This document shows positions 1 through 64,000 of a DNA stretch of 64,000 nucleotides, in pieces. Both the position numbers and the translations under genes were made by a program. The stretch lies in IMG/VR virus record IMGVR_UViG_3300021255_000105; one strand, written 5' to 3'. The notes beneath the pieces are model-generated. The model was not told the origin of the DNA. It made no database searches and saw nothing but the letters and a program-made list of their open reading frames with translations. The stretch's first letter is position 1. Each line of letters starts with the position of its first letter. The DNA is from an uncultured virus (IMG/VR IMGVR_UViG_3300021255_000105) (taxonomy: Duplodnaviria > Heunggongvirae > Uroviricota > Caudoviricetes).

Positions 1-666
1 CTCTATCGCAACTTCGTTGTAGGATTTCTGCGATATTTGCAGCCGGGCGACTCTTTCAAGATTTTGCAGCCGGGCGACTCTTTCAAGATTTTGCAGCCGG
101 GCGACTCTTTCAAGATTTTGCAGCCGGGCGACTCGCTCCAAATGTTCCAAATGAACCTTTCCGGCGTTTCGGTGCCCGTCCTCATTCTGGGCGTTGATAA
201 TGTCGTAGGCCATGAGCCTTCTCCGCTGGACGTCCGGCTCGGAGTCAATCGGCGTAAGGTCGTAACCGTATTGCGCTATCAGCGAGTAGTCCCGAAAGAC
301 AATGGCATAGTGCAAAGCCTTCTTGTAGTTCTCAACCTCCCCGGCAGCGTAAATGTACGTCCTGCAGTCCGTCCCGAACGAGAAAAGGAGCTTAATCAGT
401 GCATCGTCGGTCTTGAAAAACTCCTCCCGAGAAATCCACCTTTGCTCGTCCCGGTACTCACCGGCAAGGGCATTGGCGAAGATTTGCGGATAGGGCTTCA
501 CGTCATTTGCCACAACGCGCTTGTATTTGCCTGAAAACATGGCCGCATGAGTAATCGCACAGCCACCGGCGAAAAGGTCATAGAGCGTACCGGCTGGCGG
601 AAGGTGCTCCAGCACCTCCTGCGCAATTCTCGATTTTGAGCCTTTGTATGGTAGTCCGTAAAGCAT
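1..666 (-). CDS. DNA adenine methyltransferase (D12/Dam-like class), 3' end beyond window
   Basis: Manual translation from ATG at 666: MLYGLPYKGSKSRIAQEVLEHLPPAGTLYDLFAGGCAITHAA... (PYxGxK and DLFAGG SAM-binding motif I). Missing from the ORF track because it runs off the edge. Confidence 0.85.
   Translation of the reverse strand, partial: MLYGLPYKGSKSRIAQEVLEHLPPAGTLYDLFAGGCAITHAAMFSGKYKRVVANDVKPYPQIFANALAGEYRDEQRWISREEFFKTDDALIKLLFSFGTDCRTYIYAAGEVENYKKALHYAIVFRDYSLIAQYGYDLTPIDSEPDVQRRRLMAYDIINAQNEDGHRNAGKVHLEHLERVARLQNLERVARLQNLERVARLQNLERVARLQISQKSYNEVAIE
34..134. repeat. 27-bp tandem repeat, ~3.7 copies, inside the MTase (encodes NLERVARLQ)
   Basis: ATTTTGCAGCCGGGCGACTCTTTCAAG repeated head to tail. 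Confidence 0.95.
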
Positions 667-1049
667 CAGAACAGCCTCCCCTGAAACGGCCCGCCGTATC
701 TTATTTTGCGTTGGCGTTCGATACTTTCACAAACGCCCATGATTGCCTCGGCCCGTCCGCGTAGCGAGTCCTCGTAGTCTTTAAGCTCGTCCTCGCTTTC
801 GGCAACGTAGTAGCCCTTACTGGTAGCAATCAGGCACGGGACTAAATCATTTTGGCGAATATGGTTAATGATTTTTCTTATACGCGCTGGCCCGGGTCGT
901 ATTTCCACCGGGCAGGCGTCTGCTATTTGCTGGTTAAATACCGCGTTTTCGCGCCCGTAAGCGAGTTTCAGCGTTGGAATGATAAATTCCATTGCCCGAA
1001 GCTCAACGTCGCTTAAAGGGGCTGTTTCTTGTGAAAATCCGCTTAACAT
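666..1049 (-). CDS. hypothetical protein, possible winged-helix DNA-binding protein
   Basis: 127-aa ORF, IRKIINHIRQ..LIATSKGYY pattern; start carries the TTTGAGTT-ATG motif. Confidence 0.55.
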   Translation of the reverse strand: MLSGFSQETAPLSDVELRAMEFIIPTLKLAYGRENAVFNQQIADACPVEIRPGPARIRKIINHIRQNDLVPCLIATSKGYYVAESEDELKDYEDSLRGRAEAIMGVCESIERQRKIRYGGPFQGRLF

Positions 1050-1104
1050 AACTCAAAGTTTTAAAGTGGTAGCCGGAGGCGGTATCACCCGCGACCGGCT
1101 ATTG

Positions 1105-1589
1105 CTATTCAAGTTCCTTGTAGGTAACTATCATCAGCTTGTTATCCTTGATTACGGCGCCACGCCGTTTGAGCTCCGCCCAAAGCTCCTCGACCGTCAT
1201 TTTTGAGATATAATCCGACTTGACATAGACCGGCTCGCCGGTGTTGGCTATGATACCCGCCGGGTTGTCGGCATAGCGCCTTGCTATTTGCGTCCTTTGG
1301 TTTTCGCGGATTGTGTCTGCAACCGAGCGGATAAAATGGGGAGTCGGCTCGCTGGTGGCGGTCCACTTGTAGGCATAGAAGAATCCTTTTCGATAGCCCT
1401 TGCTGTGGCGCACTTTTGAAAGTACGCCGCGCTTTACAAGCTCGCCTACAACGAGAACGAGCAACTTGTCACCGAGGCCCTTGAATCCTTCTTTATACTC
1501 TTCGTCTTTTGTGGCGTTGTAGATAAAATCAATCAGTTCTTTGTATCTTCCGAGGTTGGCATTTACCCCCCCCCGTTATTATTTTCCAT
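1105..1589 (-). pseudogene. hypothetical gene interrupted at a G9 tract (frameshifted or phase-variable)
   Basis: ATG at 1589 reads MENNNGGG-stop; one extra G fuses it to the open frame running to 1105. Confidence 0.6.
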
Positions 1590-1591
1590 GA

Positions 1592-2023
1592 TTAGAAATT
1601 CATTAGGTTTTCTTCAAATTCTTGTAGAGATACGAACGGCTGAATCACCCCAAATACAACGTCCTTCAGCCTTTCGTAGAAAGTAGAGAACTCCGCGTTA
1701 TCCATGTTACTGAAATTCCATGATTTCGGTTTCTCAACAAAGGATTTTAAGCGGCGGTTGTAGTAAACGTCATAATATCCGGCGGCAACCGTCAGATAAT
1801 CCCGAAAACCCTCCACGGACCGGAATCCGTTTTGGGTTTTTTCGGGAAGATACGCCCACGCCGCATTGACAAGAGCAAAAGCCTTTTTATGAAGCTCGTA
1901 GTTCCTTGCCAGTCGGATTTCAGCCGTGTAAACTTCGCCGATTTTAAGCATTTTCTTTGCGTCAAAATCCTCGTCGTAGCACGGCTTTAATCCCTGTGGC
2001 GTGTTAAGAAGTGTAAGTTTCAT
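1592..2023 (-). CDS. DUF1367/NinB-like recombination-associated protein
   Basis: RNYELHKKAFAL and PKSWNFSNMD..EF..FY motifs; next to ssb. Confidence 0.65.
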   Translation of the reverse strand: MKLTLLNTPQGLKPCYDEDFDAKKMLKIGEVYTAEIRLARNYELHKKAFALVNAAWAYLPEKTQNGFRSVEGFRDYLTVAAGYYDVYYNRRLKSFVEKPKSWNFSNMDNAEFSTFYERLKDVVFGVIQPFVSLQEFEENLMNF

Positions 2024-2634
2024 CAGAATCCCGGAGGAAGGTCGTCCGGCTGGGGTGTGGTGTAGGCCGGGTCGTTCATCGGGGGATATTGAGGATTACC
2101 GGGCTGGCCGGGCTGGGGAGCCGGTGGCGGCACGGGTGCACCGCCCTGTGGAGGATAGCCCCCTTGTGGCGGGTACGCCGGTTGCTGGTATTGCGGCTGC
2201 GGTGGATACCCCGGCTGTTGATACTGCTGCTGTGGCGGGTAGGCTGGCTGTGCGTACCCCTGCGGAGGATAACCCGGCTGTTGTGCGGGCTGGGCGTTTT
2301 CGGGCCTCGAGCCGAGGAGCTGGAGGTTAAAGACCTTAATTTCGGTGGCGTAGCGTTTGGCCCCGGTCTGGTCTTGCCATTCGCGGGTGTGGAACTTGCC
2401 CTGAACGTAGATAGGCGAGCCCTTCTTGACGTAGTTTGCCACAACGTCCACGAGCTTGCCGTCCACAACGAGCGAAATCCACTCGGTCGATTCTCCCGGC
2501 TGGCCGTCGCGCTTTGTGAACTTTTCCGTTACGGCAATACGCAGGTTGGCGATTTTCCCGCCGTCCTGAAACGAACGGATTTCCGGGTCGGCCCCGACGT
2601 TGCCGATAAACTGACAAAGATTTAATGCTGACAT
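2023..2634 (-). CDS. ssb: single-stranded DNA-binding protein
   Basis: OB-fold motifs IGNVGADPEIR, KKGSPIYVQGK; P/Q/Y-rich linker; acidic DDLP tail. Confidence 0.95.
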   Translation of the reverse strand: MSALNLCQFIGNVGADPEIRSFQDGGKIANLRIAVTEKFTKRDGQPGESTEWISLVVDGKLVDVVANYVKKGSPIYVQGKFHTREWQDQTGAKRYATEIKVFNLQLLGSRPENAQPAQQPGYPPQGYAQPAYPPQQQYQQPGYPPQPQYQQPAYPPQGGYPPQGGAPVPPPAPQPGQPGNPQYPPMNDPAYTTPQPDDLPPGF

Positions 2635-2640
2635 AGCTTT

Positions 2641-2952
2641 TTATGATTTGATTTTACTTGGTGTTATTGGAAATTCGCCAACAGTCTGGGCGTTTACGAC
2701 TTTAACATTGGACTTGGCTCTTGCAAAGGCCACGGAAACCGCAGACCAGATTTCGCGGAACGCATCGTCATTGTCAAGGGCGCAACAAGTCGCGCCAACA
2801 ACGTCCGAGCCCTTCCCGGAAACAAGGAATCCAACGCGCTCCCCATGTGCACCAACGCAAAGGAGCGTTCCGTGTTCCTCCTCATGTTCCTGCGCGAAGT
2901 TTTTGCAAGCGTCCAGCGCCTCCCAAAACTCTTCGACGGTGTTAATCTTCAT
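2641..2952 (-). CDS. hypothetical protein
   Basis: 103-aa ORF in tightly packed operon; resembles neighbour 2942-3271. Confidence 0.6.
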   Translation of the reverse strand: MKINTVEEFWEALDACKNFAQEHEEEHGTLLCVGAHGERVGFLVSGKGSDVVGATCCALDNDDAFREIWSAVSVAFARAKSNVKVVNAQTVGEFPITPSKIKS

Positions 2953-3271
2953 GGCGAACCTCCTTTGCTTTCAATTCGTCGAGAAGCGCACCCTCCGTAA
3001 TGCGGTCCAGATTGAGGACGAGGCAGACTCTGCCGAGTAAGGTGCGAAATCCGCTATCATTCTTGTAAGCATGGAGAAGCGAATCAGCAAGCATATTCGC
3101 CGAGCCGGTGAGCACCCCGTGGAATCCGTGGTCCTCTCCCTCTGTATGAACGTAGCCAATAACAAGAGCGTCTTTCTTGTCGTTGTCGGGCTGTTTCTCG
3201 TTGTTCTCAATAACGAATGCTCGGATAGCCAAAATAGCCTCTTCGCATTCTTGGTAATTGTTAATCTTCAT
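2942..3271 (-). CDS. hypothetical protein
   Basis: 109-aa ORF overlapping both neighbours. Confidence 0.6.
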   Translation of the reverse strand: MKINNYQECEEAILAIRAFVIENNEKQPDNDKKDALVIGYVHTEGEDHGFHGVLTGSANMLADSLLHAYKNDSGFRTLLGRVCLVLNLDRITEGALLDELKAKEVRHED

Positions 3272-4190
3272 TGGGTTTAAAACTTACTGAACCTTTGACT
3301 TGGATTTCCTTTGCGACCTTTGCAAAGACGGCCGGGAATTGCTCCTTCAGCTTTGCGGTGTCGCATCTTACCTGCGTGCTTGCGGCCCGGCGCTTGAATA
3401 CGCCGCCCTCGGCCTGCAGTTCCGTGAGATTGTGCTCTTCCATGTAGGCGAGCACTTTTGCATCGTTCGCTTTCATAGCCTCCTCAATCTGCTTTATCTG
3501 GGCTTTGAGGATTGCTATCTTTCGGGCGTTGGAAACATAGACAGAAAGCTCACCGGCGGGGATTGCGACCTCAACGCTGGGCGTTTCGTTTTCGTCCATG
3601 TAAATAAGGCCCTTTTTCTCGGCTTCCAAAAGACTTTCTACCTCGGCTTGGGTAACTGGCTCAACCGGGATAAGTTCTTTGATTTTACGGGCCTTTTTGT
3701 CAATCCAAAGACAGTGACAGGATTCGACTTCAATGCCGGGGTTCAGGCGCTCAAAAAGATACTTGTAAATTCCGAGTTGCCATTCCAGCGCCCGGCGGTG
3801 GTATTTCTGTGTGGTCTTGTAGTCCACCAGTCTTACTTTGTTCTTTTTCGTGCCCGCATAAACCCCGTCAATAGCCGAGGCCACGGTTTCAAAGTCCGTC
3901 ACTTGGTATTCGCTGGCGATAAACTTCAGGCCGAGTTTCTTGTAGTCCGAAATCAAGTCGCTTGCGAGTACCGAAATGCCGTTTTCGTAGTCTTGGATTT
4001 CCTTGTGGATTGCTGTGCCCTCCTCGGCGGCTTTTTGTAGTGTCGCTTCGGGAATCCCGGAGTAATCAGCGGAAAGGCCGTGCTTTTTCATCAGGCTTGT
4101 TACGCCCATGAGGAGCGTTTCCCCGTCCAGAAGGTAACTGTGCGAGGTGGGTTCAAAGAAAACCCTATCGGTTGTGTCCGTTAGCTGCAT
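3261..4190 (-). CDS. PD-(D/E)XK exonuclease (Cas4/RecE-like recombination nuclease)
   Basis: GVTS, GTAIH, AIDG..LVDYKT, WQLGIY motifs. Confidence 0.85.
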   Translation of the reverse strand: MQLTDTTDRVFFEPTSHSYLLDGETLLMGVTSLMKKHGLSADYSGIPEATLQKAAEEGTAIHKEIQDYENGISVLASDLISDYKKLGLKFIASEYQVTDFETVASAIDGVYAGTKKNKVRLVDYKTTQKYHRRALEWQLGIYKYLFERLNPGIEVESCHCLWIDKKARKIKELIPVEPVTQAEVESLLEAEKKGLIYMDENETPSVEVAIPAGELSVYVSNARKIAILKAQIKQIEEAMKANDAKVLAYMEEHNLTELQAEGGVFKRRAASTQVRCDTAKLKEQFPAVFAKVAKEIQVKGSVSFKPNED

Positions 4191-4791
4191 CGTTTACTTC
4201 GTTTGAGCGTTTGTTAAATGCTTTGATAAATTCCTTGTCTTTACCAAAGTACTGCTGATAGTACGCCCACGCCTCTTGGAGTTGCTGGGGCGTCGTGAGG
4301 GTTTGCAGGTATTCGATTGCCTGCTCGCGGGATTCATTAAAGGCTTTTTCTTGCTGATACTTTGTCGCGTCATTCTGCCAATACACGTCAGCACCAATTC
4401 CGAGGCTTCTGCAAGCCTGCGAAATCGCATCGGTGTAAGCTTTCTTGGCCGCATCATCGTCAAGATAAAGCCCGTTTTTCTCTTGGGCTTTTACCATAGC
4501 GCCCCCGAATCCCTCAATAGGTTTCGACCACTCGCCATTAACTTTAATGTAGAGGTGGATTTTGAGGTAAACGGCCTTTTCGTTTCCGGCCTCCTCCGTC
4601 CACTTTTCCACAATGTCCGTGTACCACCCGACTCCAGCCGGGCCAAATTCCCGCGTAAGCGTCTGGATTCTCCAAAGGGGGTTAATATCGGTTTTGCCCT
4701 TTAACCGCCCTGCCTGAATATCCTTTTTGGCCTCTTGCGGGACTTCTCGCACCCTGTTATAGAGCGCGAGGTTTGCGTTTTTTTCTGCCAT
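4165..4791 (-). CDS. Rad52/Sak-like ssDNA annealing protein
   Basis: DINPLWRI..FGPAGVGW and KKAYTDAISQACRSLGIGADVYW motifs; adjacent to exonuclease. Confidence 0.8.
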   Translation of the reverse strand: MAEKNANLALYNRVREVPQEAKKDIQAGRLKGKTDINPLWRIQTLTREFGPAGVGWYTDIVEKWTEEAGNEKAVYLKIHLYIKVNGEWSKPIEGFGGAMVKAQEKNGLYLDDDAAKKAYTDAISQACRSLGIGADVYWQNDATKYQQEKAFNESREQAIEYLQTLTTPQQLQEAWAYYQQYFGKDKEFIKAFNKRSNEVNDAANGHNR

Positions 4792-5040
4792 ATATTTGAT
4801 TAAAATAAAAAGTCTGGGTCTGCCCGAAATAACTGCGTAAAAATCCCTTCGAAGACCTGAGCAATAATAGAGTTCCCCGCCATTTTGTGCCGCTGGATTT
4901 ATAGTAATCCAGCTTGGTATTCTTCTCTATGATAACCGTCCACGGCGATACGGTGGAGGATTTGTCGAGCCTCCTCCGTATCTGCCTCGTCCGGCTCAAT
5001 CTCGGCCCAATACTGATTGCGGGCCTTCTCAATGAGGGCT

Positions 5041-5334
5041 TTATCTCTTTCCGTCATTTGTCATTTCTGCAAGGGCCTCTTCGTTACGCGCATAATAACC
5101 CGCGGCGTAGAATAAGTCCCAAAGGTCGATAAAGTGAGAAAGAATGGGGGTCGGCATAGGGTTGAAAAGGGCACAGAAGAGCATTACAATCTCTTCCGGC
5201 TGGGCTTTTCTCCACTCTTCCAGCACCTTGATTTTGTCGCGGTCGAAGAGCTTGCTAATGTGCTCATGCGCCTCGTCGGACATGAGGTTAGCATCGTTGG
5301 CCTTCTTTATGGCCTCCTCAATAAACTTTTCCAT
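5041..5334 (-). CDS. hypothetical protein
   Basis: 97-aa ORF with TTGAGTT-ATG start motif. Confidence 0.6.
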   Translation of the reverse strand: MEKFIEEAIKKANDANLMSDEAHEHISKLFDRDKIKVLEEWRKAQPEEIVMLFCALFNPMPTPILSHFIDLWDLFYAAGYYARNEEALAEMTNDGKR

Positions 5335-5337
5335 AAC

Positions 5338-5518
5338 TCAATGTGTTTTAGTGGAACATTTTTCAAGACGGTTAAGCAAGAATCCGCAAAAGACCGCGAC
5401 CGCAAACCAGCCGCCAGTCCACGCCAAATCCAGACCGCCCGTAGGGGTTTCAGCCGCCCCGACCATAAAAGCAAGAATCAGCAATAGGCCGAGGAGCGTT
5501 TGAGCAATTTTTTTCATA
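5338..5518 (-). CDS. small two-TM membrane protein
   Basis: MKKIAQTLLGLLLILAFMVG...WFAVAVFCGFLL. Confidence 0.55.
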
Positions 5519-6050
5519 TCGTTGATTTTGTGGATTCCAGCGGCGCAAAATCGTACCACCCGCGGATTGAGCCTATCTTCTGCCCGCGCGGGACTTTCTC
5601 AATACGGGGAGCCCGTTTCGTTTCCGGGGTGTAGTAGGCAATCAGATTCTTTTTATCGACAATGTAACCGAGGCGTTCAAGGCGGTTTCGCTGAAAGAGC
5701 CTCGCCCTCGGCTCGCTGGTGTAGTGCCGCCCCTTTTGCGCGGGTAACATGCCCCACCGAATACGCATCTTGTCTATATCGTACTGCTTTTTCAGTGTGG
5801 CCTCGCGTTTGGCGTAGGATTCGGGGGTGTTAATCCGTTTTCCGTACCCGCCCTTTATTGCAATCTCGCGGCACTGACGCGCAATAAACTCTTTTGACTT
5901 GTGCCAGCCGTGTTTCTCTGCCCGGCTTTTAATCGTCCACTTGGAAAGCCCCAAAGCCTCGGCAATCTCGGCGTTAGATTCGTTGGGGTAATGCTGGGCG
6001 ATATAGTCAAGCTGCTCTTTGTTAAGGTGCTTGGATTTTGCCTTCTTCAT
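5514..6050 (-). CDS. HTH DNA-binding protein
   Basis: SNAEIAEALGLSKWTIKSRA helix-turn-helix; perfect start motif. Confidence 0.7.
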   Translation of the reverse strand: MKKAKSKHLNKEQLDYIAQHYPNESNAEIAEALGLSKWTIKSRAEKHGWHKSKEFIARQCREIAIKGGYGKRINTPESYAKREATLKKQYDIDKMRIRWGMLPAQKGRHYTSEPRARLFQRNRLERLGYIVDKKNLIAYYTPETKRAPRIEKVPRGQKIGSIRGWYDFAPLESTKSTI

Positions 6051-6136
6051 AACTCAAAGATTTGTAAAAGCCTCCCTGCATTTCGCAACGCAAGGGAGGC
6101 GGATTGTTTTGTCATAAAGGCCCCGCATTGGGGTTG

Positions 6137-6211
6137 TTGCTGGAGCCGGAGTCGAACCGGCAACCTTTGGAGTCAAAGTCCAACGCTCTAAACCATTTGC
6201 GCTATCCAGCA
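6137..6211 (-). tRNA. tRNA-Gln(TTG)
   Basis: Cloverleaf; anticodon arm TTGGA-CTTTGAC-TCCAA; GGTTCGACTCC T arm. Confidence 0.9.
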
Positions 6212-6284
6212 ATAGTGCCGAGGCTTGTATGCACCCCGGCGGGTGTATTGAGAGAGTTATTAAGAGAGTTATTAGAGGTGTTTG

Positions 6285-6366
6285 TGCCCGGGGAGGGACT
6301 CGAACCCTCACGCCGTATGGCAACGGCTCCTTAAACCGTTGTGTCTGCCAGTTCCACCACCCGGGC
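6285..6366 (-). tRNA. tRNA-Leu(AAG)
   Basis: Leu-type D arm and long variable arm; ACGGT-TTAAGGA-GCCGT gives AAG with G37. Confidence 0.85.
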
Positions 6367-6377
6367 AAAGTGATTTG

Positions 6378-6459
6378 TGGCCCCGGAGGGACTCGAACCC
6401 CCAATCCCGTAGGCGGCAAGGTTTGAGCTTGCCGTGTATGCCAATTCCACCACGGGGCC
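6378..6459 (-). tRNA. tRNA-Leu(CAA)
   Basis: GCAAG-CTCAAAC-CTTGC anticodon arm; long variable arm. Confidence 0.9.
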
Positions 6460-6521
6460 AAGTGCCGGTCTTTCCCGGCTGTCAAAGAAGTTTTTAGTGA
6501 ATAGCGCGTCACTGCGCTTAG

Positions 6522-6603
6522 AGGCGGTGACGGGACTCGAACCCGCGACCCCATGATACATGTGGTAGTTCTCATGCGCTCTACCTTCTGAAGCTACACC
6601 GCC
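6522..6603 (-). ncRNA. tRNA-like RNA with 15-nt anticodon loop
   Basis: Intact acceptor, D and T arms; CATGA/TCATG stem encloses GAACTACCACATGTA. Confidence 0.7.
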
Positions 6604-7104
6604 ACGTCCGAGTCTTTCCTCGGTGCCACCGAAGTTATGAATTGCCGGTTAATGATTATGCCCGCCACGGCTTTCTCCGATTTGGACGGTCGAATACAAA
6701 GTCTTGGGGCTTCCCGTCCAATCATATTCATAACAACGCCCTTTACTCCCCTTCGGTTTGGGGAGCGAGTATCTGACGAGCGCCCCATTCAACCGCCCCG
6801 TGCGAAGCTGGCTGTGCAAGCCCGGGAACGGCCCTCTCCACAAAAGGAGTACATGGAGCCCGGAGTATCGGTCAGGATAAACCGGGCTGGTTTTGGTTAG
6901 AGGAATACCCGTATCAATATTCTTATACGGGACTTGCACCCGCCCGCACGCCTTTTTCGTGCGTAAATAATAGAGAAATAGAAACGGTTATGAGTGCGGG
7001 ACGAAGCGCATAGGCCCCGCTTGTGTAACTAAACCTAATTACCCAGAATAAAATTTATGGCTTCATCAAACTGGAGGCTGCGCTTCCGCCGCATCACTGC
7101 GGGT

Positions 7105-7350
7105 TTATTGTAGTTCAGAGAGAAGGATTCCCGTAACTCCTCCGCGAGTAACTTTCTTCAAGTGTCCCTCGCGGATTTTCCGGGATATGGTCTGGCGTGT
7201 GCGCCCGGTGATTCTGGCCGCTTCGCTGACCGATACAACACGGTCTTTTAATTCGGCCTCCCGGAGGTCGTTAAACCGGCGAAGCTCATAGACGAGCCCC
7301 ATGATATTTTGATTCAGCTCCTCAATAATGAATCTATCGTGGCTATCCAT
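7105..7350 (-). CDS. excisionase-like HTH protein
   Basis: VSVSEAARITGRTRQTISRKIREG MerR/HTH_17-type motif. Confidence 0.7.
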   Translation of the reverse strand: MDSHDRFIIEELNQNIMGLVYELRRFNDLREAELKDRVVSVSEAARITGRTRQTISRKIREGHLKKVTRGGVTGILLSELQ

Positions 7351-7588
7351 TTGCTACCGTGATTGTCACCTTACAGGCGTTGTTCTGGATTTTTTCAACG
7401 TGAAAATAATATGCACGCTTTATTCCGTTTGCCTTGTTTCTGGAGTTTATATCATAGGCCATAGCCTTACAGGATTTCATGGCCTTTTCGGACGGGAAAA
7501 ATAGCTCGTTCGCGCCCGGCTCCAGACAACACAAAAGCTCGGTCCACTTGTTATTGTGGATTAGTATTTGAATATCTGCTGCTGTCAT
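7343..7588 (-). CDS. hypothetical protein, first gene of the leftward lytic operon
   Basis: 81-aa ORF coupled to the xis-like gene. Confidence 0.55.
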   Translation of the reverse strand: MTAADIQILIHNNKWTELLCCLEPGANELFFPSEKAMKSCKAMAYDINSRNKANGIKRAYYFHVEKIQNNACKVTITVANG

Positions 7589-8043
7589 TGGGTTTTAATT
7601 AGAAAATGAGAACCGGCAACAAGGAACCGCCCCTCGTCCCGGTTGTTCTATTCACGCCCGCATCTATTTGTCGCCGACCTTGCCGACGCATGATAATCGA
7701 GTACTTTGCGTGCGTTAAATATTTGTCCCTATCCGCTACCTTGTAGCTCGTAGTAGTTTTGTCGTTTCTTTCGCTGATTTGCTTCTATTATTTTCCGGGT
7801 ATGCCTCACGCCCTACCTTTTGACTTCCCAAACATATCTTGTCGTCTTGCTTGGGTTTCGCCCCGAAGAAGGATTGACTACCTCCAAAGGGATTTCTTTC
7901 GGACTCGGTTTCCCCGACCACGCGATTATACGCAAGGCGCGGTAATTAAGCTGAAACACGCCTGCGTGCCCGTTTTTGGCCCGGGCTGGCCTTCAGACTT
8001 GTCAAATAACTCAAAGATTGATTGAAAAAAGTAGGTTACTTAC

Positions 8044-8074
8044 TTTGAAAAGCGGAAGGAAATCCCTAAATTTG
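8044..8074 (+). promoter_or_regulatory. Bacteroidetes sigma-A promoter for the repressor genes
   Basis: TTTG (8044) N19 TAAATTTG (8067). Confidence 0.7.
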
Positions 8075-8156
8075 CCGTAGGAACTATTGTAGGAGGCCGA
8101 TTTAGGGTTTCCCCGTCCGTTTTGTATCTCAAAGAACTTACTTACCAATCCGGATA

Positions 8157-8187
8157 CAAAGTTAGGGGAAAAAACCGAACTTCCAAA
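8157..8187 (-). promoter_or_regulatory. Bacteroidetes sigma-A promoter for the leftward operon
   Basis: TTTG N19 TAACTTTG on the minus strand. Confidence 0.7.
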
Positions 8188-8257
8188 ACTTTTTAGAGAA
8201 AATCGACAAATTTTTTGGAAAATTTCGAAGCCGCCTACTCAAAACAAACTTTGAGTT

Positions 8258-8593
8258 ATGGATAACAACATTCAAAAACGGCTTCAGGAGGCCATAGAAG
8301 GCCTCTGCGAAGGAAACAAGTCAGAATTTTGCCGACGCATCGGAAAGGACGTATCAGCCCTAAAAGACATTCTTGGAGAAAAGCACAGCGCACCGGGGTA
8401 TGCCCTTTTGTTTGCAATCCTGTCCTCCGATTTGGGAATTTCCCCTAACTGGCTCATGCTTGGAGAGGGTCCCATGCTTTCGGGAAATAACCCCGCACCC
8501 GCCGGAAACGACGTGCATCACAACGTAGTAATAATTGGAAATCTTGGCGACCTGAAAGAAGTTGTCGCCGAGGCTATCCGCGAAAACAGATAG
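8258..8593 (+). CDS. XRE-type HTH repressor candidate (no peptidase domain)
   Basis: NKSEFCRRIG HTH and ISPNWLMLGEGPM motif typical of phage CI N-termini. Confidence 0.75.
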   Translation: MDNNIQKRLQEAIEGLCEGNKSEFCRRIGKDVSALKDILGEKHSAPGYALLFAILSSDLGISPNWLMLGEGPMLSGNNPAPAGNDVHHNVVIIGNLGDLKEVVAEAIRENR

Positions 8594-8597
8594 CGCC

Positions 8598-8912
8598 ATG
8601 ACGGAGATTGAAAGAATAAACTATTTGATAGAGGTTTTCGCCTGCGGTAACGCAAAGCAGTTTGCCGACAAGTGCTCTATCCGTCCAGATTCTTTAAGCC
8701 GGGTGCGGAACGGGAAGGGCTCCCCCTCTCACTTCTTTCCCCATATCCTTAAAGCCTTCCCGGACGTGCGCCGCGACTGGCTTTTCGAAGGCAAAGGCCG
8801 GGCGCTTCATTCCGAGGCTCAAAAAGACATTTTAACGGCCAAAATAGACACCTTGACGGAAGAAGTAAGGAAACTATCGGAACTTGTGCAAAAGTGCCTG
8901 AAAACGCCCTAA
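8598..8912 (+). CDS. second XRE-type HTH regulator with C-terminal coiled coil
   Basis: NAKQFADKCSIRPDSLSRVRNG; FPDVRRDWLFEGKG. Confidence 0.7.
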   Translation: MTEIERINYLIEVFACGNAKQFADKCSIRPDSLSRVRNGKGSPSHFFPHILKAFPDVRRDWLFEGKGRALHSEAQKDILTAKIDTLTEEVRKLSELVQKCLKTP

Positions 8913-8916
8913 ATCG

Positions 8917-9157
8917 TTCGTCTTACTTTTCGTCTATTTCGTCTTACATTATTGCTACATAATAAGACAAAATATTACATAATTTTACGTTTAACCATGA
9001 CGAAACGAGTTAATAATCAGCACTAAAACGCTCGCTATCAATCACTTTGGACGGCTCGCCAGTTTGCACTTTCCCAGCACCACTGATTTTGTCAAAAGGC
9101 CCCGTCCAGAGTGTTCTGGAGGGGGTTTTGTTTATGATTCGTCTAACTTTTCGTCTA
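8917..9157. other. putative attP with integrase arm-type repeats
   Basis: 20-mer TTCGTCTWACTTTTCGTCTA at 8917 and 9138 (19/20 identical) plus TTCGTCT at 8938, directly upstream of the integrase. Confidence 0.6.
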
Positions 9158-9170
9158 AAAACAAAAGAGC

Positions 9171-10334
9171 ATGACACATTCATTCAATTTTGACAAAGGG
9201 AGCATCAGGCTGGTTGCCTCTCACCACGGCAAACAGTACAAAAAGGCAACCGGCCTTACAACAGAGGCCGCGCTTTGGGACAAAAAGGTGAAATCCCTCC
9301 GTGCAAAGTGCAAAGACCAGCGGATTTGGAAACGACTCCGGGAGATTGACCTTCGGGCCACGGAACGGGAAGATACCGCCCAGACGGAGGAGGACGTGCT
9401 GCGCATCATCGAATACGCGATTACGGGGGAAATGCCAGCGGCCAGAGCAGCCACCAGCGGGGTAAAGAAACTTACCTTTTGGGAGTACTTTGAGGAGTGG
9501 GCCAACCGGCCCGGACCGCAACTGCGGCAAAAGAAACTTTGTTACAGGAACATTGAGCGATTTATGGGCCGTTCGTTCTCATGGGAAGCCGTGGACTCGG
9601 CCTTTCACTTTCGGCTCGTCCAGAAAATGCAAGCGGCCGATTTCGGTATTAACTACCAGTGGAAAACAATCAGCCAACTTAAAACAGTTATGAACGAAGG
9701 GAGGAAACTGAAGTACCACGCCAATTTGGATTATCAGGACTTTAAGACCAAACGGGAGGACCCCGACACAATCTATCTGACAGCCTCCGAGGTGGAGGCC
9801 CTTTGGGGGTTTGTGCCGAAGTATGAGCTGGAAAGGAAGGCCCGCGACTTGTTTTTGCTCGGCGTTTACTCATGCTCCCGTTTTAGCGACTATTCCCGGC
9901 TATCGTCAGATATGATTCGGGACGGGGCAATTCACTTCACCCAGCAAAAGACTGCATCGTCGGTAATCGTCCCCGCCTCCCCTCGCCTTTTGGAAATCCT
10001 CAAACGCAACGGGGGCCGCGCCCCTCATTTGGCGCAGCAGCACCTCAACGAGTGGATTAAACGCATCTGCCGCCAGCTTGGGATTACTTCGCCGGTTGAG
10101 GTCACAACCAGTAACGGCCTCCGACATACAACAGAGGTCAAAGACAAGTGCGACCTTGTGACTTCTCATACGGCCCGGCGGACCGGCATAACGCTGTTAT
10201 ACATGACCGGGATTCCGCTCCAGCAGGTCATGCTGATTTCCGGCCACAAAGACGAGGATTCGATTCGCCACTATTTGAGATTGACGAAGCGGGAAAACGC
10301 GGAAATTTTGAAAGACAACCCCTTTTTCCGTTAG
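9171..10334 (+). CDS. int: phage integrase (tyrosine recombinase)
   Basis: SCSRFSD, SHTARR, SGH, HY catalytic motifs; N-terminal arm and SAM-like regions; 387 aa. Confidence 0.93.
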   Translation: MTHSFNFDKGSIRLVASHHGKQYKKATGLTTEAALWDKKVKSLRAKCKDQRIWKRLREIDLRATEREDTAQTEEDVLRIIEYAITGEMPAARAATSGVKKLTFWEYFEEWANRPGPQLRQKKLCYRNIERFMGRSFSWEAVDSAFHFRLVQKMQAADFGINYQWKTISQLKTVMNEGRKLKYHANLDYQDFKTKREDPDTIYLTASEVEALWGFVPKYELERKARDLFLLGVYSCSRFSDYSRLSSDMIRDGAIHFTQQKTASSVIVPASPRLLEILKRNGGRAPHLAQQHLNEWIKRICRQLGITSPVEVTTSNGLRHTTEVKDKCDLVTSHTARRTGITLLYMTGIPLQQVMLISGHKDEDSIRHYLRLTKRENAEILKDNPFFR

Positions 10335-10418
10335 GCCATAATCATCTTGCCGCCTCCGGCAAATTGTTTTGATAATCAAGCTATTAACCGAATTGAAAAT
10401 AGGCCGCACGCTGGAGCA

Positions 10419-10620
10419 CAAACAAAACGCAAACAAAAACGCGAGTAAACGACAAACAAAACGCACGCGCAAGTTATTTTGTTTCAAATGCTTACAAGGC
10501 TATTTGTTTTCATTGTGACAAACAAAACGCAAACAAAACGCACGCTTGGGAGCACGCCGCAGAGCAACAAGTAAGAAGAAAGAAGATATATTATAAAAAG
10601 AAAAATATAAAAAAGAAAAA
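10419..10620. repeat. iteron-like repeats plus A-rich tract, candidate replication origin
   Basis: CAAACAAAA(A)CGC at 10419, 10430, 10453, 10519, 10530; A/T-rich 10571-10620. Confidence 0.55.
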
Positions 10621-10657
10621 GAAGCCGGGAAGGGTATCACCTCCGCCCGGCTTTGTT

Positions 10658-11023
10658 TCATCGTATTCGTTTTGAAAACGACGCCCACCCGTTGCTTTTA
10701 TCTGGCTTTTTATAGGGTAGGCTAAATTCAGTTGAACTGCGGACTATCCCCGGCTCGTCAATGTCAAAGACGCAGAGCCCGTCGTCGGAGCTTACATACG
10801 CGGAAAGGAAGATTTCGCCCCCAGAGATTCGGTAATACCCAGTCGATTCGCGCCGGTTATCAAAGTGCAGATAGCACTTATCCCCGCCTTCGGGCATTTC
10901 CAGCCAAAGGGTCCCTTCGTAAGTCCATGCCGAGTACATGCCCGGCGAAATCGTTGTCGGTTGTTTCGTGCACGCGGGCATGAGTAGGAGCGCCGCCGCC
11001 AGTAGTAGGATTAACTTTTTCAT
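10658..11023 (-). CDS. lipoprotein with own promoter
   Basis: MKKLILLLAAALLLMPA-C lipobox; TATCTTTG at 11055-11048 upstream. Confidence 0.75.
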   Translation of the reverse strand: MKKLILLLAAALLLMPACTKQPTTISPGMYSAWTYEGTLWLEMPEGGDKCYLHFDNRRESTGYYRISGGEIFLSAYVSSDDGLCVFDIDEPGIVRSSTEFSLPYKKPDKSNGWASFSKRIR

Positions 11024-11077
11024 GTCGCCAGTAAGATTAAAGCCGGACAAAGATAATGATTTTTGCCCGGCCATGCG

Positions 11078-11329
11078 TTACTTTTCCTCGTAAAGTGGCG
11101 TTGTGGGATTCAACGCGCCGGTATCGGTCCTGACGTAGAGGGGCCGCTCGGTGTAGAGCCCTGCGTCCCACATTACGCCCACCCAGATTCGACAGTCGCG
11201 GGAGCTTATGAAGTCGGACGGGTGCTGCCTCCCGTCAATGCTGATACGCCACTTTTTGTTGTTCCCGGTTTCGGGATAGCAGATAATGGCCTTCTGCGGT
11301 ACAGGTGTTGTTGCTTTTGCTTTTGGCAT
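11078..11329 (-). CDS. hypothetical protein
   Basis: 83-aa ORF with start motif. Confidence 0.6.
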   Translation of the reverse strand: MPKAKATTPVPQKAIICYPETGNNKKWRISIDGRQHPSDFISSRDCRIWVGVMWDAGLYTERPLYVRTDTGALNPTTPLYEEK

Positions 11330-11350
11330 AACTCAAAGATTGATTAGAGA

Positions 11351-12181
11351 TTAGGAAAAAAACGCCATAGCGGCGCTGGAAAGCCCTTCGTTTGAGGGTA
11401 TGATATACCGCGCCGTAATAGCGCTGGAAGAGTGCTGGAGTACGCGGGAGATTTCCTCTGTCGCCACCCCGCGCCGGTTAAGGCATGTTGCCATGCTGAT
11501 TCGGGCCGAGTGTGACGTGATAAACTCATATTTAGGCCCCTTCAGTTCTTTGCCGCCTTTGAGGACTATCACCTCGTCGTTAATTCCAGCCTTCTTGCAA
11601 AGTTCGCGGATAGCCTCGTTATAGCACTTTGGCGTAACTTTGTACTCCGGGTGTTCGGCCACCCATGCGATTCTGGCCTCGAGTCCCGGCTTCAGCGGGA
11701 CCACCCCGGCCTTCTTTGTTTTTTGGGCCACGAATCTGATAACGCCCTCCGAAATGTTTTCGGTGGTCAGGTTCATGGCGTCGCCCACGCGGAGGCCCGT
11801 GTAGGCGCAGATAAGAAACACATTCTTAACATACTCTTGCCGGGGCGTGTGCGTCCTCGTTTCGGAAAGCATGTTGAGCTCGGTTTCCGTCAGATAGGTT
11901 TTCATCGGCTTTTGATTCTTGCATGAAAGAATCTTCTGCCAGCCCTTCGGCAGCTCCACGTCCTCGCAGTAGCGGTTAAAGAGCGCTTTTGCGTAGGCCA
12001 TGACCGTCTTTGCGGTTGAGGGTGCAACGGCCTCGGTTAAATGGTCGTGAAACTCATAAAGCGCGGAGCGGGTAATGTCGTTCCACTGGTAAATACCCGC
12101 CGCGTTCAAGTGCTTGCGGAGGGAGGCCCCCGCCGCGCCTTTGTTCTGCATCTTGTCGATTGCTTCTTGTAATGTTCTCAT
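11351..12181 (-). CDS. second tyrosine recombinase (276 aa, no arm-binding domain)
   Basis: YTGLRVGD, QKT, SHSAR, LQHSS, ARY: full R-K-H-R-H-Y set. Confidence 0.9.
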   Translation of the reverse strand: MRTLQEAIDKMQNKGAAGASLRKHLNAAGIYQWNDITRSALYEFHDHLTEAVAPSTAKTVMAYAKALFNRYCEDVELPKGWQKILSCKNQKPMKTYLTETELNMLSETRTHTPRQEYVKNVFLICAYTGLRVGDAMNLTTENISEGVIRFVAQKTKKAGVVPLKPGLEARIAWVAEHPEYKVTPKCYNEAIRELCKKAGINDEVIVLKGGKELKGPKYEFITSHSARISMATCLNRRGVATEEISRVLQHSSSAITARYIIPSNEGLSSAAMAFFS

Positions 12182-12218
12182 AACTCAAAGATTTTTGATT
12201 TGGCGAACGATGAGGTTA

Positions 12219-12389
12219 TCACACCTCCTCGTCCAATGCTTTTTTCAAGTAGATTTTGGCTTTTTCTTTCGCAGACTCTCTATCGTTTGCTGTTAGGTCT
12301 GTGACGGCGACTTCGACTTTTCCGAATCGGAAGTAGACGTTAAAGTATGGCTTCCCGCCTTTGCTTTTTGAATATTTTTCTACGAACAT
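12219..12389 (-). CDS. small hypothetical protein (56 aa), not in ORF track
   Basis: MFVEKYSKSKGGKPYFNVYFRFGKVEV...; fills one cassette slot, stop codon lies in hairpin loop. Confidence 0.6.
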   Translation of the reverse strand: MFVEKYSKSKGGKPYFNVYFRFGKVEVAVTDLTANDRESAKEKAKIYLKKALDEEV

Positions 12390-12441
12390 AACTTATTGTT
12401 TTTGGTTTTTTTGATTTGGAGGGGGAAAGGGCGGTCGGGTC

Positions 12442-12630
12442 CTATCCCCTTTTATACGCCTTACATTTGTCCCGGTTTCGGTGCAGGTCCACGTTGTCGC
12501 CAATCGGTATCGGCCCGATTCGCGGCATGGCTACACACTCATAGCCTCGCACAATGTCAAGCTCGCAGTGTATGCAAGTCCAACAGCAGCGAAAGGAAAA
12601 ATCCTTGTCGGTGATTCGGTGTTTACTCAT
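12442..12630 (-). CDS. small Cys-rich protein
   Basis: CCWTCIHC..C..C; perfect start motif. Confidence 0.65.
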   Translation of the reverse strand: MSKHRITDKDFSFRCCWTCIHCELDIVRGYECVAMPRIGPIPIGDNVDLHRNRDKCKAYKRG

Positions 12631-12666
12631 AACTCAAAGATTTAAGATTAGAGAAGGAGGAGGCGG

Positions 12667-12825
12667 TCAAGCCTCGTCCTTCTTTTTGCGTTTAGGGGTC
12701 TTGAATCCGCAAGCGCCCCAAATTAGCATCGAGTCGCTATTGTAGCGTCCAATCTTGCACCCTTCTTTGGTGCGCCCGTCCCAATGCTCACACTTCCAGC
12801 AGGGCTCTCCTTTTTCCGGTTTCAT
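12667..12825 (-). CDS. small Cys-rich protein (52 aa), not in ORF track
   Basis: MKPEKGEPCWKCEHW...GC...AC; stop codon in hairpin loop. Confidence 0.6.
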   Translation of the reverse strand: MKPEKGEPCWKCEHWDGRTKEGCKIGRYNSDSMLIWGACGFKTPKRKKKDEA

Positions 12826-12884
12826 ATTCGTTAGATTTTAATGGTTTGGCGAGCCGGAGGCCGGTCAGGGCCTCCCGCCCGATA

Positions 12885-13139
12885 CTAATTACCCCCCCCG
12901 TTTTCCTCTTCCGGGTTCTTTTCGAGATACTCTCCAAGCCCGGCCTTCATCTTCTCTGCAAGCGCATTGAGGGAGCCCATGATTTTGTGGAAATCCTCCG
13001 CGAGCTTGCGCTCTTTCGGGTTGCTGGATTCCTCAAACTTCTTTGCGGCCGCTGCGGCTGGGATAGCCCTTGCCTTTTCGCGTAAAACGCGCTCGAAAAT
13101 CCAAAGGGCTTCGTTGGGTGTCAATTCTACTTTAATCAT
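12885..13139 (-). CDS. hypothetical protein
   Basis: 84-aa ORF with start motif. Confidence 0.65.
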   Translation of the reverse strand: MIKVELTPNEALWIFERVLREKARAIPAAAAAKKFEESSNPKERKLAEDFHKIMGSLNALAEKMKAGLGEYLEKNPEEENGGGN

Positions 13140-13209
13140 AACTCAAAAATTTAAAAGTGAAACATAGGTGTTTGGAAGAAGGCGGGAGGTATCAGCCCCC
13201 GCCCCCTTT

Positions 13210-13410
13210 TTACTTTTCGTACTCTTTTAGGATTTCCCGCGTTTTGTCCTCCAGTTCCAAACCGAAGGTAGCGGAGAGATAAAAGAGCTCGCGGACGTGC
13301 CCTTTGGCGCGTTCGGTGTTGAGCAGACCGGCGGCAACCATATTGACCGTTCCGTCAAGGTGCTCCTCGGCATACATTTTCAGATTTTCCTTTGTGACTT
13401 CTTTTGCCAT
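13210..13410 (-). CDS. hypothetical protein
   Basis: 66-aa ORF in array. Confidence 0.6.
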   Translation of the reverse strand: MAKEVTKENLKMYAEEHLDGTVNMVAAGLLNTERAKGHVRELFYLSATFGLELEDKTREILKEYEK

Positions 13411-13416
13411 AACATT

Positions 13417-13614
13417 CTAATTTTTAATAATTCTAAATTTGTCTATTTCCGGGACAACAGCAAGCGAGCCCCAAGTGCCGTGGAGCTGGCCGATTCCGTC
13501 AATCATCTGGACCACGCCCTCGCGCCCGTTGTAAGCCCGAGCCTGCTCGTCCTTTCCGTTTCCGTCGTCCATTCGGACAATGCGAATCTTGTCGCCGACT
13601 TTTACTTTACTCAT
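13417..13614 (-). CDS. DUF4314-like protein
   Basis: VGDKIRIVRMDD..GREGVVQMIDGIGQLHGTWGSLAV..D.F pattern. Confidence 0.7.
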   Translation of the reverse strand: MSKVKVGDKIRIVRMDDGNGKDEQARAYNGREGVVQMIDGIGQLHGTWGSLAVVPEIDKFRIIKN

Positions 13615-13810
13615 GGCTTTCCTCCTCAATTTTTGCAATCTTTGTAAGCTCGCGCAGAATCAAATTACAACGGTTGATAGTCAGCTCAATGCTCCGCGTT
13701 GCTTCCTGTACCTGAATCTTGTTGCTGGCGGCCCGGAGGTCGCTGATAGTCTGGATTACGCACTCGCCGATAAGCTCAAAATCGTTTTTGGAGAAAGTAA
13801 GATTATACAT
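13607..13810 (-). CDS. hypothetical protein
   Basis: 67-aa ORF with start motif. Confidence 0.6.
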   Translation of the reverse strand: MYNLTFSKNDFELIGECVIQTISDLRAASNKIQVQEATRSIELTINRCNLILRELTKIAKIEEESHE

Positions 13811-13869
13811 AACTCATTGATTTAATTGGTTTTTGAGCGCGGGAAAGGTATCACCCCGTCCCGCCCTTT

Positions 13870-14115
13870 TCAGTACGGAAATGTGCAACCGGCCCGCACC
13901 CATTTTTCCACGTCCTCGGCGGCTTCGAATAAAGTCCGTACCATACTTGAAAGAACGTTATCACCCAGCTTAAAAGTAACGAGGAGCGCCCCTTCGGGAT
14001 TGTGGCTCACCACGACGGACTCGCCGTTTCGCGGATTGACCCATGCGGCCCTAATGTTGTGTTGTTCGCAGGCAAAGTAGATTTGCCGTGCAAGGTTGTC
14101 TTTTGTCTTACTCAT
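13870..14115 (-). CDS. hypothetical protein
   Basis: 81-aa ORF with start motif. Confidence 0.65.
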   Translation of the reverse strand: MSKTKDNLARQIYFACEQHNIRAAWVNPRNGESVVVSHNPEGALLVTFKLGDNVLSSMVRTLFEAAEDVEKWVRAGCTFPY

Positions 14116-14170
14116 AACTCAAAGTGTTTAAGATTGGAGAAGGCGGGCCGCAATCAAGCCCCCGCCTTCT

Positions 14171-14647
14171 TTAAGCGTTCGGATTCATCTGCCGGAGGAT
14201 TTTTTTCATGGCCGCTTCACACTGGCTCGCCACTTTCAGGCACAGGGCCGATTGGTCTTTGTCGCGGTCGTTTTCCAGCGCCCGGGCGGTCGCTTTCAGG
14301 CTTGCAGATTGGTCTGCAAGGGTGGCGGCAATTACCGTCATGTCCTCTTTTGTCAGCTCAACTTTCCGCTCTCGCGTGTCCGGCGTTCCTTCCCAGTCGG
14401 CAACCCATTCGATTCTTAAAAGTTCGTCCGGCTCGCGCATGTCGGGGTCCCCCCGCCAGATTTCCTCGGCGGCGGCTTTGATTGTCCCGCGTTCGCAGTC
14501 GATAATTACTGAATCCGTCCCGGCGGGGATATGCGCCGCCAGATTGCCGCAGAAAACAAGCTCATTCACAAGGTCGTGCAGCAGGCAGTAAGCCATTTGA
14601 TACTCCCGGCTCCCGGGGTCCTCAATTTTGATAGATAGCTTATACAT
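14171..14647 (-). CDS. hypothetical protein
   Basis: 158-aa ORF with start motif. Confidence 0.65.
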   Translation of the reverse strand: MYKLSIKIEDPGSREYQMAYCLLHDLVNELVFCGNLAAHIPAGTDSVIIDCERGTIKAAAEEIWRGDPDMREPDELLRIEWVADWEGTPDTRERKVELTKEDMTVIAATLADQSASLKATARALENDRDKDQSALCLKVASQCEAAMKKILRQMNPNA

Positions 14648-14704
14648 AACTCTTTAAGATTTAATTGGTTTGGAGAAGGTGGGCGGTATCACCCGCCCGC
14701 CCTC

Positions 14705-15100
14705 TTAATCATCAACGTAAAAAAGAATATCCTCCGGGACGAAATCGAGGTCGTTGTAGTCAATCCCCTCGTCCCAGCAGTACTCTTGCATCTGGTCGCT
14801 TATCTGGTCGGCGAGTCTTGCGTCGGCCTGCAAAAGCGAGCATCGGTTCCGGTCGATAGCGCCCAGCGCCCGGCTCGTTCTTTCGTCCCAGCCTTCGATA
14901 TTGTCCTTGCATCGGAGCCATACGGCCATCCGGGGTTCGTCCTTTTTGAGTTCGTCGAACATTTCCGGGGTCAGCTTTGAAAGGTCCAGCTTCACGCTCT
15001 CGCCGGTGCGGTAGCTCTTAATTTCGAGCACCGGCCCGTCAAATGAGAAAACCTTGCTTCCGTTAATGATTTTGATTGCGTTTTCGTAGGTCTGTTTCAT
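14705..15100 (-). CDS. hypothetical acidic protein
   Basis: 131-aa ORF, D/E-rich C-terminus, perfect start motif. Confidence 0.65.
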   Translation of the reverse strand: MKQTYENAIKIINGSKVFSFDGPVLEIKSYRTGESVKLDLSKLTPEMFDELKKDEPRMAVWLRCKDNIEGWDERTSRALGAIDRNRCSLLQADARLADQISDQMQEYCWDEGIDYNDLDFVPEDILFYVDD

Positions 15101-15160
15101 AACTCAAAGATTTAAGATTTTAGCAAGCGCGGGAGGTATCACCCGCCCGCGCCCGTGGCG

Positions 15161-15553
15161 CTATCCGATGCTATAAAAGTGCTCTATGTGGTCGCAAAGT
15201 GTTATGTATTTTTCATCTTTGCTCCCGTCGCCGTATCCGGCCCTTTTCCAGTCGAAAAACTCGCGTGAAAGGTTATCGGCGGCGATGCACTCGCCATAGC
15301 TCATGCTTTCTTGCTCGCCGCCAAGAATAAACGTGGCGCAGGCTTTTGCAACGAGCATAGCCCTATCGAGCTCGGTGTTGCTTATTTTGCCGTCCGGGGC
15401 GTTGGTCGTAAACCGCACCGATTCCCCGAGGCCCCGCGTGATTGTGATTGCGCGGTCGAGGCCGCTGTTCAGGCAAACGTCGATACTGCGCTCGTTGTTT
15501 TTCTCCGCATCAAAGCAGAAGAGGATAGCAGTTACCATGATTTTCTTGCTCAT
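15161..15553 (-). CDS. hypothetical protein
   Basis: 130-aa ORF, perfect start motif. Confidence 0.65.
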   Translation of the reverse strand: MSKKIMVTAILFCFDAEKNNERSIDVCLNSGLDRAITITRGLGESVRFTTNAPDGKISNTELDRAMLVAKACATFILGGEQESMSYGECIAADNLSREFFDWKRAGYGDGSKDEKYITLCDHIEHFYSIG

Positions 15554-15599
15554 AACTCAAAGATTTTTAAAGATTTAACTCGGCGAAGGTGGGCGCGTA

Positions 15600-16034
15600 T
15601 TAGGCCCCCGCCTCCATTTCATTGAGCTCGTCTATTGCATCGTCGATTATATCCAGCGGCTTGTAATAGTGGCTCAAAGCGTTTTCCCGCGTTGCATCTG
15701 CAAAGGACTCCGGCCCGGGTATATAGCGCACGATTTCCGCGCGTGTCAGTTCCAGGGCCGCAACGGCCTCGGCGGGTTCGATATATTCCCCTTCCCGGCC
15801 CTTTTGAATCAGCCCGGAAAGGTAACTTCTATATCCCCCCGTCCCGGCCTTTTCAAGCGCCCTTAAAGCGCGAAACAAGATAGAACGGACTTGCACCCCG
15901 TCCCGGTCTTTTTTCTCGTTTTTAGCAAGTTTTAGGGCCGTTTCCCGGGCTTCAGTATTCCGGGCGCTGCGCATAATCAGCGCGAACGGCAGCGCAAGTA
16001 GGCATGTAATAGGGATTAACCAAAAAGGACTCAT
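15600..16034 (-). CDS. membrane-anchored hypothetical protein
   Basis: MSPFWLIPITCLLALPFALIM N-terminal TM; stop TAA in hairpin loop. Confidence 0.6.
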   Translation of the reverse strand: MSPFWLIPITCLLALPFALIMRSARNTEARETALKLAKNEKKDRDGVQVRSILFRALRALEKAGTGGYRSYLSGLIQKGREGEYIEPAEAVAALELTRAEIVRYIPGPESFADATRENALSHYYKPLDIIDDAIDELNEMEAGA

Positions 16035-16113
16035 ATTTTTTAGATTTAATTTGGAGGCCGGGTGGAGCATCGCCCCCGCCCGGCTTGATTATGAAAAACA
16101 ATGCAAATCGCTC

Positions 16114-16185
16114 TTATTCGGAGCGTTTTTCGGCCATGAGATTGACAAAAATTGCAATCAGAATCATAGGTACAAAAATAGTCAT
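16114..16185 (-). CDS. 23-aa hydrophobic micropeptide
   Basis: MTIFVPMILIAIFVNLMAEKRSE; perfect start motif and upstream hairpin. Confidence 0.55.
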   Translation of the reverse strand: MTIFVPMILIAIFVNLMAEKRSE

Positions 16186-16272
16186 AACTCAAAGATTTAA
16201 AGATTTTTAGAGAGCGGAAAGGGTATCACCCCTCCCCGTCCTTTTGTTTTACCCCCTCCCCCTTTTCTTTTT

Positions 16273-16755
16273 TTAGTCGGCCCAGTGGAACATGTAAGCG
16301 CAGGCCTCGTCTTTTTTCGCGGCCTCCTCCTCGGTGTCATCTTCGCTTTTGGCGTACTTGCTATCGAACATATCCAGCGCTTTGTAGTACAAATCGGCGT
16401 AAAGCTCGGACAGCCCGTGCTCGTTATTTGCGTGCCAGAACCACGACAAATGATTCAGGCTCATAATAAGCTCGGTGAAGTACTTGTAATCGGACAGCCA
16501 GCTGCGCGAGGCGCGGTTGTAGGTGTCTTTTATTGCGTTGTCCCCGAAGGGCTCGGCCAGCGCGAAATCCGATACAAACGTGGTAAAGCGCTTATATCCG
16601 TTATTTTCGCTCATAACCCGCTCAAAGATACGCTCCATAGCGGCCCCGTAGATGAACGGATTGCTCCGGGCCTGCGTGAGAAGTTTCTTGACTCCCGGGC
16701 GCATGGCGCGGGCATAAGGGTTGCTCGTTTTGGTGGCGGTTGCAGTTGTACTCAT
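16273..16755 (-). CDS. conserved phage/MGE hypothetical protein
   Basis: TTF..DF..AE.FG..AIKDTY.RA...W..DYKY.TEL.M.LNH pattern; perfect start motif. Confidence 0.7.
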   Translation of the reverse strand: MSTTATATKTSNPYARAMRPGVKKLLTQARSNPFIYGAAMERIFERVMSENNGYKRFTTFVSDFALAEPFGDNAIKDTYNRASRSWLSDYKYFTELIMSLNHLSWFWHANNEHGLSELYADLYYKALDMFDSKYAKSEDDTEEEAAKKDEACAYMFHWAD

Positions 16756-16831
16756 AACTCAAAGATTTTTAATAGTTAGACATTTGGCAGGCGTGGTCCC
16801 GGTCAGGGGGCCTCGCCCGTTTCAATCCTTG

Positions 16832-17098
16832 TTAGTCCTGAATGGCGACATATCGCCACTCGTAGCGGTACTGCCCCCGGGCACCCGGGGTTTTGGTGTA
16901 CGTGTTTTTGCAGAGGAGCGCGTCGCAGTCGGGGTTTATCTTCATTAGCTTATACCCGGCCCGGACGAGCATTTTAACCGCATCTTGAAAATTACTCGGT
17001 ATCGAGTGGAAGGTGGGCTTGTATGAGCAAATGACATAGCGCCCGCCCTTTTTACGGTCTGCGCCCTCGGTGAGGAAGGATTTGTTTTTCAGATTCAT
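16832..17098 (-). CDS. hypothetical protein
   Basis: 88-aa ORF with start motif. Confidence 0.6.
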   Translation of the reverse strand: MNLKNKSFLTEGADRKKGGRYVICSYKPTFHSIPSNFQDAVKMLVRAGYKLMKINPDCDALLCKNTYTKTPGARGQYRYEWRYVAIQD

Positions 17099-17155
17099 AA
17101 CTCGAAAGATTTAAAAGTTTTTGAACCCCGGGCGCGGTATCAGCGCCCCCGGGAT

Positions 17156-17974
17156 TTAGTCAGATAGTTTGCTCATTATAGCGGCGGTATTAAGCCCGCG
17201 CAGCTCATAAAACGATACTATCTTTTTTAGGTGCAGCCCGGCGTTTTTTGCGGCGGTATCGACGAGCCCGGCGTCGCTTATGGGTGAACCATGACCGATT
17301 GAAAAATAGAGGTTTTTCAAGCCCGGGGCCGTTTCAACGAACCGCAAAAAATGCCTTCTTAACATTGACGGGTTTACAAGTGGATAGGCCGTTTTTTTAA
17401 TGTCAAGATACTGCGCCGAGTCTTTGATTCTTACAAACATATTGCAAGTATCATAATGCCCGCCCCGGGCGCTGCATTTAGAACCGAAATAGACGTAAAG
17501 ATTAACTCTATATCCGTTTTTCTCGAGTCCCATGAGCGCCCCCATGAGGGCGGCGGCGGTATCTTTCAGCTCGTCGGCGCTTATATCATACGAGGCGCTG
17601 CCGTTATAACATACATTCAATACTTTACTATCTTTATATGTTACTTTTTCGGTGCGTATCATGGATTTAGGAAGGCCCATGAGGGCGGCCGGGACGCTCG
17701 CCGCGCCCCCGCAAACGGAGGCATATCGGCGTGTCCTGCGCCCCTCTCCGAGGGTTTTCACGCGGGCCGCAGTTGCCGTTTTCAGGGCGGCGGCGCTTTT
17801 TTCGTCCCCGTCCCGGAGCAGCACGTTTGCGGCTTCGTATGATTCCGTCCCGGTGAATTTTTCGGAGCCCGTAAAAGCGCCGCAATCGCGGCCCTTAAAA
17901 ACTTGATTTTCCGGGGCCGTATCAAGATACGCCCGGAGCCCGTCTAAATTGCTGAAGGTTTTTGTAATATCCAT
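17156..17974 (-). CDS. vWA-like partner of the AAA ATPase
   Basis: 272 aa; SVPAALMGLPKSM, LEKNGYRVNLY, NPSMLRR; adjacent to MoxR-type ATPase. Confidence 0.55.
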   Translation of the reverse strand: MDITKTFSNLDGLRAYLDTAPENQVFKGRDCGAFTGSEKFTGTESYEAANVLLRDGDEKSAAALKTATAARVKTLGEGRRTRRYASVCGGAASVPAALMGLPKSMIRTEKVTYKDSKVLNVCYNGSASYDISADELKDTAAALMGALMGLEKNGYRVNLYVYFGSKCSARGGHYDTCNMFVRIKDSAQYLDIKKTAYPLVNPSMLRRHFLRFVETAPGLKNLYFSIGHGSPISDAGLVDTAAKNAGLHLKKIVSFYELRGLNTAAIMSKLSD

Positions 17975-18032
17975 AACTCAAAAATTTAAGATTAGAACCC
18001 CGCCCCCGGTCCCCCGGGCGGCAGGATTTATG

Positions 18033-19160
18033 CTACATTGCAAGGGCAAAAACATTGTTTTTGTGAGTGAGCCCGGCGCGAAGTATGTTTATTTCGTCCC
18101 GGTCATAACCGCCCGTAATTGCAAGGGATACGGCCTCGGCGGTATCAATACCCGCCTTCATAAACTTTGCGAGGCGGGATATGTTACGATACCCGAGGAC
18201 GATATGCACCCCGGCCGCGGCGGCGCTTTTTCTCATGTCATAAATGAACTCGAGAATATCGGACCGCCCCCCGGCGAGGTTTTTCTCAATCCCGGCGCAA
18301 TAGTCGAACTGCATCGGGGTGAACCTATTAAGGGAGGAGGCGTCGATTACGCTGCGCCCGGTGTACATTTCATCAGCACCCCGGCCGCAGGTATTTCCGG
18401 CCGCGATACAATGAAAATCTTTGTGCATTTTTACGCGGCCCCCGGGGAAGGTGAAATATCCGTTAGCGAGGGCGGCGTTCAATGTTACCAACGTATCCGG
18501 GCAGGAGGCGTCGAGTTCATCAAGCATGAAAACGCCGCCCCGGGTGAAGGCCCGGTAAAATTCCGTTTCATGATAGCGCCCGGAGGCGTCAATAAAGCCC
18601 GTCAATTTAAATTCATCGGTTACGGAATTTTGATAATAAAATTCTAAACCGAGGGCGCGGGCTATTTGCTCACAAACGTAATTTTTCCCGGAGCCCGCGG
18701 GGCCGTAAAGATAGACGGACTCACCGAGCTGCATGAGCTGCAGCAGGCGGGCAAATTTATCATGTTTTACCTCGTTATCTTTGCGGGGTGCGGGTACGGG
18801 TGCGGGGGCCGGGACGGGTTCCGGCATGGGTGCGGGAGCGGGCTCGGGTGCAGGCGTATCTTTGCGGGCGCGGCGGGTTATGTTTTCGCGTATCTTTGCA
18901 TAAGCCTCGGACCCCTCAAAACATACATTTATAAGTTTTTCAGGACCGGACTCGGCGAGCATTGTAGCGGCGGCAGTTTCAGTCAGAACCCCGGAAAAAT
19001 CCCCGAGGCGATACATGAACTTCCAGCCGTACATGTTACCGAGTTTTGTGTTATTCCATGCAAGGGTATGAGAACCCAAAAACATAGAACCGGACTCGCA
19101 AATGATAGCGCTTTTTTTGCCGTTTACATAGCATTTAAGAATGTTTGCATTGTGTTTCAT
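18033..19160 (-). CDS. MoxR/CbbQ-like AAA+ ATPase
   Basis: Walker A GPAGSGKN, Walker B FMLDELD, AAGNT, DASSLNRF; Pro-Ala linker after N-domain. Confidence 0.88.
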   Translation of the reverse strand: MKHNANILKCYVNGKKSAIICESGSMFLGSHTLAWNNTKLGNMYGWKFMYRLGDFSGVLTETAAATMLAESGPEKLINVCFEGSEAYAKIRENITRRARKDTPAPEPAPAPMPEPVPAPAPVPAPRKDNEVKHDKFARLLQLMQLGESVYLYGPAGSGKNYVCEQIARALGLEFYYQNSVTDEFKLTGFIDASGRYHETEFYRAFTRGGVFMLDELDASCPDTLVTLNAALANGYFTFPGGRVKMHKDFHCIAAGNTCGRGADEMYTGRSVIDASSLNRFTPMQFDYCAGIEKNLAGGRSDILEFIYDMRKSAAAAGVHIVLGYRNISRLAKFMKAGIDTAEAVSLAITGGYDRDEINILRAGLTHKNNVFALAM

Positions 19161-19591
19161 AACTCATAAAGATTTAATTGTTTAACATGGTACTTCGGCG
19201 GGGTATCAATCCCGGCAAAATAAGCCCGGGCGCCGTATTGCACCCGGGGCGGCAAAAACAATTAAATCTAACTTTTTGAGTTATCGGAAAACGTTTCAAA
19301 GTTTATCCCTGCAGGCAATTGCTCCGTTTTTCTTTCGGGATTGTGCGTATAAAAACGCCCTGCATGATTTTCCCTTCCTCATCGGAATGTCATTTACTTT
19401 GTTTTCCTGTATTGTCAAAGAACTTCCCCGGCGGCGCGGGCTCTTGCATCATGGACTTTTACGGGGTTTTCAAGTCCGAGCCCTTCGGCATTGTCTTGCA
19501 TTGATTAGTGTTATAGGATTAAACCGATATTGTTATATATCCCGTCACCTTCGACGGCGTTTTAACTAATCAATGTTTCAAAGAACTGATG

Positions 19592-19599
19592 CAAAGTTA
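19592..19599 (-). promoter_or_regulatory. -7 element of promoter driving the early array
   Basis: TAACTTTG on the minus strand in an AT-rich intergenic region. Confidence 0.6.
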
Positions 19600-20070
19600 C
19601 GAAATATATTTTAACAGTCAAGAAAAAATTTAACTTTTTTTGAAAGAAAGTTTTAACCCGCTAAATATCAATACTTTGCAATGGGTGCAAAAATGGGCTT
19701 AATTTTAAATAATTCTAATTTAGAGGGGTATTTTTGCGAGGCCGGGTATATTTTAACGCCCGGCGGCCCTCAAAGGACCCCCCCGGCGGGACGGGTGCAA
19801 AGATACGCCCGGAAAGGGCGCACCCGGGGCGAAGGATTGTAAAATAATTTAAAAAGCCTCTTATTTGCCCGCTATTGCAAAGTAGTGGCGGCAAATGATA
19901 AATTACACGCCCGAAGGGCAAAAGTGGCTAAAAGGGGCTTAAAAATAGCGTTTACGGGCAAATGAGCAAACAAAGGGCCTCACGTGCGAAGGAGGGGCAA
20001 ATATCAATACACGAGAATAAACCCCCGGAAAAATAGCTATCTTTGCGGGGTATCAGTAAACTAAAAGAAT

Positions 20071-20604
20071 ATGCAAGAAAAACCGCTTAAAACATTAGTA
20101 AATAAGACTTTGACGGACCGCGAGCGAGCCGCGGTATATATGCACGTTTACGGGGGCTGCGACGATTGGCGGCTGCTTTACTCAATCGCGCAGCCGGGCG
20201 GGGTTGATACGCCCTTCCATGATACGCAGCTATCCACGTGGAAAAATAGCACTAAAATACGGGGCTTTATACGGGATTTAAATGCCGCCCGGGAGGCCCG
20301 GGATAATGAGATACGGAAGGCGGGATATAACGCCGGGCAGGAGGACTTACTAAATGCCGCCGGGGGGAATGATAGCGGGGCGGGATTAGTGGATTATACT
20401 AAACCGGACGAGCAAAAAAAGTTACTCAATCGCTTAATTGCAACCGCGACGGAGCCCGGGGAGGCTATCGACGCGCTAAAAATCATTGTAGCAGGGCAGC
20501 GGGATGATAGACAGGCGGCCCGGGAAGGGCGGCAGGTACGTGCATATTTGCCTCTTTTGTGCTATCAATGCCCGTTATATGAGGAAAAACGTAAAAATAT
20601 ATGA
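20071..20604 (+). CDS. putative terminase small subunit
   Basis: Helical 177-aa protein ending YLPLLCYQCPLY, which I associate with Bacteroidales phage TerS; own TATCTTTG promoter at 20038; followed by G-run region. Confidence 0.45.
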   Translation: MQEKPLKTLVNKTLTDRERAAVYMHVYGGCDDWRLLYSIAQPGGVDTPFHDTQLSTWKNSTKIRGFIRDLNAAREARDNEIRKAGYNAGQEDLLNAAGGNDSGAGLVDYTKPDEQKKLLNRLIATATEPGEAIDALKIIVAGQRDDRQAAREGRQVRAYLPLLCYQCPLYEEKRKNI

Positions 20605-20643
20605 ATATTCTAACGTTTTTAGCGCTCAAAATCAATGATTTAA

Positions 20644-20750
20644 GGGCGCGAGCGGGGCTCGGGCGTACCGGGGACCGGGGAGGGGGTAAACGGGGGCCGG
20701 ACGGGGGCCGGGGGTGTAGACCCAAATTTATTTTTTAATTTTTTTTCTGG
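20644..20750. other. candidate packaging site / genome end
   Basis: Dense G-runs then CCCAAATTTATTTTTTAATTTTTTTT; coincides with an abrupt k-mer change. Confidence 0.4.
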
Positions 20751-21217
20751 CCTTCCAGCACCACCCTATCCGACCTTGCGCCAAACTGTTGCCCAAGCTT
20801 CAGCGATATGTAACAACTTTGTTACATTTTTGGGGCTCCAAATCTGGACTTTTGCACCAGATTGCAACTTTTACGCAACTTTTTTGAGTAGAATTTACAA
20901 CGAAAATCGGCCTCCCAATGCGTTCTATTGCCGAAAATTGCAACTTTCGTAGATTTCACATTACTCTTTACACGAAAAAACGAAAAATATTAAAAATAAT
21001 AGAAAGAGTGCAGTAAAAGTTACGAAACTTACAACAATCGGCCTCCTACGGCCTTGTAGTGCCGAAAATCGTTGTAACTTTTGCTTTTAAAACTTGCAAT
21101 AAATCCGCAAAAACTCGCATTTTACCCTCTCAGCCCTTGGGGAGAATCCGCCATGAAAAACGCCTCGGCTCGTTTATGAAACCGGGGCGTTCTTTGGTCT
21201 TGCCGGGGAGAAATCGG

Positions 21218-21532
21218 CTATTTCGCCTCTTTCGGGGGCTCGCCTTTGGCTATGAGCCGAAGCTCTACTCCGCAACACGGGCAAACAAGCGCCGTCGCGG
21301 TGACTCTTTGGCGTGTTGGGATTGACTCCAGCTCGGACAGCGGGATTTCAGAAATCAGGGTTGCCGGGGTCGTATCGAGAACGTCCGCAATCTTCTGGAG
21401 CGTTTCCAGTGAGATGTTCCCTTTGGTGTAGTACGCGAACGCCTGTTTTGTCACGTCAAGCCTCCTCGCCGCCTCGGTCTGCGTGATGCCTCTTTTTTTG
21501 AGTACGTAAAGTAGATTTTCCTTAAAATTCAT
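21218..21532 (-). CDS. XRE-family HTH regulator with C-terminal CPCCG zinc knuckle
   Basis: RGITQTEAARRLDVTKQA..ISLETLQKIADVLD. Confidence 0.85.
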   Translation of the reverse strand: MNFKENLLYVLKKRGITQTEAARRLDVTKQAFAYYTKGNISLETLQKIADVLDTTPATLISEIPLSELESIPTRQRVTATALVCPCCGVELRLIAKGEPPKEAK

Positions 21533-21671
21533 GTCTTGTTAAATTTTCTTGCAAAAGTAAAGTTAATTTTTTACAAGCGCAAGGAAATGAGAAAAATTCC
21601 GAAAAACTTTCCTCGTCAATAATTCGCAACAACTCTTGCTTTTTGTTTGCGTTTGTGTTATTTTTGCGCCC

Positions 21672-21947
21672 ATGAGAGAAAAGGAATCAAAAAAACTCCG
21701 GGCCTCGGAGAAACTCCCCACTCGTTTTGTGCCGGTCGGCGGGACAATCAGGCGCTATGGCTTTACGTTTGTGGCCGTCAAGCGCCCTGCGGCTTCGCAG
21801 CTTCTTCCGTGCGAGGCTTGCTCCGGCTGCTGGTTCGCCAAGGGGCGCGTTGGGGACCTGATAACCAACTGTACGGATATTCAGTGCTCAAAATGGGACC
21901 GCATGGACGGTCGGAATGTTTGGTTTAAGCTGGAGGGCGAGGCATAG
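21672..21947 (+). CDS. small Cys-rich hypothetical protein
   Basis: ACSGCWF..C...CS..DR.DG.NV.F; TATTTTTG promoter at 21659. Confidence 0.65.
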   Translation: MREKESKKLRASEKLPTRFVPVGGTIRRYGFTFVAVKRPAASQLLPCEACSGCWFAKGRVGDLITNCTDIQCSKWDRMDGRNVWFKLEGEA

Positions 21948-22108
21948 CTAACTCCCTTCATAGCGAGCTGAAGGCTCTTGTCGAGCGGCATAAAACGGGG
22001 TACAGAAGTATTCTGGAAATCCGCGGTACAACCGACCGCCGGGACGCGCTCACCAACTTTTGCCGTTCTATCCTCCGCGAGTCCTCCCTTTGCTTTGTCG
22101 GCGGGGAT

Positions 22109-23269
22109 ATGGTTTACTTCGACGGGCGGATATACGCGAAGATTAAGCGCGAAACGGACGTTTATGATATGCTGTGCAATATCCTTATGGATTCTGGTGC
22201 TCTTCCCAGCGACGTAAAGAAGGTCGGGAGTATAGTCTTGACCGTTATTGCCGAAAAGTCATACCCCGCGTCACCGTATATCGCCTTCTCTAACGGGATT
22301 CTCAATGCAAAGACAATGGACTGGTCGGAGGGTTTTAACCCCCAGCGCGTCGTAACGGAGTATCTTCCTTATGAGTACGACCCGGCCGCACTTTGTCCTC
22401 TTTGGGAGAAATTTCTTCTGGAGGTCATGCCCGAAGAAACGGAAAGAATGGTGCTTCAGGAGTTCTTTGGCATGGCGTATCTTGACCGGTCCGGCTTTTC
22501 CGTGGAGAAGTTTGCCGTCTTTATTGGAAAGGGCGCTAACGGAAAAAGCGTCATTTTTGACGTGATGAAAAAAGTTATCGGCGAGGAAAATATCTCTAAC
22601 CTTGATTCCCTACAACTCGCCGACGAAAAGATGCTCCCCTATGTTAAGGGCGCAAGGCTGAATTTCGCTCCCGACCTTGCCAGTCAAAAGGACTTTTCCT
22701 CGGCACTCAAAGCCCTCGCCTCGGGGCAGGACGTGACTGGGCGGAAAATCTACGGCGATGCGGAGAAAATCAAATGCCCTCCCCTTTGCTTTGCCATGAA
22801 CGAGTTTCCGCGCTTCCGGGACGTGACGGACGCCTTCTTTCGGCGGGTTCTTTTATTCAGTTTCGACGTCCAGATTCCTCCGCACCGGCAGGATAAGCGC
22901 CTTGCGGTGAAAATATGGGAGAAGGAACGCCCGGGCATAATGAACTGGATTCTTCAAGGGCGGTTCAGGCTGATTCGGAACAACGGCGAGTTTACCTACT
23001 CCGAAAAAATGGAGAAAAACCTGAATATCCTCCGGGGAAAGGTTCGCGGAGGCGGGGAATATCCCGTCAAGAATTTTTTGGAGTCCCGCGGGCTTTCGGT
23101 TTATCCGTCTTACGCGGGGCAGGTCCCAATCCTGATTTCCCGACAGGAGATTTACGACGGGCTCGGCGGAGCTGTTTCCGTGTACATGATTACACGCGAA
23201 CTGACCGCCTTCGGGATTCAGACGCAACGTAGTAAAGAAATGAAATATAAAGTATATGAGAAGATATAG
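22109..23269 (+). CDS. D5/P4-family primase-associated SF3 helicase
   Basis: FSNGIL, YDPAALCPLWEKFL, Walker A GKGANGKS, AFFRR; frame is open upstream to 21929. Confidence 0.88.
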   Translation: MVYFDGRIYAKIKRETDVYDMLCNILMDSGALPSDVKKVGSIVLTVIAEKSYPASPYIAFSNGILNAKTMDWSEGFNPQRVVTEYLPYEYDPAALCPLWEKFLLEVMPEETERMVLQEFFGMAYLDRSGFSVEKFAVFIGKGANGKSVIFDVMKKVIGEENISNLDSLQLADEKMLPYVKGARLNFAPDLASQKDFSSALKALASGQDVTGRKIYGDAEKIKCPPLCFAMNEFPRFRDVTDAFFRRVLLFSFDVQIPPHRQDKRLAVKIWEKERPGIMNWILQGRFRLIRNNGEFTYSEKMEKNLNILRGKVRGGGEYPVKNFLESRGLSVYPSYAGQVPILISRQEIYDGLGGAVSVYMITRELTAFGIQTQRSKEMKYKVYEKI

Positions 23270-23441
23270 CCACGTCCCAACGGAGGAACTACATAAGCGC
23301 TGGCTCACCCTTCGGGACGAGGCTAAACGCACTGGAAAGCACCCACCGGAGCTCTATGAAATGAGAATGGAACTGGAACGGCGCAAGGGCTGGACTCCGC
23401 CGGTAGTAAATGTAGATTTCACCAAAAACATACCAGATTAA
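23256..23441 (+). CDS. hypothetical protein
   Basis: 61-aa ORF coupled to neighbours. Confidence 0.5.
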   Translation: MRRYSHVPTEELHKRWLTLRDEAKRTGKHPPELYEMRMELERRKGWTPPVVNVDFTKNIPD

Positions 23442-23444
23442 GTT

Positions 23445-24317
23445 ATGATTTTTCAGTTTTCGCCCATTCCCGAGGGCTTTTTCGGGGACAGCGGCTTGAC
23501 CGCAACTTCAGCGAATCATATCGCAAACCTCCTGAAGCTCCGCTATGAGCGGATTGAGAACGAGCTTAACTCGCTGAATTTCGTTACCGAACGTATGCAG
23601 GTAGTTGGCATGGATAAGGACGTTGTTATGAAAAAGGCACTCCTCTTCGATGCGGCCGGAATCAAGTCGAGGCTTGAAGAAGTTGCCATGTGCAAGGGCT
23701 TTATTGCGTTCCTCCGCGAGGCAATCAAGGAGAAAAAGCGCCTTACGGAGGAAATCGAGGACTATACGACACTGGAGTACCAGACTCTCATGGCAAACCA
23801 GCCAAGGCCGCAGCACCCTATCTCCGAAGAGGAAATCGTCAATGCAATGTCTATCGGCGACCGCGTGCGCTATCTTTCTAACGAGGCCCGGGCCGCTACG
23901 TTCGGGAAGTTTATTCATCCCGGAGGGACGCTGGCAACCGCCCGTAAGAGCGCTTTCGACGCATTTCAGGAGCCGACGAAGGTTGCAATGGCGGGCCGCG
24001 ATACCGTCTTTGTTCACCGCGAAAGCGCTGTTTCTCCCAACGAGATTGACTCGCTGATTTCCGACCTGCAGGCAGAGCACCGCAAGTCCGAGGCGGAGCT
24101 TAACGGCCTTAACCACGAAATCGACCAAACCCGCGTGCGTGATGCGCAGGACAAAATGGATAAGTTCCGCTCCGATAAGGATAGCTGGGATAAGGAAACC
24201 AGCCGCTTAAAGAGTGTTATCGACCAGACTCGCGTTGAACGCAGAAAGGTAATCGAAGAGCTTAAAATCGCCATTCCGAATAAATATCGGGACTTATACG
24301 AAACTATTAACGGATAA
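23445..24317 (+). CDS. coiled-coil hypothetical protein preceding a structured RNA
   Basis: 290 aa; FFGDSGLTATSANHIANL, AFLREAIKEK, AATFGKFIHPGG, LKIAIP. Confidence 0.75.
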   Translation: MIFQFSPIPEGFFGDSGLTATSANHIANLLKLRYERIENELNSLNFVTERMQVVGMDKDVVMKKALLFDAAGIKSRLEEVAMCKGFIAFLREAIKEKKRLTEEIEDYTTLEYQTLMANQPRPQHPISEEEIVNAMSIGDRVRYLSNEARAATFGKFIHPGGTLATARKSAFDAFQEPTKVAMAGRDTVFVHRESAVSPNEIDSLISDLQAEHRKSEAELNGLNHEIDQTRVRDAQDKMDKFRSDKDSWDKETSRLKSVIDQTRVERRKVIEELKIAIPNKYRDLYETING

Positions 24318-24358
24318 TCCGGGGCTGAAGGTTTATCCTGAAACCCGGACCAACGAGA

Positions 24359-24637
24359 GGGACGCATGTTCATTTTTTTCGATAGCGTAGTGCAGAGGTT
24401 AGCACGCCGGATTCACCCCGGAGGTCGTCGGTTCAAATCCGACCGCTATTATCATGAGCGCGTTTTTCGCTCGGCATTTAAACGATTTGGAGAATCGTTT
24501 GCACTTGAAATGCAACAAAAATGGCTCCGAACCCAAAACAATACAACCGCTCCGGCGGTATTGACGTTGCCTTTGTCCTTGACGGGCTCGGAGGTCCTTG
24601 CCTTTATCCTTGTCGTCGCCTTTGTAACATGCGTCCC
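24359..24637 (+). ncRNA. putative structured RNA closed by a 12-bp stem, containing a tRNA-like domain (24381-24451)
   Basis: GGGACGCATGTT (24359) pairs with AACATGCGTCCC (24626); several internal hairpins; 6-nt-periodic tracts. Confidence 0.7.
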
Positions 24638-24662
24638 AATCGGTCCAAACTTATAAAACTTT

Positions 24663-24908
24663 ATGCCAATGAAAACAATTACTATTGCAAAGGTTAAAAA
24701 CCTTATTACGGCACGCCCGAAGGAAATGCCGTTTGAAGTGTACCGCAAGCTGCGCAAAGAGCAGCAGATGATGCTCCACGGTTACAATGTAATCGAGATG
24801 CAGGGCAGTACCCCTGTTCGCAAACACATTCCCGGGCGCCTCGAGGGCGTTCAGATTCCCGCCTCCGAGTGGACCCGCTCCCGTGACTTTCAAATTGTTC
24901 TTAGATAG
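24663..24908 (+). CDS. hypothetical protein
   Basis: 81-aa ORF. Confidence 0.55.
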   Translation: MPMKTITIAKVKNLITARPKEMPFEVYRKLRKEQQMMLHGYNVIEMQGSTPVRKHIPGRLEGVQIPASEWTRSRDFQIVLR

Positions 24909-24910
24909 TT

Positions 24911-25111
24911 ATGGACCAAGAAAGAGCGGGCCAAATCAGCGCCCTTTACCAAAAGGCGACAACCCTTAACAGGCGGATTAAGGATTATCAAGTGAAGGTT
25001 GGCTGTGTCGGTACAACAACAATCACGGTTGATTGCTCGATGCTCCCGGCTATTATCCAGCTCACGGAGGCGCAACTCGCCGAGGTTGAAGCCAAGATTG
25101 ATGAAATGTAA
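24911..25111 (+). CDS. hypothetical protein
   Basis: 66-aa ORF. Confidence 0.55.
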   Translation: MDQERAGQISALYQKATTLNRRIKDYQVKVGCVGTTTITVDCSMLPAIIQLTEAQLAEVEAKIDEM

Positions 25112-25130
25112 CAAAAATGTTTCATAACCC

Positions 25131-25598
25131 ATGAAGATACGAAAAGACAATACGGTTAAACTCGAGCGCGGCGAGTACCGTGCCGGAAACTTCTTTTTCA
25201 AGATAGAAGATGCGCATATTAAGATTCAGGACCTCAACGGCCTTATGTCCTTTCGTGTTGGCCGTAGAATGGCCGTCGGAGTATGGCTTGAAAATACGCT
25301 TAAACGAGGCGAGGAGGGCGTGGAAACGCTTAAAACCTATGCCGCGACGGCGTGGACTTTTCTCGCCCTTGTGCCGGACCAAGAGGCGATTTCCGGAATA
25401 CTGGAGCTCACCAAAGACGCCATGCAGCGCCACCCCGATTGGTACGGCTACAAGCCCAGCGATGATGACAAGGTAAACGACGAAGCCGCCGAGGAAGTAA
25501 AGGAACTGACCGAGCTTGAAAAGAGCCTTGCTGAAATGCCTTCCGGTGAGAAGCCCAAGCGTAAGAGAAAGACCACCCATGCCGCCAAAGGCGAATAG
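25131..25598 (+). CDS. hypothetical protein
   Basis: 155-aa ORF. Confidence 0.65.
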   Translation: MKIRKDNTVKLERGEYRAGNFFFKIEDAHIKIQDLNGLMSFRVGRRMAVGVWLENTLKRGEEGVETLKTYAATAWTFLALVPDQEAISGILELTKDAMQRHPDWYGYKPSDDDKVNDEAAEEVKELTELEKSLAEMPSGEKPKRKRKTTHAAKGE

Positions 25599-25817
25599 TA
25601 CGTTTCACTATTGCGGCTACAAACACCACGTCGTAATGACCTTTGAGGATTGCGGCGAGGTGTTTGTGGTCGTGAAGTACTACGGAAAGCGCAAACGCTG
25701 GTGGCATTACGAAGTGTGGTCGCTTTTTGAGTATAGCCTTAAAACCGGGAAAAATGAAAACTAACGTTTTAAAGGCCCGCCCGGGGCTCCGTTATCGTAT
25801 CGGAGGGCTTTACTTAT

Positions 25818-25882
25818 GTAAAAAGCCTCCCGTTTCCGAGAGGCCAAATCTTTGAGTTATTTGTAGGCTTGCGCCTAACAGG
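25818..25882 (-). ncRNA. putative small antisense RNA
   Basis: Promoter TTTG N21 TATTTTTG (25917-25885); hairpin TAGGC-GCAA-GCCTA; seed AATAACTCAAAGATTTG; terminator GCCTCTCG-GAAA-CGGGAGGC-TTTTT. Confidence 0.75.
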
Positions 25883-25977
25883 TGCAAAAATAATGAATTT
25901 TTGGCTTTACGCGCAAAAAATTGGCAAAAAGTTCACTTTATTTGCGAAATAAGCAATAAGACACAGCGGTTATTGGT

Positions 25978-26370
25978 TTAAATTGGCTCGGTAGCCTTTT
26001 TTATCTCGCGGAGCTGGATTCCGTGGAAGTAGAGCATCATCTTTCGCTTAATCGGGTACTTTTCATCTGGAAAGCCCTTGCAATCCTCAACTACTAACTG
26101 GCCGTCCTTCTCGTAGACATAATCGGCCACATAAGTTACCGCCCGCTCGACAAGTTGCTGCACAACCTTTTCTTTGGTCTTTAATTTCTTGACTACGGGC
26201 CGATATTGGGCCGGGAGTAACGGGAACTCAACTTGCTTGCGAAGGTCGCTTATTTCGCCCTTTTGGGCCGCTTCTTTGAGTATCAGCCAACGGTTATATT
26301 CCAGCTTTGACGCAAACTCCCCTTCCGGGGTCACTATCTTTTTGTTTCCGTATTTTCTACGTGGTATCAT
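25978..26370 (-). CDS. DUF1064-family PD-(D/E)XK nuclease
   Basis: KYGNKK, FASKLE, YVADYVY, VVEDCKG motifs. Confidence 0.85.
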   Translation of the reverse strand: MIPRRKYGNKKIVTPEGEFASKLEYNRWLILKEAAQKGEISDLRKQVEFPLLPAQYRPVVKKLKTKEKVVQQLVERAVTYVADYVYEKDGQLVVEDCKGFPDEKYPIKRKMMLYFHGIQLREIKKATEPI

Positions 26371-27107
26371 ACTTCCATAGGTTCAAAGAAATACTCCGGG
26401 TAGCACTGGCAACGAGGGTGAGGGCGCTCAAACGGAGTGGAGATAGGGATTTTCTTTCCGCAAAGCGAGTCGCACTCCGGGCAGTCGAAGGACGAGCCGC
26501 GGTGACGGATATAGTAAACCGCCCCTTGCGCCATAGCATCCACCCACTCGGCGTAGCGGGCCGAGTCTATAATCAGGTCCGCGCCGATTAGCGAGAGCTG
26601 GTTGTAGATATTGAAACTATATCCCGGCCCCCAGCCCATGCGCTTTATCCCGGCCTCTCGCCAAAGCGGGCAAAGAAACGGGTTATTGATATAGCGAGAA
26701 ATCAGCACCCGGAGATACCCTTGCGTGTAGTTTTTTGCAAGGGCGAGCCCCACCCAGACAGAAAGGAGGTCCAAAAGGTGCTCCCCGGCAAGGTCAAAGC
26801 TCATACCGGCATACTTTTCGGAAAGGGCCGTTTCAAAGGCCACCTCCTCGTCAGCATAGTCCAGCGAGTCGGTAATCAGCGTATAGGCAATCTTCCGCGC
26901 GTCCTCAATGCATCCGTCCGACAGCGCAACGCATTGGCGCAGGGCCTCTTTGTAGAGCGTTTCGTCGGCGTCAAAAGAGAAATCCGCGCCGAGGTGCTTA
27001 TACTTCCACGCCAGCTCCAGAAGAGCCGCCAGTGCGTCGTCATATCGCTTTTTCGACGCACCGGCGAACTCGTTTAGCGAGGCGTTTATCTTGTGGTGGC
27101 TAAGCAT
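26367..27107 (-). CDS. head morphogenesis protein (MuF/SPP1 gp7-like)
   Basis: C-terminal CPECDSLCG..PHPRCQC; downstream of portal. Confidence 0.7.
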   Translation of the reverse strand: MLSHHKINASLNEFAGASKKRYDDALAALLELAWKYKHLGADFSFDADETLYKEALRQCVALSDGCIEDARKIAYTLITDSLDYADEEVAFETALSEKYAGMSFDLAGEHLLDLLSVWVGLALAKNYTQGYLRVLISRYINNPFLCPLWREAGIKRMGWGPGYSFNIYNQLSLIGADLIIDSARYAEWVDAMAQGAVYYIRHRGSSFDCPECDSLCGKKIPISTPFERPHPRCQCYPEYFFEPMEV

Positions 27108-28605
27108 TGGCTCGGCTTGCGGTTACAGCGTTGTTCTTAATCTGTTGTGCGTTTATCTGCGCAGCGGCCACCGCGTCGTCATGGGCCTCCTGCAGGAGCC
27201 TGTTCACCTCGTCCGGGGAGGAGTAGCCAATGTTATAGGCGATTTCCGTTGCGGTCTTTTTAGACATAGCACCGGCGGCGACAAGTTGCTGAATACCAGA
27301 AATCACGTCGTTTTCGGAAAGGAAAATGAACGGGTCCAGATAGGCTTTTACTTTGAAGGAAGCAGTATCGCTTGCACGGTTTTCAGAGGTGAAGTAGGCG
27401 AACTTGAAGAGGCTTACAACCCCGTTCAGGAATTGCTGGTACTCGATAGAGTCCGAAAGGGCCTTCAGGTAAGAATCCGCAAAGAGCATCTTGACCGTCC
27501 GGGAGGACATATCAGCGCCGGATTTGATTTCTGGCGTTTCCACCGCGAAGGAGCCCCGCATGATATTCTTTTCCATGATTTCAAGCTGCTTTGCAAAAGC
27601 GCCGTCCGCGCCTTGTGCGGGCTCCAAGAATCCAACCTTTGCGTTCGGGTCGATAGAGTCAATACGATTGGGAGTGCCGTCCGTGTTTGTCATTACCTCC
27701 ATATCCCCGCCGAGGGTATAAAGAATCCTCAAAGCATAGGCAGCGTTGTTTTCGCTGAACTGCGAAATGCCGATTTCGTAACCGTCAATGATTCCCTGCG
27801 AGGCGGTCCAGACAGGGCCGGTGTCGCGGCGGTGGTAGCGAACGGGAATATCCGGGAAGCCGTGCTTTTTCGGCTCGCCTTCAAGCTCCCAGTCTTCGCC
27901 GTCCTCTTTCTTCTTATAAGTAGCAAACGAGGTGCGGTCGATTACGTCCAGATACTCGTGCTTATTCCCGTCCCAGTCCTCCTGAAAATACCGGCGGCCA
28001 AGAAGCGCCAGCTTGCCGGTCAGCGAGTCGTAGTGAGGATAGAGCGTGTCGCCGCGGTTGTAAGAGAATACCCTCCAGCCGGGTTTTCCCTCGTCAAGAT
28101 AGACATAAACAGCAACGTCGCCAATCTTGTAATCTTCCTCAATCGCATCGTTGATTGCTACCTCCATATCGTACTCTTCCCAGCCCTCGCGGAAGAAGGA
28201 AAGGGTATCAATCATTTTCTGGTTGGTTGCGCCGGAAATCAGCTTCATGCCGATATTGTTCCCCAGCAGGGCCTCTTTTCGCTTTGTCAGGATTCGCTCC
28301 TGAAAGCCGATTGCAATACGGCTTCGCACCTTTGCTTGATACGCGCCGGTTTCCTTATTAACATAAAGGGTATTCGGGTAGTATTTGAGGTGGTTAATCT
28401 TGTGCGAGGAGGGATAAAACTCACGGTAGAAGTCCGCTTGCGTGCGTAGTTCGTGCTGGACGTTATCAATCGTCTGGACGTAAGGAGCGGATGGGTTTAT
28501 AATCGGAGTCGTGCCAATGACTCCGGGAGGAATAGGAACGGAAAATGGCCTTTTCCGTAAGATTTGTTCGGGTTTCATGGCCCCGATAGACGGAGTAAGT
28601 TGCAT
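27100..28605 (-). CDS. portal protein
   Basis: 501 aa between terminase and MuF-like gene; SPP1-like portal features. Confidence 0.8.
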   Translation of the reverse strand: MQLTPSIGAMKPEQILRKRPFSVPIPPGVIGTTPIINPSAPYVQTIDNVQHELRTQADFYREFYPSSHKINHLKYYPNTLYVNKETGAYQAKVRSRIAIGFQERILTKRKEALLGNNIGMKLISGATNQKMIDTLSFFREGWEEYDMEVAINDAIEEDYKIGDVAVYVYLDEGKPGWRVFSYNRGDTLYPHYDSLTGKLALLGRRYFQEDWDGNKHEYLDVIDRTSFATYKKKEDGEDWELEGEPKKHGFPDIPVRYHRRDTGPVWTASQGIIDGYEIGISQFSENNAAYALRILYTLGGDMEVMTNTDGTPNRIDSIDPNAKVGFLEPAQGADGAFAKQLEIMEKNIMRGSFAVETPEIKSGADMSSRTVKMLFADSYLKALSDSIEYQQFLNGVVSLFKFAYFTSENRASDTASFKVKAYLDPFIFLSENDVISGIQQLVAAGAMSKKTATEIAYNIGYSSPDEVNRLLQEAHDDAVAAAQINAQQIKNNAVTASRANA

Positions 28606-28626
28606 GGTGTATCTTGTTTAAAAGTA

Positions 28627-30309
28627 TTAACTAAAAAAGCTCCAGTCGCCACGGCGCACGCGGCGCGTAGCCTTTGCATTGTCGGCCCGGTCCACCGCAT
28701 AGAGCAGGGCCTCGATAAAGTCCGGGGAGTGGCCCAGCAGGGCAATCATATCCTTCTTTTTAATCAGCGAGCGCGGGCTTTCATTTTCAATCCATTTCAG
28801 CACGATGCGCTCTTGCATGAGCCGCTCTTCGATAGTGAACGGCACGCGCTTATCCATAAAGACCCTCCGAAGCACGTTTTCCTCAATCGACATTTCGCCG
28901 TTCTGGATTTTCTCAATGAGAATACCGGCACATTCGGATTTGCGCTTTGTATACGCCGTTTTGTCCCGTGCCGGACCTTTGTTGTCAAACGCATGCGCCC
29001 GGCGCAGGTCCTCTGACTGACGGAGCCAGTTGCCTACTCCGTTCACGTCATAGGCGAAATCCTCCTCGGCCACCTCGTTGCGTTTGAGAAAAGCCTTGAT
29101 GCGAGGCACAACGTCCTCGGCGGTCACGTACTTTAACGCCTCTACGTCAATGATATGCCAGCCGTCCATAGCCCAAAGCACAAGCCAGTCACCACGAAGG
29201 GCAATATCGCCTCCGGCAACCCTGCGCCCGTTCGTTTGGGGTGCGTTTTGGAAAAACCGGTACATGTCCCCGGCGGTAATCAGCGCTCCCGTGTCGTCAA
29301 TGTCCCGCCAAACGCCCCTAATATCGTTTATAACGGCCTTTGAGCCGCCGGACGATATTCTGTTCATATATTTTGGGTCGGACGCTTGCAGAATCTTATT
29401 CTCTCCAAATTCACCGTCAATGAAAGTAAGCGAAGTGATGAACTCTTTGTAATCGCGGTCAGGGTTATCGGTAAGGGAACATATCTTGTTTCGGGCGTTG
29501 GGATTTCGGTACACTTCCTCCGGGGTGTCACCCCACGCGATTTCCGTAACGTCCTCTCCGTAACGGCAGAAGTAGCGAATCTTTCCAGAGCGGGCCGGTA
29601 TCGCCTCGTCCGTTTCGGGGTCAATCCACCAGTCCAGAAGCCAACGCAGTTTGTTTGATTTACCTACGGGGTTGCAGGTACAAATGAAACGAGCCGGGAG
29701 GCCGGTGGTTGAACGGTTGGAGCCCATGAGGTCAAATATCACGTTAAGATTATCCCTTGTGAACTCTGCCAGCTCCTCAATCACGATATAGGGCATTTCC
29801 GCGCCACGGAAACGGTCTTTTACGGCTTTCAGGTCCGCGAGGTGCTCCATTTTCATTGTAGCGCCCGTGCCGCCAAAGAACTTTGCTTCAAAAGAGGTGT
29901 CGGCAAAGGTCGCAAAGCCACGGAAGATAGGTTTGCAGGATTTCCAAATACCACGCTTTACGTCGTTTTCAAGGCGGCGAAAACCGTACATATTAACGTC
30001 GGGGTTTTCTGCGTAGTAAAGCGCACCCATAAGGCTTATGGCCGTTTTGCCAGCGCCACGTTTTCCTCCGCAAATGGTAATGTCGGCTTTACTGGTTAGC
30101 ACCTTTTCTTGAAAGCCCTCTTGCGGAATCAAATCCCAAATGCGTTTTCCGAGGCGCTTTTGCTCCAGATTTTCGTGCCGAATCTTTTGTGCGTACTCAT
30201 ACGAATACACCTCGACGCCATATTGGAGAAACACGGGGTCAAGGTACTGCTTATCGTCTATGACGGTTTGCTCGCTCATTCTTTTGCAAAGATTGTAATT
30301 TGTTTTCAA
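28627..30309 (-). CDS. terL: terminase large subunit (start may be 30279)
   Basis: GGKRGAGKT Walker A, IVIEELAEF Walker B, TCNP, nuclease GGDIA, YDVNGVG, HSPDFIEA. Confidence 0.93.
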   Translation of the reverse strand: MKTNYNLCKRMSEQTVIDDKQYLDPVFLQYGVEVYSYEYAQKIRHENLEQKRLGKRIWDLIPQEGFQEKVLTSKADITICGGKRGAGKTAISLMGALYYAENPDVNMYGFRRLENDVKRGIWKSCKPIFRGFATFADTSFEAKFFGGTGATMKMEHLADLKAVKDRFRGAEMPYIVIEELAEFTRDNLNVIFDLMGSNRSTTGLPARFICTCNPVGKSNKLRWLLDWWIDPETDEAIPARSGKIRYFCRYGEDVTEIAWGDTPEEVYRNPNARNKICSLTDNPDRDYKEFITSLTFIDGEFGENKILQASDPKYMNRISSGGSKAVINDIRGVWRDIDDTGALITAGDMYRFFQNAPQTNGRRVAGGDIALRGDWLVLWAMDGWHIIDVEALKYVTAEDVVPRIKAFLKRNEVAEEDFAYDVNGVGNWLRQSEDLRRAHAFDNKGPARDKTAYTKRKSECAGILIEKIQNGEMSIEENVLRRVFMDKRVPFTIEERLMQERIVLKWIENESPRSLIKKKDMIALLGHSPDFIEALLYAVDRADNAKATRRVRRGDWSFFS

Positions 30310-30323
30310 TACAAATCAATATT

Positions 30324-30358
30324 TATTGAAATGTATTGATTTTTTAGCCTTATATTTG
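30324..30358 (+). promoter_or_regulatory. late (head operon) promoter with 19-bp operator-like motif
   Basis: TATATTTG at 30351; TATTGAAATGTATTGATTT also present inverted at 40783-40801. Confidence 0.6.
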
Positions 30359-30655
30359 CCCGTGTATGGACGAAAAGAGCGCAAATACCGGTGTGCAGAT
30401 TGTCTGCCCGCTTTGCAAGCAGACTTTTCCGGTACGAGTACAGGAGCTCACGGGAAAGCTGCGGCTCTCGGTCCGATGCCCTCACTGTAAGCGAATAAGC
30501 GAGCTTACTTTGAGTGATATAAAATAGCCAGCGCCATGAGCGCACAATAGAGGCCACAAGAGTTACAGGATAACCGAATAGGCCCGGAGTAGAAGCCCAA
30601 ATAAGGGTTTCCGCTTCGGGTTTTTTGTATAACCCTAACCGCTCATTGAAACAAA

Positions 30656-31330
30656 ATGAAACAAAAAATTATTGATGCGTTCAAGACGAAGTATCTGAGC
30701 TTTGGATTGAGCAACGAGGCTATTGACCGGATTGCCTCTGCATTGGAAAAGACAGTCACCAAAGAAGAGGAAATCGCAGAGGCTTTGGAAAAAGTCGATA
30801 CGATGAACCTTATCGCAAGTGAGCTCCAGAAGATGCGCGACAAGGAGATTCAATCACGAACCGACTTGCAGAAGTCTTTTGATGCTTACAAGGAGAAGCA
30901 CCCGGAAACAACTCCGCCCACCCCTCCGACTCCCCCGAATCCTAACGAGCAGGAACCCGAATGGGCCAAAACACTGCGCCAGCAGAATGAGCAGCTCCTC
31001 GCCCGCCAAAAGGCCGAGGACGATGCAAAAGCCCAAAAGGAACTTATCGCAAGGCTCGAGGCCGGACTGAAAAAGGCCGGTTGCGTCAATGCCGGTATCC
31101 TTGCCGGGGTACTGAAAGGCGTTGCCCTTCAGAAAGACGAAACCGAGGAAGCCGCGATTGAAAGGCTCAAAGGCGACTATAACGCCTCTGTAAAAGCAAT
31201 CTTTGGCGACGGCCCTATTCCCCCGGCGGCAGGTGGTAGTGCTTTCGGTGACGCGAAAACCGCTCTTGACAAAAAGAACGCTTTTCTAATCACACAGGGA
31301 CTTCTCCCGGAACCCCAAAAAGCACAGTAA
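30656..31330 (+). CDS. capsid scaffolding protein
   Basis: Coiled-coil, PTPP linker, PEWAK; first head gene. Confidence 0.65.
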   Translation: MKQKIIDAFKTKYLSFGLSNEAIDRIASALEKTVTKEEEIAEALEKVDTMNLIASELQKMRDKEIQSRTDLQKSFDAYKEKHPETTPPTPPTPPNPNEQEPEWAKTLRQQNEQLLARQKAEDDAKAQKELIARLEAGLKKAGCVNAGILAGVLKGVALQKDETEEAAIERLKGDYNASVKAIFGDGPIPPAAGGSAFGDAKTALDKKNAFLITQGLLPEPQKAQ

Positions 31331-31348
31331 CCTTTAACACAAAGCACC

Positions 31349-32002
31349 ATGCCTAAATTCAGCTCTTTTAACGCTTATGGCTCCGAGGCTAACGAACTCG
31401 GCCAAAGCCATGTGCCTGTTTGGCTGGGTACTGTTGCCCCTCATGCTGTTGGCGGTATGCTCAATACCGCTTTCTTGAAGAAGGGCCTCCGTATTCCTGC
31501 CGGAACCGGCGTGAATCTGACCGCGGGCGTTATTAACCCGCTCCTTACCTATGCGGTTAAGGCTGTAAATAGTGGTGTGATTACCATTGACCCGAAGGAA
31601 TATGGTTTCACCCCCGCTGTTGGCGAGTATCTGTTCCTCGTGAACGCTGATAGCTTCGCCTCTAACGGCAGCCCCGTCGCAATCACCGCCGTTGCCGCCA
31701 ACGCCGAAAACTCCGCACTTCTGGACGTAACCGTCGCTATTGACGGTGTGGCCGTCGGCAACATTGTTGCCTTCGCCCCCACCAGCGGGGCTGTTCCCGC
31801 CCCCAACGGCTATCTCTACAACGACATTTACCTCGGTGGAATCGAAGTCACTGCCGCGACTATCGCCGACAAGACCGCCGCCGCTTCTGGGGCCGTCGTT
31901 GATTTCCACGGAGAGGGCCTGCTCGTTGAGCTTACCCCTTGCGCCGGAATTGAGAAAGCCATGAAGGCCGCAGTTCCGAACGTAATCCAAGTGCTTGTTT
32001 AA
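31349..32002 (+). CDS. head decoration / minor capsid protein
   Basis: Ala/Val-rich 217 aa between scaffold and major capsid gene. Confidence 0.55.
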   Translation: MPKFSSFNAYGSEANELGQSHVPVWLGTVAPHAVGGMLNTAFLKKGLRIPAGTGVNLTAGVINPLLTYAVKAVNSGVITIDPKEYGFTPAVGEYLFLVNADSFASNGSPVAITAVAANAENSALLDVTVAIDGVAVGNIVAFAPTSGAVPAPNGYLYNDIYLGGIEVTAATIADKTAAASGAVVDFHGEGLLVELTPCAGIEKAMKAAVPNVIQVLV

Positions 32003-32028
32003 CCTTTAACGAATAGGAGAAAAACACT

Positions 32029-33195
32029 ATGGATGCCTACCAGATTCAATTCTATGACCTGCTTTCCCGCGCCCTCGGCGCTGGCGAGTCTATCCAGAGC
32101 TTTCTGGATAACACAATGGCCCTGAAGTACAATGCCCTCCAGCTGGACGGCTTTACTTTTGAGCCTTTCATGCAGACCGACTTTACTTACGAGCAGATTG
32201 TCGGCGAGCTCGGCCTGAACGTCATGGCGCAGTACTATGACGTTGATTCCCCGGCTCTTCCCGACGGAACGCAGGGCTTCAAGTCCTACACCGGCAAGAT
32301 TCCTCGCATGAAGAAAGTCGAATACTTCAACGAGGACAAACTCCGCAAGATGAAGCTCGTTGAGGACCGTAAGTCCGCAACCGCAGAGCAGATTGCCGAA
32401 ATCGCTTATCAGCAGCTCTTTATCACCATTGACAAGCTGATTGGCGGTCACACCAACGCTCTGACCTATCAGCGTCATCAGGCCGTTTCTACGGGTAAGT
32501 TCGTCATCACCGGCGCTAACAACCCGAAGGGCATCAAGAGCCTTACTCTTGACTACCACGTACCCGCCGGCAACAAGACCACTCTCGCCGGTAGCGCTCG
32601 TTGGTGGACCTCCACCACGCACAACGCCGCTAATGAGGGTGCAGACGCTAACCCCGTCAAGGACCTTACCGACATTGTGGCAAAGGCCCGCTACGCTGGT
32701 GTTCGCGGTCATTTCGAGGTGGAAATCGACTACCTGAAGGAAGTACTTGCTCATAGCAAGGTGCTGGCCCAGATTGGTATCGCTACCCTTCCCGCCTCCG
32801 ATTCCACCGCCCAGATTGCATACGCCGGAATCCTCTCTTACGAGGCCAAGAAGTCCGCACTGGAAAGCCTTATCGGCGCACCCGTGAAGGCTATCGACTC
32901 CCTTGTGCCCGTCGAGTCTATCGACAAGACCGAAAAGGCTTTCACTCGCCAGAACATTAACGCCTTCGAAAAGAACGTGTTTGTGTTCGTCCCTGACGGT
33001 GAAATCGGCACAGTAAAGACCGTCGAGCCTATCGCTATCGAGGGTGGTAACTACGGCTCCTTCTACGGTGGCAAGCTTCTTCTGACCGTTGGCGTGGACT
33101 TCGTTAAGAAGTGCCAGAGCTACAATACGGAAATGACCTCGCTTGTTATTCCGAGCGTACCGCAGTACATGTGGTATCTGTACCCTAACGCCTAA
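32029..33195 (+). CDS. major capsid protein
   Basis: 388 aa; synteny; strongly biased codons; phage capsid E-like pattern. Confidence 0.8.
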   Translation: MDAYQIQFYDLLSRALGAGESIQSFLDNTMALKYNALQLDGFTFEPFMQTDFTYEQIVGELGLNVMAQYYDVDSPALPDGTQGFKSYTGKIPRMKKVEYFNEDKLRKMKLVEDRKSATAEQIAEIAYQQLFITIDKLIGGHTNALTYQRHQAVSTGKFVITGANNPKGIKSLTLDYHVPAGNKTTLAGSARWWTSTTHNAANEGADANPVKDLTDIVAKARYAGVRGHFEVEIDYLKEVLAHSKVLAQIGIATLPASDSTAQIAYAGILSYEAKKSALESLIGAPVKAIDSLVPVESIDKTEKAFTRQNINAFEKNVFVFVPDGEIGTVKTVEPIAIEGGNYGSFYGGKLLLTVGVDFVKKCQSYNTEMTSLVIPSVPQYMWYLYPNA

Positions 33196-33230
33196 TCGGC
33201 ACTCGCGTAAATCCCTAATTGAAGGAAGAA

Positions 33231-33605
33231 ATGGCAGACATTAGCGCAAATCTCACTTTTGTAAGGTGGCTCCGGGCAAAGTCCGAGCCGTTCATGGACC
33301 TCTCCGATGATTTCCTTTTCTCTGTTCTTATCGGGCGGGACATAACGGACGATGAATTGCTTTACGCTGACGCTACCGAAAAGCAGAGGGACCTCTGCCT
33401 CGCAGACGTCTATTTTGCCGCTGCCGTTTCTTCCGTCAAGACGGGGACGCAAGGCGAAGCCGACGGCGGGTGGACCCATTACGTCGCAATCAAAAACGCC
33501 GTAAACCGCTCTGGCTTGCTGGATATGGCGAAGGCGCTTTACGACAAATGGAATGAACCCTTTACAGACCCGCGCAACAAAATCCGCATAAAGCCCTTGT
33601 ATTAG
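33231..33605 (+). CDS. head-tail adaptor
   Basis: RDLCLADVY, DGGWTH; position after capsid gene. Confidence 0.55.
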   Translation: MADISANLTFVRWLRAKSEPFMDLSDDFLFSVLIGRDITDDELLYADATEKQRDLCLADVYFAAAVSSVKTGTQGEADGGWTHYVAIKNAVNRSGLLDMAKALYDKWNEPFTDPRNKIRIKPLY

Positions 33606-33606
33606 T

Positions 33607-34017
33607 ATGTTTAATCCCCGTTGGCCCCATACTTTCGTAATCAAGGGCGAGTCCCTTGACGAAAACGGACTCCCCGTTACCGACGACGAGGGGCGGCCCA
33701 TTGAGAGCGAAATGACACTGAAAAAGTGTGTCTATGATTCCCAGTGGAACCCGCGCTTCAAGTCTGACGGTACGCATGAGTACGAGGAGGTTACGGTCAT
33801 GCCGTGGGGCTATCGTACTTCTACTGGAGGACTGAAAGCCTCCGGCGACGTGATTGTTGCGGACTTCAAGATTTCAATGCCGAAATGCCTTACCGAAATC
33901 CCTACGGGAACTATTCTGGAACTGACCGACTATACGCACACTTTCCTCGGAAAGGTGATGAAGGTTACAACCTATAATTGGGGTACGGATATTTGGCTTG
34001 ACAACGTGAAAAACTAA
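33607..34017 (+). CDS. head closure protein
   Basis: NPRWPHT start; synteny. Confidence 0.5.
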   Translation: MFNPRWPHTFVIKGESLDENGLPVTDDEGRPIESEMTLKKCVYDSQWNPRFKSDGTHEYEEVTVMPWGYRTSTGGLKASGDVIVADFKISMPKCLTEIPTGTILELTDYTHTFLGKVMKVTTYNWGTDIWLDNVKN

Positions 34018-34466
34018 TGAGCTACAAAAGTGATAACGACCGCAAGATAAAAGCAGGATTCAAGCGCTTCGGCCTCCTCAAAGACATAATCATTGAGAAC
34101 GGCATGAGAAGGCTTATGAACGATGCTATGCTTGCTACGCTCGCGAATCACGACCACGACCATTGGTTTCACAAGTCCACGGATAATTCTTACGGCTGGT
34201 TGGTGCTCCATAACGGAGCGCACGTGGACCACCGGACGAATACCGGGCGGCACGGAGAGGGCGACGCCTACGCAGAGCTCATGCGGGCTTCCGAGTCCGC
34301 TCCTAAAAACGGGTGGGTGGGAATCCTACTCGCCGACATGGGAGAGGTCCGGGACCACGGGAAACAAAAGCTCTACATTTTCCATTTGGAGTATGAGATT
34401 GACTTGCTGAATATAACGAGAGCCGACGTTGAGAATCAGTTTCACACTTATTTCAAGCCGCTGTAA
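34017..34466 (+). CDS. neck / tail completion protein
   Basis: Synteny. Confidence 0.45.
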   Translation: MSYKSDNDRKIKAGFKRFGLLKDIIIENGMRRLMNDAMLATLANHDHDHWFHKSTDNSYGWLVLHNGAHVDHRTNTGRHGEGDAYAELMRASESAPKNGWVGILLADMGEVRDHGKQKLYIFHLEYEIDLLNITRADVENQFHTYFKPL

Positions 34467-34858
34467 TGCCTATTAACAACTTTGACATAACGGACATTGA
34501 AAAGCTCATTTCCGACAAGGTGCGGGAACTCGGTGTTTCAAGGAACGTCTGGAACAACAGACCGAAGGCGACCGATGACAAGATTTCGGATTTTGTCGTT
34601 GTGAAGGTTTCGGGGGGTATTTCCGACAAGGCCGCTTACGGCGATTGCCGGGTGCTTATCTACCTGTATGCTCGGGACGTTTTGGAAATGAAAAACGCCA
34701 AGCTTTTGTCCGTTATGCAACAGAAGTTACGGGAATTACCCCTTTGGATTGAGCCGCTGCTTATCAATGGAAAGCCTCGCGTAATCGGCGACACTCCCGA
34801 TGATTTTGGTTTCCACACAAGGATATTGAATTTCAAAGTATTTATAAAATCTAAATAG
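34466..34858 (+). CDS. tail terminator protein
   Basis: Synteny, precedes major tail gene. Confidence 0.5.
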   Translation: MPINNFDITDIEKLISDKVRELGVSRNVWNNRPKATDDKISDFVVVKVSGGISDKAAYGDCRVLIYLYARDVLEMKNAKLLSVMQQKLRELPLWIEPLLINGKPRVIGDTPDDFGFHTRILNFKVFIKSK

Positions 34859-34860
34859 CC

Positions 34861-35454
34861 ATGCCTAACACTGCTACACTCACCCAAGCCATGCTTGACG
34901 ACCTCCATATCGGCAACGCATCGCTTTCCCTGTTGGCCTACAACGCTGCGGGACTTGACATTACCGCCGCTGTGGACTTCTCTAACGCCGACCAGATTTT
35001 CACGCTCGAGGGCTCTTTCAACCTTTCCGCTGACGACCCCTCCAGCACCGAAATCCGCATCGACCAGCATCAGAAAGTTATCGACCAGAACATTGAAAAG
35101 GGCGGTAACTGGCGCATGACCGGCAACATTCCCTCCGTGGCCCAGGAACTCATCGAGTACTTCTTCACCGAGGGTTCCGCTACCGGCACTATCACCGGCG
35201 CGGGCGGAAAGACCTACACCGGCAAGGGCTTCCTTTCCACCCCGGAAACTATCGAGGTTTCTATCCTCGTGGAGTCCGAGTCCCAGAACACGGCAATCCT
35301 CTTCCCTCACGTGAAACTCCTTGTTTCTCCTGTGAAGAAAGACGACAACACCAACCCTGCCTATCTTACCTTCACCGGGTTTATCCTTCCTAACCCGTTC
35401 AAGAAAGAGGGCGCTTACGTTGGTGACTTTGCCGTGCTGAAGGCCGCTGCCTAA
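34861..35454 (+). CDS. major tail protein
   Basis: 197 aa, biased codons, followed by terminator and chaperone genes. Confidence 0.7.
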   Translation: MPNTATLTQAMLDDLHIGNASLSLLAYNAAGLDITAAVDFSNADQIFTLEGSFNLSADDPSSTEIRIDQHQKVIDQNIEKGGNWRMTGNIPSVAQELIEYFFTEGSATGTITGAGGKTYTGKGFLSTPETIEVSILVESESQNTAILFPHVKLLVSPVKKDDNTNPAYLTFTGFILPNPFKKEGAYVGDFAVLKAAA

Positions 35455-35478
35455 TCTGGCGCGAACTAACCTGAACCG

Positions 35479-35511
35479 AGGGGCGGGGTGTGCAAAGCCC
35501 TGCCCCTTTTT
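35479..35511 (+). terminator. intrinsic terminator after major tail gene
   Basis: AGGGGCGGG...CCCTGCCCCT-TTTT. Confidence 0.7.
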
Positions 35512-35526
35512 AACTTAAAGAACACC

Positions 35527-36323
35527 ATGAAACAGCCCATACTTGAACAAAGAGTAGAGTACATGGAAATCGAGCAGAACTCCGTTTCCGTAGTACCGAT
35601 TAAGGGCACAAAAAAGAGTGTCCGGCTTCGTTGGTTGAAGCCTTATACGATTGAGCGAATCACGCAGATTTGGATTGAGCGTGACCTCGCGGCCGCCCAG
35701 CTGGAAAAGGGCGCGGACGTACTGAAAGACCTTGCAAAAGAGCCGTATTTTGCTTTCAAAGAGGCGGCGCTGATGATTCTTAACCACGACATTAAGATTC
35801 GTCTTTTCTACCCGCTTTTGTGGCGCTGGCTGGCGTTCCGTTACAACGAAACGCAGATAGAGCCGATTATCGAAGAGGGTAAAAAAAAACTTCCGCTTAT
35901 GGCACATTACGGGACTATGGTGTACTCGCTGGATATGAGGACGGACTTAATGAAGATGACGAAAAAAGAAGCCGAGCAGTACCGAGCCGAACTTCTATTG
36001 GGGGCGAAGCAGCTTTCTGCAAAGACTTCCCCGGATACGGGAGGCCCCGCTGGAGGCTCTTCCGTTGGGAGCGAAACTTCGGCTACCGATGCGTCTTAAC
36101 CCTCGCCCAGATTGAGCTAATGCAAGCCGATTTACCGCACACTTTGTATCGGTATGGGAAATCCTCCGGCGGCGGCAAAAAAGGCCCTCAAAAGCCGTTT
36201 AGTTTCAATCCTACCGACCCGGCAATAGCGCGACAGGAAGAGGCGAACCGCCGGGCCGCTGAAAGAAGGGCCGCGCGACTGGCCGGGAAGGCCCCGGTCA
36301 CTATGAACGAGGTATTTAAATAG
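35527..36323 (+). CDS. tail assembly chaperones G (35527-36099) and GT via -1 frameshift
   Basis: A9C slippery run at 35881; -1 frame opens right there and runs to 36323. Confidence 0.7.
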
Positions 36324-36334
36324 AGAAATATACT

Positions 36335-39300
36335 ATGGCTGGAACGATTGAATCCTTGAATTTTGAGGTAATCCTCCAAGACGAAAAATTTAAGAAGTCC
36401 GTTGCTAACGACTTAAAGATTGCGCAAGACCTTAACACCAAGCTCACAAACATTTTGAACTTGAAAAAGCGTCTTAACAGCGAAACCACCCAGCAGCTTG
36501 TCAATGCCGAGAAAGTGCGCCAAGCCGAGCAAAAGACCGCCGAGCAGATTGCCAAAACGGCCCTTGCGCAGCAGAAAGTCGCAACGGAGGTTGAGCGTAC
36601 AAAGATTCTCCAAGAGAGGCACACCGGGGCCGCAAAACAGACCACGGCTGAATACGTCAATATGAAGTCCGTCCTCCGCACGCTCTCCCAGCTTACCGGC
36701 GTCGCTTTCTCCGCGGTCGGTATTCGCCGGTTCCTCGAGTCGATGATTGATATTACCGGCCAATTCGAGGTGCAGCGCATGGCCCTTCGCAACATGCTTC
36801 AAGACGTGGACGGGGCCGACAAAATCTTTGAGGATTTGTACCGTTTTAGCTCGGATTCGACTTACCGATTCTCCGAGCTTGCCAAGTACGCAAAGCAGCT
36901 TTCCGCGTTCAATATCGACAAGGGCTCGCTCCTTGAAACGACCAAGATGCTCGGTGACGTCGCCTCCGGCGTGGGCGTGTCTATGGACAGGCTGATTCTT
37001 GCTTACGGCCATGTGAAATCCTCCGGCTTCCTTCGCGGTATTCAGCTTCGTTCTTTCTCCCAGAACGGCGTTCCGATTCTTGACGAGCTGGCAAAAATGT
37101 TCTCTGAAACCGAAAAGCGGGCCGTGTCTTTGGGCGAGGTGTTTGACAAAATGACAAAGCGCGAAATCCCCTTTGAAATGGTGGAGGAGGCTTTCCGTCG
37201 CATGACCTCCGAGGGCGGTAAATTCTACCAAATGCAGGAGGTTTTGGCAAAGACGCTCGCCGGTCAGATTAACATTCTCAAAGGCCGTTGGGAGAATATG
37301 CTCGCCGCCGTCGGTCAGGCCAACTCCGGCCCGATTAAAGACGTTGTTACGACCGTTTCAAACCTCATTGCCAACTACGACCAACTCGGACGGAAGATTA
37401 CCGAGCTTATTGTCGTTTACGGTGCTTACAGGGCCGCTGTGTTCCTGATGACCGCCGTTAGTGAGGGGCTTTTCGTAGCCACGTTTAACCTTCGGCTTGC
37501 TTTTGAGAAGCTGGAGCTTGCGCTTTTGAAAAACCCGTTTGCGTTGATAGCCGCTACCGTTACCGCAACGGCTTACGCGCTTTATCAGTTCAATACGGCC
37601 CTTTCCGACTCTGAGAAAATCACCCAGACCGCAGAAAGGGGTATTCAGAAATACCAAGCATCTTTGGCTTCTGAAACGGCAGAGCTTGACCGCCTTTTCG
37701 CCAAGCTCAAATACGCCACAGAAGGCACAAAGGAATACGACGCGGCCAAGCTGGCTATTCAAAACCGATTCGGGCCTTATTTAAAGCAACTTCAAGATGA
37801 GGGCGTTGCGGTTGATAATTTGGCCGGGACGTATGACAACCTCAAAAAGAAAATCGCCGAGGCTCAAATGGCGCGTTTCTTTGAAAGCGAGTCCGATTCC
37901 GTCAGCAAGTCGTATGCGGCCGCCACGGACAATATCTACTCGTCCTTCAAAAAGACAATGGGGGCTCACAAGGTTGCTATTGACGAGCAGGAAGCAATCT
38001 GGCACTACATTACAACTGGTGAATACCTCGGGAACGACCGCAATAAGCTCGGCCTGCAGGTGGGTACTATCGGCCTTCCGGGCTCGTTCACATACAAAGA
38101 TTTTGGCCGTTCCGCTCTTTCTCTACGCAAAGATTTTGAAGCGGCGGCAACTGCGTATGATGCGGGAATGTCTATGTTGGAGGACGTGCTGGAGGTCCAC
38201 AAAAGGCGTATCGCCCAGACCGGAGGCGAAACCGCCGACGAGCTTACTTACAATATTGCGTCTATCGTTGAGGGTATTAAGAAATACGACAAAGACATTC
38301 AAGCACTCCGCGACAAGGCAAAGGGTGGCTCAATCACCGCCGACGAAAAGCAGACACTTGACAATCTCGTTACCGCCCGAAAGGAGCAGACGGACCTCTA
38401 TAAGTCCATTATGGGCGTCGATTACGACAAAGACGTGCGCCGCGCTACAAAGGCCGCGTCTGATGCGGATAAAGACGCTATAAACGGCCTTAAAACGAAA
38501 ATCGCCCTTCGGGAGAAGTACTTGTCTATCTACCAAAAAATCGAGCCTATAAAGGGCGACAAAACGGCAAATTGGATGGCTGATACTTTGGGCGGGGATG
38601 CGAGCACCTATAAAGACCTCGAAAAGCAGATTACCGACCTTACCGCAGAGCTCCGCGGCCTCGGTGACGCTGGAAAGGAAACCGCAGATGCGATAGAGGC
38701 CCGGCTCGGCCTTGATGCTGCCAGCCAGCTTGTAAAGCAGTTCAAGGCCGACAAGAAAGCCGCCGAGGACGCGGAAAAGGCGCTCAATAAGTACCTTGAT
38801 GCACTGGAAAAATGGGCTGACAAGACGCAAGAAATAACCGGCGTTGGCTCCGCCGGGAAGATTAGCAAAGCAATCGCGGCGTACCGGAAAGCCCTCGCGG
38901 AAAATGACACGAAATTCCGTAACATGGCTGTACTCGGCACGAGCGCATACTCCGATGATATTACAGGCCAGGGCCGCGAAATTGGTAAGCTGATGAATCT
39001 TTGGGCGCAGAATAGGGCTAATGCTATGGCCGACCTTCGTTCCAAACTGAACGAGTATGCCGATGATATTTTGAAGGAACAGCTGGAGGGCTTTGACCTT
39101 ACCAACTGGAACGACAAGACGCTTTCGCAGATTGACGCAATTAAGGCCGCGCTGGAGGGCATGGAAGTCCCGGAGGACATTAAGCTCATGCTTAAAGACT
39201 ACCCGGAACTCTTGAAGGAACTTAACGAAAAGCTCGCCGAGCTGGCTAACGCCAAGCTCACGAACACGGTAAACCCGGAGCGTTTCAAGAAAATTGCGCA

Positions 39301-40732
39301 GGAAGTAACGAAGGCCGCGGATAAAGCTCAAAAGTTTGCAGACGCGATGGAGCGGCTCGGAGAGGCTTCCGACAACCGTACCCTGCGCGACATTGCCGAC
39401 GGTATTTCCGGCATTGCAGACATGGCTAACGAGGCCACTTCCGCGTTTACGAAAATGAGCGACGCTTACGCCAAAAGCGAAAAGGCAGGCGGATGGCTCT
39501 CCAAAGTGTTTTCTTCCGGCGCTGCCGCTGGTTTTGCTGGTGGCATGATTGCCTTTACGATTGCGGCTAATATGAAGGTGCTTGAACTCTACGAGAAAGA
39601 GCGGGCGTTAGAGAAAGCTACGGCCTCCGCCGCTCTCGATGCTCGTTCCGTAGGCCGCGGGCAGTTTACGTTCGCCAACTCGTTCTTTGGCTCCGACACT
39701 ATGGCGGAAATAACCGAGCGCGTCGAGAAGCTCGACAAAATCCGCGAGTCTATGGATAGGTATTCCGACGGCGCGGAGAGTCTGCAACTTACCATGAAGC
39801 ATTATAACTTCTGGCACAAGCTACTCGGTTGGGCGCAACCCGAAAACTGGACCGGGAAGAGCGCTTTTAATGGCGAGCTTTTGCCCGATGATATGGCCTC
39901 GCTTGCGATAGCCGCTCAATCCCTCGGCCTCCAGCTTTACGACCAGTACGGCAATCTTAACGCTCAATCCTTGCAAGCAATCCTTGATACCTACCAAGAA
40001 CTTACCGAAGAGGAGCGGTATTGGCTTGAACGCGCTATCAATGACTCGGAGGATTACGCCGAGGTAATGAAGGGGCTTGATGATATTATGAGCGAGATAT
40101 TCGGGGACATTGCCGGTAGCGCCGCCGATGCGATTATTGACGGTTGGGTGGAGGCCGGTAACGCCGCCTTGGATTACACGGATATTCTCGATAACGTGGC
40201 ACGCTCTTATGCTAAAATGCTAATTCAGTCCACAATAATAGATAGTATTCTCGACCCGATTAAAGATGACGTTGTAAGCGCATTTGGGCGTGGTGATTAT
40301 GAAACCGCAATGAAGCTTATAGCGGGTGCAATGGAGGACATAAAGGATTCCGCTCCGCTTATGGAGCAAATCTTATCGGTATTCGACCCGTACTTAAAGC
40401 GTGCGGAAGATTTAAACTCCGATAGTTCCGACACAAACTCCCTCGGTCATGGCATTAAGGGAATCACCGAGGAAACCGCCTCGCTTCTCGCCTCCTATCT
40501 TAACGCAATCCGCGCCGACGTTTCGGTGATGCGGGCGCTTCAAGAAAAGGGCTGGGAGAATGTCGCGGCGCTGGCCGGGGTGATTACCCCCACCCTCGCG
40601 GACTACGTTCAGCAGATAGCGGCAAACACCTACAATGCCTCGCAAGACACTGCCGCAATCCTTTCCGAACTTCGCTCGGTGATAGGCCCGGCTGGCACTA
40701 CCGGGGACGTTTTGAGGGTGGAAATGGCATAA
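36335..40732 (+). CDS. tape measure protein
   Basis: 1465 aa helical; tape-measure domain (LGDVASG..RLILAYGHV..GVPILDELA). Confidence 0.92.
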   Translation: MAGTIESLNFEVILQDEKFKKSVANDLKIAQDLNTKLTNILNLKKRLNSETTQQLVNAEKVRQAEQKTAEQIAKTALAQQKVATEVERTKILQERHTGAAKQTTAEYVNMKSVLRTLSQLTGVAFSAVGIRRFLESMIDITGQFEVQRMALRNMLQDVDGADKIFEDLYRFSSDSTYRFSELAKYAKQLSAFNIDKGSLLETTKMLGDVASGVGVSMDRLILAYGHVKSSGFLRGIQLRSFSQNGVPILDELAKMFSETEKRAVSLGEVFDKMTKREIPFEMVEEAFRRMTSEGGKFYQMQEVLAKTLAGQINILKGRWENMLAAVGQANSGPIKDVVTTVSNLIANYDQLGRKITELIVVYGAYRAAVFLMTAVSEGLFVATFNLRLAFEKLELALLKNPFALIAATVTATAYALYQFNTALSDSEKITQTAERGIQKYQASLASETAELDRLFAKLKYATEGTKEYDAAKLAIQNRFGPYLKQLQDEGVAVDNLAGTYDNLKKKIAEAQMARFFESESDSVSKSYAAATDNIYSSFKKTMGAHKVAIDEQEAIWHYITTGEYLGNDRNKLGLQVGTIGLPGSFTYKDFGRSALSLRKDFEAAATAYDAGMSMLEDVLEVHKRRIAQTGGETADELTYNIASIVEGIKKYDKDIQALRDKAKGGSITADEKQTLDNLVTARKEQTDLYKSIMGVDYDKDVRRATKAASDADKDAINGLKTKIALREKYLSIYQKIEPIKGDKTANWMADTLGGDASTYKDLEKQITDLTAELRGLGDAGKETADAIEARLGLDAASQLVKQFKADKKAAEDAEKALNKYLDALEKWADKTQEITGVGSAGKISKAIAAYRKALAENDTKFRNMAVLGTSAYSDDITGQGREIGKLMNLWAQNRANAMADLRSKLNEYADDILKEQLEGFDLTNWNDKTLSQIDAIKAALEGMEVPEDIKLMLKDYPELLKELNEKLAELANAKLTNTVNPERFKKIAQEVTKAADKAQKFADAMERLGEASDNRTLRDIADGISGIADMANEATSAFTKMSDAYAKSEKAGGWLSKVFSSGAAAGFAGGMIAFTIAANMKVLELYEKERALEKATASAALDARSVGRGQFTFANSFFGSDTMAEITERVEKLDKIRESMDRYSDGAESLQLTMKHYNFWHKLLGWAQPENWTGKSAFNGELLPDDMASLAIAAQSLGLQLYDQYGNLNAQSLQAILDTYQELTEEERYWLERAINDSEDYAEVMKGLDDIMSEIFGDIAGSAADAIIDGWVEAGNAALDYTDILDNVARSYAKMLIQSTIIDSILDPIKDDVVSAFGRGDYETAMKLIAGAMEDIKDSAPLMEQILSVFDPYLKRAEDLNSDSSDTNSLGHGIKGITEETASLLASYLNAIRADVSVMRALQEKGWENVAALAGVITPTLADYVQQIAANTYNASQDTAAILSELRSVIGPAGTTGDVLRVEMA

Positions 40733-40845
40733 TGACTTTGGCCCTTTTAACTCGCTATCAATAAGCGTGTTATATTACTTTCAAATCAATACATTTCAAT
40801 ACTTTTTGGCCCTTATAGGGCCAAATTGCTTAAAATTGCGACACT

Positions 40846-41367
40846 ATGTTGTACGTTCCCTCCATATCCGACTATAAGCCGTTCTATATCCAGCTTGAAA
40901 CCGGCTTCGCTATTGACATACTCAAAGACTTTTCCGTGGTGGTCCGTTCGCAAGACTATCCTTCTTCCCTAAAAGTCAAAGAGCCTTACAAAAACCAGTG
41001 GAAAGACCAGCATGGGGACGAGGAATATATCGCCCCGGAAGGCTTGAAATACGAGGCCTTTACGTTCAAACTGGACTGCGCCATGTTTGCCCGAAACAGC
41101 ACCGAGGAGGCCGCGATTGCAGACCTTAAAAGGGGTATGAGGGCTTTTCAGGAAGTCCTCTCAAAAGGCTTTATGCGGACCTATGATGCGTACACCGGTT
41201 ACGGCTTTTGGAAAGTGCGCCTGCAGGAGTTTCCCGCCCCGGAGGAAGGGGCTTATTCGGTCTGGAACGATTGCACAAGGCTTCTTTTCCAAGTGATATT
41301 GAAAGTGAACGACCCGGCGACAAGCATGTACTACAACGCGGCAAACAACTTTATCGTGGAGGGTTAA
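40846..41367 (+). CDS. distal tail protein candidate
   Basis: KEPYKNQWKDQHGDEEY..KVNDP; follows tape measure. Confidence 0.6.
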   Translation: MLYVPSISDYKPFYIQLETGFAIDILKDFSVVVRSQDYPSSLKVKEPYKNQWKDQHGDEEYIAPEGLKYEAFTFKLDCAMFARNSTEEAAIADLKRGMRAFQEVLSKGFMRTYDAYTGYGFWKVRLQEFPAPEEGAYSVWNDCTRLLFQVILKVNDPATSMYYNAANNFIVEG

Positions 41368-41370
41368 GCT

Positions 41371-44300
41371 ATGGCAAGGTTTGATATTATCCAGAATAAC
41401 GCGCCAATCGCAAACGGCGCTCCGACCTTTACGGGTACTTACATGAAGCCCGGCGTGCTTACGTTCCGGGAAATTGCCTCGCCCTTCCCGATTGACTGGC
41501 GCATTGGGGCTTATGTGCAATACTCCCGTACCGGGTTCAGGTACTATCTTTACAACATACCGCAAGTCAAAAAGCAAGCGGGTTTCAAGACTCACGGGGC
41601 CGCGTATGTGTATCAGAACGTACAACTGCACGACGCGACCTATGAGCTTGAAATTTGCCCGTTCCGCGATTTGGTCTATGATGATAACCGGGTGCACTTC
41701 TCTACCCAGAGCGCCATTAGCGTTTTCGACGACGTGGCCGGTATTGCCGAGAGGGTGCAGGCGTGCCTTGACAATTTCCACCCGGGGGCATGGGTTGTTC
41801 GCCTTGCAACAGAGGAAATGGGGGCCTCCACCGAACTTTTGGCCCTCATGCAAGAGGAGCGCGAGTTCGTCGTTTCCGGCGTTACCCTTCAGGGGGTAAT
41901 GGAGAAAATCTATGAGATTTGGCCGGAGGTTGGTTACGTCTATTCGTTTGAGAATAACAAGCATGTTATTACGATTGGTGGGGCTGGCCTTAACGGCTAC
42001 GGCGATACGTACAAATACGGGAAGGGGCATGGCCTTACAGCACTCACTAAAACCGCCGCTAACCCAGAGGAAATTGCCAACCGGCTTTACGTTTACGGCT
42101 CGGCCCGGAACATGCTCCCCAACTGGTACAACAAGCAGGAAATCCACGGAGCGGAATCGGTCGATATTCAAAACCTGATGATTCCGATTGGCCCGGTGGA
42201 GGGCGGTGCGGTTAAGTACGTTTATAACGGAAAGCTCTACACCTACGAAGGGAAGGTTTACACCTACCCGGGGCCGGTCAGTCACTATGCCGGTTGGGGG
42301 CTTACTGACGGACTCCCCGACCCCGCGAAGGCTTATATTGAGGATGCGGCTTCTATCCTTGCACGCGGCCTCCGGGCAAAAAGCATTTACTTTGACGGCT
42401 CCGGCGACCTGAAAGAGATTTACCCCACGATTGAGCGTGTAACGATTGCCGAGGTGCGCGGCGCAAGCCCCAGTTACGTTCCAGCCGCAAGCTGGCCCGA
42501 TGCACAAAGGGTTGATGAAGTGTACTCCTCTACCCCGGTTGCTGACGACGGCCTTTCCGGTGCGGACGGCAAGACTTTCCTCCAGCGCGAAACCGAGGAC
42601 TTTGCAAATCAACTCCAAGGGTCCGTTGCGGCCTCCAGTGTTGCCGCTTTCCGGCTTTTCACAAAGAGGATAACCTCTACCGTAGCTGGCTCACTCAAAG
42701 TTAATCAATCAGTCAAGATTAACGGCTGGCTGACTGGCGATATAACCGCCGTGGACGTCTACTTTGAGCTGGCGAAAATCCAACCCGGAGGAATGTCCTA
42801 TGTGATAAAGAACGTAAAACAATCGTGCGAATTTAACGCAGACGAAGGCGCATATCATATAATCGGCGCTGACCTTATCGCAGACAAACTCGCGGTTGAA
42901 GAGGGAGATACTTTTGAAGTCCGCGTAACCCTTTCCGTTTCCAACGTGAACGGAGAGCAGGCGCATACGTTCAGTTACTCCGGCGACGGCTATTTGGACT
43001 TCCAGATTGGCAACTACCGCGCCTCCACTTTCACAATCCAAATCCCGCAAATCGGCTTTGATATTGCCGAACAGGCGGCTTTGGGCGAGGGTATGACGCT
43101 GGCCTTCCGTTCAGGCGCTTGCGCTGGCCGGGAGTTCAAGATTAAAAGCGTTGAGTACCGGCAGGCAACCGACACATGGCTCCTTGAAGTAATCCGCTCC
43201 GAGGACGAGTCGCTGGCCCAGTGGTTCCCGAATACGGACTATCAAATTGTCGCAGGCGACCACTTTGTTTTGCTGGATATTGCCATGCCGGGAATGTATA
43301 TCAATATCGCAGAAAAGCGGCTATTAGCCTCCGCGCAGGAGGTACTGGCCGACACGGCAAAAGAACAGTGGCAGTACACCCCTGATATTGACGCAAAATT
43401 CATGGTTGAGAGCGGGCGCGTCCTTCTCCCGGCCCAGAACATAACCCTTGAAGATGATATTGTTCCCGGCGACACGACGAGGATTCTCATTGACTCGGTG
43501 ACTATCAACGAGGGAGAGGCCGCTATCCCGACTTACAAGGTAACGCTCCGGGACAAAAAGAAAAAGTCTTATTCCGACAAGGCTTCCGTTACCCCGATTT
43601 CCTCCCGTCCGGTTGAGGAGGTCCAAACCACGGCCACCTCGTCCGAATCCTCTTCCGGCGGTGGTTCTGGCTCCGGCCACACCCACGACAACAAGGCCGA
43701 CCTTGACAAGCTCGGGACGGACGGGCTTTATATTACGATTAACGGCTCAAAAGCGCAGGCAGGATATGCCGACCGTGCGGGCAGCGCACCGGCGGCAACC
43801 GAAGCTGAACACGCCCTCGAGGCCGACCATGCTTTAACCGCAGACGAGGCCACTCATGCCGAAAACGCAGATGAGGCCACCCATGCCACAAATGCAGACC
43901 TTGCGCAAAGGGCGCTTACGGCAGACTATGCGCTGGATTCTGATAAATGGGACGGCGCACAGTTTGGCGACTACCTCAATCAACCAGTCCGCACCACTGA
44001 CAACGTGGCATTTAACAAGGTCACTACGCCGGAAGTTTCCACCAGAAAGATAGCCTCCCCGGACTTTACAGAGGGGCCGCTCGGCTCGGGGTTCCGGCTT
44101 TGGAAAAACACCGTCGGCGGTAACGCGGAGCTGGAGCTTGACAGCATTACCGTCCGAAAGACGCTTAAAGTGTTTGAGTTGATAATCCAACAACTCAAAT
44201 ATCAGGGCGGAATGGTGATTTACTCCGCTGCCTCCGCTGTGTGCACCGAGGTTGAAGAGCTTTCCGACAGCTACAAATGCTATATCGACACCAAAGAGGA

Positions 44301-47300
44301 CGAAAACGGACGGATTCAGGAGCCGAATCTCTTTGTTGTTGGCGACCAAGTGCGCTGCCAGCGATTCCAACTCGGAACGACCGTTGCTAAATACTACTGG
44401 AGGCTTGTTACCGCCGTTGGCGACGATTACATTGTGCTGTCAAAGACCGACTGCGACACGGGTTCCGATGCGCCGGAGGCTGGCGACAACATGATTCAGC
44501 TCGGCCACCGGACCAACACCGGCCGCCAAAGCGCAAAGGTCACTACCACGATTGACGGCAATTCCCCTCGCGACGATTACTATAAGGGAATTAACTCCTA
44601 TGACCTGACCGGCAAGCTGATTACCACCGTTGGCGTTCGTAACGGCGAGGTGGGCGTTTATACCAAGAACGGAGAATTTACGGGCCGGGTTGTAATCACC
44701 GGCGGCTCCGGCCTGCAAACCCTCGACGAGTGGCAGGACGTGGCGGATTCGATTGCAGACGCAGCACAAGCGGCGGCAGATGCGCAGGCTGATGCGGACC
44801 GGGCAAACGCGGCCTTGACCGAATGGGCCTCCGACGGCTATATTTCCCCCGTTGAAAAGGAGCCGCTCTCTAACCAATGGACGGACGTTCGCAACGAGTA
44901 CTCCCAGATTATTGCCGATGCTACTCGCTACGGCGTGGACTTTTCCGCTTTCACGGCGGCTTATACCCTTGCAAATGCCGCTTTCCAGAAATACACGGCA
45001 AATCCTACGCAAAGCACCGCAAAAGAGGCTGACTATGACAATATCGCCGCCTATTATGCCGCAAGAGCGACGATTTTAGGCAATATCGCCGCCGCGTCAA
45101 AGGGTTTAATCACCACGGCCCAAAACACGGCGAATAGCGCCATTTCTGCGGCCGCGGCGGCCCAGCTTGCGGCCGATACCGCGCAGGCGAAAGCCGATGC
45201 GCTGGAAGTTGCCCTTGCGTTGCTGAATGACGATACGGTGCTGGACCAGTCCGAGAAAAACATTATCCGTACCGAGTGGATTACCATTAACGGGATTGAG
45301 GATTTGGGGCGCACCGGCACAAAGGGTTCTTACATAACCACAAAGAATCTCTTTGAGCAGTACCGCTCCGTAGGGGGCCAAGTTAAATATTCCATGAACG
45401 GGCGTATTTACACGTTCGGGAATCTCATTTATACTTACAGCGAGATTGGCGTTTCTGCCCTCGATGCGGCATACCTTGCGCTCCGCGAGTTCCTTCGCAG
45501 TGTTGGACTTAATGACCGTGATTCCGTCTTTGAGGGTTTCGATAGGGCGCAATTCGCGAGCCTTCTTACCGACTACTACGACGCGGAACTTCGCGTAAAC
45601 GATAATATCAATAAAGCCATTCAGCGCCAGATTGAGGACGCGAAGGCAGAAATCCTCGCGGATATTACCGGCTTTGAGAGCGCGATTGAGCAGACAATTC
45701 AGGAAATGAAGGACGTGCTGGATAACACGATTGAAACGTGGTTTGGCACGGGCGTTCCTGATTTGACTAACTATCCAGCCTCCCAGTGGCAACCGTCCGA
45801 GTACGAATCCCATATTGGCGATTTGTACTATGATGACAATACCGGCGTAGGTTATCGTTTCCAGCTTAACGAGGCAACCAACACTTACTACTGGAATATC
45901 CTCCAAGACACAACCGCGACAGCCGCCCTTGCACTGGCCCGCCAAGCAAAGGACACCGCAGACGGGAAGCGCCGGGTGTTCCTCTCCCAGCCTACTGATG
46001 CGCAGGCATACGACGAGGGCGACCTTTGGCTTCACGCCACTATCGGGGCTTATACTGATGAAACGCTCGTTTGCCGGAGCGCCAAAGCCGCCGGGGTTGC
46101 TTTCAATGCCGGTGACTGGACTACTGCCACCAAGTACACGGACGATACGGTAGCAAATGCCGCGCAGGCAGCGGCTAATGCTGCCCAGCAAACCGCGGAC
46201 AATGCCGCTACCGCCGCCTCGCGTGCTCAAACGAGTGCGGACAATGCCGCTACTATTGCCAATGCAGCCACAACAAGGCTCGATAATTGGGCCGACGACG
46301 GCTATGTTTCCCCGACCGAAAAGCTCGCCCTCAAACAGCAGAAAGAGGAGGTCGATTCGGACTACACGGAGATTATCGCCGACGCTGGCCGGTATGCAGT
46401 ATCCACGACCGCGTTTGTTGCTGCCTATAATGCCGCTGTAACGGCTTTCAACAAATATACGGCCTCCACCCCGGAGCTTATCGAGATAACGGCTGATTTC
46501 GGGGATATTGCGGCCTACTACGATGCGCGTTCGACTATCCTTGACACAATCGCAGTTGCGGCAAAGAAGGTTGCTACTGATGCGCAAGCCGCCGCCGATG
46601 CGGCCCAGCAAACGGCAAATGCCGCTGGTAGCGCCGCCGCCCTTGCTCAAACCGCCGCAGACAACGCGGCCACCGCTGCGGCTACGGCTCAATCTACTGC
46701 CGATGCGGCCAAATCTATTGCCGAGGCGGCTCGCGACAAGCTCGTTACATGGGGTTCGGACGGTTATATTTCCCCGACAGAAAAGACGGCTTTAATCCAG
46801 CAGCTTAAAGACGTCCAGACCGAGCGCGACCAAATTGTTGCGCAGGCTACGTCCTACTCCGTTTCCACTACGGCCTATCTGGCTGCTTATACCGCCGCCG
46901 TTTCCGCTTTCAACAAGTACACCGCGGCCACCCCGGAATCTATTGCGGTGGAGTCCGATTACGCGAATATCGCGGCTTACTATGACGCGCGGACAATGAT
47001 TCTCGATGCGATTTCCACCGCCGCAAAGAAAGTGGCAGATGACGCGCAACAAGCCGCCGATGATGCTGCCGCTTTGGCCCAAGACGCTATGGATGCCGCG
47101 GAGGCCGTTGCCGAGGCGCTGGAAAAGATTAACCTTGACGCGGTTTTGGACCAGTCCGAGAAAGAGGCTATCCGTACCACGTGGACGAGCATTAACGGCG
47201 TTGTTTCTACTGGCGTTATGGGAACGACCGGCACTTATTACGCGGCAAAGCAGATGATTGAGGGCGTTTCCCACACTGGCCTTCCGGTCAAATACACTTT

Positions 47301-49167
47301 CAATGGAAAGGTTTATACCTTCCGTGGTGCTTATGACGAGGAAACCGAAACCTACGGGCGCGTCGTTTACACGATGAACAATATCGGCGAGGGCGCTCTC
47401 GATGCGGCCTACCTCGCCCTCCGGGAATACCTTAACTCCGTCCAGCTCAACATTGACGGAGAGTTTACCGGCTTTGACCGTGACACTTACGCCAAGCTCC
47501 TCCGCGATTACAACGTAGCGCTTAATAACGTGATGAAGGTGCTTTCCGACATTGCGAAGAAAGCTGCTGATGACGCGCAAAGCACGGCAAACGAGGCTTT
47601 GACCGATGCGCGGGCGGCAACCGGCCAACTTACCCTTTGGGGCGCAGACGGCGCGATTTCCCCTATGGAGAAACGCGGGCTCGTTCAAATCAAGGCCGAC
47701 ATTACCAAAGAACGCGATACCCTTATTGCAAAGGCCGTCATTTACGGAGCGGACTATACCGAGTTCCAGCAGGCGTATACCCGCGCTATTACGGCCCTTA
47801 ACAAGTACACCGCCGACTTAACCACCACGCAGGCCCGTGACGAGGATTACGAATATATTGCCGCCTATTACGGCTACCGCGATATACTTGCCCGAAACGT
47901 GGACGAGCGCGAGAAGGCGGTTATTGACGCAAAGGCCTCCGCAAACGACGTGGAGTATCTTACACAAGCTCTCGCAAAGGACGACACGGTTATTCAGGGT
48001 GGCGTTGTGCTATCCTCGTTCATTGGTGTAAAACGTGGCACTTCCGTTAAGGCCGCAATCAACGCGAGCGCCGACGTGGCCGGGTTCCGTGATGCGACCA
48101 AAGGCGTACTGATGATTGCCGCCGGTATTACCGATTTGGCGACCGCGGTCACTACCGCCGCAACGCGAATCTTTGAGGACGGAACGATTGTAACCAATAG
48201 CCTTTATGCCCTGAATGGCGGTATAATTGGAGGCTTTGCGATTGGCACTACCAATATCCGCAACGGAATGACCTCCTACGCCGACCAATCCAACAACGGC
48301 GTTTATATCGGCACGGACGGAATCGCGCTCGGCGGTGGTAAAATTACGATGCACTATACCGGCGCTTTAAGGGCCGTTAATGCAATCATAGAGGGCAAAG
48401 TGACCGCGACTTCTGGCGCAATCGGAGGCTTTACGATTAGCGACGTGGATTTATGGAGCGGCTCTGGGAACACCTATATTGAGCTAAACTCTGACCCGCT
48501 GGATTCCAATGCCTTACTTGTCGGCGGTGGGGCAAGTTCCGCACCGTTCAGGGTTACGAAAGCCGGTGAACTAACAGCGACCTCTGGTAAAATCGGCGGG
48601 TTTGAAATTGGCACAGACTCGCTCGGCGGCGCTTACGGAGAGGGCGACGTTGCTTATAACGGCGGCGTTTACATTTACCGTGGCGGCAGTATTGGCATTG
48701 ACGCGGGGATTCGCGGAAATAGAAAGCTTATCAGTCTTAATGTCAATAACTCGGTTTTGGCATCATTCTACTATGACGGCGGCTCGGAAAGCATAATCCC
48801 AATGCAGGTGACAAACAGGTTTGGCCCTATCGCAATCATGTGCGATTATGGCATGTTTGCTGGACTCCGCCCCCATATCAGTTCAAAGACAAGCGGCACT
48901 TTGACCGAATCCGAAAACGTTATCATTTGTAACAACTCGTCTGCAAGCACAATCTATCTTCCGAGTAGCCCGAGGAAGGGGCAGGCGTATTTGATTTTCC
49001 ACCCGACAAGCACTACGCTTACTATCAACGGAAACGGGAGGAGTATACGAAGGTTGGTAGCAAGCGGCCTAACAACCGTCACCTCGACAAGCTCAACCTC
49101 AATCGAGTGTATTATGTGCAACTGGGACGGCAACTACTGGTATTTAACCTACATTAAAGTATCATAA
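41371..49167 (+). CDS. large tail tip / fibre protein
   Basis: 2598 aa; baseplate-hub-like N-terminus, Ala-rich coiled repeats, IGGF(T/A/E)I beta repeats. Confidence 0.85.
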   Translation: MARFDIIQNNAPIANGAPTFTGTYMKPGVLTFREIASPFPIDWRIGAYVQYSRTGFRYYLYNIPQVKKQAGFKTHGAAYVYQNVQLHDATYELEICPFRDLVYDDNRVHFSTQSAISVFDDVAGIAERVQACLDNFHPGAWVVRLATEEMGASTELLALMQEEREFVVSGVTLQGVMEKIYEIWPEVGYVYSFENNKHVITIGGAGLNGYGDTYKYGKGHGLTALTKTAANPEEIANRLYVYGSARNMLPNWYNKQEIHGAESVDIQNLMIPIGPVEGGAVKYVYNGKLYTYEGKVYTYPGPVSHYAGWGLTDGLPDPAKAYIEDAASILARGLRAKSIYFDGSGDLKEIYPTIERVTIAEVRGASPSYVPAASWPDAQRVDEVYSSTPVADDGLSGADGKTFLQRETEDFANQLQGSVAASSVAAFRLFTKRITSTVAGSLKVNQSVKINGWLTGDITAVDVYFELAKIQPGGMSYVIKNVKQSCEFNADEGAYHIIGADLIADKLAVEEGDTFEVRVTLSVSNVNGEQAHTFSYSGDGYLDFQIGNYRASTFTIQIPQIGFDIAEQAALGEGMTLAFRSGACAGREFKIKSVEYRQATDTWLLEVIRSEDESLAQWFPNTDYQIVAGDHFVLLDIAMPGMYINIAEKRLLASAQEVLADTAKEQWQYTPDIDAKFMVESGRVLLPAQNITLEDDIVPGDTTRILIDSVTINEGEAAIPTYKVTLRDKKKKSYSDKASVTPISSRPVEEVQTTATSSESSSGGGSGSGHTHDNKADLDKLGTDGLYITINGSKAQAGYADRAGSAPAATEAEHALEADHALTADEATHAENADEATHATNADLAQRALTADYALDSDKWDGAQFGDYLNQPVRTTDNVAFNKVTTPEVSTRKIASPDFTEGPLGSGFRLWKNTVGGNAELELDSITVRKTLKVFELIIQQLKYQGGMVIYSAASAVCTEVEELSDSYKCYIDTKEDENGRIQEPNLFVVGDQVRCQRFQLGTTVAKYYWRLVTAVGDDYIVLSKTDCDTGSDAPEAGDNMIQLGHRTNTGRQSAKVTTTIDGNSPRDDYYKGINSYDLTGKLITTVGVRNGEVGVYTKNGEFTGRVVITGGSGLQTLDEWQDVADSIADAAQAAADAQADADRANAALTEWASDGYISPVEKEPLSNQWTDVRNEYSQIIADATRYGVDFSAFTAAYTLANAAFQKYTANPTQSTAKEADYDNIAAYYAARATILGNIAAASKGLITTAQNTANSAISAAAAAQLAADTAQAKADALEVALALLNDDTVLDQSEKNIIRTEWITINGIEDLGRTGTKGSYITTKNLFEQYRSVGGQVKYSMNGRIYTFGNLIYTYSEIGVSALDAAYLALREFLRSVGLNDRDSVFEGFDRAQFASLLTDYYDAELRVNDNINKAIQRQIEDAKAEILADITGFESAIEQTIQEMKDVLDNTIETWFGTGVPDLTNYPASQWQPSEYESHIGDLYYDDNTGVGYRFQLNEATNTYYWNILQDTTATAALALARQAKDTADGKRRVFLSQPTDAQAYDEGDLWLHATIGAYTDETLVCRSAKAAGVAFNAGDWTTATKYTDDTVANAAQAAANAAQQTADNAATAASRAQTSADNAATIANAATTRLDNWADDGYVSPTEKLALKQQKEEVDSDYTEIIADAGRYAVSTTAFVAAYNAAVTAFNKYTASTPELIEITADFGDIAAYYDARSTILDTIAVAAKKVATDAQAAADAAQQTANAAGSAAALAQTAADNAATAAATAQSTADAAKSIAEAARDKLVTWGSDGYISPTEKTALIQQLKDVQTERDQIVAQATSYSVSTTAYLAAYTAAVSAFNKYTAATPESIAVESDYANIAAYYDARTMILDAISTAAKKVADDAQQAADDAAALAQDAMDAAEAVAEALEKINLDAVLDQSEKEAIRTTWTSINGVVSTGVMGTTGTYYAAKQMIEGVSHTGLPVKYTFNGKVYTFRGAYDEETETYGRVVYTMNNIGEGALDAAYLALREYLNSVQLNIDGEFTGFDRDTYAKLLRDYNVALNNVMKVLSDIAKKAADDAQSTANEALTDARAATGQLTLWGADGAISPMEKRGLVQIKADITKERDTLIAKAVIYGADYTEFQQAYTRAITALNKYTADLTTTQARDEDYEYIAAYYGYRDILARNVDEREKAVIDAKASANDVEYLTQALAKDDTVIQGGVVLSSFIGVKRGTSVKAAINASADVAGFRDATKGVLMIAAGITDLATAVTTAATRIFEDGTIVTNSLYALNGGIIGGFAIGTTNIRNGMTSYADQSNNGVYIGTDGIALGGGKITMHYTGALRAVNAIIEGKVTATSGAIGGFTISDVDLWSGSGNTYIELNSDPLDSNALLVGGGASSAPFRVTKAGELTATSGKIGGFEIGTDSLGGAYGEGDVAYNGGVYIYRGGSIGIDAGIRGNRKLISLNVNNSVLASFYYDGGSESIIPMQVTNRFGPIAIMCDYGMFAGLRPHISSKTSGTLTESENVIICNNSSASTIYLPSSPRKGQAYLIFHPTSTTLTINGNGRSIRRLVASGLTTVTSTSSTSIECIMCNWDGNYWYLTYIKVS

Positions 49168-49172
49168 CAACC

Positions 49173-49436
49173 ATGAAAAAAATTGATTTTCAGCACTTCA
49201 AAATGTTTCAAGACATTGCCCATGAGCAAGTGATAGAAACAGACGCAAGGAAAGACCTCGCGGACCTCCTTTACAAGAATGTGAACGGGGTTGCGGCCCT
49301 TGACCTTGCCATGCGCATCTTTAAATCAAGCGGGGAAATGGAACTCTCCGAGGATGATTTGAAAATCCTCCAGCCGTTCGTGGAGGGTGGATTTACCCCG
49401 GCCTTCATTGACTCCTTTAACTCAAATCTTAAATAG
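49173..49436 (+). CDS. hypothetical tail-associated protein
   Basis: 87-aa ORF. Confidence 0.55.
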   Translation: MKKIDFQHFKMFQDIAHEQVIETDARKDLADLLYKNVNGVAALDLAMRIFKSSGEMELSEDDLKILQPFVEGGFTPAFIDSFNSNLK

Positions 49437-49439
49437 CCT

Positions 49440-50792
49440 ATGGCAGCAACAGAACAACCAGTAACCGAATTGACGGTTTACACCGACCCGGCCCTCGTCG
49501 CCGGAAAAGCAGTTTTGCTTCACGACAAGACCACAGGCGACGCTATTCGCTTTGACGCGGAAAAGCTCGTTGCGGTCGCAAAGGATTTGTCCATGTTCAC
49601 CGTGGACGGAACCTCTCTCATTCTCCGCGAAACCGCCAACTGCTATGTTGTGCGCACCCCCGGAGCCTATAAGTTTCCCCTTGTTTATGGAAACGGAATC
49701 AAACGCGGCGTTGCCAATGACGCGGCCTATACCCGTCAAGGAACAACCTATACCGCCGACTTCGTGAACCACCTCGGAAACGCAATCACCTCGCCCTACA
49801 TTGAGAAAAACGCCAACTGCCAGCCCGCCTCCGCAGGCCTCCTTTGGCAGACGCATCAAAGCATGATTACGAGCGTTTCGCTCGTGGAGGGTGGCGATTG
49901 TAAGTACATTCAGTTTACCGTGGGCCAAGTCCCGGCCACAAACGGAAATGCCGTTTTATTCGTTAAGGACTCTGGCGGTAATATCATGTGGAGCTGGCAC
50001 ATTTGGCTGACCTCTGATTCGCTCGGCCCGGAAGTGTTCAAGAATAACACCGCCGTTGAGTACCAGCTTATGAGCGAAAACCTCGGCGCTATGTGGAACG
50101 AAGCCCGCACCCGGTCTTTCAATCCTCATTACCAGTGGGGGCGTAAAGACCCTATGGCTCCGCCCGCATCGTACTCCTCCACCTCCCAACACACGCTCTA
50201 CGACATTAACAACAATGTCTATACCGGCTTTGGTGTTTTGGGTGCGGACTCTGACGAACTTTCGACAAAGACCGTCGATAACGCGATTAAGAACCCTAAC
50301 CTGTTCTTTACCCGTTACGACCAGACGAGCCACAACTGGAACAACCTTACGTGGTTTAACAACTTCTGGAACGCTGCGGAAACCGCGTCATCCTCGCTTG
50401 CAGACAATCAGGCCAGCGCCGTAAAGACCATTTACGACCCGTGCCCGGTTGGATTCATGCTTCCTTCTGGACGAGCCTTTACCGGATTTACAACGACCGG
50501 CGGAAACACCTCCGACTCGACACAGTTTAATGTTGTTGGCTCGTGGATTAACGGCTGGAATTTCAAGAAATCCGATTCGGACACTGTGGGTAATATGTTC
50601 CCGGCGTCCGGCTGTCGTGCCAATGGTACTGGAGCGTTCGCCAGTATGGCGAGTGGCGGCCACTATTGGTCTTTTGCTCCGAACTCACAGACCAACGCCC
50701 GTATCCTGTACTTCGACAGTGGCTACGTGGGCCCGCTGGACAACAGCAACCGTAGCAGCGGCTTTTCGGTGCGCCCTTGCCGAGAATTATAA
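49440..50792 (+). CDS. DGR target 1: putative adhesin/receptor-binding protein with C-terminal variable CLec-like region
   Basis: TANCY, WSWHIW, YQWGRKDP, DPCPVG motifs; VR at 3' end. Confidence 0.88.
   Translation: MAATEQPVTELTVYTDPALVAGKAVLLHDKTTGDAIRFDAEKLVAVAKDLSMFTVDGTSLILRETANCYVVRTPGAYKFPLVYGNGIKRGVANDAAYTRQGTTYTADFVNHLGNAITSPYIEKNANCQPASAGLLWQTHQSMITSVSLVEGGDCKYIQFTVGQVPATNGNAVLFVKDSGGNIMWSWHIWLTSDSLGPEVFKNNTAVEYQLMSENLGAMWNEARTRSFNPHYQWGRKDPMAPPASYSSTSQHTLYDINNNVYTGFGVLGADSDELSTKTVDNAIKNPNLFFTRYDQTSHNWNNLTWFNNFWNAAETASSSLADNQASAVKTIYDPCPVGFMLPSGRAFTGFTTTGGNTSDSTQFNVVGSWINGWNFKKSDSDTVGNMFPASGCRANGTGAFASMASGGHYWSFAPNSQTNARILYFDSGYVGPLDNSNRSSGFSVRPCREL
50603..50784 (+). repeat. DGR variable repeat VR1
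   Basis: 182 bp co-linear with TR; by hand 17 mismatches at TR adenines plus one C/T. Confidence 0.95.
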
Positions 50793-50867
50793 TAATAAAC
50801 TTTGCGGGAAGCCCCGCCTTTGGACGGCGGGGCTGTGGCCCGCGCGAAAGGAAAAAGAAACTGCGCT

Positions 50868-51050
50868 ATGAAAGTATTAAAAATTGACGGCTTGAAAACC
50901 AGCGGAACTACGGTAATTGCCGCGGAGAAGGTTTTTATCGGAGCGGCAGAATCAAACGAGCTTATTGATAAGATTCGCGAGTTTGATTTAGCAAACTCCT
51001 CGCCGCTTATGTGTTACGACTTTTTGAGGACTCTTAAAGAAGAATTATAA
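50868..51050 (+). CDS. small DGR-linked accessory protein
   Basis: 60 aa; IREFDLANSSPLMCYDFLRTLK resembles the MutS C-terminal helix-loop-helix. Confidence 0.55.
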   Translation: MKVLKIDGLKTSGTTVIAAEKVFIGAAESNELIDKIREFDLANSSPLMCYDFLRTLKEEL

Positions 51051-51400
51051 TGGATTTCCATGCCTTGAACGTTTATAATACCGCGCGACGGCTTTACCGC
51101 CAGCTCGACCAAAGCACGCAGAAAGTAGCCCGCGAGGTGCGAATCACCTCAATAGCCGAGGCGAAGCGCTGGATAGAGTCAATCATGGAGAATATCGCGT
51201 TTGCAAACGAGGCTTTTGAATCAAAGGAAAACCGATTACAGCTCATTCAGCAAGCTATTATTATCTTGCAACGGCTTGAAATCCGAGTAAGAATCTTCCT
51301 TGATTTAGGCTTTATCAAAAAGGCCGGATTCGACGCGATAATCGACCTTGAAGCGAGCGCCCTACGACAACTTCAGGGCTGGGAGAAAGCACAAAAATAA
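51050..51400 (+). CDS. avd: DGR accessory variability determinant (four-helix bundle)
   Basis: 116-aa helical protein ending RQLQGW, directly before TR and RT. Confidence 0.8.
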   Translation: MDFHALNVYNTARRLYRQLDQSTQKVAREVRITSIAEAKRWIESIMENIAFANEAFESKENRLQLIQQAIIILQRLEIRVRIFLDLGFIKKAGFDAIIDLEASALRQLQGWEKAQK

Positions 51401-51637
51401 CTTTCATAAGCCCCCTGCAGGACCGGACTTGTAGAACCTGCCGTGATTGGCATTTTACTCATGGGGTCTTTTTTTAATTCAGCGAGTCCCGCCTCTTCGC
51501 TTTTGAGTGATAGGCTATCTTATCCGCGGCTGGTCCCGGTAGCCCATTTTGCCGTCTGCGCATAACACCCGGCTTTATGTTCATTCAAGCGGACTTGCTC
51601 ATACAGGGGTGTCGCCTCGCCCGCGTTGCGTTGTTGG

Positions 51638-51819
51638 GGCGTCCGGCTATCGTGCCAATGGTACTGGAGCATTAACCAATATGGCGAGCAACGGCAACTA
51701 TTGGTCTTTTGCTCCGAACTCACAGACCAACGCCCGTAACCTGAACTTCAACAGTGGCAACGTGAACCCGCTGAACAACAACAACCGTAGCAACGGCTTT
51801 TCGGTGCGCCCTTGCCGAG
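51638..51819 (+). ncRNA. DGR template repeat TR
   Basis: AAC-rich invariant copy of VR1/VR2 between avd and RT. Confidence 0.95.
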
Positions 51820-51858
51820 GATTGAAATAGGGGGCTTTCATAAAATAGTAAAACACAG

Positions 51859-53052
51859 ATGACTTATACTTACGAAGAAATACATAGGCGCGTAACGCTT
51901 GGGTATCTTAAAGCCCGGGAGGAAGAGCGAAACACTCCGGCGCAACTTGAATTTGAGTTGGGGCTGGAGGGTAAACTGCGCTCGCTCTCCTTCGCGCTCT
52001 TTCTTCGCCAGTGGTCGCCACTTCCGCTTGACTGGTTTGTGCTTACGAAGCCGTCAGTCCGGGAAGTATTCGCTCCGCAATTCCGCGATAGGATTGTAAG
52101 CCATGTGCTTTTCGATATTCTCATGCCGGTTTATGATAGGCTGTTTATCTACGACAGTTATTCTTGCCGTGTTGGGAAAGGAACCCTTTTCGGTATTAAC
52201 CGTTTTAAACACCACCTCCGGAGCGTAACCAATAACTACACGCTTGAAGCATACGTCCTAAACCTTGATATTTCGGGCTATTTTATGTCAATAGACCGCC
52301 AGATACTTTACGGCCTTATCCACGCCGAAATCGAAAAATACGCGGCATTGCACGCGGATTTCGACCTTGACTTTACGGAGTATCTTGTGCAAACATTCTT
52401 ATTCCGTGACCCGTTGGCTGGTTGCGAGTACCACGGCAACCCGTGTTTGAAAAAACTCGTCCAGCCAAACAAGAGCCTTTTCGGTCAGCCCGAGGGAGTC
52501 GGCCTTCCGATTGGCGACGTTATCAATCAGCTTAATTCAAATATCTATCTTAACCCGTTCGACCACTTTGTAAAGCGCGTCTTGAAGATTCGCGGATATG
52601 GTCGCTATGTCGATGATTCCCGTTCGATACATAACAGTTACGCCTACTTGGAGGAGTGCAAAGAACGGTGCGCAGAGTTTCTTGCGGAGAAACTCCACTT
52701 GACGTTGAACAAAAACAAAAGCAATATAACCAGCGCTTACGAACCCAATACTTTTCTCGGCGCAATCGTAATGCCGTTTTATTCGACCGCAAGCGAAAAG
52801 ACGGTGCAAAAGTTTGAGGACTACATGAAAGACTTAAACAAACGGATTGCGGCCCACGAGCCAATGAGCTTGGAAACGGAGCTTTCAAAGCTCAATTCCG
52901 TGCTTGGATATTTAGCGCATTTCAACTCCGAAAAGGTTGTGCGCGAGGCCGTTCAAAAGTCAATAGCAACACAAAAAGTATTCGGTTTTAATCTTGACAA
53001 GCATAAAGCAATCATTTTAACCCCAAATATCTATGAAGTACCAATTTTCTGA
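51859..53052 (+). CDS. DGR reverse transcriptase
   Basis: FRDRIV, SCRVGKGT, LDISGYFMSI, GLPIG..NQ, YGRYVDD. Confidence 0.95.
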   Translation: MTYTYEEIHRRVTLGYLKAREEERNTPAQLEFELGLEGKLRSLSFALFLRQWSPLPLDWFVLTKPSVREVFAPQFRDRIVSHVLFDILMPVYDRLFIYDSYSCRVGKGTLFGINRFKHHLRSVTNNYTLEAYVLNLDISGYFMSIDRQILYGLIHAEIEKYAALHADFDLDFTEYLVQTFLFRDPLAGCEYHGNPCLKKLVQPNKSLFGQPEGVGLPIGDVINQLNSNIYLNPFDHFVKRVLKIRGYGRYVDDSRSIHNSYAYLEECKERCAEFLAEKLHLTLNKNKSNITSAYEPNTFLGAIVMPFYSTASEKTVQKFEDYMKDLNKRIAAHEPMSLETELSKLNSVLGYLAHFNSEKVVREAVQKSIATQKVFGFNLDKHKAIILTPNIYEVPIF

Positions 53053-53389
53053 ACCGCAGCGCAAGGCTGCTCTCAACAACGGTAAAATCCGTTGTTTCTA
53101 CAACGAGGAAATCAAGCACGACGTTGTGGAAATCACTAACCCCGAAACCGAGGAAGTCACTACGGAGGAGGTAGTAAACTATCTTTACGACGTGGTGGAT
53201 ATTGACGCCCCGGCAGAAAAGGGAAAAATCGTCGATGCGCTGATTCGCACCCGCTATTCGCAGTCAGACGTGGAGGCTATCATGCGCCACAAGATTGCCG
53301 GTGACGAAGGCGCGGACGAGGAGTTTAACGCTTTCAATGCTTTTGCCGAAACCTGCAAGGCCGAGGCAAAGCGCATACTGGAGGATTAG
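53033..53389 (+). CDS. hypothetical tail-associated protein
   Basis: LIRTRYSQSDVEAI pattern; 118 aa. Confidence 0.55.
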   Translation: MKYQFSEPQRKAALNNGKIRCFYNEEIKHDVVEITNPETEEVTTEEVVNYLYDVVDIDAPAEKGKIVDALIRTRYSQSDVEAIMRHKIAGDEGADEEFNAFNAFAETCKAEAKRILED

Positions 53390-53392
53390 GTT

Positions 53393-53884
53393 ATGGGAGA
53401 GGAACAGAGCTTTATCCTTCAAGGGAGCGTTTCGTCCGTGCTGGTGGCGTTTTTCCAAAGCGCCGTCTTGCGAATGATTCCCTACTCCGTTGCCGCCGTT
53501 CCGTTAATCGTGCTTGACTTGATTTACGGAATCCGCGCGGCAAAGTACCGTGGCGAGCGGGCTCGGCTCTCAACCGCCGTGCGCCGTTCCATGACAAAGA
53601 CCTTCAGCTATGTTTGCTGGCTGATACTGGCAACCGCCCTTGCGCTTTCTTTTGAAGTGAAGTGGATTGAGTGGGTGGTGCTGGGAGCGGTCTATCTCAA
53701 CGAGCTTGCATCCATTGTCGGCAACTATCTTGAAACGAAGGGTATTCACTTTTCCTATGCCGGTTTTATTCGTCTGCTCTTTAAGAAGGGCGCAGAAAAG
53801 GCCGGTATCGAAGTGTCCGACGAGGAGGCAAACGAGCTTATCCGTCCCCGCGACTCTCGCGGAAGGTTTGTTAAAAAACAATAG
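53393..53884 (+). CDS. holin
   Basis: 3 TM segments; DLIYGI, RRSMTK, ELASIVGN (phage holin 4-like). Confidence 0.8.
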   Translation: MGEEQSFILQGSVSSVLVAFFQSAVLRMIPYSVAAVPLIVLDLIYGIRAAKYRGERARLSTAVRRSMTKTFSYVCWLILATALALSFEVKWIEWVVLGAVYLNELASIVGNYLETKGIHFSYAGFIRLLFKKGAEKAGIEVSDEEANELIRPRDSRGRFVKKQ

Positions 53885-53886
53885 CC

Positions 53887-54351
53887 ATGATTGAACTTTT
53901 AATCGAAAGAAAGTGGCTCAAGAAGGCGTACTCCATTGGCGTTTTCTCCGTCAATGGAGAGCGTCTTTGCGAGTCGCTTGAAGATACCGACCGCGGGTTG
54001 GTATCTTCCATGCCAACCGGTGTAATTAACACCGTTAAAGTGTATGGCGAAACCGCTATTCCAAAAGGCCGTTATAAGGTTGTGCTTTCCCGCTCGGCCA
54101 AATTCGCTGGCCGCGCATGGGGCAAAAAGTACGGTGGGCTCGTTCCCGAAGTCCTGAACGTAAAGGGTTTTTCCGGCGTGCGCATACACCCGGGAAATAG
54201 ACCGGGCGATACCCTCGGATGTCCGCTCGTTGGCCGAAACAAAAAAGTGGGCGAGCTGGTGGAATCTACCGCGTGCTATTACCGGCTTATGAATGAGTAT
54301 CTTATGCCCGCCCATAAGGCCGGGGAGGAAATATACTTAACAATCCAATAA
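53887..54351 (+). CDS. DUF5675-family putative endolysin
   Basis: CESLED, ETAIPKGRY, GVRIHPGN..DTLGCPLVG. Confidence 0.8.
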   Translation: MIELLIERKWLKKAYSIGVFSVNGERLCESLEDTDRGLVSSMPTGVINTVKVYGETAIPKGRYKVVLSRSAKFAGRAWGKKYGGLVPEVLNVKGFSGVRIHPGNRPGDTLGCPLVGRNKKVGELVESTACYYRLMNEYLMPAHKAGEEIYLTIQ

Positions 54352-54352
54352 C

Positions 54353-54805
54353 ATGGGAGCACAATCAAAACGACCCGAGGGCAATCGAAAAATAGCAACG
54401 GTATGGCTGGCGTTTCTTGCAACGCTTTGCCTCCTCGCCGGTGCTATTTCCTGTTCCCCGAAAATCTACGAGCGTGTAATCGTCCAGCGCGATACAACCC
54501 AAATCGTCAAGGTTGATTCCGTCCGGTATCTCGAAAAAGATTCCGTATTCGTCCGGGAAAAGGGCGATACGGTTTATAAGTACGTCGAGCATATAAGATA
54601 CCGGGATAGAGTCAAGATTGATACCGTCCTGAAAGTCCGCGTCGATTCCGTGGCTTTTGAGCGCGTTAAAGAAGTTAAGGTAGAGAAACCCTTGTCTTGG
54701 TGGCAAAAGTCGAAAATCGGGGCGTTTTGGTGGCTTATCGGGGCTCTTGTGCTTTGCCTTCTTTGGATATTCCGTAAACCCTTATTAAAACTCATAGCAT
54801 TATGA
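54353..54805 (+). CDS. spanin-like lipoprotein
   Basis: Lipobox AISC, repeated DS/DT beta motifs, C-terminal TM. Confidence 0.65.
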   Translation: MGAQSKRPEGNRKIATVWLAFLATLCLLAGAISCSPKIYERVIVQRDTTQIVKVDSVRYLEKDSVFVREKGDTVYKYVEHIRYRDRVKIDTVLKVRVDSVAFERVKEVKVEKPLSWWQKSKIGAFWWLIGALVLCLLWIFRKPLLKLIAL

Positions 54806-55086
54806 AAAATTTTATCCGTAAAATCTGGGACGCCATTGTAAATTTCATTAACCGCGTCCCGAAAGACAAACTCTTGCATTTTATTGCTGGTGTCATTATT
54901 GCCGCCTTCTTTGCCATTTCCCTCGGCATGAAATTCTGCTTTTGGCCGGTAATCTTCTTTGCCTTTGGCAAGGAATTTTTCGACAAGTGGACCACGGGCC
55001 AGTGGGATTGGTGGGACCTTGGCGCAACGCTTATCGGCGCTCTCATTCCGCAGGTATTTGTTTTACTGAATATCTGGTGGTTCTAA
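54802..55086 (+). CDS. membrane protein
   Basis: DKLLHFIAG..KEFFD..DWWDLGATLIG. Confidence 0.65.
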   Translation: MKNFIRKIWDAIVNFINRVPKDKLLHFIAGVIIAAFFAISLGMKFCFWPVIFFAFGKEFFDKWTTGQWDWWDLGATLIGALIPQVFVLLNIWWF

Positions 55087-55187
55087 TCTGTTGGGACAAT
55101 CCGCTCCGTTTGCCGGAAAAATGCGAGCGTTGAAATCCAACAGAAAAAGCCCCTCCGCGCTTTGTAGGCACGAAGGGGCTCGTTCTA

Positions 55188-55421
55188 TCATAACGGCTCA
55201 ATATAAGCCCAGTGGGTGATTTCGGCCCCGCGTGGTAGGCCGACCCAACCGACGTGGAAAACGTCATATAGTCCCGGCGGCAGATAGCTCCACCAAAACT
55301 CCCCGTCCCAACGACAAATGAGATGCTCGGTAAATGGCAATCCCCTTACCTTACAAACAAGCTCAATCGGGCCGTTAAGGGGCTTTGGCGGTTGGAATGA
55401 ATCAAGATTATGCCATGTCAT
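55188..55421 (-). CDS. hypothetical protein (DUF551-like)
   Basis: Ends ITHWAYIE. Confidence 0.5.
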   Translation of the reverse strand: MTWHNLDSFQPPKPLNGPIELVCKVRGLPFTEHLICRWDGEFWWSYLPPGLYDVFHVGWVGLPRGAEITHWAYIEPL

Positions 55422-55584
55422 AGTATCGCAAGGAATAACGGCTCTGGCTTGCGCAAATCCGGGGAGTATTTTGGTTTTATTGCCCGGATTTCCTCGTAGT
55501 CAAACCCGTTATCAATTTTGATTTCCAGTTCGTCCGCGTCTTTTGGTAGCGAGGCGAGATACTTTTTCATCTGCTTTACCGTAA

Positions 55585-56001
55585 TCATACCCGTTTCGCC
55601 ATGAAACTGTAAGTATAAATCTTCTTCCCTTCCGGCGTGGTGTCGCCTACCGGACTCCCGAACTCGCGTATCAGCGAGTCTGCAATCGTGGCCGCAAGGT
55701 GCTTTCTTATGCCGTTTTCCATGAGCTTTTCGGTTGAGTAGCGGTACTCGTCCGACTCGGTTACAACGTAACTGGCTTTGATTAGCCGCGCATCTTGACT
55801 ATTAAGATTTTGCGCCTTTATTTCTTCAAGCGCATTTTCCACGGCCCCCTCGCGGAGGTTAAGTTCGATTTCCCTCCGGTCAAGCTCGTGGCGGTAGTTG
55901 TCAAGTCCCGCCTTCGTGCTTCGATTCTCGGAGGCCAAAATAAGATTATAGACGGCCAGCGCAACAACCATGACCGCAATAAGAATTATTGTAATTTTCA
56001 T
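55585..56001 (-). CDS. membrane-anchored hypothetical protein
   Basis: N-terminal TM plus coiled coil. Confidence 0.6.
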   Translation of the reverse strand: MKITIILIAVMVVALAVYNLILASENRSTKAGLDNYRHELDRREIELNLREGAVENALEEIKAQNLNSQDARLIKASYVVTESDEYRYSTEKLMENGIRKHLAATIADSLIREFGSPVGDTTPEGKKIYTYSFMAKRV

Positions 56002-56002
56002 A

Positions 56003-56638
56003 TCAGTTCTCTTTTACCCATTCGTGAATTTTTCGCGCAATAACCGTGAAAAGATTATCGTGCTTCAAGCTTGAAATAGTAATTTCGCCCTTTCCGGGGA
56101 GTCCGCGAAGATACCCCATAGCCATAGCGAACGAAAGCTCCCGGAGGCGGGATAGTATCGGATTTTCCTCTGGCTCCAGAATATCCCCGAAAGGCGCTCG
56201 TTTGACGTGATAATTTACGTTTTTCCATGCGGCGTTTGCGAACTGCGCAAAGATATGAGCCAGCATAAACCAGCTTACGTTTTTTCGCTCCTCGAACCCA
56301 ATCCCGTCAAACATTTGTAGTACCCCGCTTTGAAGCATTATTATCTCGTTTGAGATATACTCGTAAAGCGAGTCCATAAGGTCGGTTACTTCGTCTTGAT
56401 TCTTTGCTGGGATAAACGAAAAGAAAGGCCGGTTAAAGAGCGTATATTGCTTATGCCAAATCGCCGATTTCTGTTTTTGCTCATGCTTTAACGGCCCCGT
56501 CGCCTTTTCGCCTTTCATCTGGCACTGATAGGCTATATCGGCCAAAAGGAACGGCAGGATAGGCGCGAGCGAATCGCCCTTTACTTGCGTTCTGGCCGCA
56601 CCTTTCAGGCCGAGTTCGACAAGCTCTTTCTTTGTCAT
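56003..56638 (-). CDS. hypothetical protein
   Basis: 211-aa ORF. Confidence 0.65.
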   Translation of the reverse strand: MTKKELVELGLKGAARTQVKGDSLAPILPFLLADIAYQCQMKGEKATGPLKHEQKQKSAIWHKQYTLFNRPFFSFIPAKNQDEVTDLMDSLYEYISNEIIMLQSGVLQMFDGIGFEERKNVSWFMLAHIFAQFANAAWKNVNYHVKRAPFGDILEPEENPILSRLRELSFAMAMGYLRGLPGKGEITISSLKHDNLFTVIARKIHEWVKEN

Positions 56639-56761
56639 AGCGATTCTATTTTATCAATAATTGCATCTATTTTCTTCTCTATTTTAGAGAAATAGTGCTC
56701 CGCAATTCTCCAAATACCCAAAATTGCAAATAGAAACCACGCAATAGCAAAACATAATGAT

Positions 56762-57277
56762 TCAAATGTGTTCATATTCTATTCCTCTTTTTTTAAGAAC
56801 CTTGCCGAGTTCAACCATATCCCGGCGAACATCATCCATTGTGCCGCCATTCCACGATTCATATACATACCGAGCCACTTTCTCTAATTCGGACTCCGGC
56901 TGCTCCCGAGGTAACACCCTACCACGAATGTTCACTCCCAGCCCCGCTATCCACTCTACTCCGGCTTTGAAGGCATCTTCGATTGCATCTTGCAAATCCT
57001 CATTGTTTGCCAAAATGTTCTCCGAGTATTTCTCTGCCGCCTCGTCAAGGTTGGAGGGGAAGGAAGGCATCATCCCCACTATATCGTTTTCTATATCCGG
57101 TCCGTTTAGGCATTTGCCATTTTCCCGATTAACCCTTATTTGCCCCCAATCTTTCACATAGAAATCGGCAAACTGATATTCTGAGTTCTCGGTAAGTCGG
57201 AGAAACAAAGCCTCCTGTCCGCCCCTCGTGACGAATCTATCTCCGAATTTTGCTTTTTCAAATAATTCTTGTGTCAT
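56762..57277 (-). CDS. modular hypothetical protein
   Basis: AKFGDRF.TRGG, LDEAAEKY, AFKAGVEW modules. Confidence 0.6.
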   Translation of the reverse strand: MTQELFEKAKFGDRFVTRGGQEALFLRLTENSEYQFADFYVKDWGQIRVNRENGKCLNGPDIENDIVGMMPSFPSNLDEAAEKYSENILANNEDLQDAIEDAFKAGVEWIAGLGVNIRGRVLPREQPESELEKVARYVYESWNGGTMDDVRRDMVELGKVLKKRGIEYEHI

Positions 57278-57278
57278 A

Positions 57279-57497
57279 TTACATTGAGTTAAGTTTGTCA
57301 ATTAGTTGCTTGTAGCAAACCTTTCTTATCGCACTTGCGTTTTCGTTGAGATAGGCTTCTTTCGCCCACTCCAGCAGCGCTTCCTTGCGGATATATTCGT
57401 GTTGGGCATTGGCCGTGGTCTTTTGGGCTTTTCTAACGCTCCACATTTGGCTTATTCCTTCGCCAAACTCTTTTACATAAATCTTATCTGGTGCCAT
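57279..57497 (-). CDS. hypothetical protein
   Basis: APDKIY..EYIRKEALLEWAKE. Confidence 0.6.
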   Translation of the reverse strand: MAPDKIYVKEFGEGISQMWSVRKAQKTTANAQHEYIRKEALLEWAKEAYLNENASAIRKVCYKQLIDKLNSM

Positions 57498-57518
57498 AGT
57501 TATTCTTCTTTTCTTGCG

Positions 57519-57920
57519 TTAATGCCTATAACTACTCCCGCAGCCAAATTCATTTACTCTTGGAAAAGTTTTAGACGGAGATTCGGCAACACTAACACTT
57601 TCCTCCTTTCTTGCGTTAAACCTTTCAGGGTAACCGATTCTTTCAAGTAGTAGCCACTCGCCTTCATCTAACCGCATATCTTCTTCGTGGTCTTTTACTG
57701 CTATAAGATGCCGTGCAATTCCTCCAAGTTTCTCCAAATCCACCTCCGGCTGCTCCTGCTGCAGAGAGGTGACAAAAGAAGAAATTTCATCGTGAGCAAC
57801 CTCCTTCCCACGATAATATTCCGCCACTTCCTCGTTTCTTTCATCGGCCGCAATATCGGCACATATTTCCCTTCGCCTTTGTATTTCGGCAAGCAATTTT
57901 TCTGCGTCAATGTATTTCAT
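57519..57920 (-). CDS. hypothetical protein
   Basis: MKYIDAEKL..SLQQEQPEVDLEK. Confidence 0.6.
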   Translation of the reverse strand: MKYIDAEKLLAEIQRRREICADIAADERNEEVAEYYRGKEVAHDEISSFVTSLQQEQPEVDLEKLGGIARHLIAVKDHEEDMRLDEGEWLLLERIGYPERFNARKEESVSVAESPSKTFPRVNEFGCGSSYRH

Positions 57921-58231
57921 ATCTCAAATAGTTTCGGCTCGTTCTTGTGTTTCTCGTATCTCTTTGTCGGCCTTTGCTCTTGCCTGAAGGGGCAATCGGC
58001 ATGTCTGCAAATGTCAATGGTGCGTTGGCTGATTGGCTGCTTGTCTGTTACCATGCGCGTAAAAATGTCCCTTTGGATAGCGCATTTTAGCGGAGTCCAA
58101 TCTGGAAAGTCCGGGTCGCTGCCTTTCTTGATATGGGAGGACTTCCAGCACCTATCACAGTTTCTACTCTCCCACCAATCGTATTCACTCCCGCTACTGA
58201 ACGGGTCGCGATTAACTTTCTTTGGTGCCAT
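57917..58231 (-). CDS. Cys-containing hypothetical protein
   Basis: PFSSGSEY..NCDRCWK..C..C..CP. Confidence 0.6.
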   Translation of the reverse strand: MAPKKVNRDPFSSGSEYDWWESRNCDRCWKSSHIKKGSDPDFPDWTPLKCAIQRDIFTRMVTDKQPISQRTIDICRHADCPFRQEQRPTKRYEKHKNEPKLFEI

Positions 58232-58232
58232 A

Positions 58233-58817
58233 CTAATACGCTTTCCCTCCGTGGTGATACGACCTGCCTTTATTGTAGCGCATCTTTTGTTCGATATGCC
58301 ATTCGAGGTCAAAGTCGAGCAAATTGGCCCACTCATAGAGATATAAAATCGACGAAGCTATATTCATACTGCCCGTGCCGAGAACCTCCTCAATAAACAA
58401 GTCGGCGTTGTCGGCAAAACAAAAACGGCTTAACGGGCGCACAATATACACGTTCCCCCAATCAATTTCATTGCCGTATTTCGCATAAGCAAAATCGAGT
58501 AGCCTAATTACAATATCGGCCATTTCCGCCTCTCTGCTGGGCTTGATTTTATCGTAGTAATATTTTCGGACCAGCGCATCAAGTCCCTCGCTGGACATTT
58601 TCTGTCGCCCGTATATTTCAAGGGTCTTTTTGTATTCCTCCGTATTGCCATAGAGTCCCCTCCTATCAGCCTCTACGGCCTCGGCCACTTCGGTAATTAC
58701 CAACATGCGATAGGTGCGGTCGGTGTTTTCTTTCTCATGCCAACCTTTTTCAACGGCGGTCGCATGTACGGCGCTTGCTAATTCTGCAAGCCGGGACGGA
58801 ATAAACTGGTTTTTCAT
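58233..58817 (-). CDS. MazG-like nucleotide pyrophosphohydrolase
   Basis: EVAEAVEADR, EMADIVIRLLD, KMRYNKGR..HGGKAY. Confidence 0.8.
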   Translation of the reverse strand: MKNQFIPSRLAELASAVHATAVEKGWHEKENTDRTYRMLVITEVAEAVEADRRGLYGNTEEYKKTLEIYGRQKMSSEGLDALVRKYYYDKIKPSREAEMADIVIRLLDFAYAKYGNEIDWGNVYIVRPLSRFCFADNADLFIEEVLGTGSMNIASSILYLYEWANLLDFDLEWHIEQKMRYNKGRSYHHGGKAY

Positions 58818-58822
58818 TTTAA

Positions 58823-58854
58823 TTTGGAATTATTAAAAATTAGATATATCTTTG
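58823..58854 (+). promoter_or_regulatory. sigma-A promoter for tRNA pair
   Basis: TTTG N20 TATCTTTG. Confidence 0.7.
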
Positions 58855-58923
58855 CACCCGTTATGAGAAAAACGAAATCCATAAAACGATAGGATTTCGG
58901 CCTTGCACAAGGTCGGAGCATCT

Positions 58924-58997
58924 GGCCTTGTAGCTCTAACTGGCAGAGCAGTGCACTTTTAATGCACGGGTTGCGGGTTCAAATCCCGCCGGGGCCA
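58924..58997 (+). tRNA. tRNA-Lys(TTT)
   Basis: GTGCA-CTTTTAA-TGCAC anticodon arm; full cloverleaf. Confidence 0.92.
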
Positions 58998-59003
58998 CAA
59001 CAT

Positions 59004-59075
<72 letters not shown>

Positions 59076-59291
59076 CTAATCGGCTGGATTGGCTTGCAAC
59101 GCCATTCTGGCCGATTGTCATTAATTATAGGCGGTCTAAAACTTTACAAACGGCGGAGTAGACGCGCTGGCAAAGCGCTTTTTCGCCCGGCTCCAGCTCA
59201 TTTCCACCATACATTCTTGCGTCTAATATCCTCCTTGCCTCTTTCATAAGGTCTTGCACCTTGTAGAGGGTGTTAATTGTTTCTGGTGACA

Positions 59292-59630
59292 TTATTTCGT
59301 GAGTATTTTATACATTTGCATATATCCGTCTTGCTCCTTGATTGTGGAATAGCCGCATTTCTTGTAGAAATCTATCACCCAATCAGTCATAACGGAGTTG
59401 AGGTCTATTCGGAAGATTCCATGCTCCCGGCAATAACTCTCGCTGGCAAGCATGAGCTGTTTTGCGAGCCCTTTCCTGCGTAATGGATTGATTACAGAAA
59501 GGCCGGAGATAAAGCAAACACCCGGGTTGTTATCCTCAAAGGATAAATCCACGCAGGCTCCGCCATTGGCCGTAATAATTGTAATCGTCTTACCCCACGG
59601 CCAAGAGTTATGATGCCAAATAACTTTCAT
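59292..59630 (-). CDS. GNAT-family acetyltransferase
   Basis: LSVINPLRRKGLAKQLM, DFYKKCGY. Confidence 0.85.
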   Translation of the reverse strand: MKVIWHHNSWPWGKTITIITANGGACVDLSFEDNNPGVCFISGLSVINPLRRKGLAKQLMLASESYCREHGIFRIDLNSVMTDWVIDFYKKCGYSTIKEQDGYMQMYKILTK

Positions 59631-59943
59631 TACTCATAGTTTATTTTGTATGAAGCTCCTTCTTAACCTCTCTCAAAAGCGGATATACGCAAGCCGCCTA
59701 AACAAACGCCACGATTTCCAATGCTCGCGCACGCCGCTTTTATGAGCGAATCCGTTTTGCCATATCTTGATATATTCCAAATTCCGGCGTTTACTGCCGA
59801 AAATTGCAAATTTCAAGTTTACAATGGCGTACCAAAAATTCTTGATAACCTTTTCATAGAACCATGCAGCAAAAAGGAAGGACACGACGATACATATTGC
59901 TGCCCAAACGATTTGGCCGGTTATAGAAAATATTTGTTCCATG

Positions 59944-60261
59944 CTATTTCTTGCGAATACTGGATAGAATCGCGTCCTTAACCATTTCCTCTATATCTAT
60001 GGAGTTTTTCGCATATAAGTCCCATACGACACTACGCGCCGCAGACTTAATTGCGTTCTCAACGGCCTCTTGCAGGGTGTTTTTAATAACCTTCTTTACC
60101 TCCTCCTGAAATGTTTTGTTACACATTAGGGCCGTTTTTACTTCGTTTAAAGCCTCGGAGGTTACTCTGCTGTATTCCTGCGTTATTTCTTGTGCCGCGG
60201 CCATGTAAGTCTGGCTCGGGATAGTCATTCTGACCTCAATATTAGTTGTTGGAACGTCCAT
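59944..60261 (-). CDS. hypothetical protein
   Basis: 105-aa ORF. Confidence 0.55.
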   Translation of the reverse strand: MDVPTTNIEVRMTIPSQTYMAAAQEITQEYSRVTSEALNEVKTALMCNKTFQEEVKKVIKNTLQEAVENAIKSAARSVVWDLYAKNSIDIEEMVKDAILSSIRKK

Positions 60262-60263
60262 AA

Positions 60264-60509
60264 TTATTCTGCTGGTTTCGCGTGTTCATATAGATAACGA
60301 AAATAAATCTCCCTTTGCTTCTTGGTCGCAAACGAAAACTTCTTTGTACTAATATCACCGGTTATGATGCGCCCTGAACCTTGGTGAAAAGAGTTCATTA
60401 TCGCACACCGCCTCCCCTTACTTGTAACTATCATTGATAGGGCTTGGTACTCCGGAAGATAGATAATTTCCCCTAATCGAAGCCTCTTTTTCAACTTTCT
60501 TAATTTCAT
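60264..60509 (-). CDS. hypothetical protein
   Basis: 81-aa ORF. Confidence 0.5.
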   Translation of the reverse strand: MKLRKLKKRLRLGEIIYLPEYQALSMIVTSKGRRCAIMNSFHQGSGRIITGDISTKKFSFATKKQREIYFRYLYEHAKPAE

Positions 60510-60865
60510 AGCTCTTGAACCTTAATGATACACTCATAGACTCCGAGGAAGGGAATACCCACGCCACGCGTGGTAAAAAGGTAGGTGGAGTCCTTTTTGA
60601 TACCAGCGCATTCCGGGGCCGCGTTGAATCCGGCGGTGCGAATGTGATACGCTCCCCTATCCGTCGATACAATGTAGTAAATACGGGTACTGAAGCCCTC
60701 GCTATCGCCCTCGGTGCTCTCAACTTTATCTATGGAAAGGACGGTGTGGCGCTGTGTCTTTTCGTTAATGAAGTTCGCTAAAACTCCAAACGAAACCATA
60801 ACGAGCGCAATTAAAAGCGCAAAGACCTTTGCGAAAGCCTCTGCGTCTGATTTCTTGTTTCTCAT
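60506..60865 (-). CDS. membrane-anchored hypothetical protein
   Basis: TM then YYIVSTDRG..TRGVGIPFLGVY. Confidence 0.6.
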   Translation of the reverse strand: MRNKKSDAEAFAKVFALLIALVMVSFGVLANFINEKTQRHTVLSIDKVESTEGDSEGFSTRIYYIVSTDRGAYHIRTAGFNAAPECAGIKKDSTYLFTTRGVGIPFLGVYECIIKVQEL

Positions 60866-60930
60866 GTTTCTTTTCCTTACGCGCGGGCCGCGGCCCGGCC
60901 TTCCGAAGCCGGGCCTACCCACGAAGATTA

Positions 60931-61452
60931 TTATAATTCTCGGCAAGGGCGCACCGAAAAGCCGTAGCTACGGTAGTCGCTGAACAGCGGGTACACGCTG
61001 CCACTGCCGAAGTACAGGCTACGGGCGCCGGTCTGCGAGGTTTTGCTTTCGCAGCGAGTCCAGTAATAACCATAGCTACCTTTTCCGCCGCAATCGTTTC
61101 CGTCGGCAGGAAGGAAGATAGAATTGCCGTTAGGGCCGATAACCTTGTAGCCCCTACCGGTCCACTCCCACTCGCAGTTTTCGTAAAGCTCCGCCATAGC
61201 GGTTGCGCTGGGAAGATACTCGCCAAAAGTTTCTTTCGCCTTGTCGAAGGTGTAGAACCCAGACACGTTTCTATCATACCAAAGATTGCCGGAGGGAAGC
61301 CCCAAATCAATCCAACTGGATTCATCGTCAGGGGTCCACTTTTTTGTAATGTCAAAAAGCTTTGCAACAGCCTCGCGGACTTTGTTGTTTTCGCCCTCGT
61401 TGTTCACGATTGCTTGCGCCCTTTCAATAAGGGTGTTCAAATCTTTAATCAT
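60931..61452 (-). CDS. DGR target 2: small DLGLPSG-family CLec-like protein
   Basis: WIDLGLPSGNLW, GPNGNSIFLPA, ends GFSVRPCREL like target 1. Confidence 0.9.
   Translation of the reverse strand: MIKDLNTLIERAQAIVNNEGENNKVREAVAKLFDITKKWTPDDESSWIDLGLPSGNLWYDRNVSGFYTFDKAKETFGEYLPSATAMAELYENCEWEWTGRGYKVIGPNGNSIFLPADGNDCGGKGSYGYYWTRCESKTSQTGARSLYFGSGSVYPLFSDYRSYGFSVRPCREL
60939..61041 (-). repeat. DGR variable repeat VR2
   Basis: 103 bp co-linear with TR 51717-51819; 16 mismatches, all at TR adenines. Confidence 0.95.
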
Positions 61453-61869
61453 AGTGCTTATTGTTTTAAGAGTTCGTTAAGATTCAGCGACGCATTACTT
61501 ATCATGTGGATAATATTTGCGCCGAGGATTGCCTCGGCCACCGTTGCATCAGTAAAGGTTATCCGGCCAATCATGCGACCGGCCTTATTGAGTTTCCTTC
61601 GGGCTATTTTGAGCCGGATTTTATCTATCGTATTCATACGTTCTCAAAGTAAATATCCTGCCATTTTGTATCAACCGGGAGATTAAAGAGCCGCTTGATT
61701 TGTTCAAAGTCTGCCGGATTATCCAGAAACATTTGCACCGGCTCTTTCTTGGCGTAACGTAACATTCATAGATACTGGCCGAGCTTTGCCTCGGTCTTTA
61801 CAACCGCAGTTTCGGCAAAATGCGCAGCCCCGGAGATAGTCTTGTAGTAGTGGATTTGTTCTGCCATAG

Positions 61870-63270
61870 TTAGAATGGTAAATCATTATCTTCTCGCGGC
61901 GGCTCGGTATATGCCGGGGGTGGCGAGTATCTTGCTTCTTCCGACGGCTTGACAAGCTCCGTGAAAACCGTGTATGATTCGTTTGGCTGGAGCTTTATCA
62001 GTACGTCTTTTTTGTATTGGCGATTTTTCCGCACCCACATATCGATTACGGGCCTCTCAATGGTTTGCTGGTCTTGGTTGATTGACAACTGCTTTTTTTG
62101 TTCAAGCATTAAGACAATATCAGCGTCCTGCTCAATACTCCCCGAATCGCGGAGGTCGTATAATTCCGGCGGCCTGTCATCTTTTACGCTACCCCTATTG
62201 AGCTGGCACAGTAAGACAATGGGAATTTTCAGTTTAAGGGCCGCTAATTTCAATTCTCGCGTGATTCTGGCGATAATTTGATATAGCGGTTCCCTGCCCG
62301 TTCCGTCCTCGCTTATAAGGCTCAAATAGTCAATAAAGCCTATTTTGCATCGTCCTTGATAAACGGCTATTGTCATTCTTGAAATAATCGAATCAATCGT
62401 GCGGCTTTCGTCGTTTATGTAAAGCGGCAAACTGGAAAGGGCGCTTGCGCTTTGCTGGAAACTTGAATTATCAACCTCGCCCCTTGCTATCGCGGCCTGC
62501 GTAATGCGACCCTCTGCAAAAAGTAATCTTTGGCAAAGTTCATCGCGGGTCATTTCCAGCGAGAACACCACTGCCGGGAAACCATTTTTTGCCGCCGTCC
62601 TCGCCATTTGGAGCATGATTGCCGTCTTACCAACAGACGGGCGGGCGGCGAGTACAATAAGCTGCCCTCCCCGCCAGCCTTGATAGGTCAAGCCGTCAAG
62701 CGAGGCGATGCTTGTGGGTATTCGCAATAGTTTTCCCTCTTTTTTCAGTTCGCGGGTTTGCTCAATCGTTTCTCCAACCTCCTTGACAACCGCAGACAAC
62801 GAGCGCTCCGTGACTATTGGATTTGCGCCCTGAATCTTGTTTGCGAGTGCCTGTGCCGCGTCATACATAGAAACCTCTGTCGCATTTGGATTTACAGCCG
62901 CTTGGAGCATTTCCGCTGCGGCAAAATACGCCCGCCGTTTAATGGCGGTTGCCCGGAGCTGCAGGGCATGTTCGTAGGCCGTGCTTGGGGTGGACGGATT
63001 GTAATTGTGAGCCATTATTTCGTTAAGGAAATAATTGCCCGTCTTTGCCGAGTAACTCGCGAGGTCTATCGTTTCCCCATGATTGAACATATAAACGAGC
63101 GAGTCCCAAAGGTATTTCCTTACGTCGCTTGTGAACATGTCCGGGGTGATAACGGCCATGAAATCAGCCATGCACCCCGAATTATCCACAGCATCCGCAA
63201 TAACCTGCCTTTCAATCAAAGTGGTATCTGGAAGCGGAATGTCCGCTAATGAAAATTCTTGCTTTTTCAT
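61870..63270 (-). CDS. dnaB: replicative DNA helicase
   Basis: AARPSVGKT, FSLEM, IDYL, QLNR, DLRDSGSIEQDAD. Confidence 0.95.
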   Translation of the reverse strand: MKKQEFSLADIPLPDTTLIERQVIADAVDNSGCMADFMAVITPDMFTSDVRKYLWDSLVYMFNHGETIDLASYSAKTGNYFLNEIMAHNYNPSTPSTAYEHALQLRATAIKRRAYFAAAEMLQAAVNPNATEVSMYDAAQALANKIQGANPIVTERSLSAVVKEVGETIEQTRELKKEGKLLRIPTSIASLDGLTYQGWRGGQLIVLAARPSVGKTAIMLQMARTAAKNGFPAVVFSLEMTRDELCQRLLFAEGRITQAAIARGEVDNSSFQQSASALSSLPLYINDESRTIDSIISRMTIAVYQGRCKIGFIDYLSLISEDGTGREPLYQIIARITRELKLAALKLKIPIVLLCQLNRGSVKDDRPPELYDLRDSGSIEQDADIVLMLEQKKQLSINQDQQTIERPVIDMWVRKNRQYKKDVLIKLQPNESYTVFTELVKPSEEARYSPPPAYTEPPREDNDLPF

Positions 63271-63977
63271 GGTTGTCGCTGAATAACCCCCTCGTGTTCA
63301 AGAAAACTACGTGCAAGGAACTGGTTTTCGTCATACCCCTGTTGAGCCGGAGGGGCTTGTTGCCTCGTCCTCCCCCACTCGTTAGTGGCCCATTCAAACT
63401 TAAACCCAATCCACGACTTTTCCGTAGCAAGGAGAATACAATCATTGGCTGTGTACCCGGCCTCGATTGCCTTCTTTATCTCTCTCTCAATGGCCTTAAA
63501 GGCCGTTTCTGTGTTTACGCCTTTCTTTGACTTCCTTACTTTGAGCCAATCATCGGCGATATTCGGCTCTACGCCGAGGTCAATAAGGGCGGCCCGGAAT
63601 TGAAACGCCGCTGGGGGCGGGGTTGTTTTGGGGTTGTTTGCGGGTTGTTTCTGGGCTGTTTCGTCTTGCTGTGTAACTTGGTACTCCTCGTATTTGCAAA
63701 TCGTCACCAGTGTATATTTGTTAGACGATTGCACGGTGATTTGGCCGCTTGCGGCCAGCCTTTTTAGGCACAATCTAATTTGCGAAACCGATAAGCCGGT
63801 TTCCGCTGCAAGTGCTGATAGCGACGCAACAAAGGACCCGCGCGGAACGGGAATACCCCGCCATTCCGCATCCTCCCAATTCGCACGCAGGAGCAAATGC
63901 ACCCACAGGGCGAGCATCGACGGCTCGCCATACCACTCCCACTCCCGGAGTTTCCGAAATAGCTTGATATATCCCAT
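63267..63977 (-). CDS. phage replication initiator (O/DnaD-like)
   Basis: GYIKLFRKLREWEW..LLLRAN..RGSF..LAAETGLS..TICKYEEYQ; C-terminal W.GF..EW; upstream of dnaB. Confidence 0.8.
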   Translation of the reverse strand: MGYIKLFRKLREWEWYGEPSMLALWVHLLLRANWEDAEWRGIPVPRGSFVASLSALAAETGLSVSQIRLCLKRLAASGQITVQSSNKYTLVTICKYEEYQVTQQDETAQKQPANNPKTTPPPAAFQFRAALIDLGVEPNIADDWLKVRKSKKGVNTETAFKAIEREIKKAIEAGYTANDCILLATEKSWIGFKFEWATNEWGRTRQQAPPAQQGYDENQFLARSFLEHEGVIQRQP

Positions 63978-64000
63978 GATTAGAATAGTTTTCGCTGAAC

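Follow-up and report, generated by a model that had tools for sequence, protein, structure and literature searches.

A hairpin of strict geometry between the genes of a ruminant-gut phage array: a candidate mRNA processing signal and border of gene exchange

A hairpin of strict geometry lies at most gene junctions of an array in the 64,000 nt of DNA analysed here (the window), taken from a 65.6 kb complete temperate phage of the ruminant gut which is a distant relative of LoVEphage (MW660583). We propose that the hairpin would act in the mRNA as a cut-and-protect signal, and that units made of a gene plus its hairpin are likely swapped by short homology through the start spacer. This proposal, drawn from sequence, has in our opinion an even chance of being correct. 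The fixed stem length, the coding-strand bias, the reading-frame boundary at the loop and the copies located outside the array speak for the cut-and-protect signal.

The array consists of 20 co-directional ORFs on the minus strand between positions 19160 and 10658 (Table 1), as counted in the first-pass annotation. Its GC content is 51.7%, most of its proteins have no known family, and there was no PADLOC match for 19 of the 20 array proteins given. The most widespread cassette gene is the 144-aa gene. The last gene, which possesses its own promoter-like box, probably lies outside the operon. The succession of stop, hairpin, spacer and start, described earlier for nearly every junction, was found at 15 of the 19 internal junctions. 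The remaining four are the translationally coupled pairs 13607/13614 and 13410/13417 and the two junctions after the recombinase, both of which bear other hairpins. The element is composed of a 13-pair stem, a 6–7 nt loop (N-YGRN-M), the sequence C-N-A-A, an A/T spacer and a start motif. The stems, initially described as bulged, are in fact symmetric with 1x1 mismatches. The loop is indeed conserved, but TGATAC represents only one of two classes, GTGAYA and YTGACC. A fixed-geometry scan of the array strand yielded 17 sites, a few of them non-junction matches, whereas 40 dinucleotide shuffles gave 1.9 on average and never more than 5. The motif GGTATCA was present 17 times in the window against 4.1 expected by chance, including the copy reported at 1081 and nine copies in 10621–19250; eight of these are hairpin loops, in agreement with the earlier count, and the ninth (18141) is inside the ATPase gene. 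The stop codons of three genes (15600, 12667 and 12219) were correctly seen as the TGA or TAA of the loop. Among the Rfam curated models, only tRNAs matched in positions 1–22000 at E ≤ 5, and no published description of the element was found in the literature.

Table 1. Coordinates of the hairpin elements, genes and signals in the window
Feature	Position	Strand
Host-type promoter box TAACTTTG, 439 nt upstream of first gene	19592..19599	-
Leader stretch complementary to cassette start motif (anti-start-motif)	19256..19286	-
Element before first gene, 11/13 pairs, loop TTGATA, then CCA	19191..19222	-
AAA+ ATPase (AAA_5, phrog_249), first array gene	18033..19160	-
Element, GGGA-loop variant	17997..18027	-
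DUF7192 protein, ATPase partner by position	17156..17974	-
Element, 7-nt loop	17124..17156	-
88-aa ORF; unrelated ORF in its place in L001	16832..17098	-
Element	16788..16819	-
160-aa ORF, without family	16273..16755	-
Element	16211..16242	-
23-aa ORF, kept in relatives	16114..16185	-
Element	16055..16086	-
144-aa protein, N-terminus hydrophobic, stop codon inside hairpin loop; 18/25 arrays	15600..16034	-
Element, loop holds TAA stop	15584..15616	-
130-aa ORF; missing from L001 and L071	15161..15553	-
Element; L047 and run X4 have extra cassettes inserted at the spacer behind it	15124..15155	-
131-aa ORF	14705..15100	-
Element, RNA z-score -4.4	14674..14705	-
158-aa ORF	14171..14647	-
Element	14138..14170	-
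81-aa ORF	13870..14115	-
Element	13836..13867	-
Three coupled ORFs (67, 65 [DUF4314] and 66 aa), no elements in between	13210..13810	-
Element	13176..13208	-
84-aa ORF	12885..13139	-
Element	12850..12881	-
52-aa Cys-rich ORF; stop in loop	12667..12825	-
Element	12652..12683	-
62-aa Cys-rich ORF	12442..12630	-
Element, 10/13 pairs	12420..12451	-
56-aa ORF; stop in loop; L027 vs L031: gain/loss as one unit	12219..12389	-
Element, precedes recombinase	12204..12235	-
276-aa tyrosine recombinase, fixed at distal end of array	11351..12181	-
83-aa ORF 3' of recombinase	11078..11329	-
121-aa protein, lipoprotein-like signal (sequence reading), own TAnnTTTG box at 11048-11055	10658..11023	-
Element of same geometry with T-run behind: terminator form, after last gene	10622..10653	-
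Arm-type integrase, convergent with array, 26% identical to array recombinase	9171..10334	+
Rad52/Sak-like annealing protein (lead), beside exonuclease, SSB, NinB/Orf	4165..4791	-
Complete element including spacer and start motif; outside array, recombination/replication operon	1070..1101	-

The comparison was extended to 25 related arrays with 247 distinct hairpins. The stem had 12–13 pairs in 218 of them, and the first flanking position paired in only 7%. Watson-Crick pairs amounted to 9.5 of 13 versus 5.2 with the arms shuffled: the arms covary. A wobble at pair 3 was present in 56% of the hairpins, and the excess of G-U over A-C (503 versus 94) favoured the coding strand, which was also the better folder as RNA in 207 of 265 cases. 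Covariation and strand bias together support the earlier proposal that the structure is recognised single-stranded, as RNA or ssDNA; the ssDNA form keeps some plausibility because the strand bias is weak with DNA parameters (155/247). The loop was under stronger constraint than the stem. No U-tract followed the stem in 242 hairpins. On the start side, an A stands at -12/-13 in 85–89%, in agreement with the start signal of Bacteroidota (PMC6847099). ORF ends showed a sharp boundary: of 190 scored junctions, the ORF ended upstream of the stem at 155, within the 5' arm or the loop at 31, within the 3' arm at none and beyond at four, two of the latter being miscalled ORFs. In the control, where the true stop was skipped, 111 of 161 ORFs would end beyond the loop. 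In distant relatives the stems are shorter and the loops differ, which weakens our reading.

In the model that we propose, one long early transcript would start at the promoter box at 19592. An enzyme gauging one helical turn, most likely from the host tRNA-maturation machinery, would read the hairpin, and a cut on its 3' side would release single-gene mRNAs ending in the hairpin. The sequence TAACTTTG was called a promoter box on the basis of TAnnTTTG, which we take to be the Bacteroidota -7 consensus, and such a box exists at a similar distance in L001, L012, L014, L015 and L022. The tRNA machinery is suggested by the shape of the acceptor/T arm of tRNAs, made of 12 pairs followed by one base and C-(C)-A, with a G at position 1. 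Apart from stem length, the hairpins resemble this arm by a G at the second stem position (199/247) and, after the stem, by C in 94%, then C in only 63% (position 75) and A in 93% at +3, CCA being complete in 144 hairpins. The resemblance is weakened by that low frequency at position 75 and by the loop, which has 6 nt in 209 hairpins (N-YGRN-M) and not the 7 nt of the T-loop consensus. In addition, host-like genomes seldom contain the element, with single matches in only 4 of 61 Bacteroidales genomes, so that a phage-encoded reader would fit better than a host enzyme. The copy before the first gene, with no upstream ORF to protect, also weakens the cut-and-protect reading.

It is very improbable that RNase P cuts instead at the 5' foot of each hairpin, so that the mRNA downstream keeps a 5' stem as protection. 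Our 12 pairs followed by N and CCA with a G at +1 resemble RNase P hairpin substrates, whose cleavage relies on the 3' RCCA (PMC12710915), and two Bacteroidales RNase P RNAs retain the GGU pairing with RCCA. However, such a cut would remove the stop codon from the 31 ORFs out of 186 that extend into the 5' arm or loop, that of the most widespread cassette gene included, and 81 of the 247 hairpins have a U right after the stem.

The start side of the junctions offers another, rather unlikely explanation, in which nothing is cut and the hairpin serves translation initiation of the downstream gene, by fencing a 20–36 nt unstructured landing pad or by docking on the ribosome or a phage protein. 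The stem base lies at a median of 25 nt from the ATG, and the element is present before the first gene and every uncoupled gene while absent between coupled genes. In hosts of this phylum, the Bacteroidota, A-rich, structure-tuned starts work without Shine-Dalgarno pairing (PMC6847099). Against this, the distance to the ATG varies from 16 to 41 nt while stem length and C-N-A-A are constant, the hairpin goes with the gene upstream of it, and the copy at 6857–6888 adjoins no start codon. The leader of the operon contains a terminator-like hairpin (19225–19248), and its anti-start-motif is predicted to pair with the start region of the first gene. This leader hairpin, the strong constraint on the loop and the copies in the other early operon would fit a pause or antitermination site, at which a phage or host factor keeps the polymerase running through the 9 kb operon. 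We consider this improbable: no candidate factor was found among the array proteins, and the exact stem length, the C-N-A-A foot and the reading-frame boundary would be left unexplained.

Gene content turns over fast, with 155 gene families in the 25 arrays, 99 of them seen once. Across the arrays, each hairpin stays with the gene before it, whereas each spacer stays with the gene after it. Identity of the hairpin arms was 0.68/0.62 for the 68 pairs sharing the upstream gene and 0.45/0.42 for the 112 pairs sharing the downstream gene (background 0.46/0.39); spacer identity was 0.54 and 0.63, respectively (background 0.45). Gains, losses and replacements mapped to the element in a hyperplastic region, and crossovers were scattered over the stem base, the start motif, the ATG and the region 5' of the hairpin. 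The first-pass annotation had suggested comparing gene order and content between relatives: content differed, with breakpoints at the junctions, but order was largely kept: all 78 gene pairs compared with either of the two closest relatives had the same order, as did 904 of 970 overall. The polarity expected from cassette shuffling was missing as well, unshared genes making up 33/96, 31/90 and 33/85 by array third. The best reading of these sequences would be swapping by short homology, similar to that at PeSL elements without their promoter or terminator. The exchange could be performed by a Rad52/Sak-like protein, or the template could be switched at the stem base. A candidate for the annealing protein that Sak-mediated swapping had called for is encoded in the window. 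Several crossovers located 0–7 nt from the stem base with little homology weaken this short-homology reading.

The 276-aa recombinase of the array was accurately described as lacking an arm domain, no match to which was found, and as additional to the normal integrase. It matches PF00589, and its catalytic residues R131, K154, H224, R227, H250 and Y259 are intact. Its subfamily forms a long-branch clade (97/100), and the element in 30 of the 32 loci of this clade weakens the cut-and-protect and short-homology reading. The recombinase is present in all four complete arrays that were retrieved with nothing but the element pattern. Genes were gained or lost precisely at the stem base between L027 and L031 (-1 to +7) and in runs X6 and X20 (one low-depth contig each). 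The anatomy is integron-like, with a site behind the ORF, a stop codon that may sit in the site and a boundary at the 3' foot, and recombinases with gene arrays and intergenic motifs are known in Bacteroidales (rAID, PMC12247911). The hairpin might thus be the site of this recombinase, with gene-plus-hairpin cassettes cut or inserted at the stem base inside the phage, integron- or rAID-like; we regard this as quite unlikely. It is equally doubtful that the subfamily is dedicated to the hairpins, as a phage-borne integron-like system with a 32-nt site doubling as the cassette mRNA signal and without integron integrase. The attC stem of integrons must hold two monomers, for which the phage stem is too short, and no duplex extends beyond it for the second one. 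Pair 1 covaries, which places the crossover outside the stem, and at least four events cross elsewhere. Integron-style shuffling, as first envisaged, is therefore weakly supported, being disfavoured by the conserved order, the lack of polarity and the recombinase intact in L018 and LoVEphage-type phages, all without the element. The recombinase also has no IntI-specific insertion (Arg-to-His spacing of 93), its profile aligns without gaps to XerA/XerD and only partly to IntI4, and its structure has a TM score of 0.52 to IntI4 versus 0.67 to the lambda Int core. In the model of mRNA cutting and short homology, it would act on another substrate and be conserved as the gene that closes the operon.

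The element would constitute a standard joint by which a phage gains or loses accessory genes singly with expression intact. The junctions delimit exactly a large pool of small early genes, which likely supply proteins for host takeover and counter-defence, and the element itself is a new structured motif whose geometry is unusually strict. Should it be cut by host tRNA-maturation enzymes, this would be an unreported mode of phage operon expression and would open a way to study RNA processing in Bacteroidota; should it be a substrate of the recombinase, it would represent a new cassette system.

Among known systems, the RNase III sites of the T7 early region and the tRNA-like substrates of RNase P/Z (PMC12710915) are likewise structured, stand between genes that share an early transcript and may give single-gene mRNAs. 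Typical RNase III sites are longer than the phage hairpins, which also mark gene-exchange units and whose processing is putative. LoVEphage (PMC8525569) shows the same neighbourhood: its operon closes with a short recombinase (37% identical), which is convergent with an integrase and repressors, its terminase is 32.5% identical and its start motif is similar. It differs by mostly having tightly coupled genes and a ParA-like gene in front of the recombinase, and it lacks the element. The SAS/ESAS of Cluster K mycobacteriophages (PMC3203893) are repeated start-associated motifs upstream of unrelated small genes, often with an imperfect inverted repeat; the arms of ESAS follow a consensus sequence and their spacer varies, whereas the phage arms vary and covary around a loop and length that are fixed. 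The rAID systems of gut Bacteroidales (PMC12247911) share the tyrosine recombinase, co-oriented short genes and conserved intergenic motifs, but their recombinase is upstream of genes of <41% GC in bacterial genomes, while that of the phage is downstream, inside a 52% GC operon, and no immunity families were seen in the array. As in integron attC cassettes (PMC8618304), the ORF has behind it a hairpin of variable sequence that moves along with it, with a 3'-foot boundary and a tyrosine recombinase nearby; the phage array differs by the absence of attI/intI at its head and of polar cassette gain, by a symmetric stem without paired R box or fixed extrahelical bases, by scattered crossovers instead of one point, and by a recombinase located at the distal end as a cassette. 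The element also resembles the PeSL of T4-type phages (Arbiol 2010, PMC2839356; Comeau 2014, PMC4122927), where a stem-loop, an A/T stretch and a start signal separate small orphan genes in a hyperplastic region, with insertions, deletions and replacements at the element, crossovers at several points and no dedicated recombinase shown. A PeSL of about 100 bp holds a sigma70-type promoter and a working terminator. Mini-circles between elements are a further mark of PeSL; the sequencing runs were covered here as assembled contigs, from which rare circles drop out. The phage element, of 55–70 bp, has neither promoter type (10 sigma70-type sites versus 8.7 by chance; no TAnnTTTG in the spacer consensus) and a T-rich tail in only 5 of 247 hairpins, and it is distinguished by its fixed 13-pair stem, conserved loop and C-N-A-A foot.

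The array consisted of 20 minus-strand ORFs and was bounded by a divergent gene and by the convergent integrase. The junction hairpin, hereafter the element, was present at 15 of the 19 internal junctions, with an extra copy before the first gene and a terminator-form copy after the last one. A covariance model made from 60 related hairpins matched 16 sites in the genome, 15 of them in the array. The counts given in the first-pass annotation were correct; the stems that it called bulged are symmetric and carry single mismatches.

Features in the phage genome and in related loci (window coordinates unless a locus is named)
Feature	Position	Strand	Remark
27-nt tandem repeat	40-185		also at the genome end
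Element outside the array	1064-1104		covariance model match
tRNA genes	6136-6603	-	cluster of four
Hairpin of element geometry with CCA	6857-6888	-	no adjacent start codon
Arm-type integrase	9171-10334	+	convergent with the array
Array	19160 to 10658	-	20 ORFs
Recombinase	11351-12181	-	276 aa
Recombinase start segment	12149-12191		start motif and first 11 codons
Recurrent gene	15600-16034	-	126-158-aa family
Leader stretch	19256-19286	-	reverse complement of cassette start motif
Divergent gene	20071		flanks the array
Diversity-generating retroelement	50623-53052		likely template region between the two genes below
Avd-like gene	51050-51400
Reverse transcriptase	51859-53052
L018 locus	10001-11607		recombinase followed by HNH endonuclease gene
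L089, distant array	5177-5222		junction hairpin
L099 (LoVEphage)	16342-18419		ParA-like gene directly before the recombinase orthologue

The virus record measures 65,558 bp, the window covering bases 1-64000, and has direct terminal repeats, within which the tandem repeat lies. Gene products in the window included terminase, portal, major head protein, tape measure, integrase, repressor-like proteins and a reverse transcriptase with Avd. Recombination genes of the phage encode a Rad52/Sak-like protein (the Sak label of this annealing protein being an atlas lead only), an exonuclease, SSB and NinB/Orf. The closest named relative was the Bacteroides phage LoVEphage, with identities of 32.5% for the terminase and 37% for the recombinase. 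Metagenomes with the array came from gut, sheep, bovine and goat gut. At least half of the array's words were present in 6 of the 22 listed runs, from three studies, one of which is possibly the window's own source; no RNA dataset with the array was found among the runs listed. We infer a Bacteroidales host from the relatives and from a box 439 nt upstream of the array matching TAnnTTTG, the Bacteroidota promoter consensus. A search with the recombinase profile yielded no further prophages among 400 sampled genomes.

Scans with the recombinase and other markers gave about 90 loci. Twenty-five arrays, including that of the window, were analysed; they were picked for several visible junctions, some were truncated at contig ends, and the pairs L038/L019 and L027/L031 were close kin. 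They held 319 genes (median 84 aa) in 155 families, 99 of which occurred at a single locus. The recurrent layout was a series of variable small genes, the recombinase, zero to three genes and usually the convergent integrase. PADLOC, NCBIfam and the atlas assigned no function to the small genes. One family with a hydrophobic N-terminus occurred in 18 of the 25 arrays at varying positions. Its reading frame stops, as a rule, within the loop of the hairpin, and it matched no known family. The element is real and widespread within the phage group.

Among 280 hairpins detected, 247 were kept (distinct, 6-7-nt loop, at least 9 of 13 pairs) and 33 were dropped. Free extension of the stem stopped at 12-13 pairs in 218 of the 247, the next position being paired in 7%. 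The mean number of Watson-Crick pairs was 9.5, compared to 5.2 when arms were shuffled among elements. The excess of G-U over A-C pairs (503 versus 94) points to the coding strand as the folded strand. Pair 2 was mostly G-C or G-U, pair 3 was a wobble in 56%, and the foot read C (94%), C/A/U, A (93%), A (80%). The loops fell into two classes, GTGAYA and YTGACC. The structural role proposed at first sight was supported by the covariation of the arms, 0.91 in 60 elements versus 0.27 shuffled and at most 0.31 slid, a value inflated by preselection as at least 11 pairs and a 6-nt loop were required (60 of 119 diverse elements passed). The strict stem length and the constrained loop and foot point to a reader spanning one helical turn. 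In distant arrays (recombinase 30-37% identical) the hairpin, the C-N-A foot and the spacer were kept; loops differed and stems were often shorter. One such hairpin, in L089, has a true T-loop-like heptamer, and ARAGORN found no tRNA there.

The spacer was A/T-rich and 16-41 nt long, with A at -12 and -13, positions at which A boosts translation in Flavobacterium (PMC6847099). The start-motif ending was phage-specific and common to most cassettes within each phage (L068, L023, L088, L026), which suggests that spacers may be homogenised within a lineage. In the window the operon leader carries an antisense copy of this motif, kept in about ten relatives. Pairing with the start region of the first gene is predicted for it, and most of the remaining cassette starts are complementary enough to pair as well. 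A role as master antisense was rejected, since only one subgroup and L027/L031 possess the stretch; it was not found in L017, L020, L033, L063, L113 or the distant arrays.

Both hairpin arms tracked the upstream gene and the spacer leaned toward the downstream one. ORFs may run into the 5' arm and end in the loop and almost never pass it, a count that leaves out 49 junctions with an intervening gene. On this inheritance and this reading-frame limit, we read each unit as a spacer, an ORF and a hairpin in that order, bounded at the 3' foot. A duplex site of the loxP/dif kind that recombines within its loop was rejected, because both arms track one gene and covary.

Crossover positions differed between events and corresponded to no single bond. 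Base-type crossovers were seen at the 56-aa gene before the recombinase (L031 versus L027, -1 to +7) and at the recombinase (window versus L047 and L001, position 0); runs X6 and X20 each lacked one cassette in the same manner, in single contigs of depth 2-3 (weak). Others lay farther downstream (window versus L047 at 15100; L071 versus L001), including the loss of two genes in L047 with a crossover at the ATG; run X4 showed 572 extra bases with 15097-15120 duplicated. The crossover was upstream of the hairpin between L047 and L001, and one case was 10 nt out of register. Annealing over the entire spacer would yield base-type and ATG-type products alike. Of the shuffling envisaged by the first-pass annotation, breakpoints at junctions and differing gene content were seen; gene order was mostly kept. 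The excised circles that it had proposed to look for did not appear among the joints listed from eight runs, all assembled contigs. Two backward joints (13818 to 12414 and 16769 to 14682) have 19-21 foreign letters at the join; we attribute them to relatives whose genes stand in a different order and not to circles. Other contigs (X4, X7, X20) matched the recombinase start segment and then diverged; the recombinase N-terminus may be common to another cassette gene.

The array recombinase had 146 homologues, and all six catalytic residues were kept in an alignment of 55. Its predicted fold comprised core-binding and catalytic tyrosine recombinase domains (pLDDT 90.6). The closest proteins by E-value (XerA, lambda Int and IntI4) were all remote, and the IntI insertion was missing, which alone does not exclude Bacteroidales cassette systems given rAID (PMC12247911). 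It is possible, though unlikely, that this enzyme acts on the hairpins as a single-stranded recombination site. In favour of such a link, its subfamily is a long-branch clade with good support in which 30 of 32 loci carry the element, and a scan by element pattern only gave 50 stretches, eight from six array genomes, in which all four reaching the distal end had the recombinase; this co-occurrence is explained by one operon shared by descent. Against such an activity, inverted gene pairs were few (0/78 versus L047, 0/78 versus L001, 1/78 versus L071; 66/970 overall, part of them family miscalls), cassette turnover had no polarity along the array, and no duplex extended beyond the stem. Moreover, L018 has a catalytically intact recombinase and no element in its 39.5-kb record, and in a LoVEphage-type phage an intact orthologue closes a tightly packed operon right after a ParA-like gene. 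This neighbourhood is a hint that the enzyme may serve to maintain or resolve circles of phage DNA. Behind the recombinase, L018, L020, L033 and L036 carry an HNH endonuclease gene; in L018, a phage without the array, the pair looks as if it had moved together.

The element shape (12 pairs, one base, C-C-A, G first) is that of the tRNA acceptor/T arm, and several loops resemble a T-loop minus one base. A hairpin of this geometry also lies about 250 nt upstream of the tRNA cluster. RNase P cleaves hairpins carrying 3' RCCA (PMC12710915), and the pairing GGU is kept in two Bacteroidales RNase P RNAs; but a cut at the 5' side would cost 31 of 186 ORFs their stop codons. Cleavage on the 3' side would fit the reading-frame limit, the way hairpins are inherited and the terminator-like last copy. 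The hairpin may alternatively be a translation element or a transcription pause site. Bacterial genomes seldom contain the element, which counts against a host reader; a general host signal was rejected on single hits in 4 of 61 Bacteroidales genomes. A promoter per cassette was rejected (sigma70 sites not in excess, Bacteroidota box absent from the spacer), as were a coding-strand terminator, there being no U-tract, and an opposite-strand one (A-runs before only 95 of 247, G-U pairs turning into mismatches).

No Rfam family matched the element, and no description of it was found in the literature searched, mostly main texts with few subscription papers, nor anything bearing on it in the available text of PMC9723704, PMC7366714, PMC10861873, 10.1101/2022.04.22.489220 and PMC12629997. 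The LoVEphage paper (PMC8525569), in its available text, remarks on two integrases only. The nearest published systems are PeSLs (PMC4122927, PMC2839356), SAS/ESAS (PMC3203893), integrons (PMC8618304) and rAID. Evolutionarily the element acts as a PeSL does, but it did not pass the tests for a promoter and for a terminator; for these reasons we class it as a PeSL-like element, a distinct variant without promoter or terminator.

What the first reader, a model, noticed from the sequence alone, without database searches (positions are those of the whole stretch)
23445..24646. Coiled-coil protein followed by a closed structured RNA with 6-nt-periodic tracts
Seen: right after the stop codon comes a hairpin (24318-24349). 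A perfect 12-bp stem (24359-24370 with 24626-24637) then encloses a tRNA-like domain, three hairpins and a CTCCGA..CCC / GGG.TCGGAG stem. Two tracts flank the 3' strand of that stem with TTG recurring every 6 nt: 24561, 67, 73, 79, and 24598, (TTA) 604, 610, (TCG) 616, 622. No credible ORF covers the region. Inference: a protein-RNA module in which an oligomer of the upstream protein binds nine hexamer units, such as a TRAP-like ring or filament or a type III toxin-antitoxin-like pair. I do not recognise it as a named system.
Basis: partly seen in the sequence, partly recalled or inferred. Interest (0 to 1): 0.8.

Follow-up and report, generated by a model that had tools for sequence, protein, structure and literature searches.

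The report
New RNA-protein pair in RNA repair
A gut phage carries an unknown protein followed by a folded RNA with six-base repeats; the pair recurs in phages and bacteria and shares a control switch with RNA-repair enzymes, so it is probably an undescribed RNA-protein particle that helps cells or phages survive attacks on their translation machinery.

Summary
Confirmed and extended. A 290-aa helical protein of no named family (1,193 relatives at the 50% level) is followed, at 235 of 236 loci, by a structured RNA: covarying stems P0-P3 and two tracts of a G-H-Y-H-U-H hexamer flanking P3's 3' strand. A tract pattern alone finds the gene upstream in 15 of 15 viral hits. RNA-library contigs from four studies cover 24320-24647 and almost nothing beside it. 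The tRNA is a clade-specific passenger. New here: (1) hexamer position 3 (C or U) follows protein residue 216 (Glu or Gln) at 94 of 97 loci, between invariant Arg213 and Asn220, as expected for direct read-out, though on only 1-2 evolutionary switches; (2) in Bacteroidales chromosomes the gene shares a WYL-type operator with rtcB, prfH and Thg1; in phages it lies near tRNA genes. Best reading: a Ro60/Y RNA-like, non-homologous particle of the RNA-damage response. Binding and function are inferred, not shown. Not VIPR, TRAP or type III TA. The scan noted this family before on other DNA (e1-6346167); ten paper searches found no description.

The parts
23445..24317 (+). Gene for a 290-aa helical protein of no named family: two helix / beta-hairpin / long-helix units plus a C-terminal helix and strand
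   Evidence: ORF. No Pfam, PHROG or NCBIfam family; PADLOC gives only a 19.5-bit coiled-coil hit to LmuB in 1 of 6 members. AlphaFold2 pLDDT 87.9, pTM 0.80. 1,193 representatives at E<=1e-3.
24081..24104 (+). Codons for Arg213-x-x-Glu216-x-x-x-Asn220, the predicted RNA-reading helix face
   Evidence: Arg213 and Asn220 are invariant in 355 of 355 aligned rows. Residue 216 tracks hexamer position 3 at 94 of 97 loci. Contact is inferred, not shown.
24309..24647 (+). Structured noncoding RNA, about 330-340 nt here; 181-366 nt in relatives
   Evidence: Conserved architecture. RNA-library contigs of 4 studies lie within 24320-24647 and stop at 24642-24647.
24312..24646 (+). P0: outermost pairing, 24312-24314 with 24644-24646. 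3 bp here, 6-7 bp in close relatives; overlaps the last codon
   Evidence: Pair table on the 8-sequence alignment A4; weak in this window.
24318..24349 (+). P1 hairpin with a CUGA (24325-24328) / GAAA (24340-24343) internal loop
   Evidence: Fold. Compensatory changes. Motif in 33 of 100 representatives vs 7 of 99 control segments.
24354..24642 (+). P2 closing stem: 24354-24356 / 24640-24642 and 24359-24370 / 24626-24637
   Evidence: Perfect 12 bp. A compensatory change in L001. Own 5' and 3' arms pair better than all 70 foreign arms in 30 of 71 representatives. 22 of 23 predicted P1/P2 pairs show two-sided changes in 16 relatives.
24381..24451 (+). Inserted tRNA gene with a shortened, non-canonical anticodon loop (passenger)
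   Evidence: Rfam 57.2 bits. A whole tRNA lies inside the RNA in only 1 of 70 representatives, this one. Relatives carry other anticodon loops.
24456..24514 (+). Three small hairpins, probably a decayed tRNA-arm-like domain
   Evidence: Fold. L002 and L003 have D-, anticodon- and T-arm-like hairpins without an acceptor stem at this place (read by eye).
24525..24593 (+). P3 stem, 24525-24534 with 24584-24593; its 3' strand separates the two tracts
   Evidence: Helix score >=16 in 77% of 100 representatives vs 7% with foreign 3' strands; most positions show 4-6 pair types.
24557..24581 (+). Hexamer tract 1 (four units plus a final G; 2-4 units in relatives)
24594..24625 (+). Hexamer tract 2 (five units plus a partial one; 4-5 units in 89 of 100 representatives)

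Best explanation
A two-part ribonucleoprotein module of the RNA-damage response. It works like Ro60/Rsr with Y RNA but is built from unrelated parts. Gene and RNA are made as one transcript (inferred from order and one bridging contig), and the RNA is released as a stable species closed by P0/P2 (presence in RNA libraries shown; ends only hinted). Several copies of the protein bind the 6-9 G-H-Y-H-U-H units, one site per unit, through the Arg213/Glu-or-Gln216/Asn220 helix face, with P3 holding the two tracts in register (inferred from covariation). The particle acts when tRNA or rRNA is cut by host or rival nucleases, most likely as a platform that holds damaged RNA for RtcB-type ligation or shields it, or as a nuclease decoy (inferred from regulon and neighbours; the biochemical step is not shown). 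Bacteroidales induce it through a WYL regulator together with rtcB/prfH; phages carry it beside their tRNA genes. My odds: real RNP about 0.85; role in RNA-damage or translation stress about 0.65; the whole statement about 0.5.
For: Gene to RNA: two-tract architecture at 235 of 236 loci with enough sequence (loci include near-duplicates). At least 4 units in 68 of 71 representatives at 70% identity, vs 46 of 1,420 shuffles and 0 of 71 in-gene controls. RNA to gene: strict pattern, 15 of 15 viral hits have a homolog upstream on the same strand, 7 of them in a distant clade not used to make the pattern; metagenomes, 58 of 80 examined. Structure. G-U outnumbers A-C 49:12 in P3 and 74:19 in P2, and plus folds better in 86 of 100. 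Presence in RNA libraries. Read-out: C/U at unit position 3 is concerted within an RNA (dispersion 3.39, P 1e-27; other positions 1.1-1.55) and independent of GC3 (rho -0.11; others +0.33 to +0.47). Glu goes with C at 33 loci and Gln with U at 61, with 3 exceptions of 97; by units, Glu C156/U48 and Gln C30/U332. This fits carboxylate-cytosine and amide-uracil hydrogen bonding (own knowledge). Regulon: a WYL-WCX gene lies near 15 of 80 bacterial loci and 0 of 160 viral ones. Of 25 operator matches in 10 genomes, 20 have one geometry: 10 precede this gene, 8 precede rtcB or rtcB/prfH, 1 an AAA ATPase divergent from rtcB, 1 an unknown gene. The strict palindrome also precedes rtcB-prfH twice and tRNA plus Thg1 once. 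L158 reads WYL, rtcB, this gene, RNA. L036 carries it with RtcB. tRNA within -2/+1.5 kb in 24 of 47 viral representatives.
Against: No binding, stoichiometry or phenotype is shown. The residue-base link rests on few events: the best tree needs 2 switches (SH-aLRT 98-99), but one switch is not rejected (AU p 0.241), and residue 86 (Phe/Leu) tracks almost as well. WYL control is inferred from palindromes. It is absent in front of the window's gene and the strict or relaxed site is seen at only 14 or 24 of 80 bacterial loci. The second operator type (16 matches, 5 genomes) precedes DUF6847, WYL and an ADP-ribosylglycohydrolase operon but no rtcB. RtcB lies within the fetched flanks at only 5 loci, from 2 independent neighbourhoods. 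Tracts are not predicted unpaired without protein (mean pairing 0.44 and 0.60). RNA evidence is contigs without strand, and no DNA run was laid beside them. The tract pattern was first drawn from the loci counted. The tRNA proximity count has no background control.
Confidence: 0.5

Rival explanations
1. Toxin held by an RNA antitoxin or sensor: the RNA sequesters the protein, and cleavage or loss of the RNA frees it to stop growth (type III TA-like logic, new parts).
For: Tight one-to-one linkage. Residue-base covariation fits any tight binding. WYL regulators often control defence genes (search listing).
Against: No toxin family. The RNA lies downstream as one unit, not as upstream tandem repeats. 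L031 keeps an apparently intact gene but has lost the tracts (one case). Co-regulation is with repair enzymes.
Confidence: 0.17
2. tmRNA-like rescue: tract 2 is an mRNA-like domain without a start codon, read by stalled or damaged ribosomes to add a hydrophobic tag, with the protein as the SmpB-like partner.
For: The frame starting at tract 2 gives alternating hydrophobic residues and lacks stops: 2 seen vs 16.3 expected over codons 8-13 in 100 RNAs, while the other frames are not depleted; 5 vs 21.9 in the five codons after the partial unit. Co-regulated with prfH. tmRNA is nearby in 2 of 47 viral representatives.
Against: Synonymous position 3 is locked (GTY 188, GTR 1; GCY 97, GCR 1) and changes far more slowly than non-synonymous positions 2 and 4 (0.15 vs 0.61 and 0.54 at 50-70% protein identity). 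Tract 1 has the same pattern but is out of frame for linkers of 13 or 14 nt (52 of 71). No tRNA-like acceptor/T-arm domain at the ends. The depletion fades by codons 2-7 after the tract (17 vs 22.8, P 0.12).
Confidence: 0.12
3. The RNA is a cis-acting 3' element through which the protein controls its own mRNA, or a selfish stable RNA, with no role in repair.
For: Always directly behind the gene; P0 overlaps the last codon; patchy spread (1 of 401 and 5 of 57 genomes); no conserved downstream gene.
Against: The RNA is found in RNA libraries where the gene is nearly uncovered. Specific co-regulation with rtcB/prfH. It is large and tolerates whole-tRNA insertions.
Confidence: 0.12
4. VIPR-like programmable guide: the variable positions 2, 4 and 6 spell a target by a skip code.
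For: Fixed and variable positions alternate, as in vrRNA (10.64898/2026.04.26.720920, parts 1-2 of 6 read).
Against: Variable positions change at about half the four-fold synonymous rate (0.109 vs 0.208 at 85-95% identity), follow genome GC and nearly exclude G. One copy in the window. The model is helical, with no RRM-type sheet.
Confidence: 0.04

Closest known systems
Ro60/Rsr with Y RNA (YrlA/YrlB) in rsr-yrlBA-rtcBA operons (PMC7790460, passages read)
   Same: RNA-binding protein gene with a noncoding RNA closed by a 5'/3' stem; tied to RtcB and to a ligand-sensing regulator; sometimes tRNA-like parts. A ROT/TROVE protein is also reported in a few jumbo phages (PMC7824862, passages).
   Different: No TROVE domain; no Y RNA match; the regulator is WYL-WCX, not RtcR (CARF); binding is to 6-9 hexamer units rather than one stem; a tRNA part occurs only in one clade.
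DIP1984 / DUF6847 (PF20935, NF038048; PDB 3KDQ) with downstream periodic RNAs
   Same: Helical-hairpin protein followed by an apparently conserved RNA (seen by eye; earlier scan notes). Shares operator type B and one operon (L036). Its C-terminal helix aligns Arg with Arg213 and an acidic residue with position 216.
   Different: About 150 vs 290 aa. The profile match covers only about 30-35 columns (P 0.001-0.02, probability at most 22%). Different RNA, with a reported 7-nt period. Homology unproven.
VIPR (Vipr plus vrRNA; 10.64898/2026.04.26.720920, parts 1-2 of 6 read)
   Same: Phage-borne protein with an RNA of short periodic units that alternate fixed and variable bases.
   Different: Hexamer instead of GGY/NN pentamer; variable bases are not hypervariable; single RNA; protein model not RAMP-like.
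tmRNA-SmpB, TRAP and type III toxin-antitoxin systems (features recalled, not from a call)
   Same: Closed RNA with an internal stop-poor frame (tmRNA); oligomer on periodic single-stranded RNA (TRAP); protein-RNA pair (type III TA).
   Different: No Rfam or Pfam match to any of them; defining parts missing (see membership tests).

Membership tests
Ro60/Rsr - Y RNA | TROVE/ROT domain protein | tested here: not met
   No Pfam or NCBIfam hit; TROVE not found in 5 carrier genomes searched (incomplete genomes).
Ro60/Rsr - Y RNA | RNA matches a Y RNA family | tested here: not met
   Rfam gives only tRNA in the window and only tRNA/tmRNA genes in 9 related loci.
Ro60/Rsr - Y RNA | Linked to RtcB RNA repair genes | tested here: met
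   Shared operator and operons.
Ro60/Rsr - Y RNA | RNP tethers PNPase or acts on damaged RNA | not testable with these tools
   Needs biochemistry.
VIPR | RAMP/RRM-type protein | tested here: not met
   The model (pLDDT 87.9) is long helices with two beta-hairpins and no four-stranded sheet.
VIPR | GGY/NN pentamer repeats with hypervariable NN | tested here: not met
   Hexamer unit; variable sites slower than synonymous sites.
Type III toxin-antitoxin (ToxIN, CptIN, TenpIN) | Toxin of a known type III family | tested here: not met
Type III toxin-antitoxin (ToxIN, CptIN, TenpIN) | Toxicity neutralised by the RNA | not testable with these tools
   Needs expression tests.
TRAP (MtrB) | Small beta-sandwich subunit binding (G/U)AG triplets | tested here: not met
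   Helical 290-aa model; unit is G-H-Y-H-U-H. TRAP features recalled.
tmRNA | Rfam tmRNA match or terminal tRNA-like domain | tested here: not met
tmRNA | Internal tag reading frame | tested here: inconclusive
   Stop depletion in one frame, but codon pattern and rates point to a base-level constraint.
DIP1984 / DUF6847 | PF20935 or NF038048 match | tested here: not met
DIP1984 / DUF6847 | Remote homology by profile or fold | tested here: inconclusive
   Weak local profile match in the same place in each comparison; reversed controls P 0.019-0.54. Fold searches gave only generic helical matches.

The most novel reading that the evidence does not exclude
A new class of RNA-repair or ribosome-rescue particle. 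A helical protein polymerises on a hexamer-periodic RNA, reads one base of each unit through a single Glu/Gln switch (a programmable RNA-binding code), and serves as the Ro60/Y RNA substitute in Bacteroidales and their phages. In the boldest form, tract 2 is also presented to damaged ribosomes as a start-less message, and DIP1984 modules are a 7-nt-period sister branch of one superfamily.
Probability: 0.3. Interest if true: 0.92.

Novelty: categorically new. Interest (0 to 1): 0.82.

Why it matters
It would add a widespread, undescribed RNP to the RNA-repair conflict between gut phages (including large contigs of about 100-350 kb) and Bacteroidales. It would give a function to a family of more than 1,000 protein clusters with no name, reveal a WYL-controlled RtcB/PrfH regulon, and offer a simple, testable one-residue/one-base recognition rule on periodic RNA. 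Named carriers exist (Prevotella sp. 885, L097; Muribaculaceae Isolate-036, L116), and the module is only about 1.2 kb, so it can be tested directly.

Tried and rejected
Complex prediction of three protein copies: no verdict (score 0.21, mark 0.42), used neither way. Fold searches: PDB by Foldseek, none at E<=1e-3 (top rows ClyA/MakE at TM about 0.2); VIA-align best Z 6.9 for the whole model and 8.3 for residues 126-232, all generic helices, 3KDQ not among the 50 rows shown; BFVD, one uncharacterised homolog. ESM Atlas: nothing at 0.9 or above. PDB sequences: none. Hammerhead ribozyme: CUGA and GAAA are present, but the flanking arms pair with each other, so there is no three-way core (own reading; no Rfam hit). 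Selenocysteine or UGA-suppressor tRNA: loop non-canonical, and TGA ends 6 of 29 long ORFs. Coding on the antisense strand: Ile only as ATA (48 vs 1 ATT), Arg only as AGR. Misses of the loose tract pattern (15 of 44 viral; 10 of 80 metagenomic, plus 12 too short) look by eye like simple repeats, with no second partner protein seen. Covariance model not built. Independent test of the Glu/Gln rule: further switches exist among proteins without DNA (8 changes on a 355-row tree), but no loci were found for three of them, and genome searches gave no new clade. DUF6847 not found in 81 and 61 Bacteroidia genomes sampled. No whole genome is held for the window. Paper searches with no description of this module. 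PMC5062991 (RNA repair survey) is not held and could mention the family; no supplements were read, and large RNA-motif catalogues in supplements could list it.

Full report
Setting. The window is a tailed-phage sequence: D5-type primase at 22109-23269, portal at 27100-28605, terminase at 28627-30309. No whole genome is held. Relatives are present in sheep and cattle gut RNA libraries. The host is not known: bacterial carriers of the family are mostly Bacteroidales, and one 76%-identical protein is labelled Fibrobacter.

Observation. The enclosed tRNA-like part is a full tRNA gene with a damaged anticodon loop. A 96-aa ORF over the RNA exists but is frameshifted in L001.

The protein. It has no family in Pfam, PHROGs or NCBIfam, and only a weak coiled-coil hit in PADLOC. 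The family is large: 1,193 representatives at E<=1e-3 and 645 at 1e-30. The model is confident (pLDDT 87.9) and shows two units of helix, beta-hairpin and long helix. Arg213 and Asn220 are invariant in 355 of 355 rows; Glu92, Gly154 and Ile275 in 189 of 189. Among bacteria it is patchy: 1 of 401 genomes of the class (the centre itself) and 5 of 57 in one family.

The RNA family. I fetched 240 loci (with repeats), which with the window give 72 representatives at 70% protein identity; 71 had 450 nt downstream. At least four G-N-Y-N-T-N units in a two-tract layout occur in 68 of 71, against 46 of 1,420 shuffles and 0 of 71 in-gene stretches. Over all loci, 235 of 236 score above 10; L031 is the exception. 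The unit is G-H-Y-H-U-H, with entropies 0.46, 1.70, 0.89, 1.57, 0.16 and 1.46 bits; the linker is 12-15 nt in 67 of 71. Because the pattern came from these loci, I tested the converse. The strict pattern matched 15 viral stretches and all 15 have a homolog ending 131-282 nt upstream, 7 of them in a distant clade. The loose pattern gave 28 of 44. Metagenomes gave 58 of the 80 examined (84 found), with 12 too short and 10 without the gene; by eye the misses are mostly simple repeats. Adding 31 new representatives, and leaving out L010, L031 and the truncated L112, gave the 100-row set used below.

Structure and strand. P3 scores >=16 in 77% of RNAs vs 7% with foreign strands, with many pair types per position. 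In 16 relatives, 22 of 23 predicted pairs change on both sides. G-U exceeds A-C (49:12 in P3, 74:19 in P2) and plus folds better in 86 of 100, although this window's minus strand folds better. The tracts are not predicted free without protein. A whole tRNA lies inside the RNA in 1 of 70 representatives and within 250 nt behind it in 13.

Expression. In four RNA libraries from four studies, 10 of 12 laid contigs lie within 24320-24647. One spans the gene end into P1 (24177-24335) and one is a 35-nt foreign match. The 3'-most contigs stop at 24642-24647, one of them against adapter. Neighbouring genes are uncovered. Contigs give no strand or level and no DNA run was laid, so this is presence plus a weak hint of ends.

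Evidence for direct read-out. Position 3 is C or U in concert across an RNA's units (dispersion 3.39; other positions 1.1-1.55) and ignores genome GC, unlike positions 2, 4 and 6. Scanning all 290 columns on 97 loci (3 short proteins left out), residue 216 is the best match: Glu/C 33, Gln/U 61, Ser 2, Glu/U 1. It lies on the helix face of Arg213 and Asn220. Limits: the label changes about 4 times on the 97-row quick tree and twice on a 49-row subset, a single change is not rejected (AU p 0.241), and residue 86 co-varies too. Attempts to get loci for further switches failed.

Not a guide, probably not a message. Variable positions change more slowly than four-fold sites in all four identity bins, unlike the hypervariable NN of vrRNA. 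One frame of tract 2 is short of stops, which I cannot fully explain. But synonymous third positions are the locked ones, and tract 1 is usually out of frame.

Function by context. The most recurrent neighbour is a WYL-WCX regulator (6 of 100 representatives; 15 of 80 bacterial and 0 of 160 viral loci). A palindrome sits just before a Bacteroidota-type -7 element (name recalled) in front of the gene. Its strict form has 8 sites in 5 genomes: 5 at this gene, 2 at rtcB-prfH, 1 at a tRNA plus Thg1. The relaxed form has 25 matches in 10 genomes (reversed control: 6). Twenty share one geometry: 10 at this gene (by choice of genomes), 8 at rtcB or rtcB/prfH, 1 at an AAA ATPase divergent from rtcB, 1 at an unknown gene; the 5 off-geometry matches look like chance. 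A second operator type has 16 matches in 5 genomes (control 0): 5 at this gene, 2 at probable truncated paralogs, 2 at DUF6847, 2 at WYL, 1 at an ADP-ribosylglycohydrolase operon, 4 unknown (three assignments rest on identical sites at contig ends or broken genes); none at rtcB. L158 is WYL-rtcB-gene-RNA; L036 is DUF6847-...-gene-RNA-...-rtcB. In phages, 24 of 47 representatives have a tRNA within -2/+1.5 kb (no background control). In Salmonella the RtcB operon holds Rsr and Y RNA and answers to cut tRNA (PMC7790460, passages); PrfH with RtcB repairs damaged ribosomes (PMC9304027, search listing only); jumbo phages use tRNAs, ligases and sometimes TROVE proteins against such attacks (PMC7824862, passages). 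TROVE was not found in 5 carrier genomes searched. The window's own gene has no operator.

Verdict. Shown: a conserved gene-RNA pair, its structure, presence in RNA libraries, a residue-base correlation and shared upstream sites with repair genes. Inferred: binding, oligomer, WYL control and a protective role. It works most like Ro60/Y RNA but fails membership; a link to DUF6847 is weak. Ten paper searches found no description; subscription papers and supplements were not seen.

Noticed in passing
L385-L391 (e.g. L387:1957-2200 +) and L036:1517-1730: DIP1984/DUF6847 genes are followed by an apparently conserved RNA-like stretch ending in a shared G-rich motif; in L433 and apparently L036 the gene sits behind the type B operator.
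   Followed up: partly
L395, L398, L402, L406, L410-L412, L421, L422: A WYL-WCX-type regulon of one or two rtcB paralogs and prfH in Muribaculaceae/Bacteroidales, with a 35-nt operator-promoter geometry; not found described in searches.
   Followed up: partly
L397:1540-1630 and L117: The operator drives a tRNA-like gene with an 8-nt anticodon loop, followed by Thg1.
   Followed up: no
L023:1676-2541: Two tRNAs and a tmRNA lie directly upstream of the gene, and a tRNA with a shrunken anticodon loop follows the RNA.
   Followed up: partly
L031 downstream of 3880: Gene apparently intact, but the RNA keeps only its 5' part and has lost both tracts.
   Followed up: partly
window 6136-6459 (-) and 58924-59076 (+): Five further tRNA genes (Gln, Leu, Leu; Lys, Met), including tRNA-Leu with anticodon AAG.
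   Followed up: no
window 17156-19160 (-): AAA_5 ATPase followed by a DUF7192 gene.
   Followed up: no
window 8044-8187: Divergent Bacteroidota-type promoter matches in front of a small gene at 8258; the 12-bp inverted repeat at 8160/8439 is probably chance.
   Followed up: no
L441:3915-4091 (PQ006092.1): The record annotates a short hypothetical CDS where the RNA is expected, so the RNA may be hidden under spurious gene calls.
   Followed up: no

What the first reader, a model, noticed from the sequence alone, without database searches (positions are those of the whole stretch)
25818..25917. Stand-alone sRNA antisense to the shared start-codon motif of ~18 phage genes
Seen: a minus-strand unit with a canonical Bacteroidetes promoter (TTTG N21 TATTTTTG), a GNRA hairpin (TAGGC-GCAA-GCCTA), an unpaired stretch AATAACTCAAAGATTTG and a GNRA terminator with T-tail, about 65 nt, no ORF. 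The unpaired stretch is the exact complement of AAATCTTTGAGTTAT(G). That motif covers the ATG of genes starting at 6050, 12181, 12630, 15100, 15553, 16185 and 16755 (15/15 nt). Near matches cover the starts at 1049, 5334, 8258 (repressor), 11329, 13139, 13810, 14115, 14647, 17098, 17974 and 19160. I did not see the motif at structural genes. Inference: one trans-acting RNA could silence a whole regulon by occluding a standardised translation-initiation region. It would act as an early-to-late switch or an immunity RNA. It is loosely analogous to P1 c4 or P4 CI RNA but has far more targets.
Basis: partly seen in the sequence, partly recalled or inferred. Interest (0 to 1): 0.93.

Follow-up and report, generated by a model that had tools for sequence, protein, structure and literature searches.

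The report
Phage small RNA matching shared gene starts
A temperate Bacteroidota phage carries a tiny RNA gene whose exposed middle is the mirror image of a standard tag placed on the start codons of about 17 of its early genes, and related phages change tag and RNA together, which points to one RNA controlling a whole block of genes.

Summary
The 16-nt motif has 20 matches at ≤3 mismatches against 0.73 expected. Seven are exact, all at ATGs of minus-strand genes. One inverted copy lies at 25846-25861. Around it, on the minus strand, sit a full-consensus Bacteroidota promoter (one of 4 in 64 kb), a GCAA hairpin, 16 unpaired anti-motif bases and a GAAA terminator with T-tail (z = -4.44).

Comparative evidence favours a real trans-acting antisense sRNA gene. 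I identified the unit in 24 of 41 portal-related viral contigs. There are 18 sequence-distinct versions with one shared architecture. All 18 fold better on the proposed RNA strand. Lineages with different start motifs carry matching seeds.

In the window, 16 of 222 ORF starts pair at ≤ -13 kcal/mol, and all 16 lie in the 1-20 kb early block. The longest complement, 17 nt, is in the leader of the leftward early operon.

No expression data could be obtained, and co-variation alone does not exclude a DNA-level module. Repression is inferred, most likely as immunity or early shut-off. The closest analogue is the unexplained start-associated sequences of Cluster K mycobacteriophages. No Rfam family matches.

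The parts
25885..25917 (-). Bacteroidota-type promoter TTTG-N21-TATTTTTG of the unit
   Evidence: one of 4 full-consensus sites in 64 kb. An equivalent promoter (TTTG/TTG, N18-22, nAnnTTTG, mostly TATCTTTG or TACCTTTG) precedes the unit in the relatives.
25864..25877 (-). 5' hairpin TAGGC-GCAA-GCCTA (GNRA loop)
   Evidence: In relatives the position is held by hairpins of different sequence, for example GACGAC/GTTGTC, AGCGCA/TGCGCT, CGGAC/GTCCG, GGCGCA/TGCGCC, GGACGC/GCGTTC and CTTATG/CATAAG.
25846..25861 (-). Unpaired anti-motif (seed) AATAACTCAAAGATTT. The plus strand reads AAATCTTTGAGTTATT.
   Evidence: 1 mismatch to the motif, plus strand. Unpaired in both MFE and centroid structures. 15-17 nt perfect complements exist elsewhere in the window.
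25820..25845 (-). Intrinsic terminator GGCCTCTCG-GAAA-CGGGAGGCT with T-tail
   Evidence: It contains a U.G wobble valid only on this strand. Compensatory changes are seen in relatives (4 of 6 alignable pairs).
8003..8019 (-). ATG-less motif copy in the leader of the leftward early transcript. This is the longest perfect complement (17 nt) to the unit RNA in the window.
   Evidence: duplex -21.4 kcal/mol. It lies downstream of the canonical promoter at 8187->8157. The copy is conserved in G002.
19270..19285 (+). ATG-less motif copy (AACTTTTTGAGTTATC) in the divergent region ahead of the rightward operon
   Evidence: duplex -14.4 kcal/mol. A similar ...TTGAGTTATC copy sits in the equivalent place in G016.
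6048..6063 (-). Exact start-motif copy at the ATG of the HNH-like gene 5514-6050 (best duplex, 16-nt complement)
11327..17987 (-). Block of small accessory or early genes. Their starts carry the motif at 11329, 12181, 12630, 13139, 13810, 14115, 14647, 15100, 15553, 16185, 16755, 17098 and 17974. Each is usually preceded by a GC-rich hairpin.
   Evidence: Apart from a tyrosine recombinase (11351-12181) and a DUF7192 protein (17156-17974), the products have no family.
1047..1062 (-). Start-motif copy (1 mismatch) at gene 666-1049
8245..8260 (+). Start-motif copy (2 mismatches) at plus-strand gene 8258-8593
   Evidence: The gene has no family.
19145..19175 (-). Bulged motif copy at the start (19160) of the AAA-ATPase gene 18033-19160
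   Evidence: -14.6 kcal/mol.

Best explanation
The unit is a phage-encoded, independently transcribed small RNA of about 61-66 nt. I infer a 5' end near 25880-25884 and a 3' end at 25820-25824, on the minus strand.

A 5' GNRA hairpin and a terminator hairpin frame a 16-19 nt single-stranded stretch. That stretch base-pairs with a standardised 'address tag' covering positions about -13 to +2 of the start codon of roughly 17 early or accessory genes. It also pairs with ATG-less copies of the tag in the leaders of the leftward early operon and of the rightward operon.

Pairing across the AUG should block 30S binding, because Bacteroidota initiation has no Shine-Dalgarno anchor and depends on an open start region. 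Pairing in the leader may also cause termination or cleavage. One RNA would then shut down the whole early and accessory block.

The promoter is a host-type consensus, and in this phage the unit also lies in the read-through path of the terminase-portal-resolvase operon. The RNA is therefore expected in lysogens and late in infection. I think its most likely role is RNA-based immunity and early-gene shut-off. The lineage-specific seed/tag pairs would then define specificity groups.

Shown here: the anatomy, conservation, strand bias, seed-target complementarity and co-variation. Inferred: transcription, repression, timing and the immunity role.
For: 1. Non-chance complementarity. 20 motif matches against 0.73 expected. 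The unit RNA has 15-17 nt perfect complements at 9 other places, all on the minus strand.
2. Clean target set. 16 of 222 ORF starts pair at <= -13 kcal/mol, and the next best is -11.9. All 16 are among the 77 starts in 1-20 kb, and 0 are among the 145 elsewhere. Shuffled seeds give a mean of 0.7 and a maximum of 3.
3. Transcription-unit signals. It has one of 4 full-consensus promoters in the window. The others lie in the divergent control region (two) and upstream of a tRNA pair. The fold z-score is -4.44.
4. Specificity of the signature. A generic search for promoter + 45-100 nt + strong hairpin + T-run over L001-L061 and the window returned 19 rows. 18 of them are this unit family.
5. Conservation. 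The unit was identified in 24 of 41 portal-related contigs: 24 of 31 with portal identity >=62% and 0 of 10 with <=58%. An exact-seed scan found one further contig.
6. Same architecture from different sequences. 18 distinct units all fold as 5' hairpin, unpaired anti-start stretch and terminator. In L006 the 5' hairpin is replaced while seed and terminator stay 42/42 identical.
7. Strand bias. 18 of 18 units are more stable on the proposed RNA strand, with mean difference -5.6 kcal/mol and 34 G.U pairs against 7.
8. Co-variation of seed with lineage-specific start motif, classes A to D.
9. Orientation rule. The unit is always co-directional with the tagged genes, even where it is inverted relative to portal (L009, L026, L028).
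10. Co-occurrence. The near-complete genomes G006-G010 and the window have both tag and unit. The complete G011 has neither.
11. The tag is in the 5'UTR and is not the promoter. In G007 a canonical promoter lies 27 nt upstream of a tagged XRE-type gene.
Against: - No transcript evidence. No RNA run holds the stretch, and the RNA-run contigs that were laid do not cover the unit. This is uninformative either way.
- Co-variation would also arise if all copies, including the inverted one, were recognised at DNA level by one factor or were homogenised by recombination.
- For class B (G001, a 38%-complete contig) the energy matrix does not separate own from foreign seeds: 3 against 1-6. There the match is seen only by eye.
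- G008 has the unit but only about 6 tagged starts.
- Class A2 seeds (G007, G008) match their own targets over only about 11-12 nt.
- The strand-bias test is partly biased, because units were selected for a hairpin on that strand. The 18 units are also not phylogenetically independent.
- MAFFT/RNAalifold recovers only the terminator.
- In 7 of 31 closer relatives no unit was found. Two of those contigs end before the site, and the others are short or partial.
- Predicted accessibility of the tag in mRNA context is only moderate, 0.27-0.67.
- The host is unknown and no chaperone is known.
Confidence: 0.7

Rival explanations
1. The tag is a recognition site for a phage or host protein. That protein could be a stoperator-like DNA-binding repressor or a RegA-like RNA-binding translational repressor. 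The copy at 25846-25861 would then be one more site that happens to sit between convergent operons, and the small RNA, if made, would be incidental.
For: - Asymmetric repeated sites in one orientation, with rare reverse copies, are known for protein-bound stoperators. This is mentioned in the Pope 2011 passages.
- ATG-less copies exist in control regions.
- All copies in a genome would co-vary under this model too.
- Upstream hairpins often carry a shared (G/C)TGATAC-like loop that could bind a protein.
Against: - This model does not explain why the single inverted copy is always framed by a consensus promoter, a 5' hairpin and a terminator on the antisense strand in 18 sequence-distinct versions.
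- It does not explain why the hairpins are better on that strand in 18 of 18 units.
- It does not explain why the copy is always unpaired between the hairpins.
- The best-conserved part of the tag is the 9 nt abutting and including the ATG, in a fixed register. That fits RNA-level start-site control better than a DNA roadblock.
- No candidate regulator gene is linked to the unit.
Confidence: 0.12
2. The unit is only the shared terminator region of convergent operons, plus a decayed inverted duplicate of a hairpin-plus-tag module. It has no trans-acting function.
For: - On the plus strand the unit looks like the ordinary module, a hairpin followed by the tag, but with ATT instead of ATG.
- It sits exactly where the terminase-portal-resolvase operon and the plus-strand operon must terminate.
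- The ATG-less leader copy at 8005 shares the same ...GAGTTATTTG ending, which suggests duplication.
Against: - A decayed duplicate would not keep 42/42 identity in seed and terminator while its flanks and the 5' hairpin are replaced (L006).
- It would not track each lineage's own tag across classes A-D.
- It would not keep a consensus promoter at fixed distance.
- It would not persist when moved to the other strand relative to portal (L009, L026, L028).
- L008 even has two tandem units, each with its own promoter and terminator.
Confidence: 0.08
3. The RNA is real and pairs with the tags, but it activates or processes rather than represses. For example, it could guide duplex-specific cleavage that releases stable monocistronic mRNAs downstream of the hairpins, or protect start regions from a nuclease.
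For: - Each tagged gene is preceded by a strong hairpin ending 19-26 nt upstream of the ATG in 15 of 18 cases. That layout would suit processing into hairpin-capped units.
- Nothing here measures the sign of regulation.
Against: - The duplex covers the A and U of the start codon and about 13 nt upstream. That is the region a 30S subunit must occupy.
- Known sRNAs pairing there repress (general knowledge, not tested here).
- The tags are not predicted to be sequestered in inhibitory structures that pairing would open: accessibility is 0.27-0.67, and the hairpins lie upstream of the tag.
Confidence: 0.1

Closest known systems
Start-associated sequences (SAS/ESAS) of Cluster K mycobacteriophages (Pope et al. 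2011, PMC3203893, passages read; Adephagia 2024, PMC11373665, passages read; K4 survey 2025, PMC12699233, passages read)
   Same: - An asymmetric short motif lies within a few nt of the start codon of 13-19 non-structural genes.
- It has one orientation and a strong ATG preference.
- About half the copies have an upstream inverted repeat.
- There is a single reverse-orientated copy not at a gene start.
- In Anaya I confirmed 16 forward copies and 1 reverse copy. The reverse copy lies in a 385-bp gene-free gap, so the anti-SAS is on the gene-sense strand.
- Function is stated as unknown, with an 'RNA or protein' partner left open.
   Different: - SAS contains the Shine-Dalgarno core AGGAG. The tag here is AU-rich with no SD.
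- ESAS repeats are sequence-conserved and are proposed to hold SigA-like promoters. The hairpins here are GC-rich and variable in sequence.
- No antisense RNA has been proposed for SAS in the passages I read. My simple scan found no sigma-70 promoter at the reverse SAS, and the one terminator-like site in the scanned stretch lies about 110 nt upstream of it.
- The host phylum is different and there is no sequence homology.
P1/P7 c4 antisense immunity RNA (details recalled; only search listings seen)
   Same: A small phage antisense RNA whose unpaired loops pair with complementary sites on phage mRNA and block translation. Seed differences define heteroimmune types.
   Different: - c4 is processed from the same transcript as its targets and acts on two sites in one operon.
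- The unit here has its own promoter and terminator and about 19 dispersed targets.
- No Rfam match at gathering thresholds or at E<=10.
P4 CI immunity RNA (recalled, no paper read)
   Same: A small stable RNA confers immunity by pairing with repeated target sequences in the leader of the early operon. Here the longest complement (17 nt) is in the early-left leader.
   Different: - P4 CI is cut out of the leader transcript itself and causes premature termination.
- It has no regulon of start-codon sites.
- No homology was detected.
T4 RegA translational repressor (recalled, no paper read)
   Same: One regulator shuts off many early mRNAs by recognising a related sequence over their start codons.
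   Different: RegA is a protein with a loose consensus. Here the proposed regulator is an RNA with Watson-Crick specificity, and the target tag is nearly invariant.

Membership tests
Trans-acting base-pairing sRNA (generic definition) | Independent transcription unit with its own promoter and intrinsic terminator and no ORF | tested here: met
   In silico only. Full-consensus promoter, 1 of 4 in the window. Terminator and fold z = -4.44. No ORF of 50 aa or more. The same layout occurs in 18 distinct relatives.
Trans-acting base-pairing sRNA (generic definition) | A transcript of the predicted size is detected | not testable with these tools
   No RNA holder listed. The contigs that were laid do not cover the unit.
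Trans-acting base-pairing sRNA (generic definition) | Single-stranded seed complementary to target mRNAs at or near the start codon | tested here: met
   Seed unpaired in MFE and centroid and in all 18 relatives. 16 of 222 starts pair at <= -13 kcal/mol against 0.7 for shuffled seeds.
Trans-acting base-pairing sRNA (generic definition) | Seed and targets co-vary between relatives | tested here: met
   Classes A, C and D separate in the energy matrix. Class B is matched only by eye. The same pattern is also expected under a DNA-level model.
P1/P7 c4 antisense RNA (Rfam family) | Sequence and structure match to the curated covariance model | tested here: not met
   No Rfam hit in the window other than tRNAs. 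No hit at E<=10 in 25700-26000.
P1/P7 c4 antisense RNA (Rfam family) | Encoded upstream of, and co-transcribed with, its target operon and released by processing (recalled) | tested here: not met
   The unit has its own promoter and terminator. It lies 6-25 kb from its targets, in a convergent intergenic region.
P4 CI-type immunity RNA | Target sequence in the leader of the early operon (recalled) | tested here: met
   A 17-nt perfect complement at 8003-8019(-), downstream of the promoter at 8187->8157. The effect on termination is not testable here.
P4 CI-type immunity RNA | Homology to known CI or CI-like RNAs | tested here: not met
   No Rfam match of any kind.
Cluster K SAS/ESAS | Asymmetric motif within a few nt of start codons of non-structural genes, in one orientation | tested here: met
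   All strong sites lie in the early block and none at structural genes.
Cluster K SAS/ESAS | Motif contains the SD core and can pair with the 16S 3' end | tested here: not met
   The tag AAATCTTTGAGTTATG has no AGGAG-like core. Bacteroidetes lack SD use according to the abstracts of PMC7797042 and PMC6847099 (search listing).
Cluster K SAS/ESAS | A subset has a sequence-conserved 17-bp inverted repeat upstream | tested here: inconclusive
   15 of 18 targets have an upstream hairpin ending 19-26 nt before the ATG. The stems differ in sequence, and only the loops are similar.
Cluster K SAS/ESAS | A single reverse-orientated copy not associated with a gene start | tested here: met
   Window 25846-25861(+). 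The same holds in G006, G007, G009, G010 and G016. Anaya has 1 reverse copy of 17.
Cluster A stoperators | Sites bound by the immunity repressor and not tied to the start-codon register (recalled, plus a passage) | tested here: not met
   The tag keeps a fixed register with the ATG at 15 window starts (TGAGTT at -6..-1). Protein binding is not testable here.

The most novel reading that the evidence does not exclude
A whole lineage of temperate Bacteroidota siphoviruses runs its early and accessory genes on a shared RNA 'address tag'. One constitutively made sRNA of about 62 nt reads that tag to silence 10-20 genes and two operon leaders at once.

Tag and seed switch together between lineages, giving at least four specificity classes. 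These would form RNA-defined immunity groups. One relative (L008) carries two tandem sRNAs with different seeds.

The same logic, with the lone reverse-orientated copy acting as an antisense RNA gene, may be the missing explanation for the start-associated sequences of Cluster K mycobacteriophages, which have been unexplained since 2011.
Probability: 0.3. Interest if true: 0.9.

Novelty: new variant of a known kind. Interest (0 to 1): 0.8.

Why it matters
Phage antisense RNAs known so far act on one or two sites (c4, CI, sar, OOP; recalled). A single sRNA matched to a standardised start region on about 17 genes plus two leaders would be regulon-scale control by sequence addressing. It would also be an RNA-based way to define immunity specificity that can change by coordinated seed and tag substitution.

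It would be one of the first functional sRNAs proposed for phages of Bacteroidota, where translation starts without Shine-Dalgarno pairing and start-region openness is decisive.

It turns an old open question into a concrete test. SAS function in Cluster K phages is still stated as unknown in the 2024 and 2025 papers I read passages of. The test is to look for an RNA across the single reverse SAS.

The orthogonal seed/tag classes would also be ready-made parts for multiplexed translational control in Bacteroides engineering.

Tried and rejected
**Readings rejected**
- Tag as a -7 promoter box with leaderless mRNAs (AAtcTTTG resembles TAnnTTTG, with the ATG 5 nt after the G). Rejected for four reasons:
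  - Conservation is highest in the start-proximal TGAGTTATG, not in TTTG (copies 13808 and 5332 lose TTTG).
  - Class C and D tags (TGCCTTATG, TGCATTATG) mostly lack TTTG.
  - No -33 element lies at the right distance.
  - In G007 a canonical promoter sits 27 nt upstream of a tagged start.
- Link between the in-frame TGA of the tag and the phage tRNA with anticodon UCA. The TGA is in frame only in class A. Classes B-D have no in-frame stop.
- A 33-codon plus-strand ORF running into the unit. The sequence there is not conserved in L001 and L003.

**Tests that gave nothing usable**
- Expression. No RNA holder listed. Contigs of three RNA runs and one unclassified run were laid. The RNA-run contigs cover only 24177-24643 and 29299-29475, and none of the four runs covers the unit. 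This counts neither for nor against.
- blastn of 25000-27000 against named phages: no match.
- The window's own genome is not held.
- MAFFT plus RNAalifold on 18 units. The 5' hairpins are too divergent to align, and only 6 terminator pairs were recovered.
- K-mer matrix of seed complements. It is noisy, with a background of 3-12 sites, and was replaced by the duplex-energy matrix.
- A strict automated unit counter found only 10 of 41 contigs. It missed units already verified by eye, so the count was compiled from the individual calls instead.
- Anaya. A simple sigma-70 and terminator scan around the reverse SAS found no promoter and one weak terminator-like site about 110 nt upstream. The question stays unresolved.

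**Literature searches for a prior description**
Searches found none in the library searched. One search failed on a term-length rule and was re-sent with other terms.
Full report
**What the window is.** PHROG and Pfam scans show a temperate siphovirus-like phage of Bacteroidota type.
- Recombination genes: NinB, SSB and exonucleases, 1.6-4.8 kb, minus strand.
- Two tyrosine recombinases: 9171-10334 (+) and 11351-12181 (-).
- A run of small genes without any family: 11-19 kb, minus strand.
- Primase: 22109-23269 (+).
- A minus-strand late operon: TerL 28627-30279, portal 27100-28605, a 246-aa protein, and a Holliday-junction resolvase 25978-26370.
- Head and tail genes, a diversity-generating-type reverse transcriptase, and DnaB/DnaD at the right end.
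- Six tRNAs.
- No named phage matches by DNA, and no host genome is held.

The unit lies in the convergent gap between the plus-strand operon ending near 25764 and the resolvase stop at 25978.

**The observation.**
- Promoter TTTG-N21-TATTTTTG, 25917->25885.
- Hairpin TAGGC-GCAA-GCCTA, 25877-25864.
- 16 unpaired bases AATAACTCAAAGATTT, 25861-25846.
- GAAA-loop terminator and T-tail, 25845-25820.
- The 61-nt RNA folds at -23.8 kcal/mol, z = -4.44.
- Full-consensus Bacteroidota promoters are rare in the window: 4 against 0.88 expected. The other three sit at plausible promoter positions, two in the divergent control region near 8.1 kb and one upstream of a tRNA pair.
- The motif has 20 matches at <=3 mismatches against 0.73 expected. 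Seven are exact, all at ATGs of minus-strand genes.
- By duplex energy, 16 of 222 ORF starts pair with the seed at <= -13 kcal/mol and the next best is -11.9. All 16 are among the 77 starts in 1-20 kb, and none are among the 145 elsewhere.
- An 18th target start (16185) has an ORF shorter than 50 aa and was outside that count. The site at 5334 is weak (-10.7).

- Nearly every tagged start is preceded by a GC-rich hairpin. In 15 of 18 cases it ends 19-26 nt upstream of the ATG, often with a (G/C)TGATAC-like loop.
- On the plus strand the unit looks like the same hairpin-plus-tag module with ATT in place of ATG. The unit is therefore an inverted module copy, which raised the rival that it is a DNA-level element.
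- ATG-less copies exist at 8005-8020(-) and 19270-19285(+).
- The 8005 copy lies in the leader downstream of the canonical leftward promoter (8187->8157). It is the longest perfect complement to the unit RNA in the window: 17 nt, -21.4 kcal/mol.
- The 8258 gene has no recognisable family, so 'repressor' is unsupported. The only Cro/C1-type HTH protein (21218-21532) carries no tag.

**Relatives.** An exact-seed scan and two portal-based scans of viral contigs gave 43 contigs in all. I fetched 19 of them whole.
- Among the 41 contigs I identified the unit in 24. That is 24 of the 31 with portal identity >=62% and 0 of the 10 with <=58%.
- The 7 misses among closer relatives are two contigs that end before the site and five short or partial ones.
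- A signature search that knows nothing about the seed (promoter + 45-100 nt + strong hairpin + T-run) returned 19 rows over L001-L061 and the window. 18 of them are this unit.
- Eighteen sequence-distinct units all fold the same way: a 5' hairpin (mostly GNRA-type tetraloops), an unpaired anti-start stretch of 17-27 nt, then a terminator with U-tail. The stems are built from many different sequences.
- In L006 the 5' hairpin is a different sequence while seed and terminator are 42/42 identical to the window.
- In L009, L026 and L028 the unit sits on the other strand relative to portal, but it stays co-directional with tagged genes.
- L008 has two tandem units with different seeds.

**Co-variation.** Different lineages use different tags, and each carries an inverted copy that matches its own tag.

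| Class | Tag | Genomes | Unit seed or position |
|---|---|---|---|
| A | ...AAATCTTTGAGTTATG | window, G002, G006, G016 | window seed as above |
| A2 | ...CC(T)TTTTGAGTTATG | G007, G008, G019/G020 | A2 seeds |
| B | AAATCTTTTTAG[CT][CT]ATG | G001 | ACATAGCTAAAAAGATTTGG |
| C | CACTAA(A)T...TGCCTTATG | G004, G010 | CATAAGGCA...TTAGTGA |
| D | CCTCTAAATTTTGCATTATG | G009 | GTAATGCAAAATTTAGAGGTG |

The duplex-energy matrix over all ORF starts gives:

| Genomes searched | Starts hit by own-class seeds | Starts hit by other seeds | Shuffled own seed (mean) |
|---|---|---|---|
| Class A (window, G006, G007) | 10-20 | 1-4 (class C/D seeds) | 0.6-4.3 |
| Class C (G004, G010) | 11-14 | 0-4 | about 2 |
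| Class D (G009) | 15 | 0-7 | 5.4 |

Class B is not separated by this matrix (3 own against 1-6 foreign, on a 38%-complete contig). It rests on the alignment by eye.

Presence and absence agree. The near-complete genomes G006-G010 and the window have both tag and unit. The complete G011 and the other distant relatives have neither.

**RNA gene or DNA module.** Co-variation is expected under both readings, so I looked for strand-specific signals.
- All 18 units are more stable on the proposed RNA strand than on its complement, by a mean of 5.6 kcal/mol. They carry 34 G.U pairs against 7. Two caveats apply: selection required a hairpin on that strand, and the units are related to each other.
- The terminator wobble moves between relatives but always stays a G.U on that strand.
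- 4 of the 6 alignable terminator pairs show compensatory changes.
- A consensus promoter at a fixed distance, a structure-conserved but sequence-free 5' hairpin and a U-tail are not explained by a protein-site or decayed-duplicate model.
- The tag is not itself a promoter. Its best-conserved part abuts the ATG, classes C and D mostly lack TTTG, and in G007 a canonical promoter lies 27 nt upstream of a tagged start.

**Mechanism proposed.** The sRNA pairs with positions about -13 to +2 of each tagged start: 15-16 bp, -13 to -21.5 kcal/mol with the 20-nt seed.
- In a phylum that initiates without Shine-Dalgarno pairing and relies on an open start region (abstracts of PMC7797042 and PMC6847099, seen in the listing), this should block initiation.
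- Pairing with the ATG-less copies in the two operon leaders could add termination or cleavage, as recalled for P4 CI.
- The promoter is of host type. In this phage the late operon has no terminator before the unit, so late transcripts should also carry the anti-tag in their 3' end.
- The diversification into matched seed/tag classes among close relatives is the pattern expected of an immunity determinant. I therefore favour lysogenic silencing and superinfection immunity, with late shut-off of early genes as a second role. All of this is inference.

**Comparison with known systems.**
- There is no Rfam match at curated thresholds or at E<=10, so the unit is not a member of the c4 or any other described RNA family.
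- Functionally it resembles c4 and P4 CI (recalled), but it has its own transcription unit and an order of magnitude more targets.
- The closest anatomical parallel is the SAS/ESAS system of Cluster K mycobacteriophages. [quoted passage not shown] Its partner is left open as 'RNA or protein', and its function is still called unknown or unverified in 2024-2025.
- In Anaya I confirmed 16 forward copies and 1 reverse copy. The reverse one lies in a 385-bp gene-free gap, so the anti-SAS is on the gene-sense strand. A simple scan found no promoter at it, and the one terminator-like site lies about 110 nt upstream. The extension is a lead, not a result.
- Three library searches found no description of the Bacteroidota system.

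**Verdict.** The interpretation as a trans-acting antisense sRNA with a regulon of standardised start regions is supported by conservation, architecture, strand bias and seed/tag co-variation. Transcription, the sign of regulation and the biological role remain to be shown. It is a new variant of a known kind (phage antisense regulators) with unusual scale and evolvable specificity.

Noticed in passing
window 24381-24451 (+): A phage tRNA with anticodon UCA, which reads UGA. ARAGORN labels it tRNA-SeC and Rfam scores it as tRNA at 57 bits. It may be an opal suppressor. Among the RNA-run contigs laid on 22-30 kb, the only sizeable cover was 24177-24643, over and beside this tRNA. Whether the phage recodes UGA was not examined.
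   Followed up: partly
window 8044-8187: Two full-consensus Bacteroidota promoters face each other, 8044-8074 (+) and 8187-8157 (-). Their transcripts would overlap by about 70 nt. This looks like a face-to-face genetic switch. The rightward leader contains a hairpin plus T-run (8080-8123).
   Followed up: partly
window 11-19 kb, upstream of each tagged start: GC-rich hairpins (-15 to -28 kcal/mol) end 19-26 nt upstream of the ATG in 15 of 18 tagged genes. Many have a (G/C)TGATAC-like loop, and most lack a U-tract. Their role (3'-end stabiliser, attenuator or protein site) is unexplained. Relatives show the same pattern.
   Followed up: partly
L008 4222-4440 (+): Two tandem units, each with its own TACCTTTG promoter and terminator. 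Their seeds differ in the start-proximal half and share the distal TTTAAGGGTT. The contig is too short to see the targets.
   Followed up: no
L102 (Mycobacterium phage Anaya) 39871-39883 (-): The single reverse-orientated SAS lies in a 385-bp gene-free gap between gp96 and gp97. A rightward transcript would therefore carry the anti-SAS. This is a possible parallel to the unit, but no promoter was found by a simple scan.
   Followed up: partly
window 51859-53052 (+) and 41371-49167 (+): A reverse transcriptase of the diversity-generating-retroelement type lies a few kb downstream of a 2598-aa tail-fibre-like protein. Template and variable repeats were not searched for.
   Followed up: no
G005 (L020) 1070-1286: Nine tandem 27-bp repeats (GATAGGTTCAAGCGGA[GT]ATT[AC]TGC...) in a distant relative that lacks the tag/unit system. 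They may be iterons.
   Followed up: no
G004 15246-15263 (= L011 8616-8631) and L044 3844-3859: In class C units the anti-start CATAAG forms the 3' arm of the 5' hairpin, paired with CTTATG. The hairpin's 5' arm therefore mimics the target start. The same is seen in L035. It may be a built-in gate on seed access.
   Followed up: no
window 9171-10334 (+) and 11351-12181 (-): Two tyrosine-recombinase genes lie within 3 kb. The second (276 aa) carries the start tag and sits at the head of the accessory-gene block.
   Followed up: no
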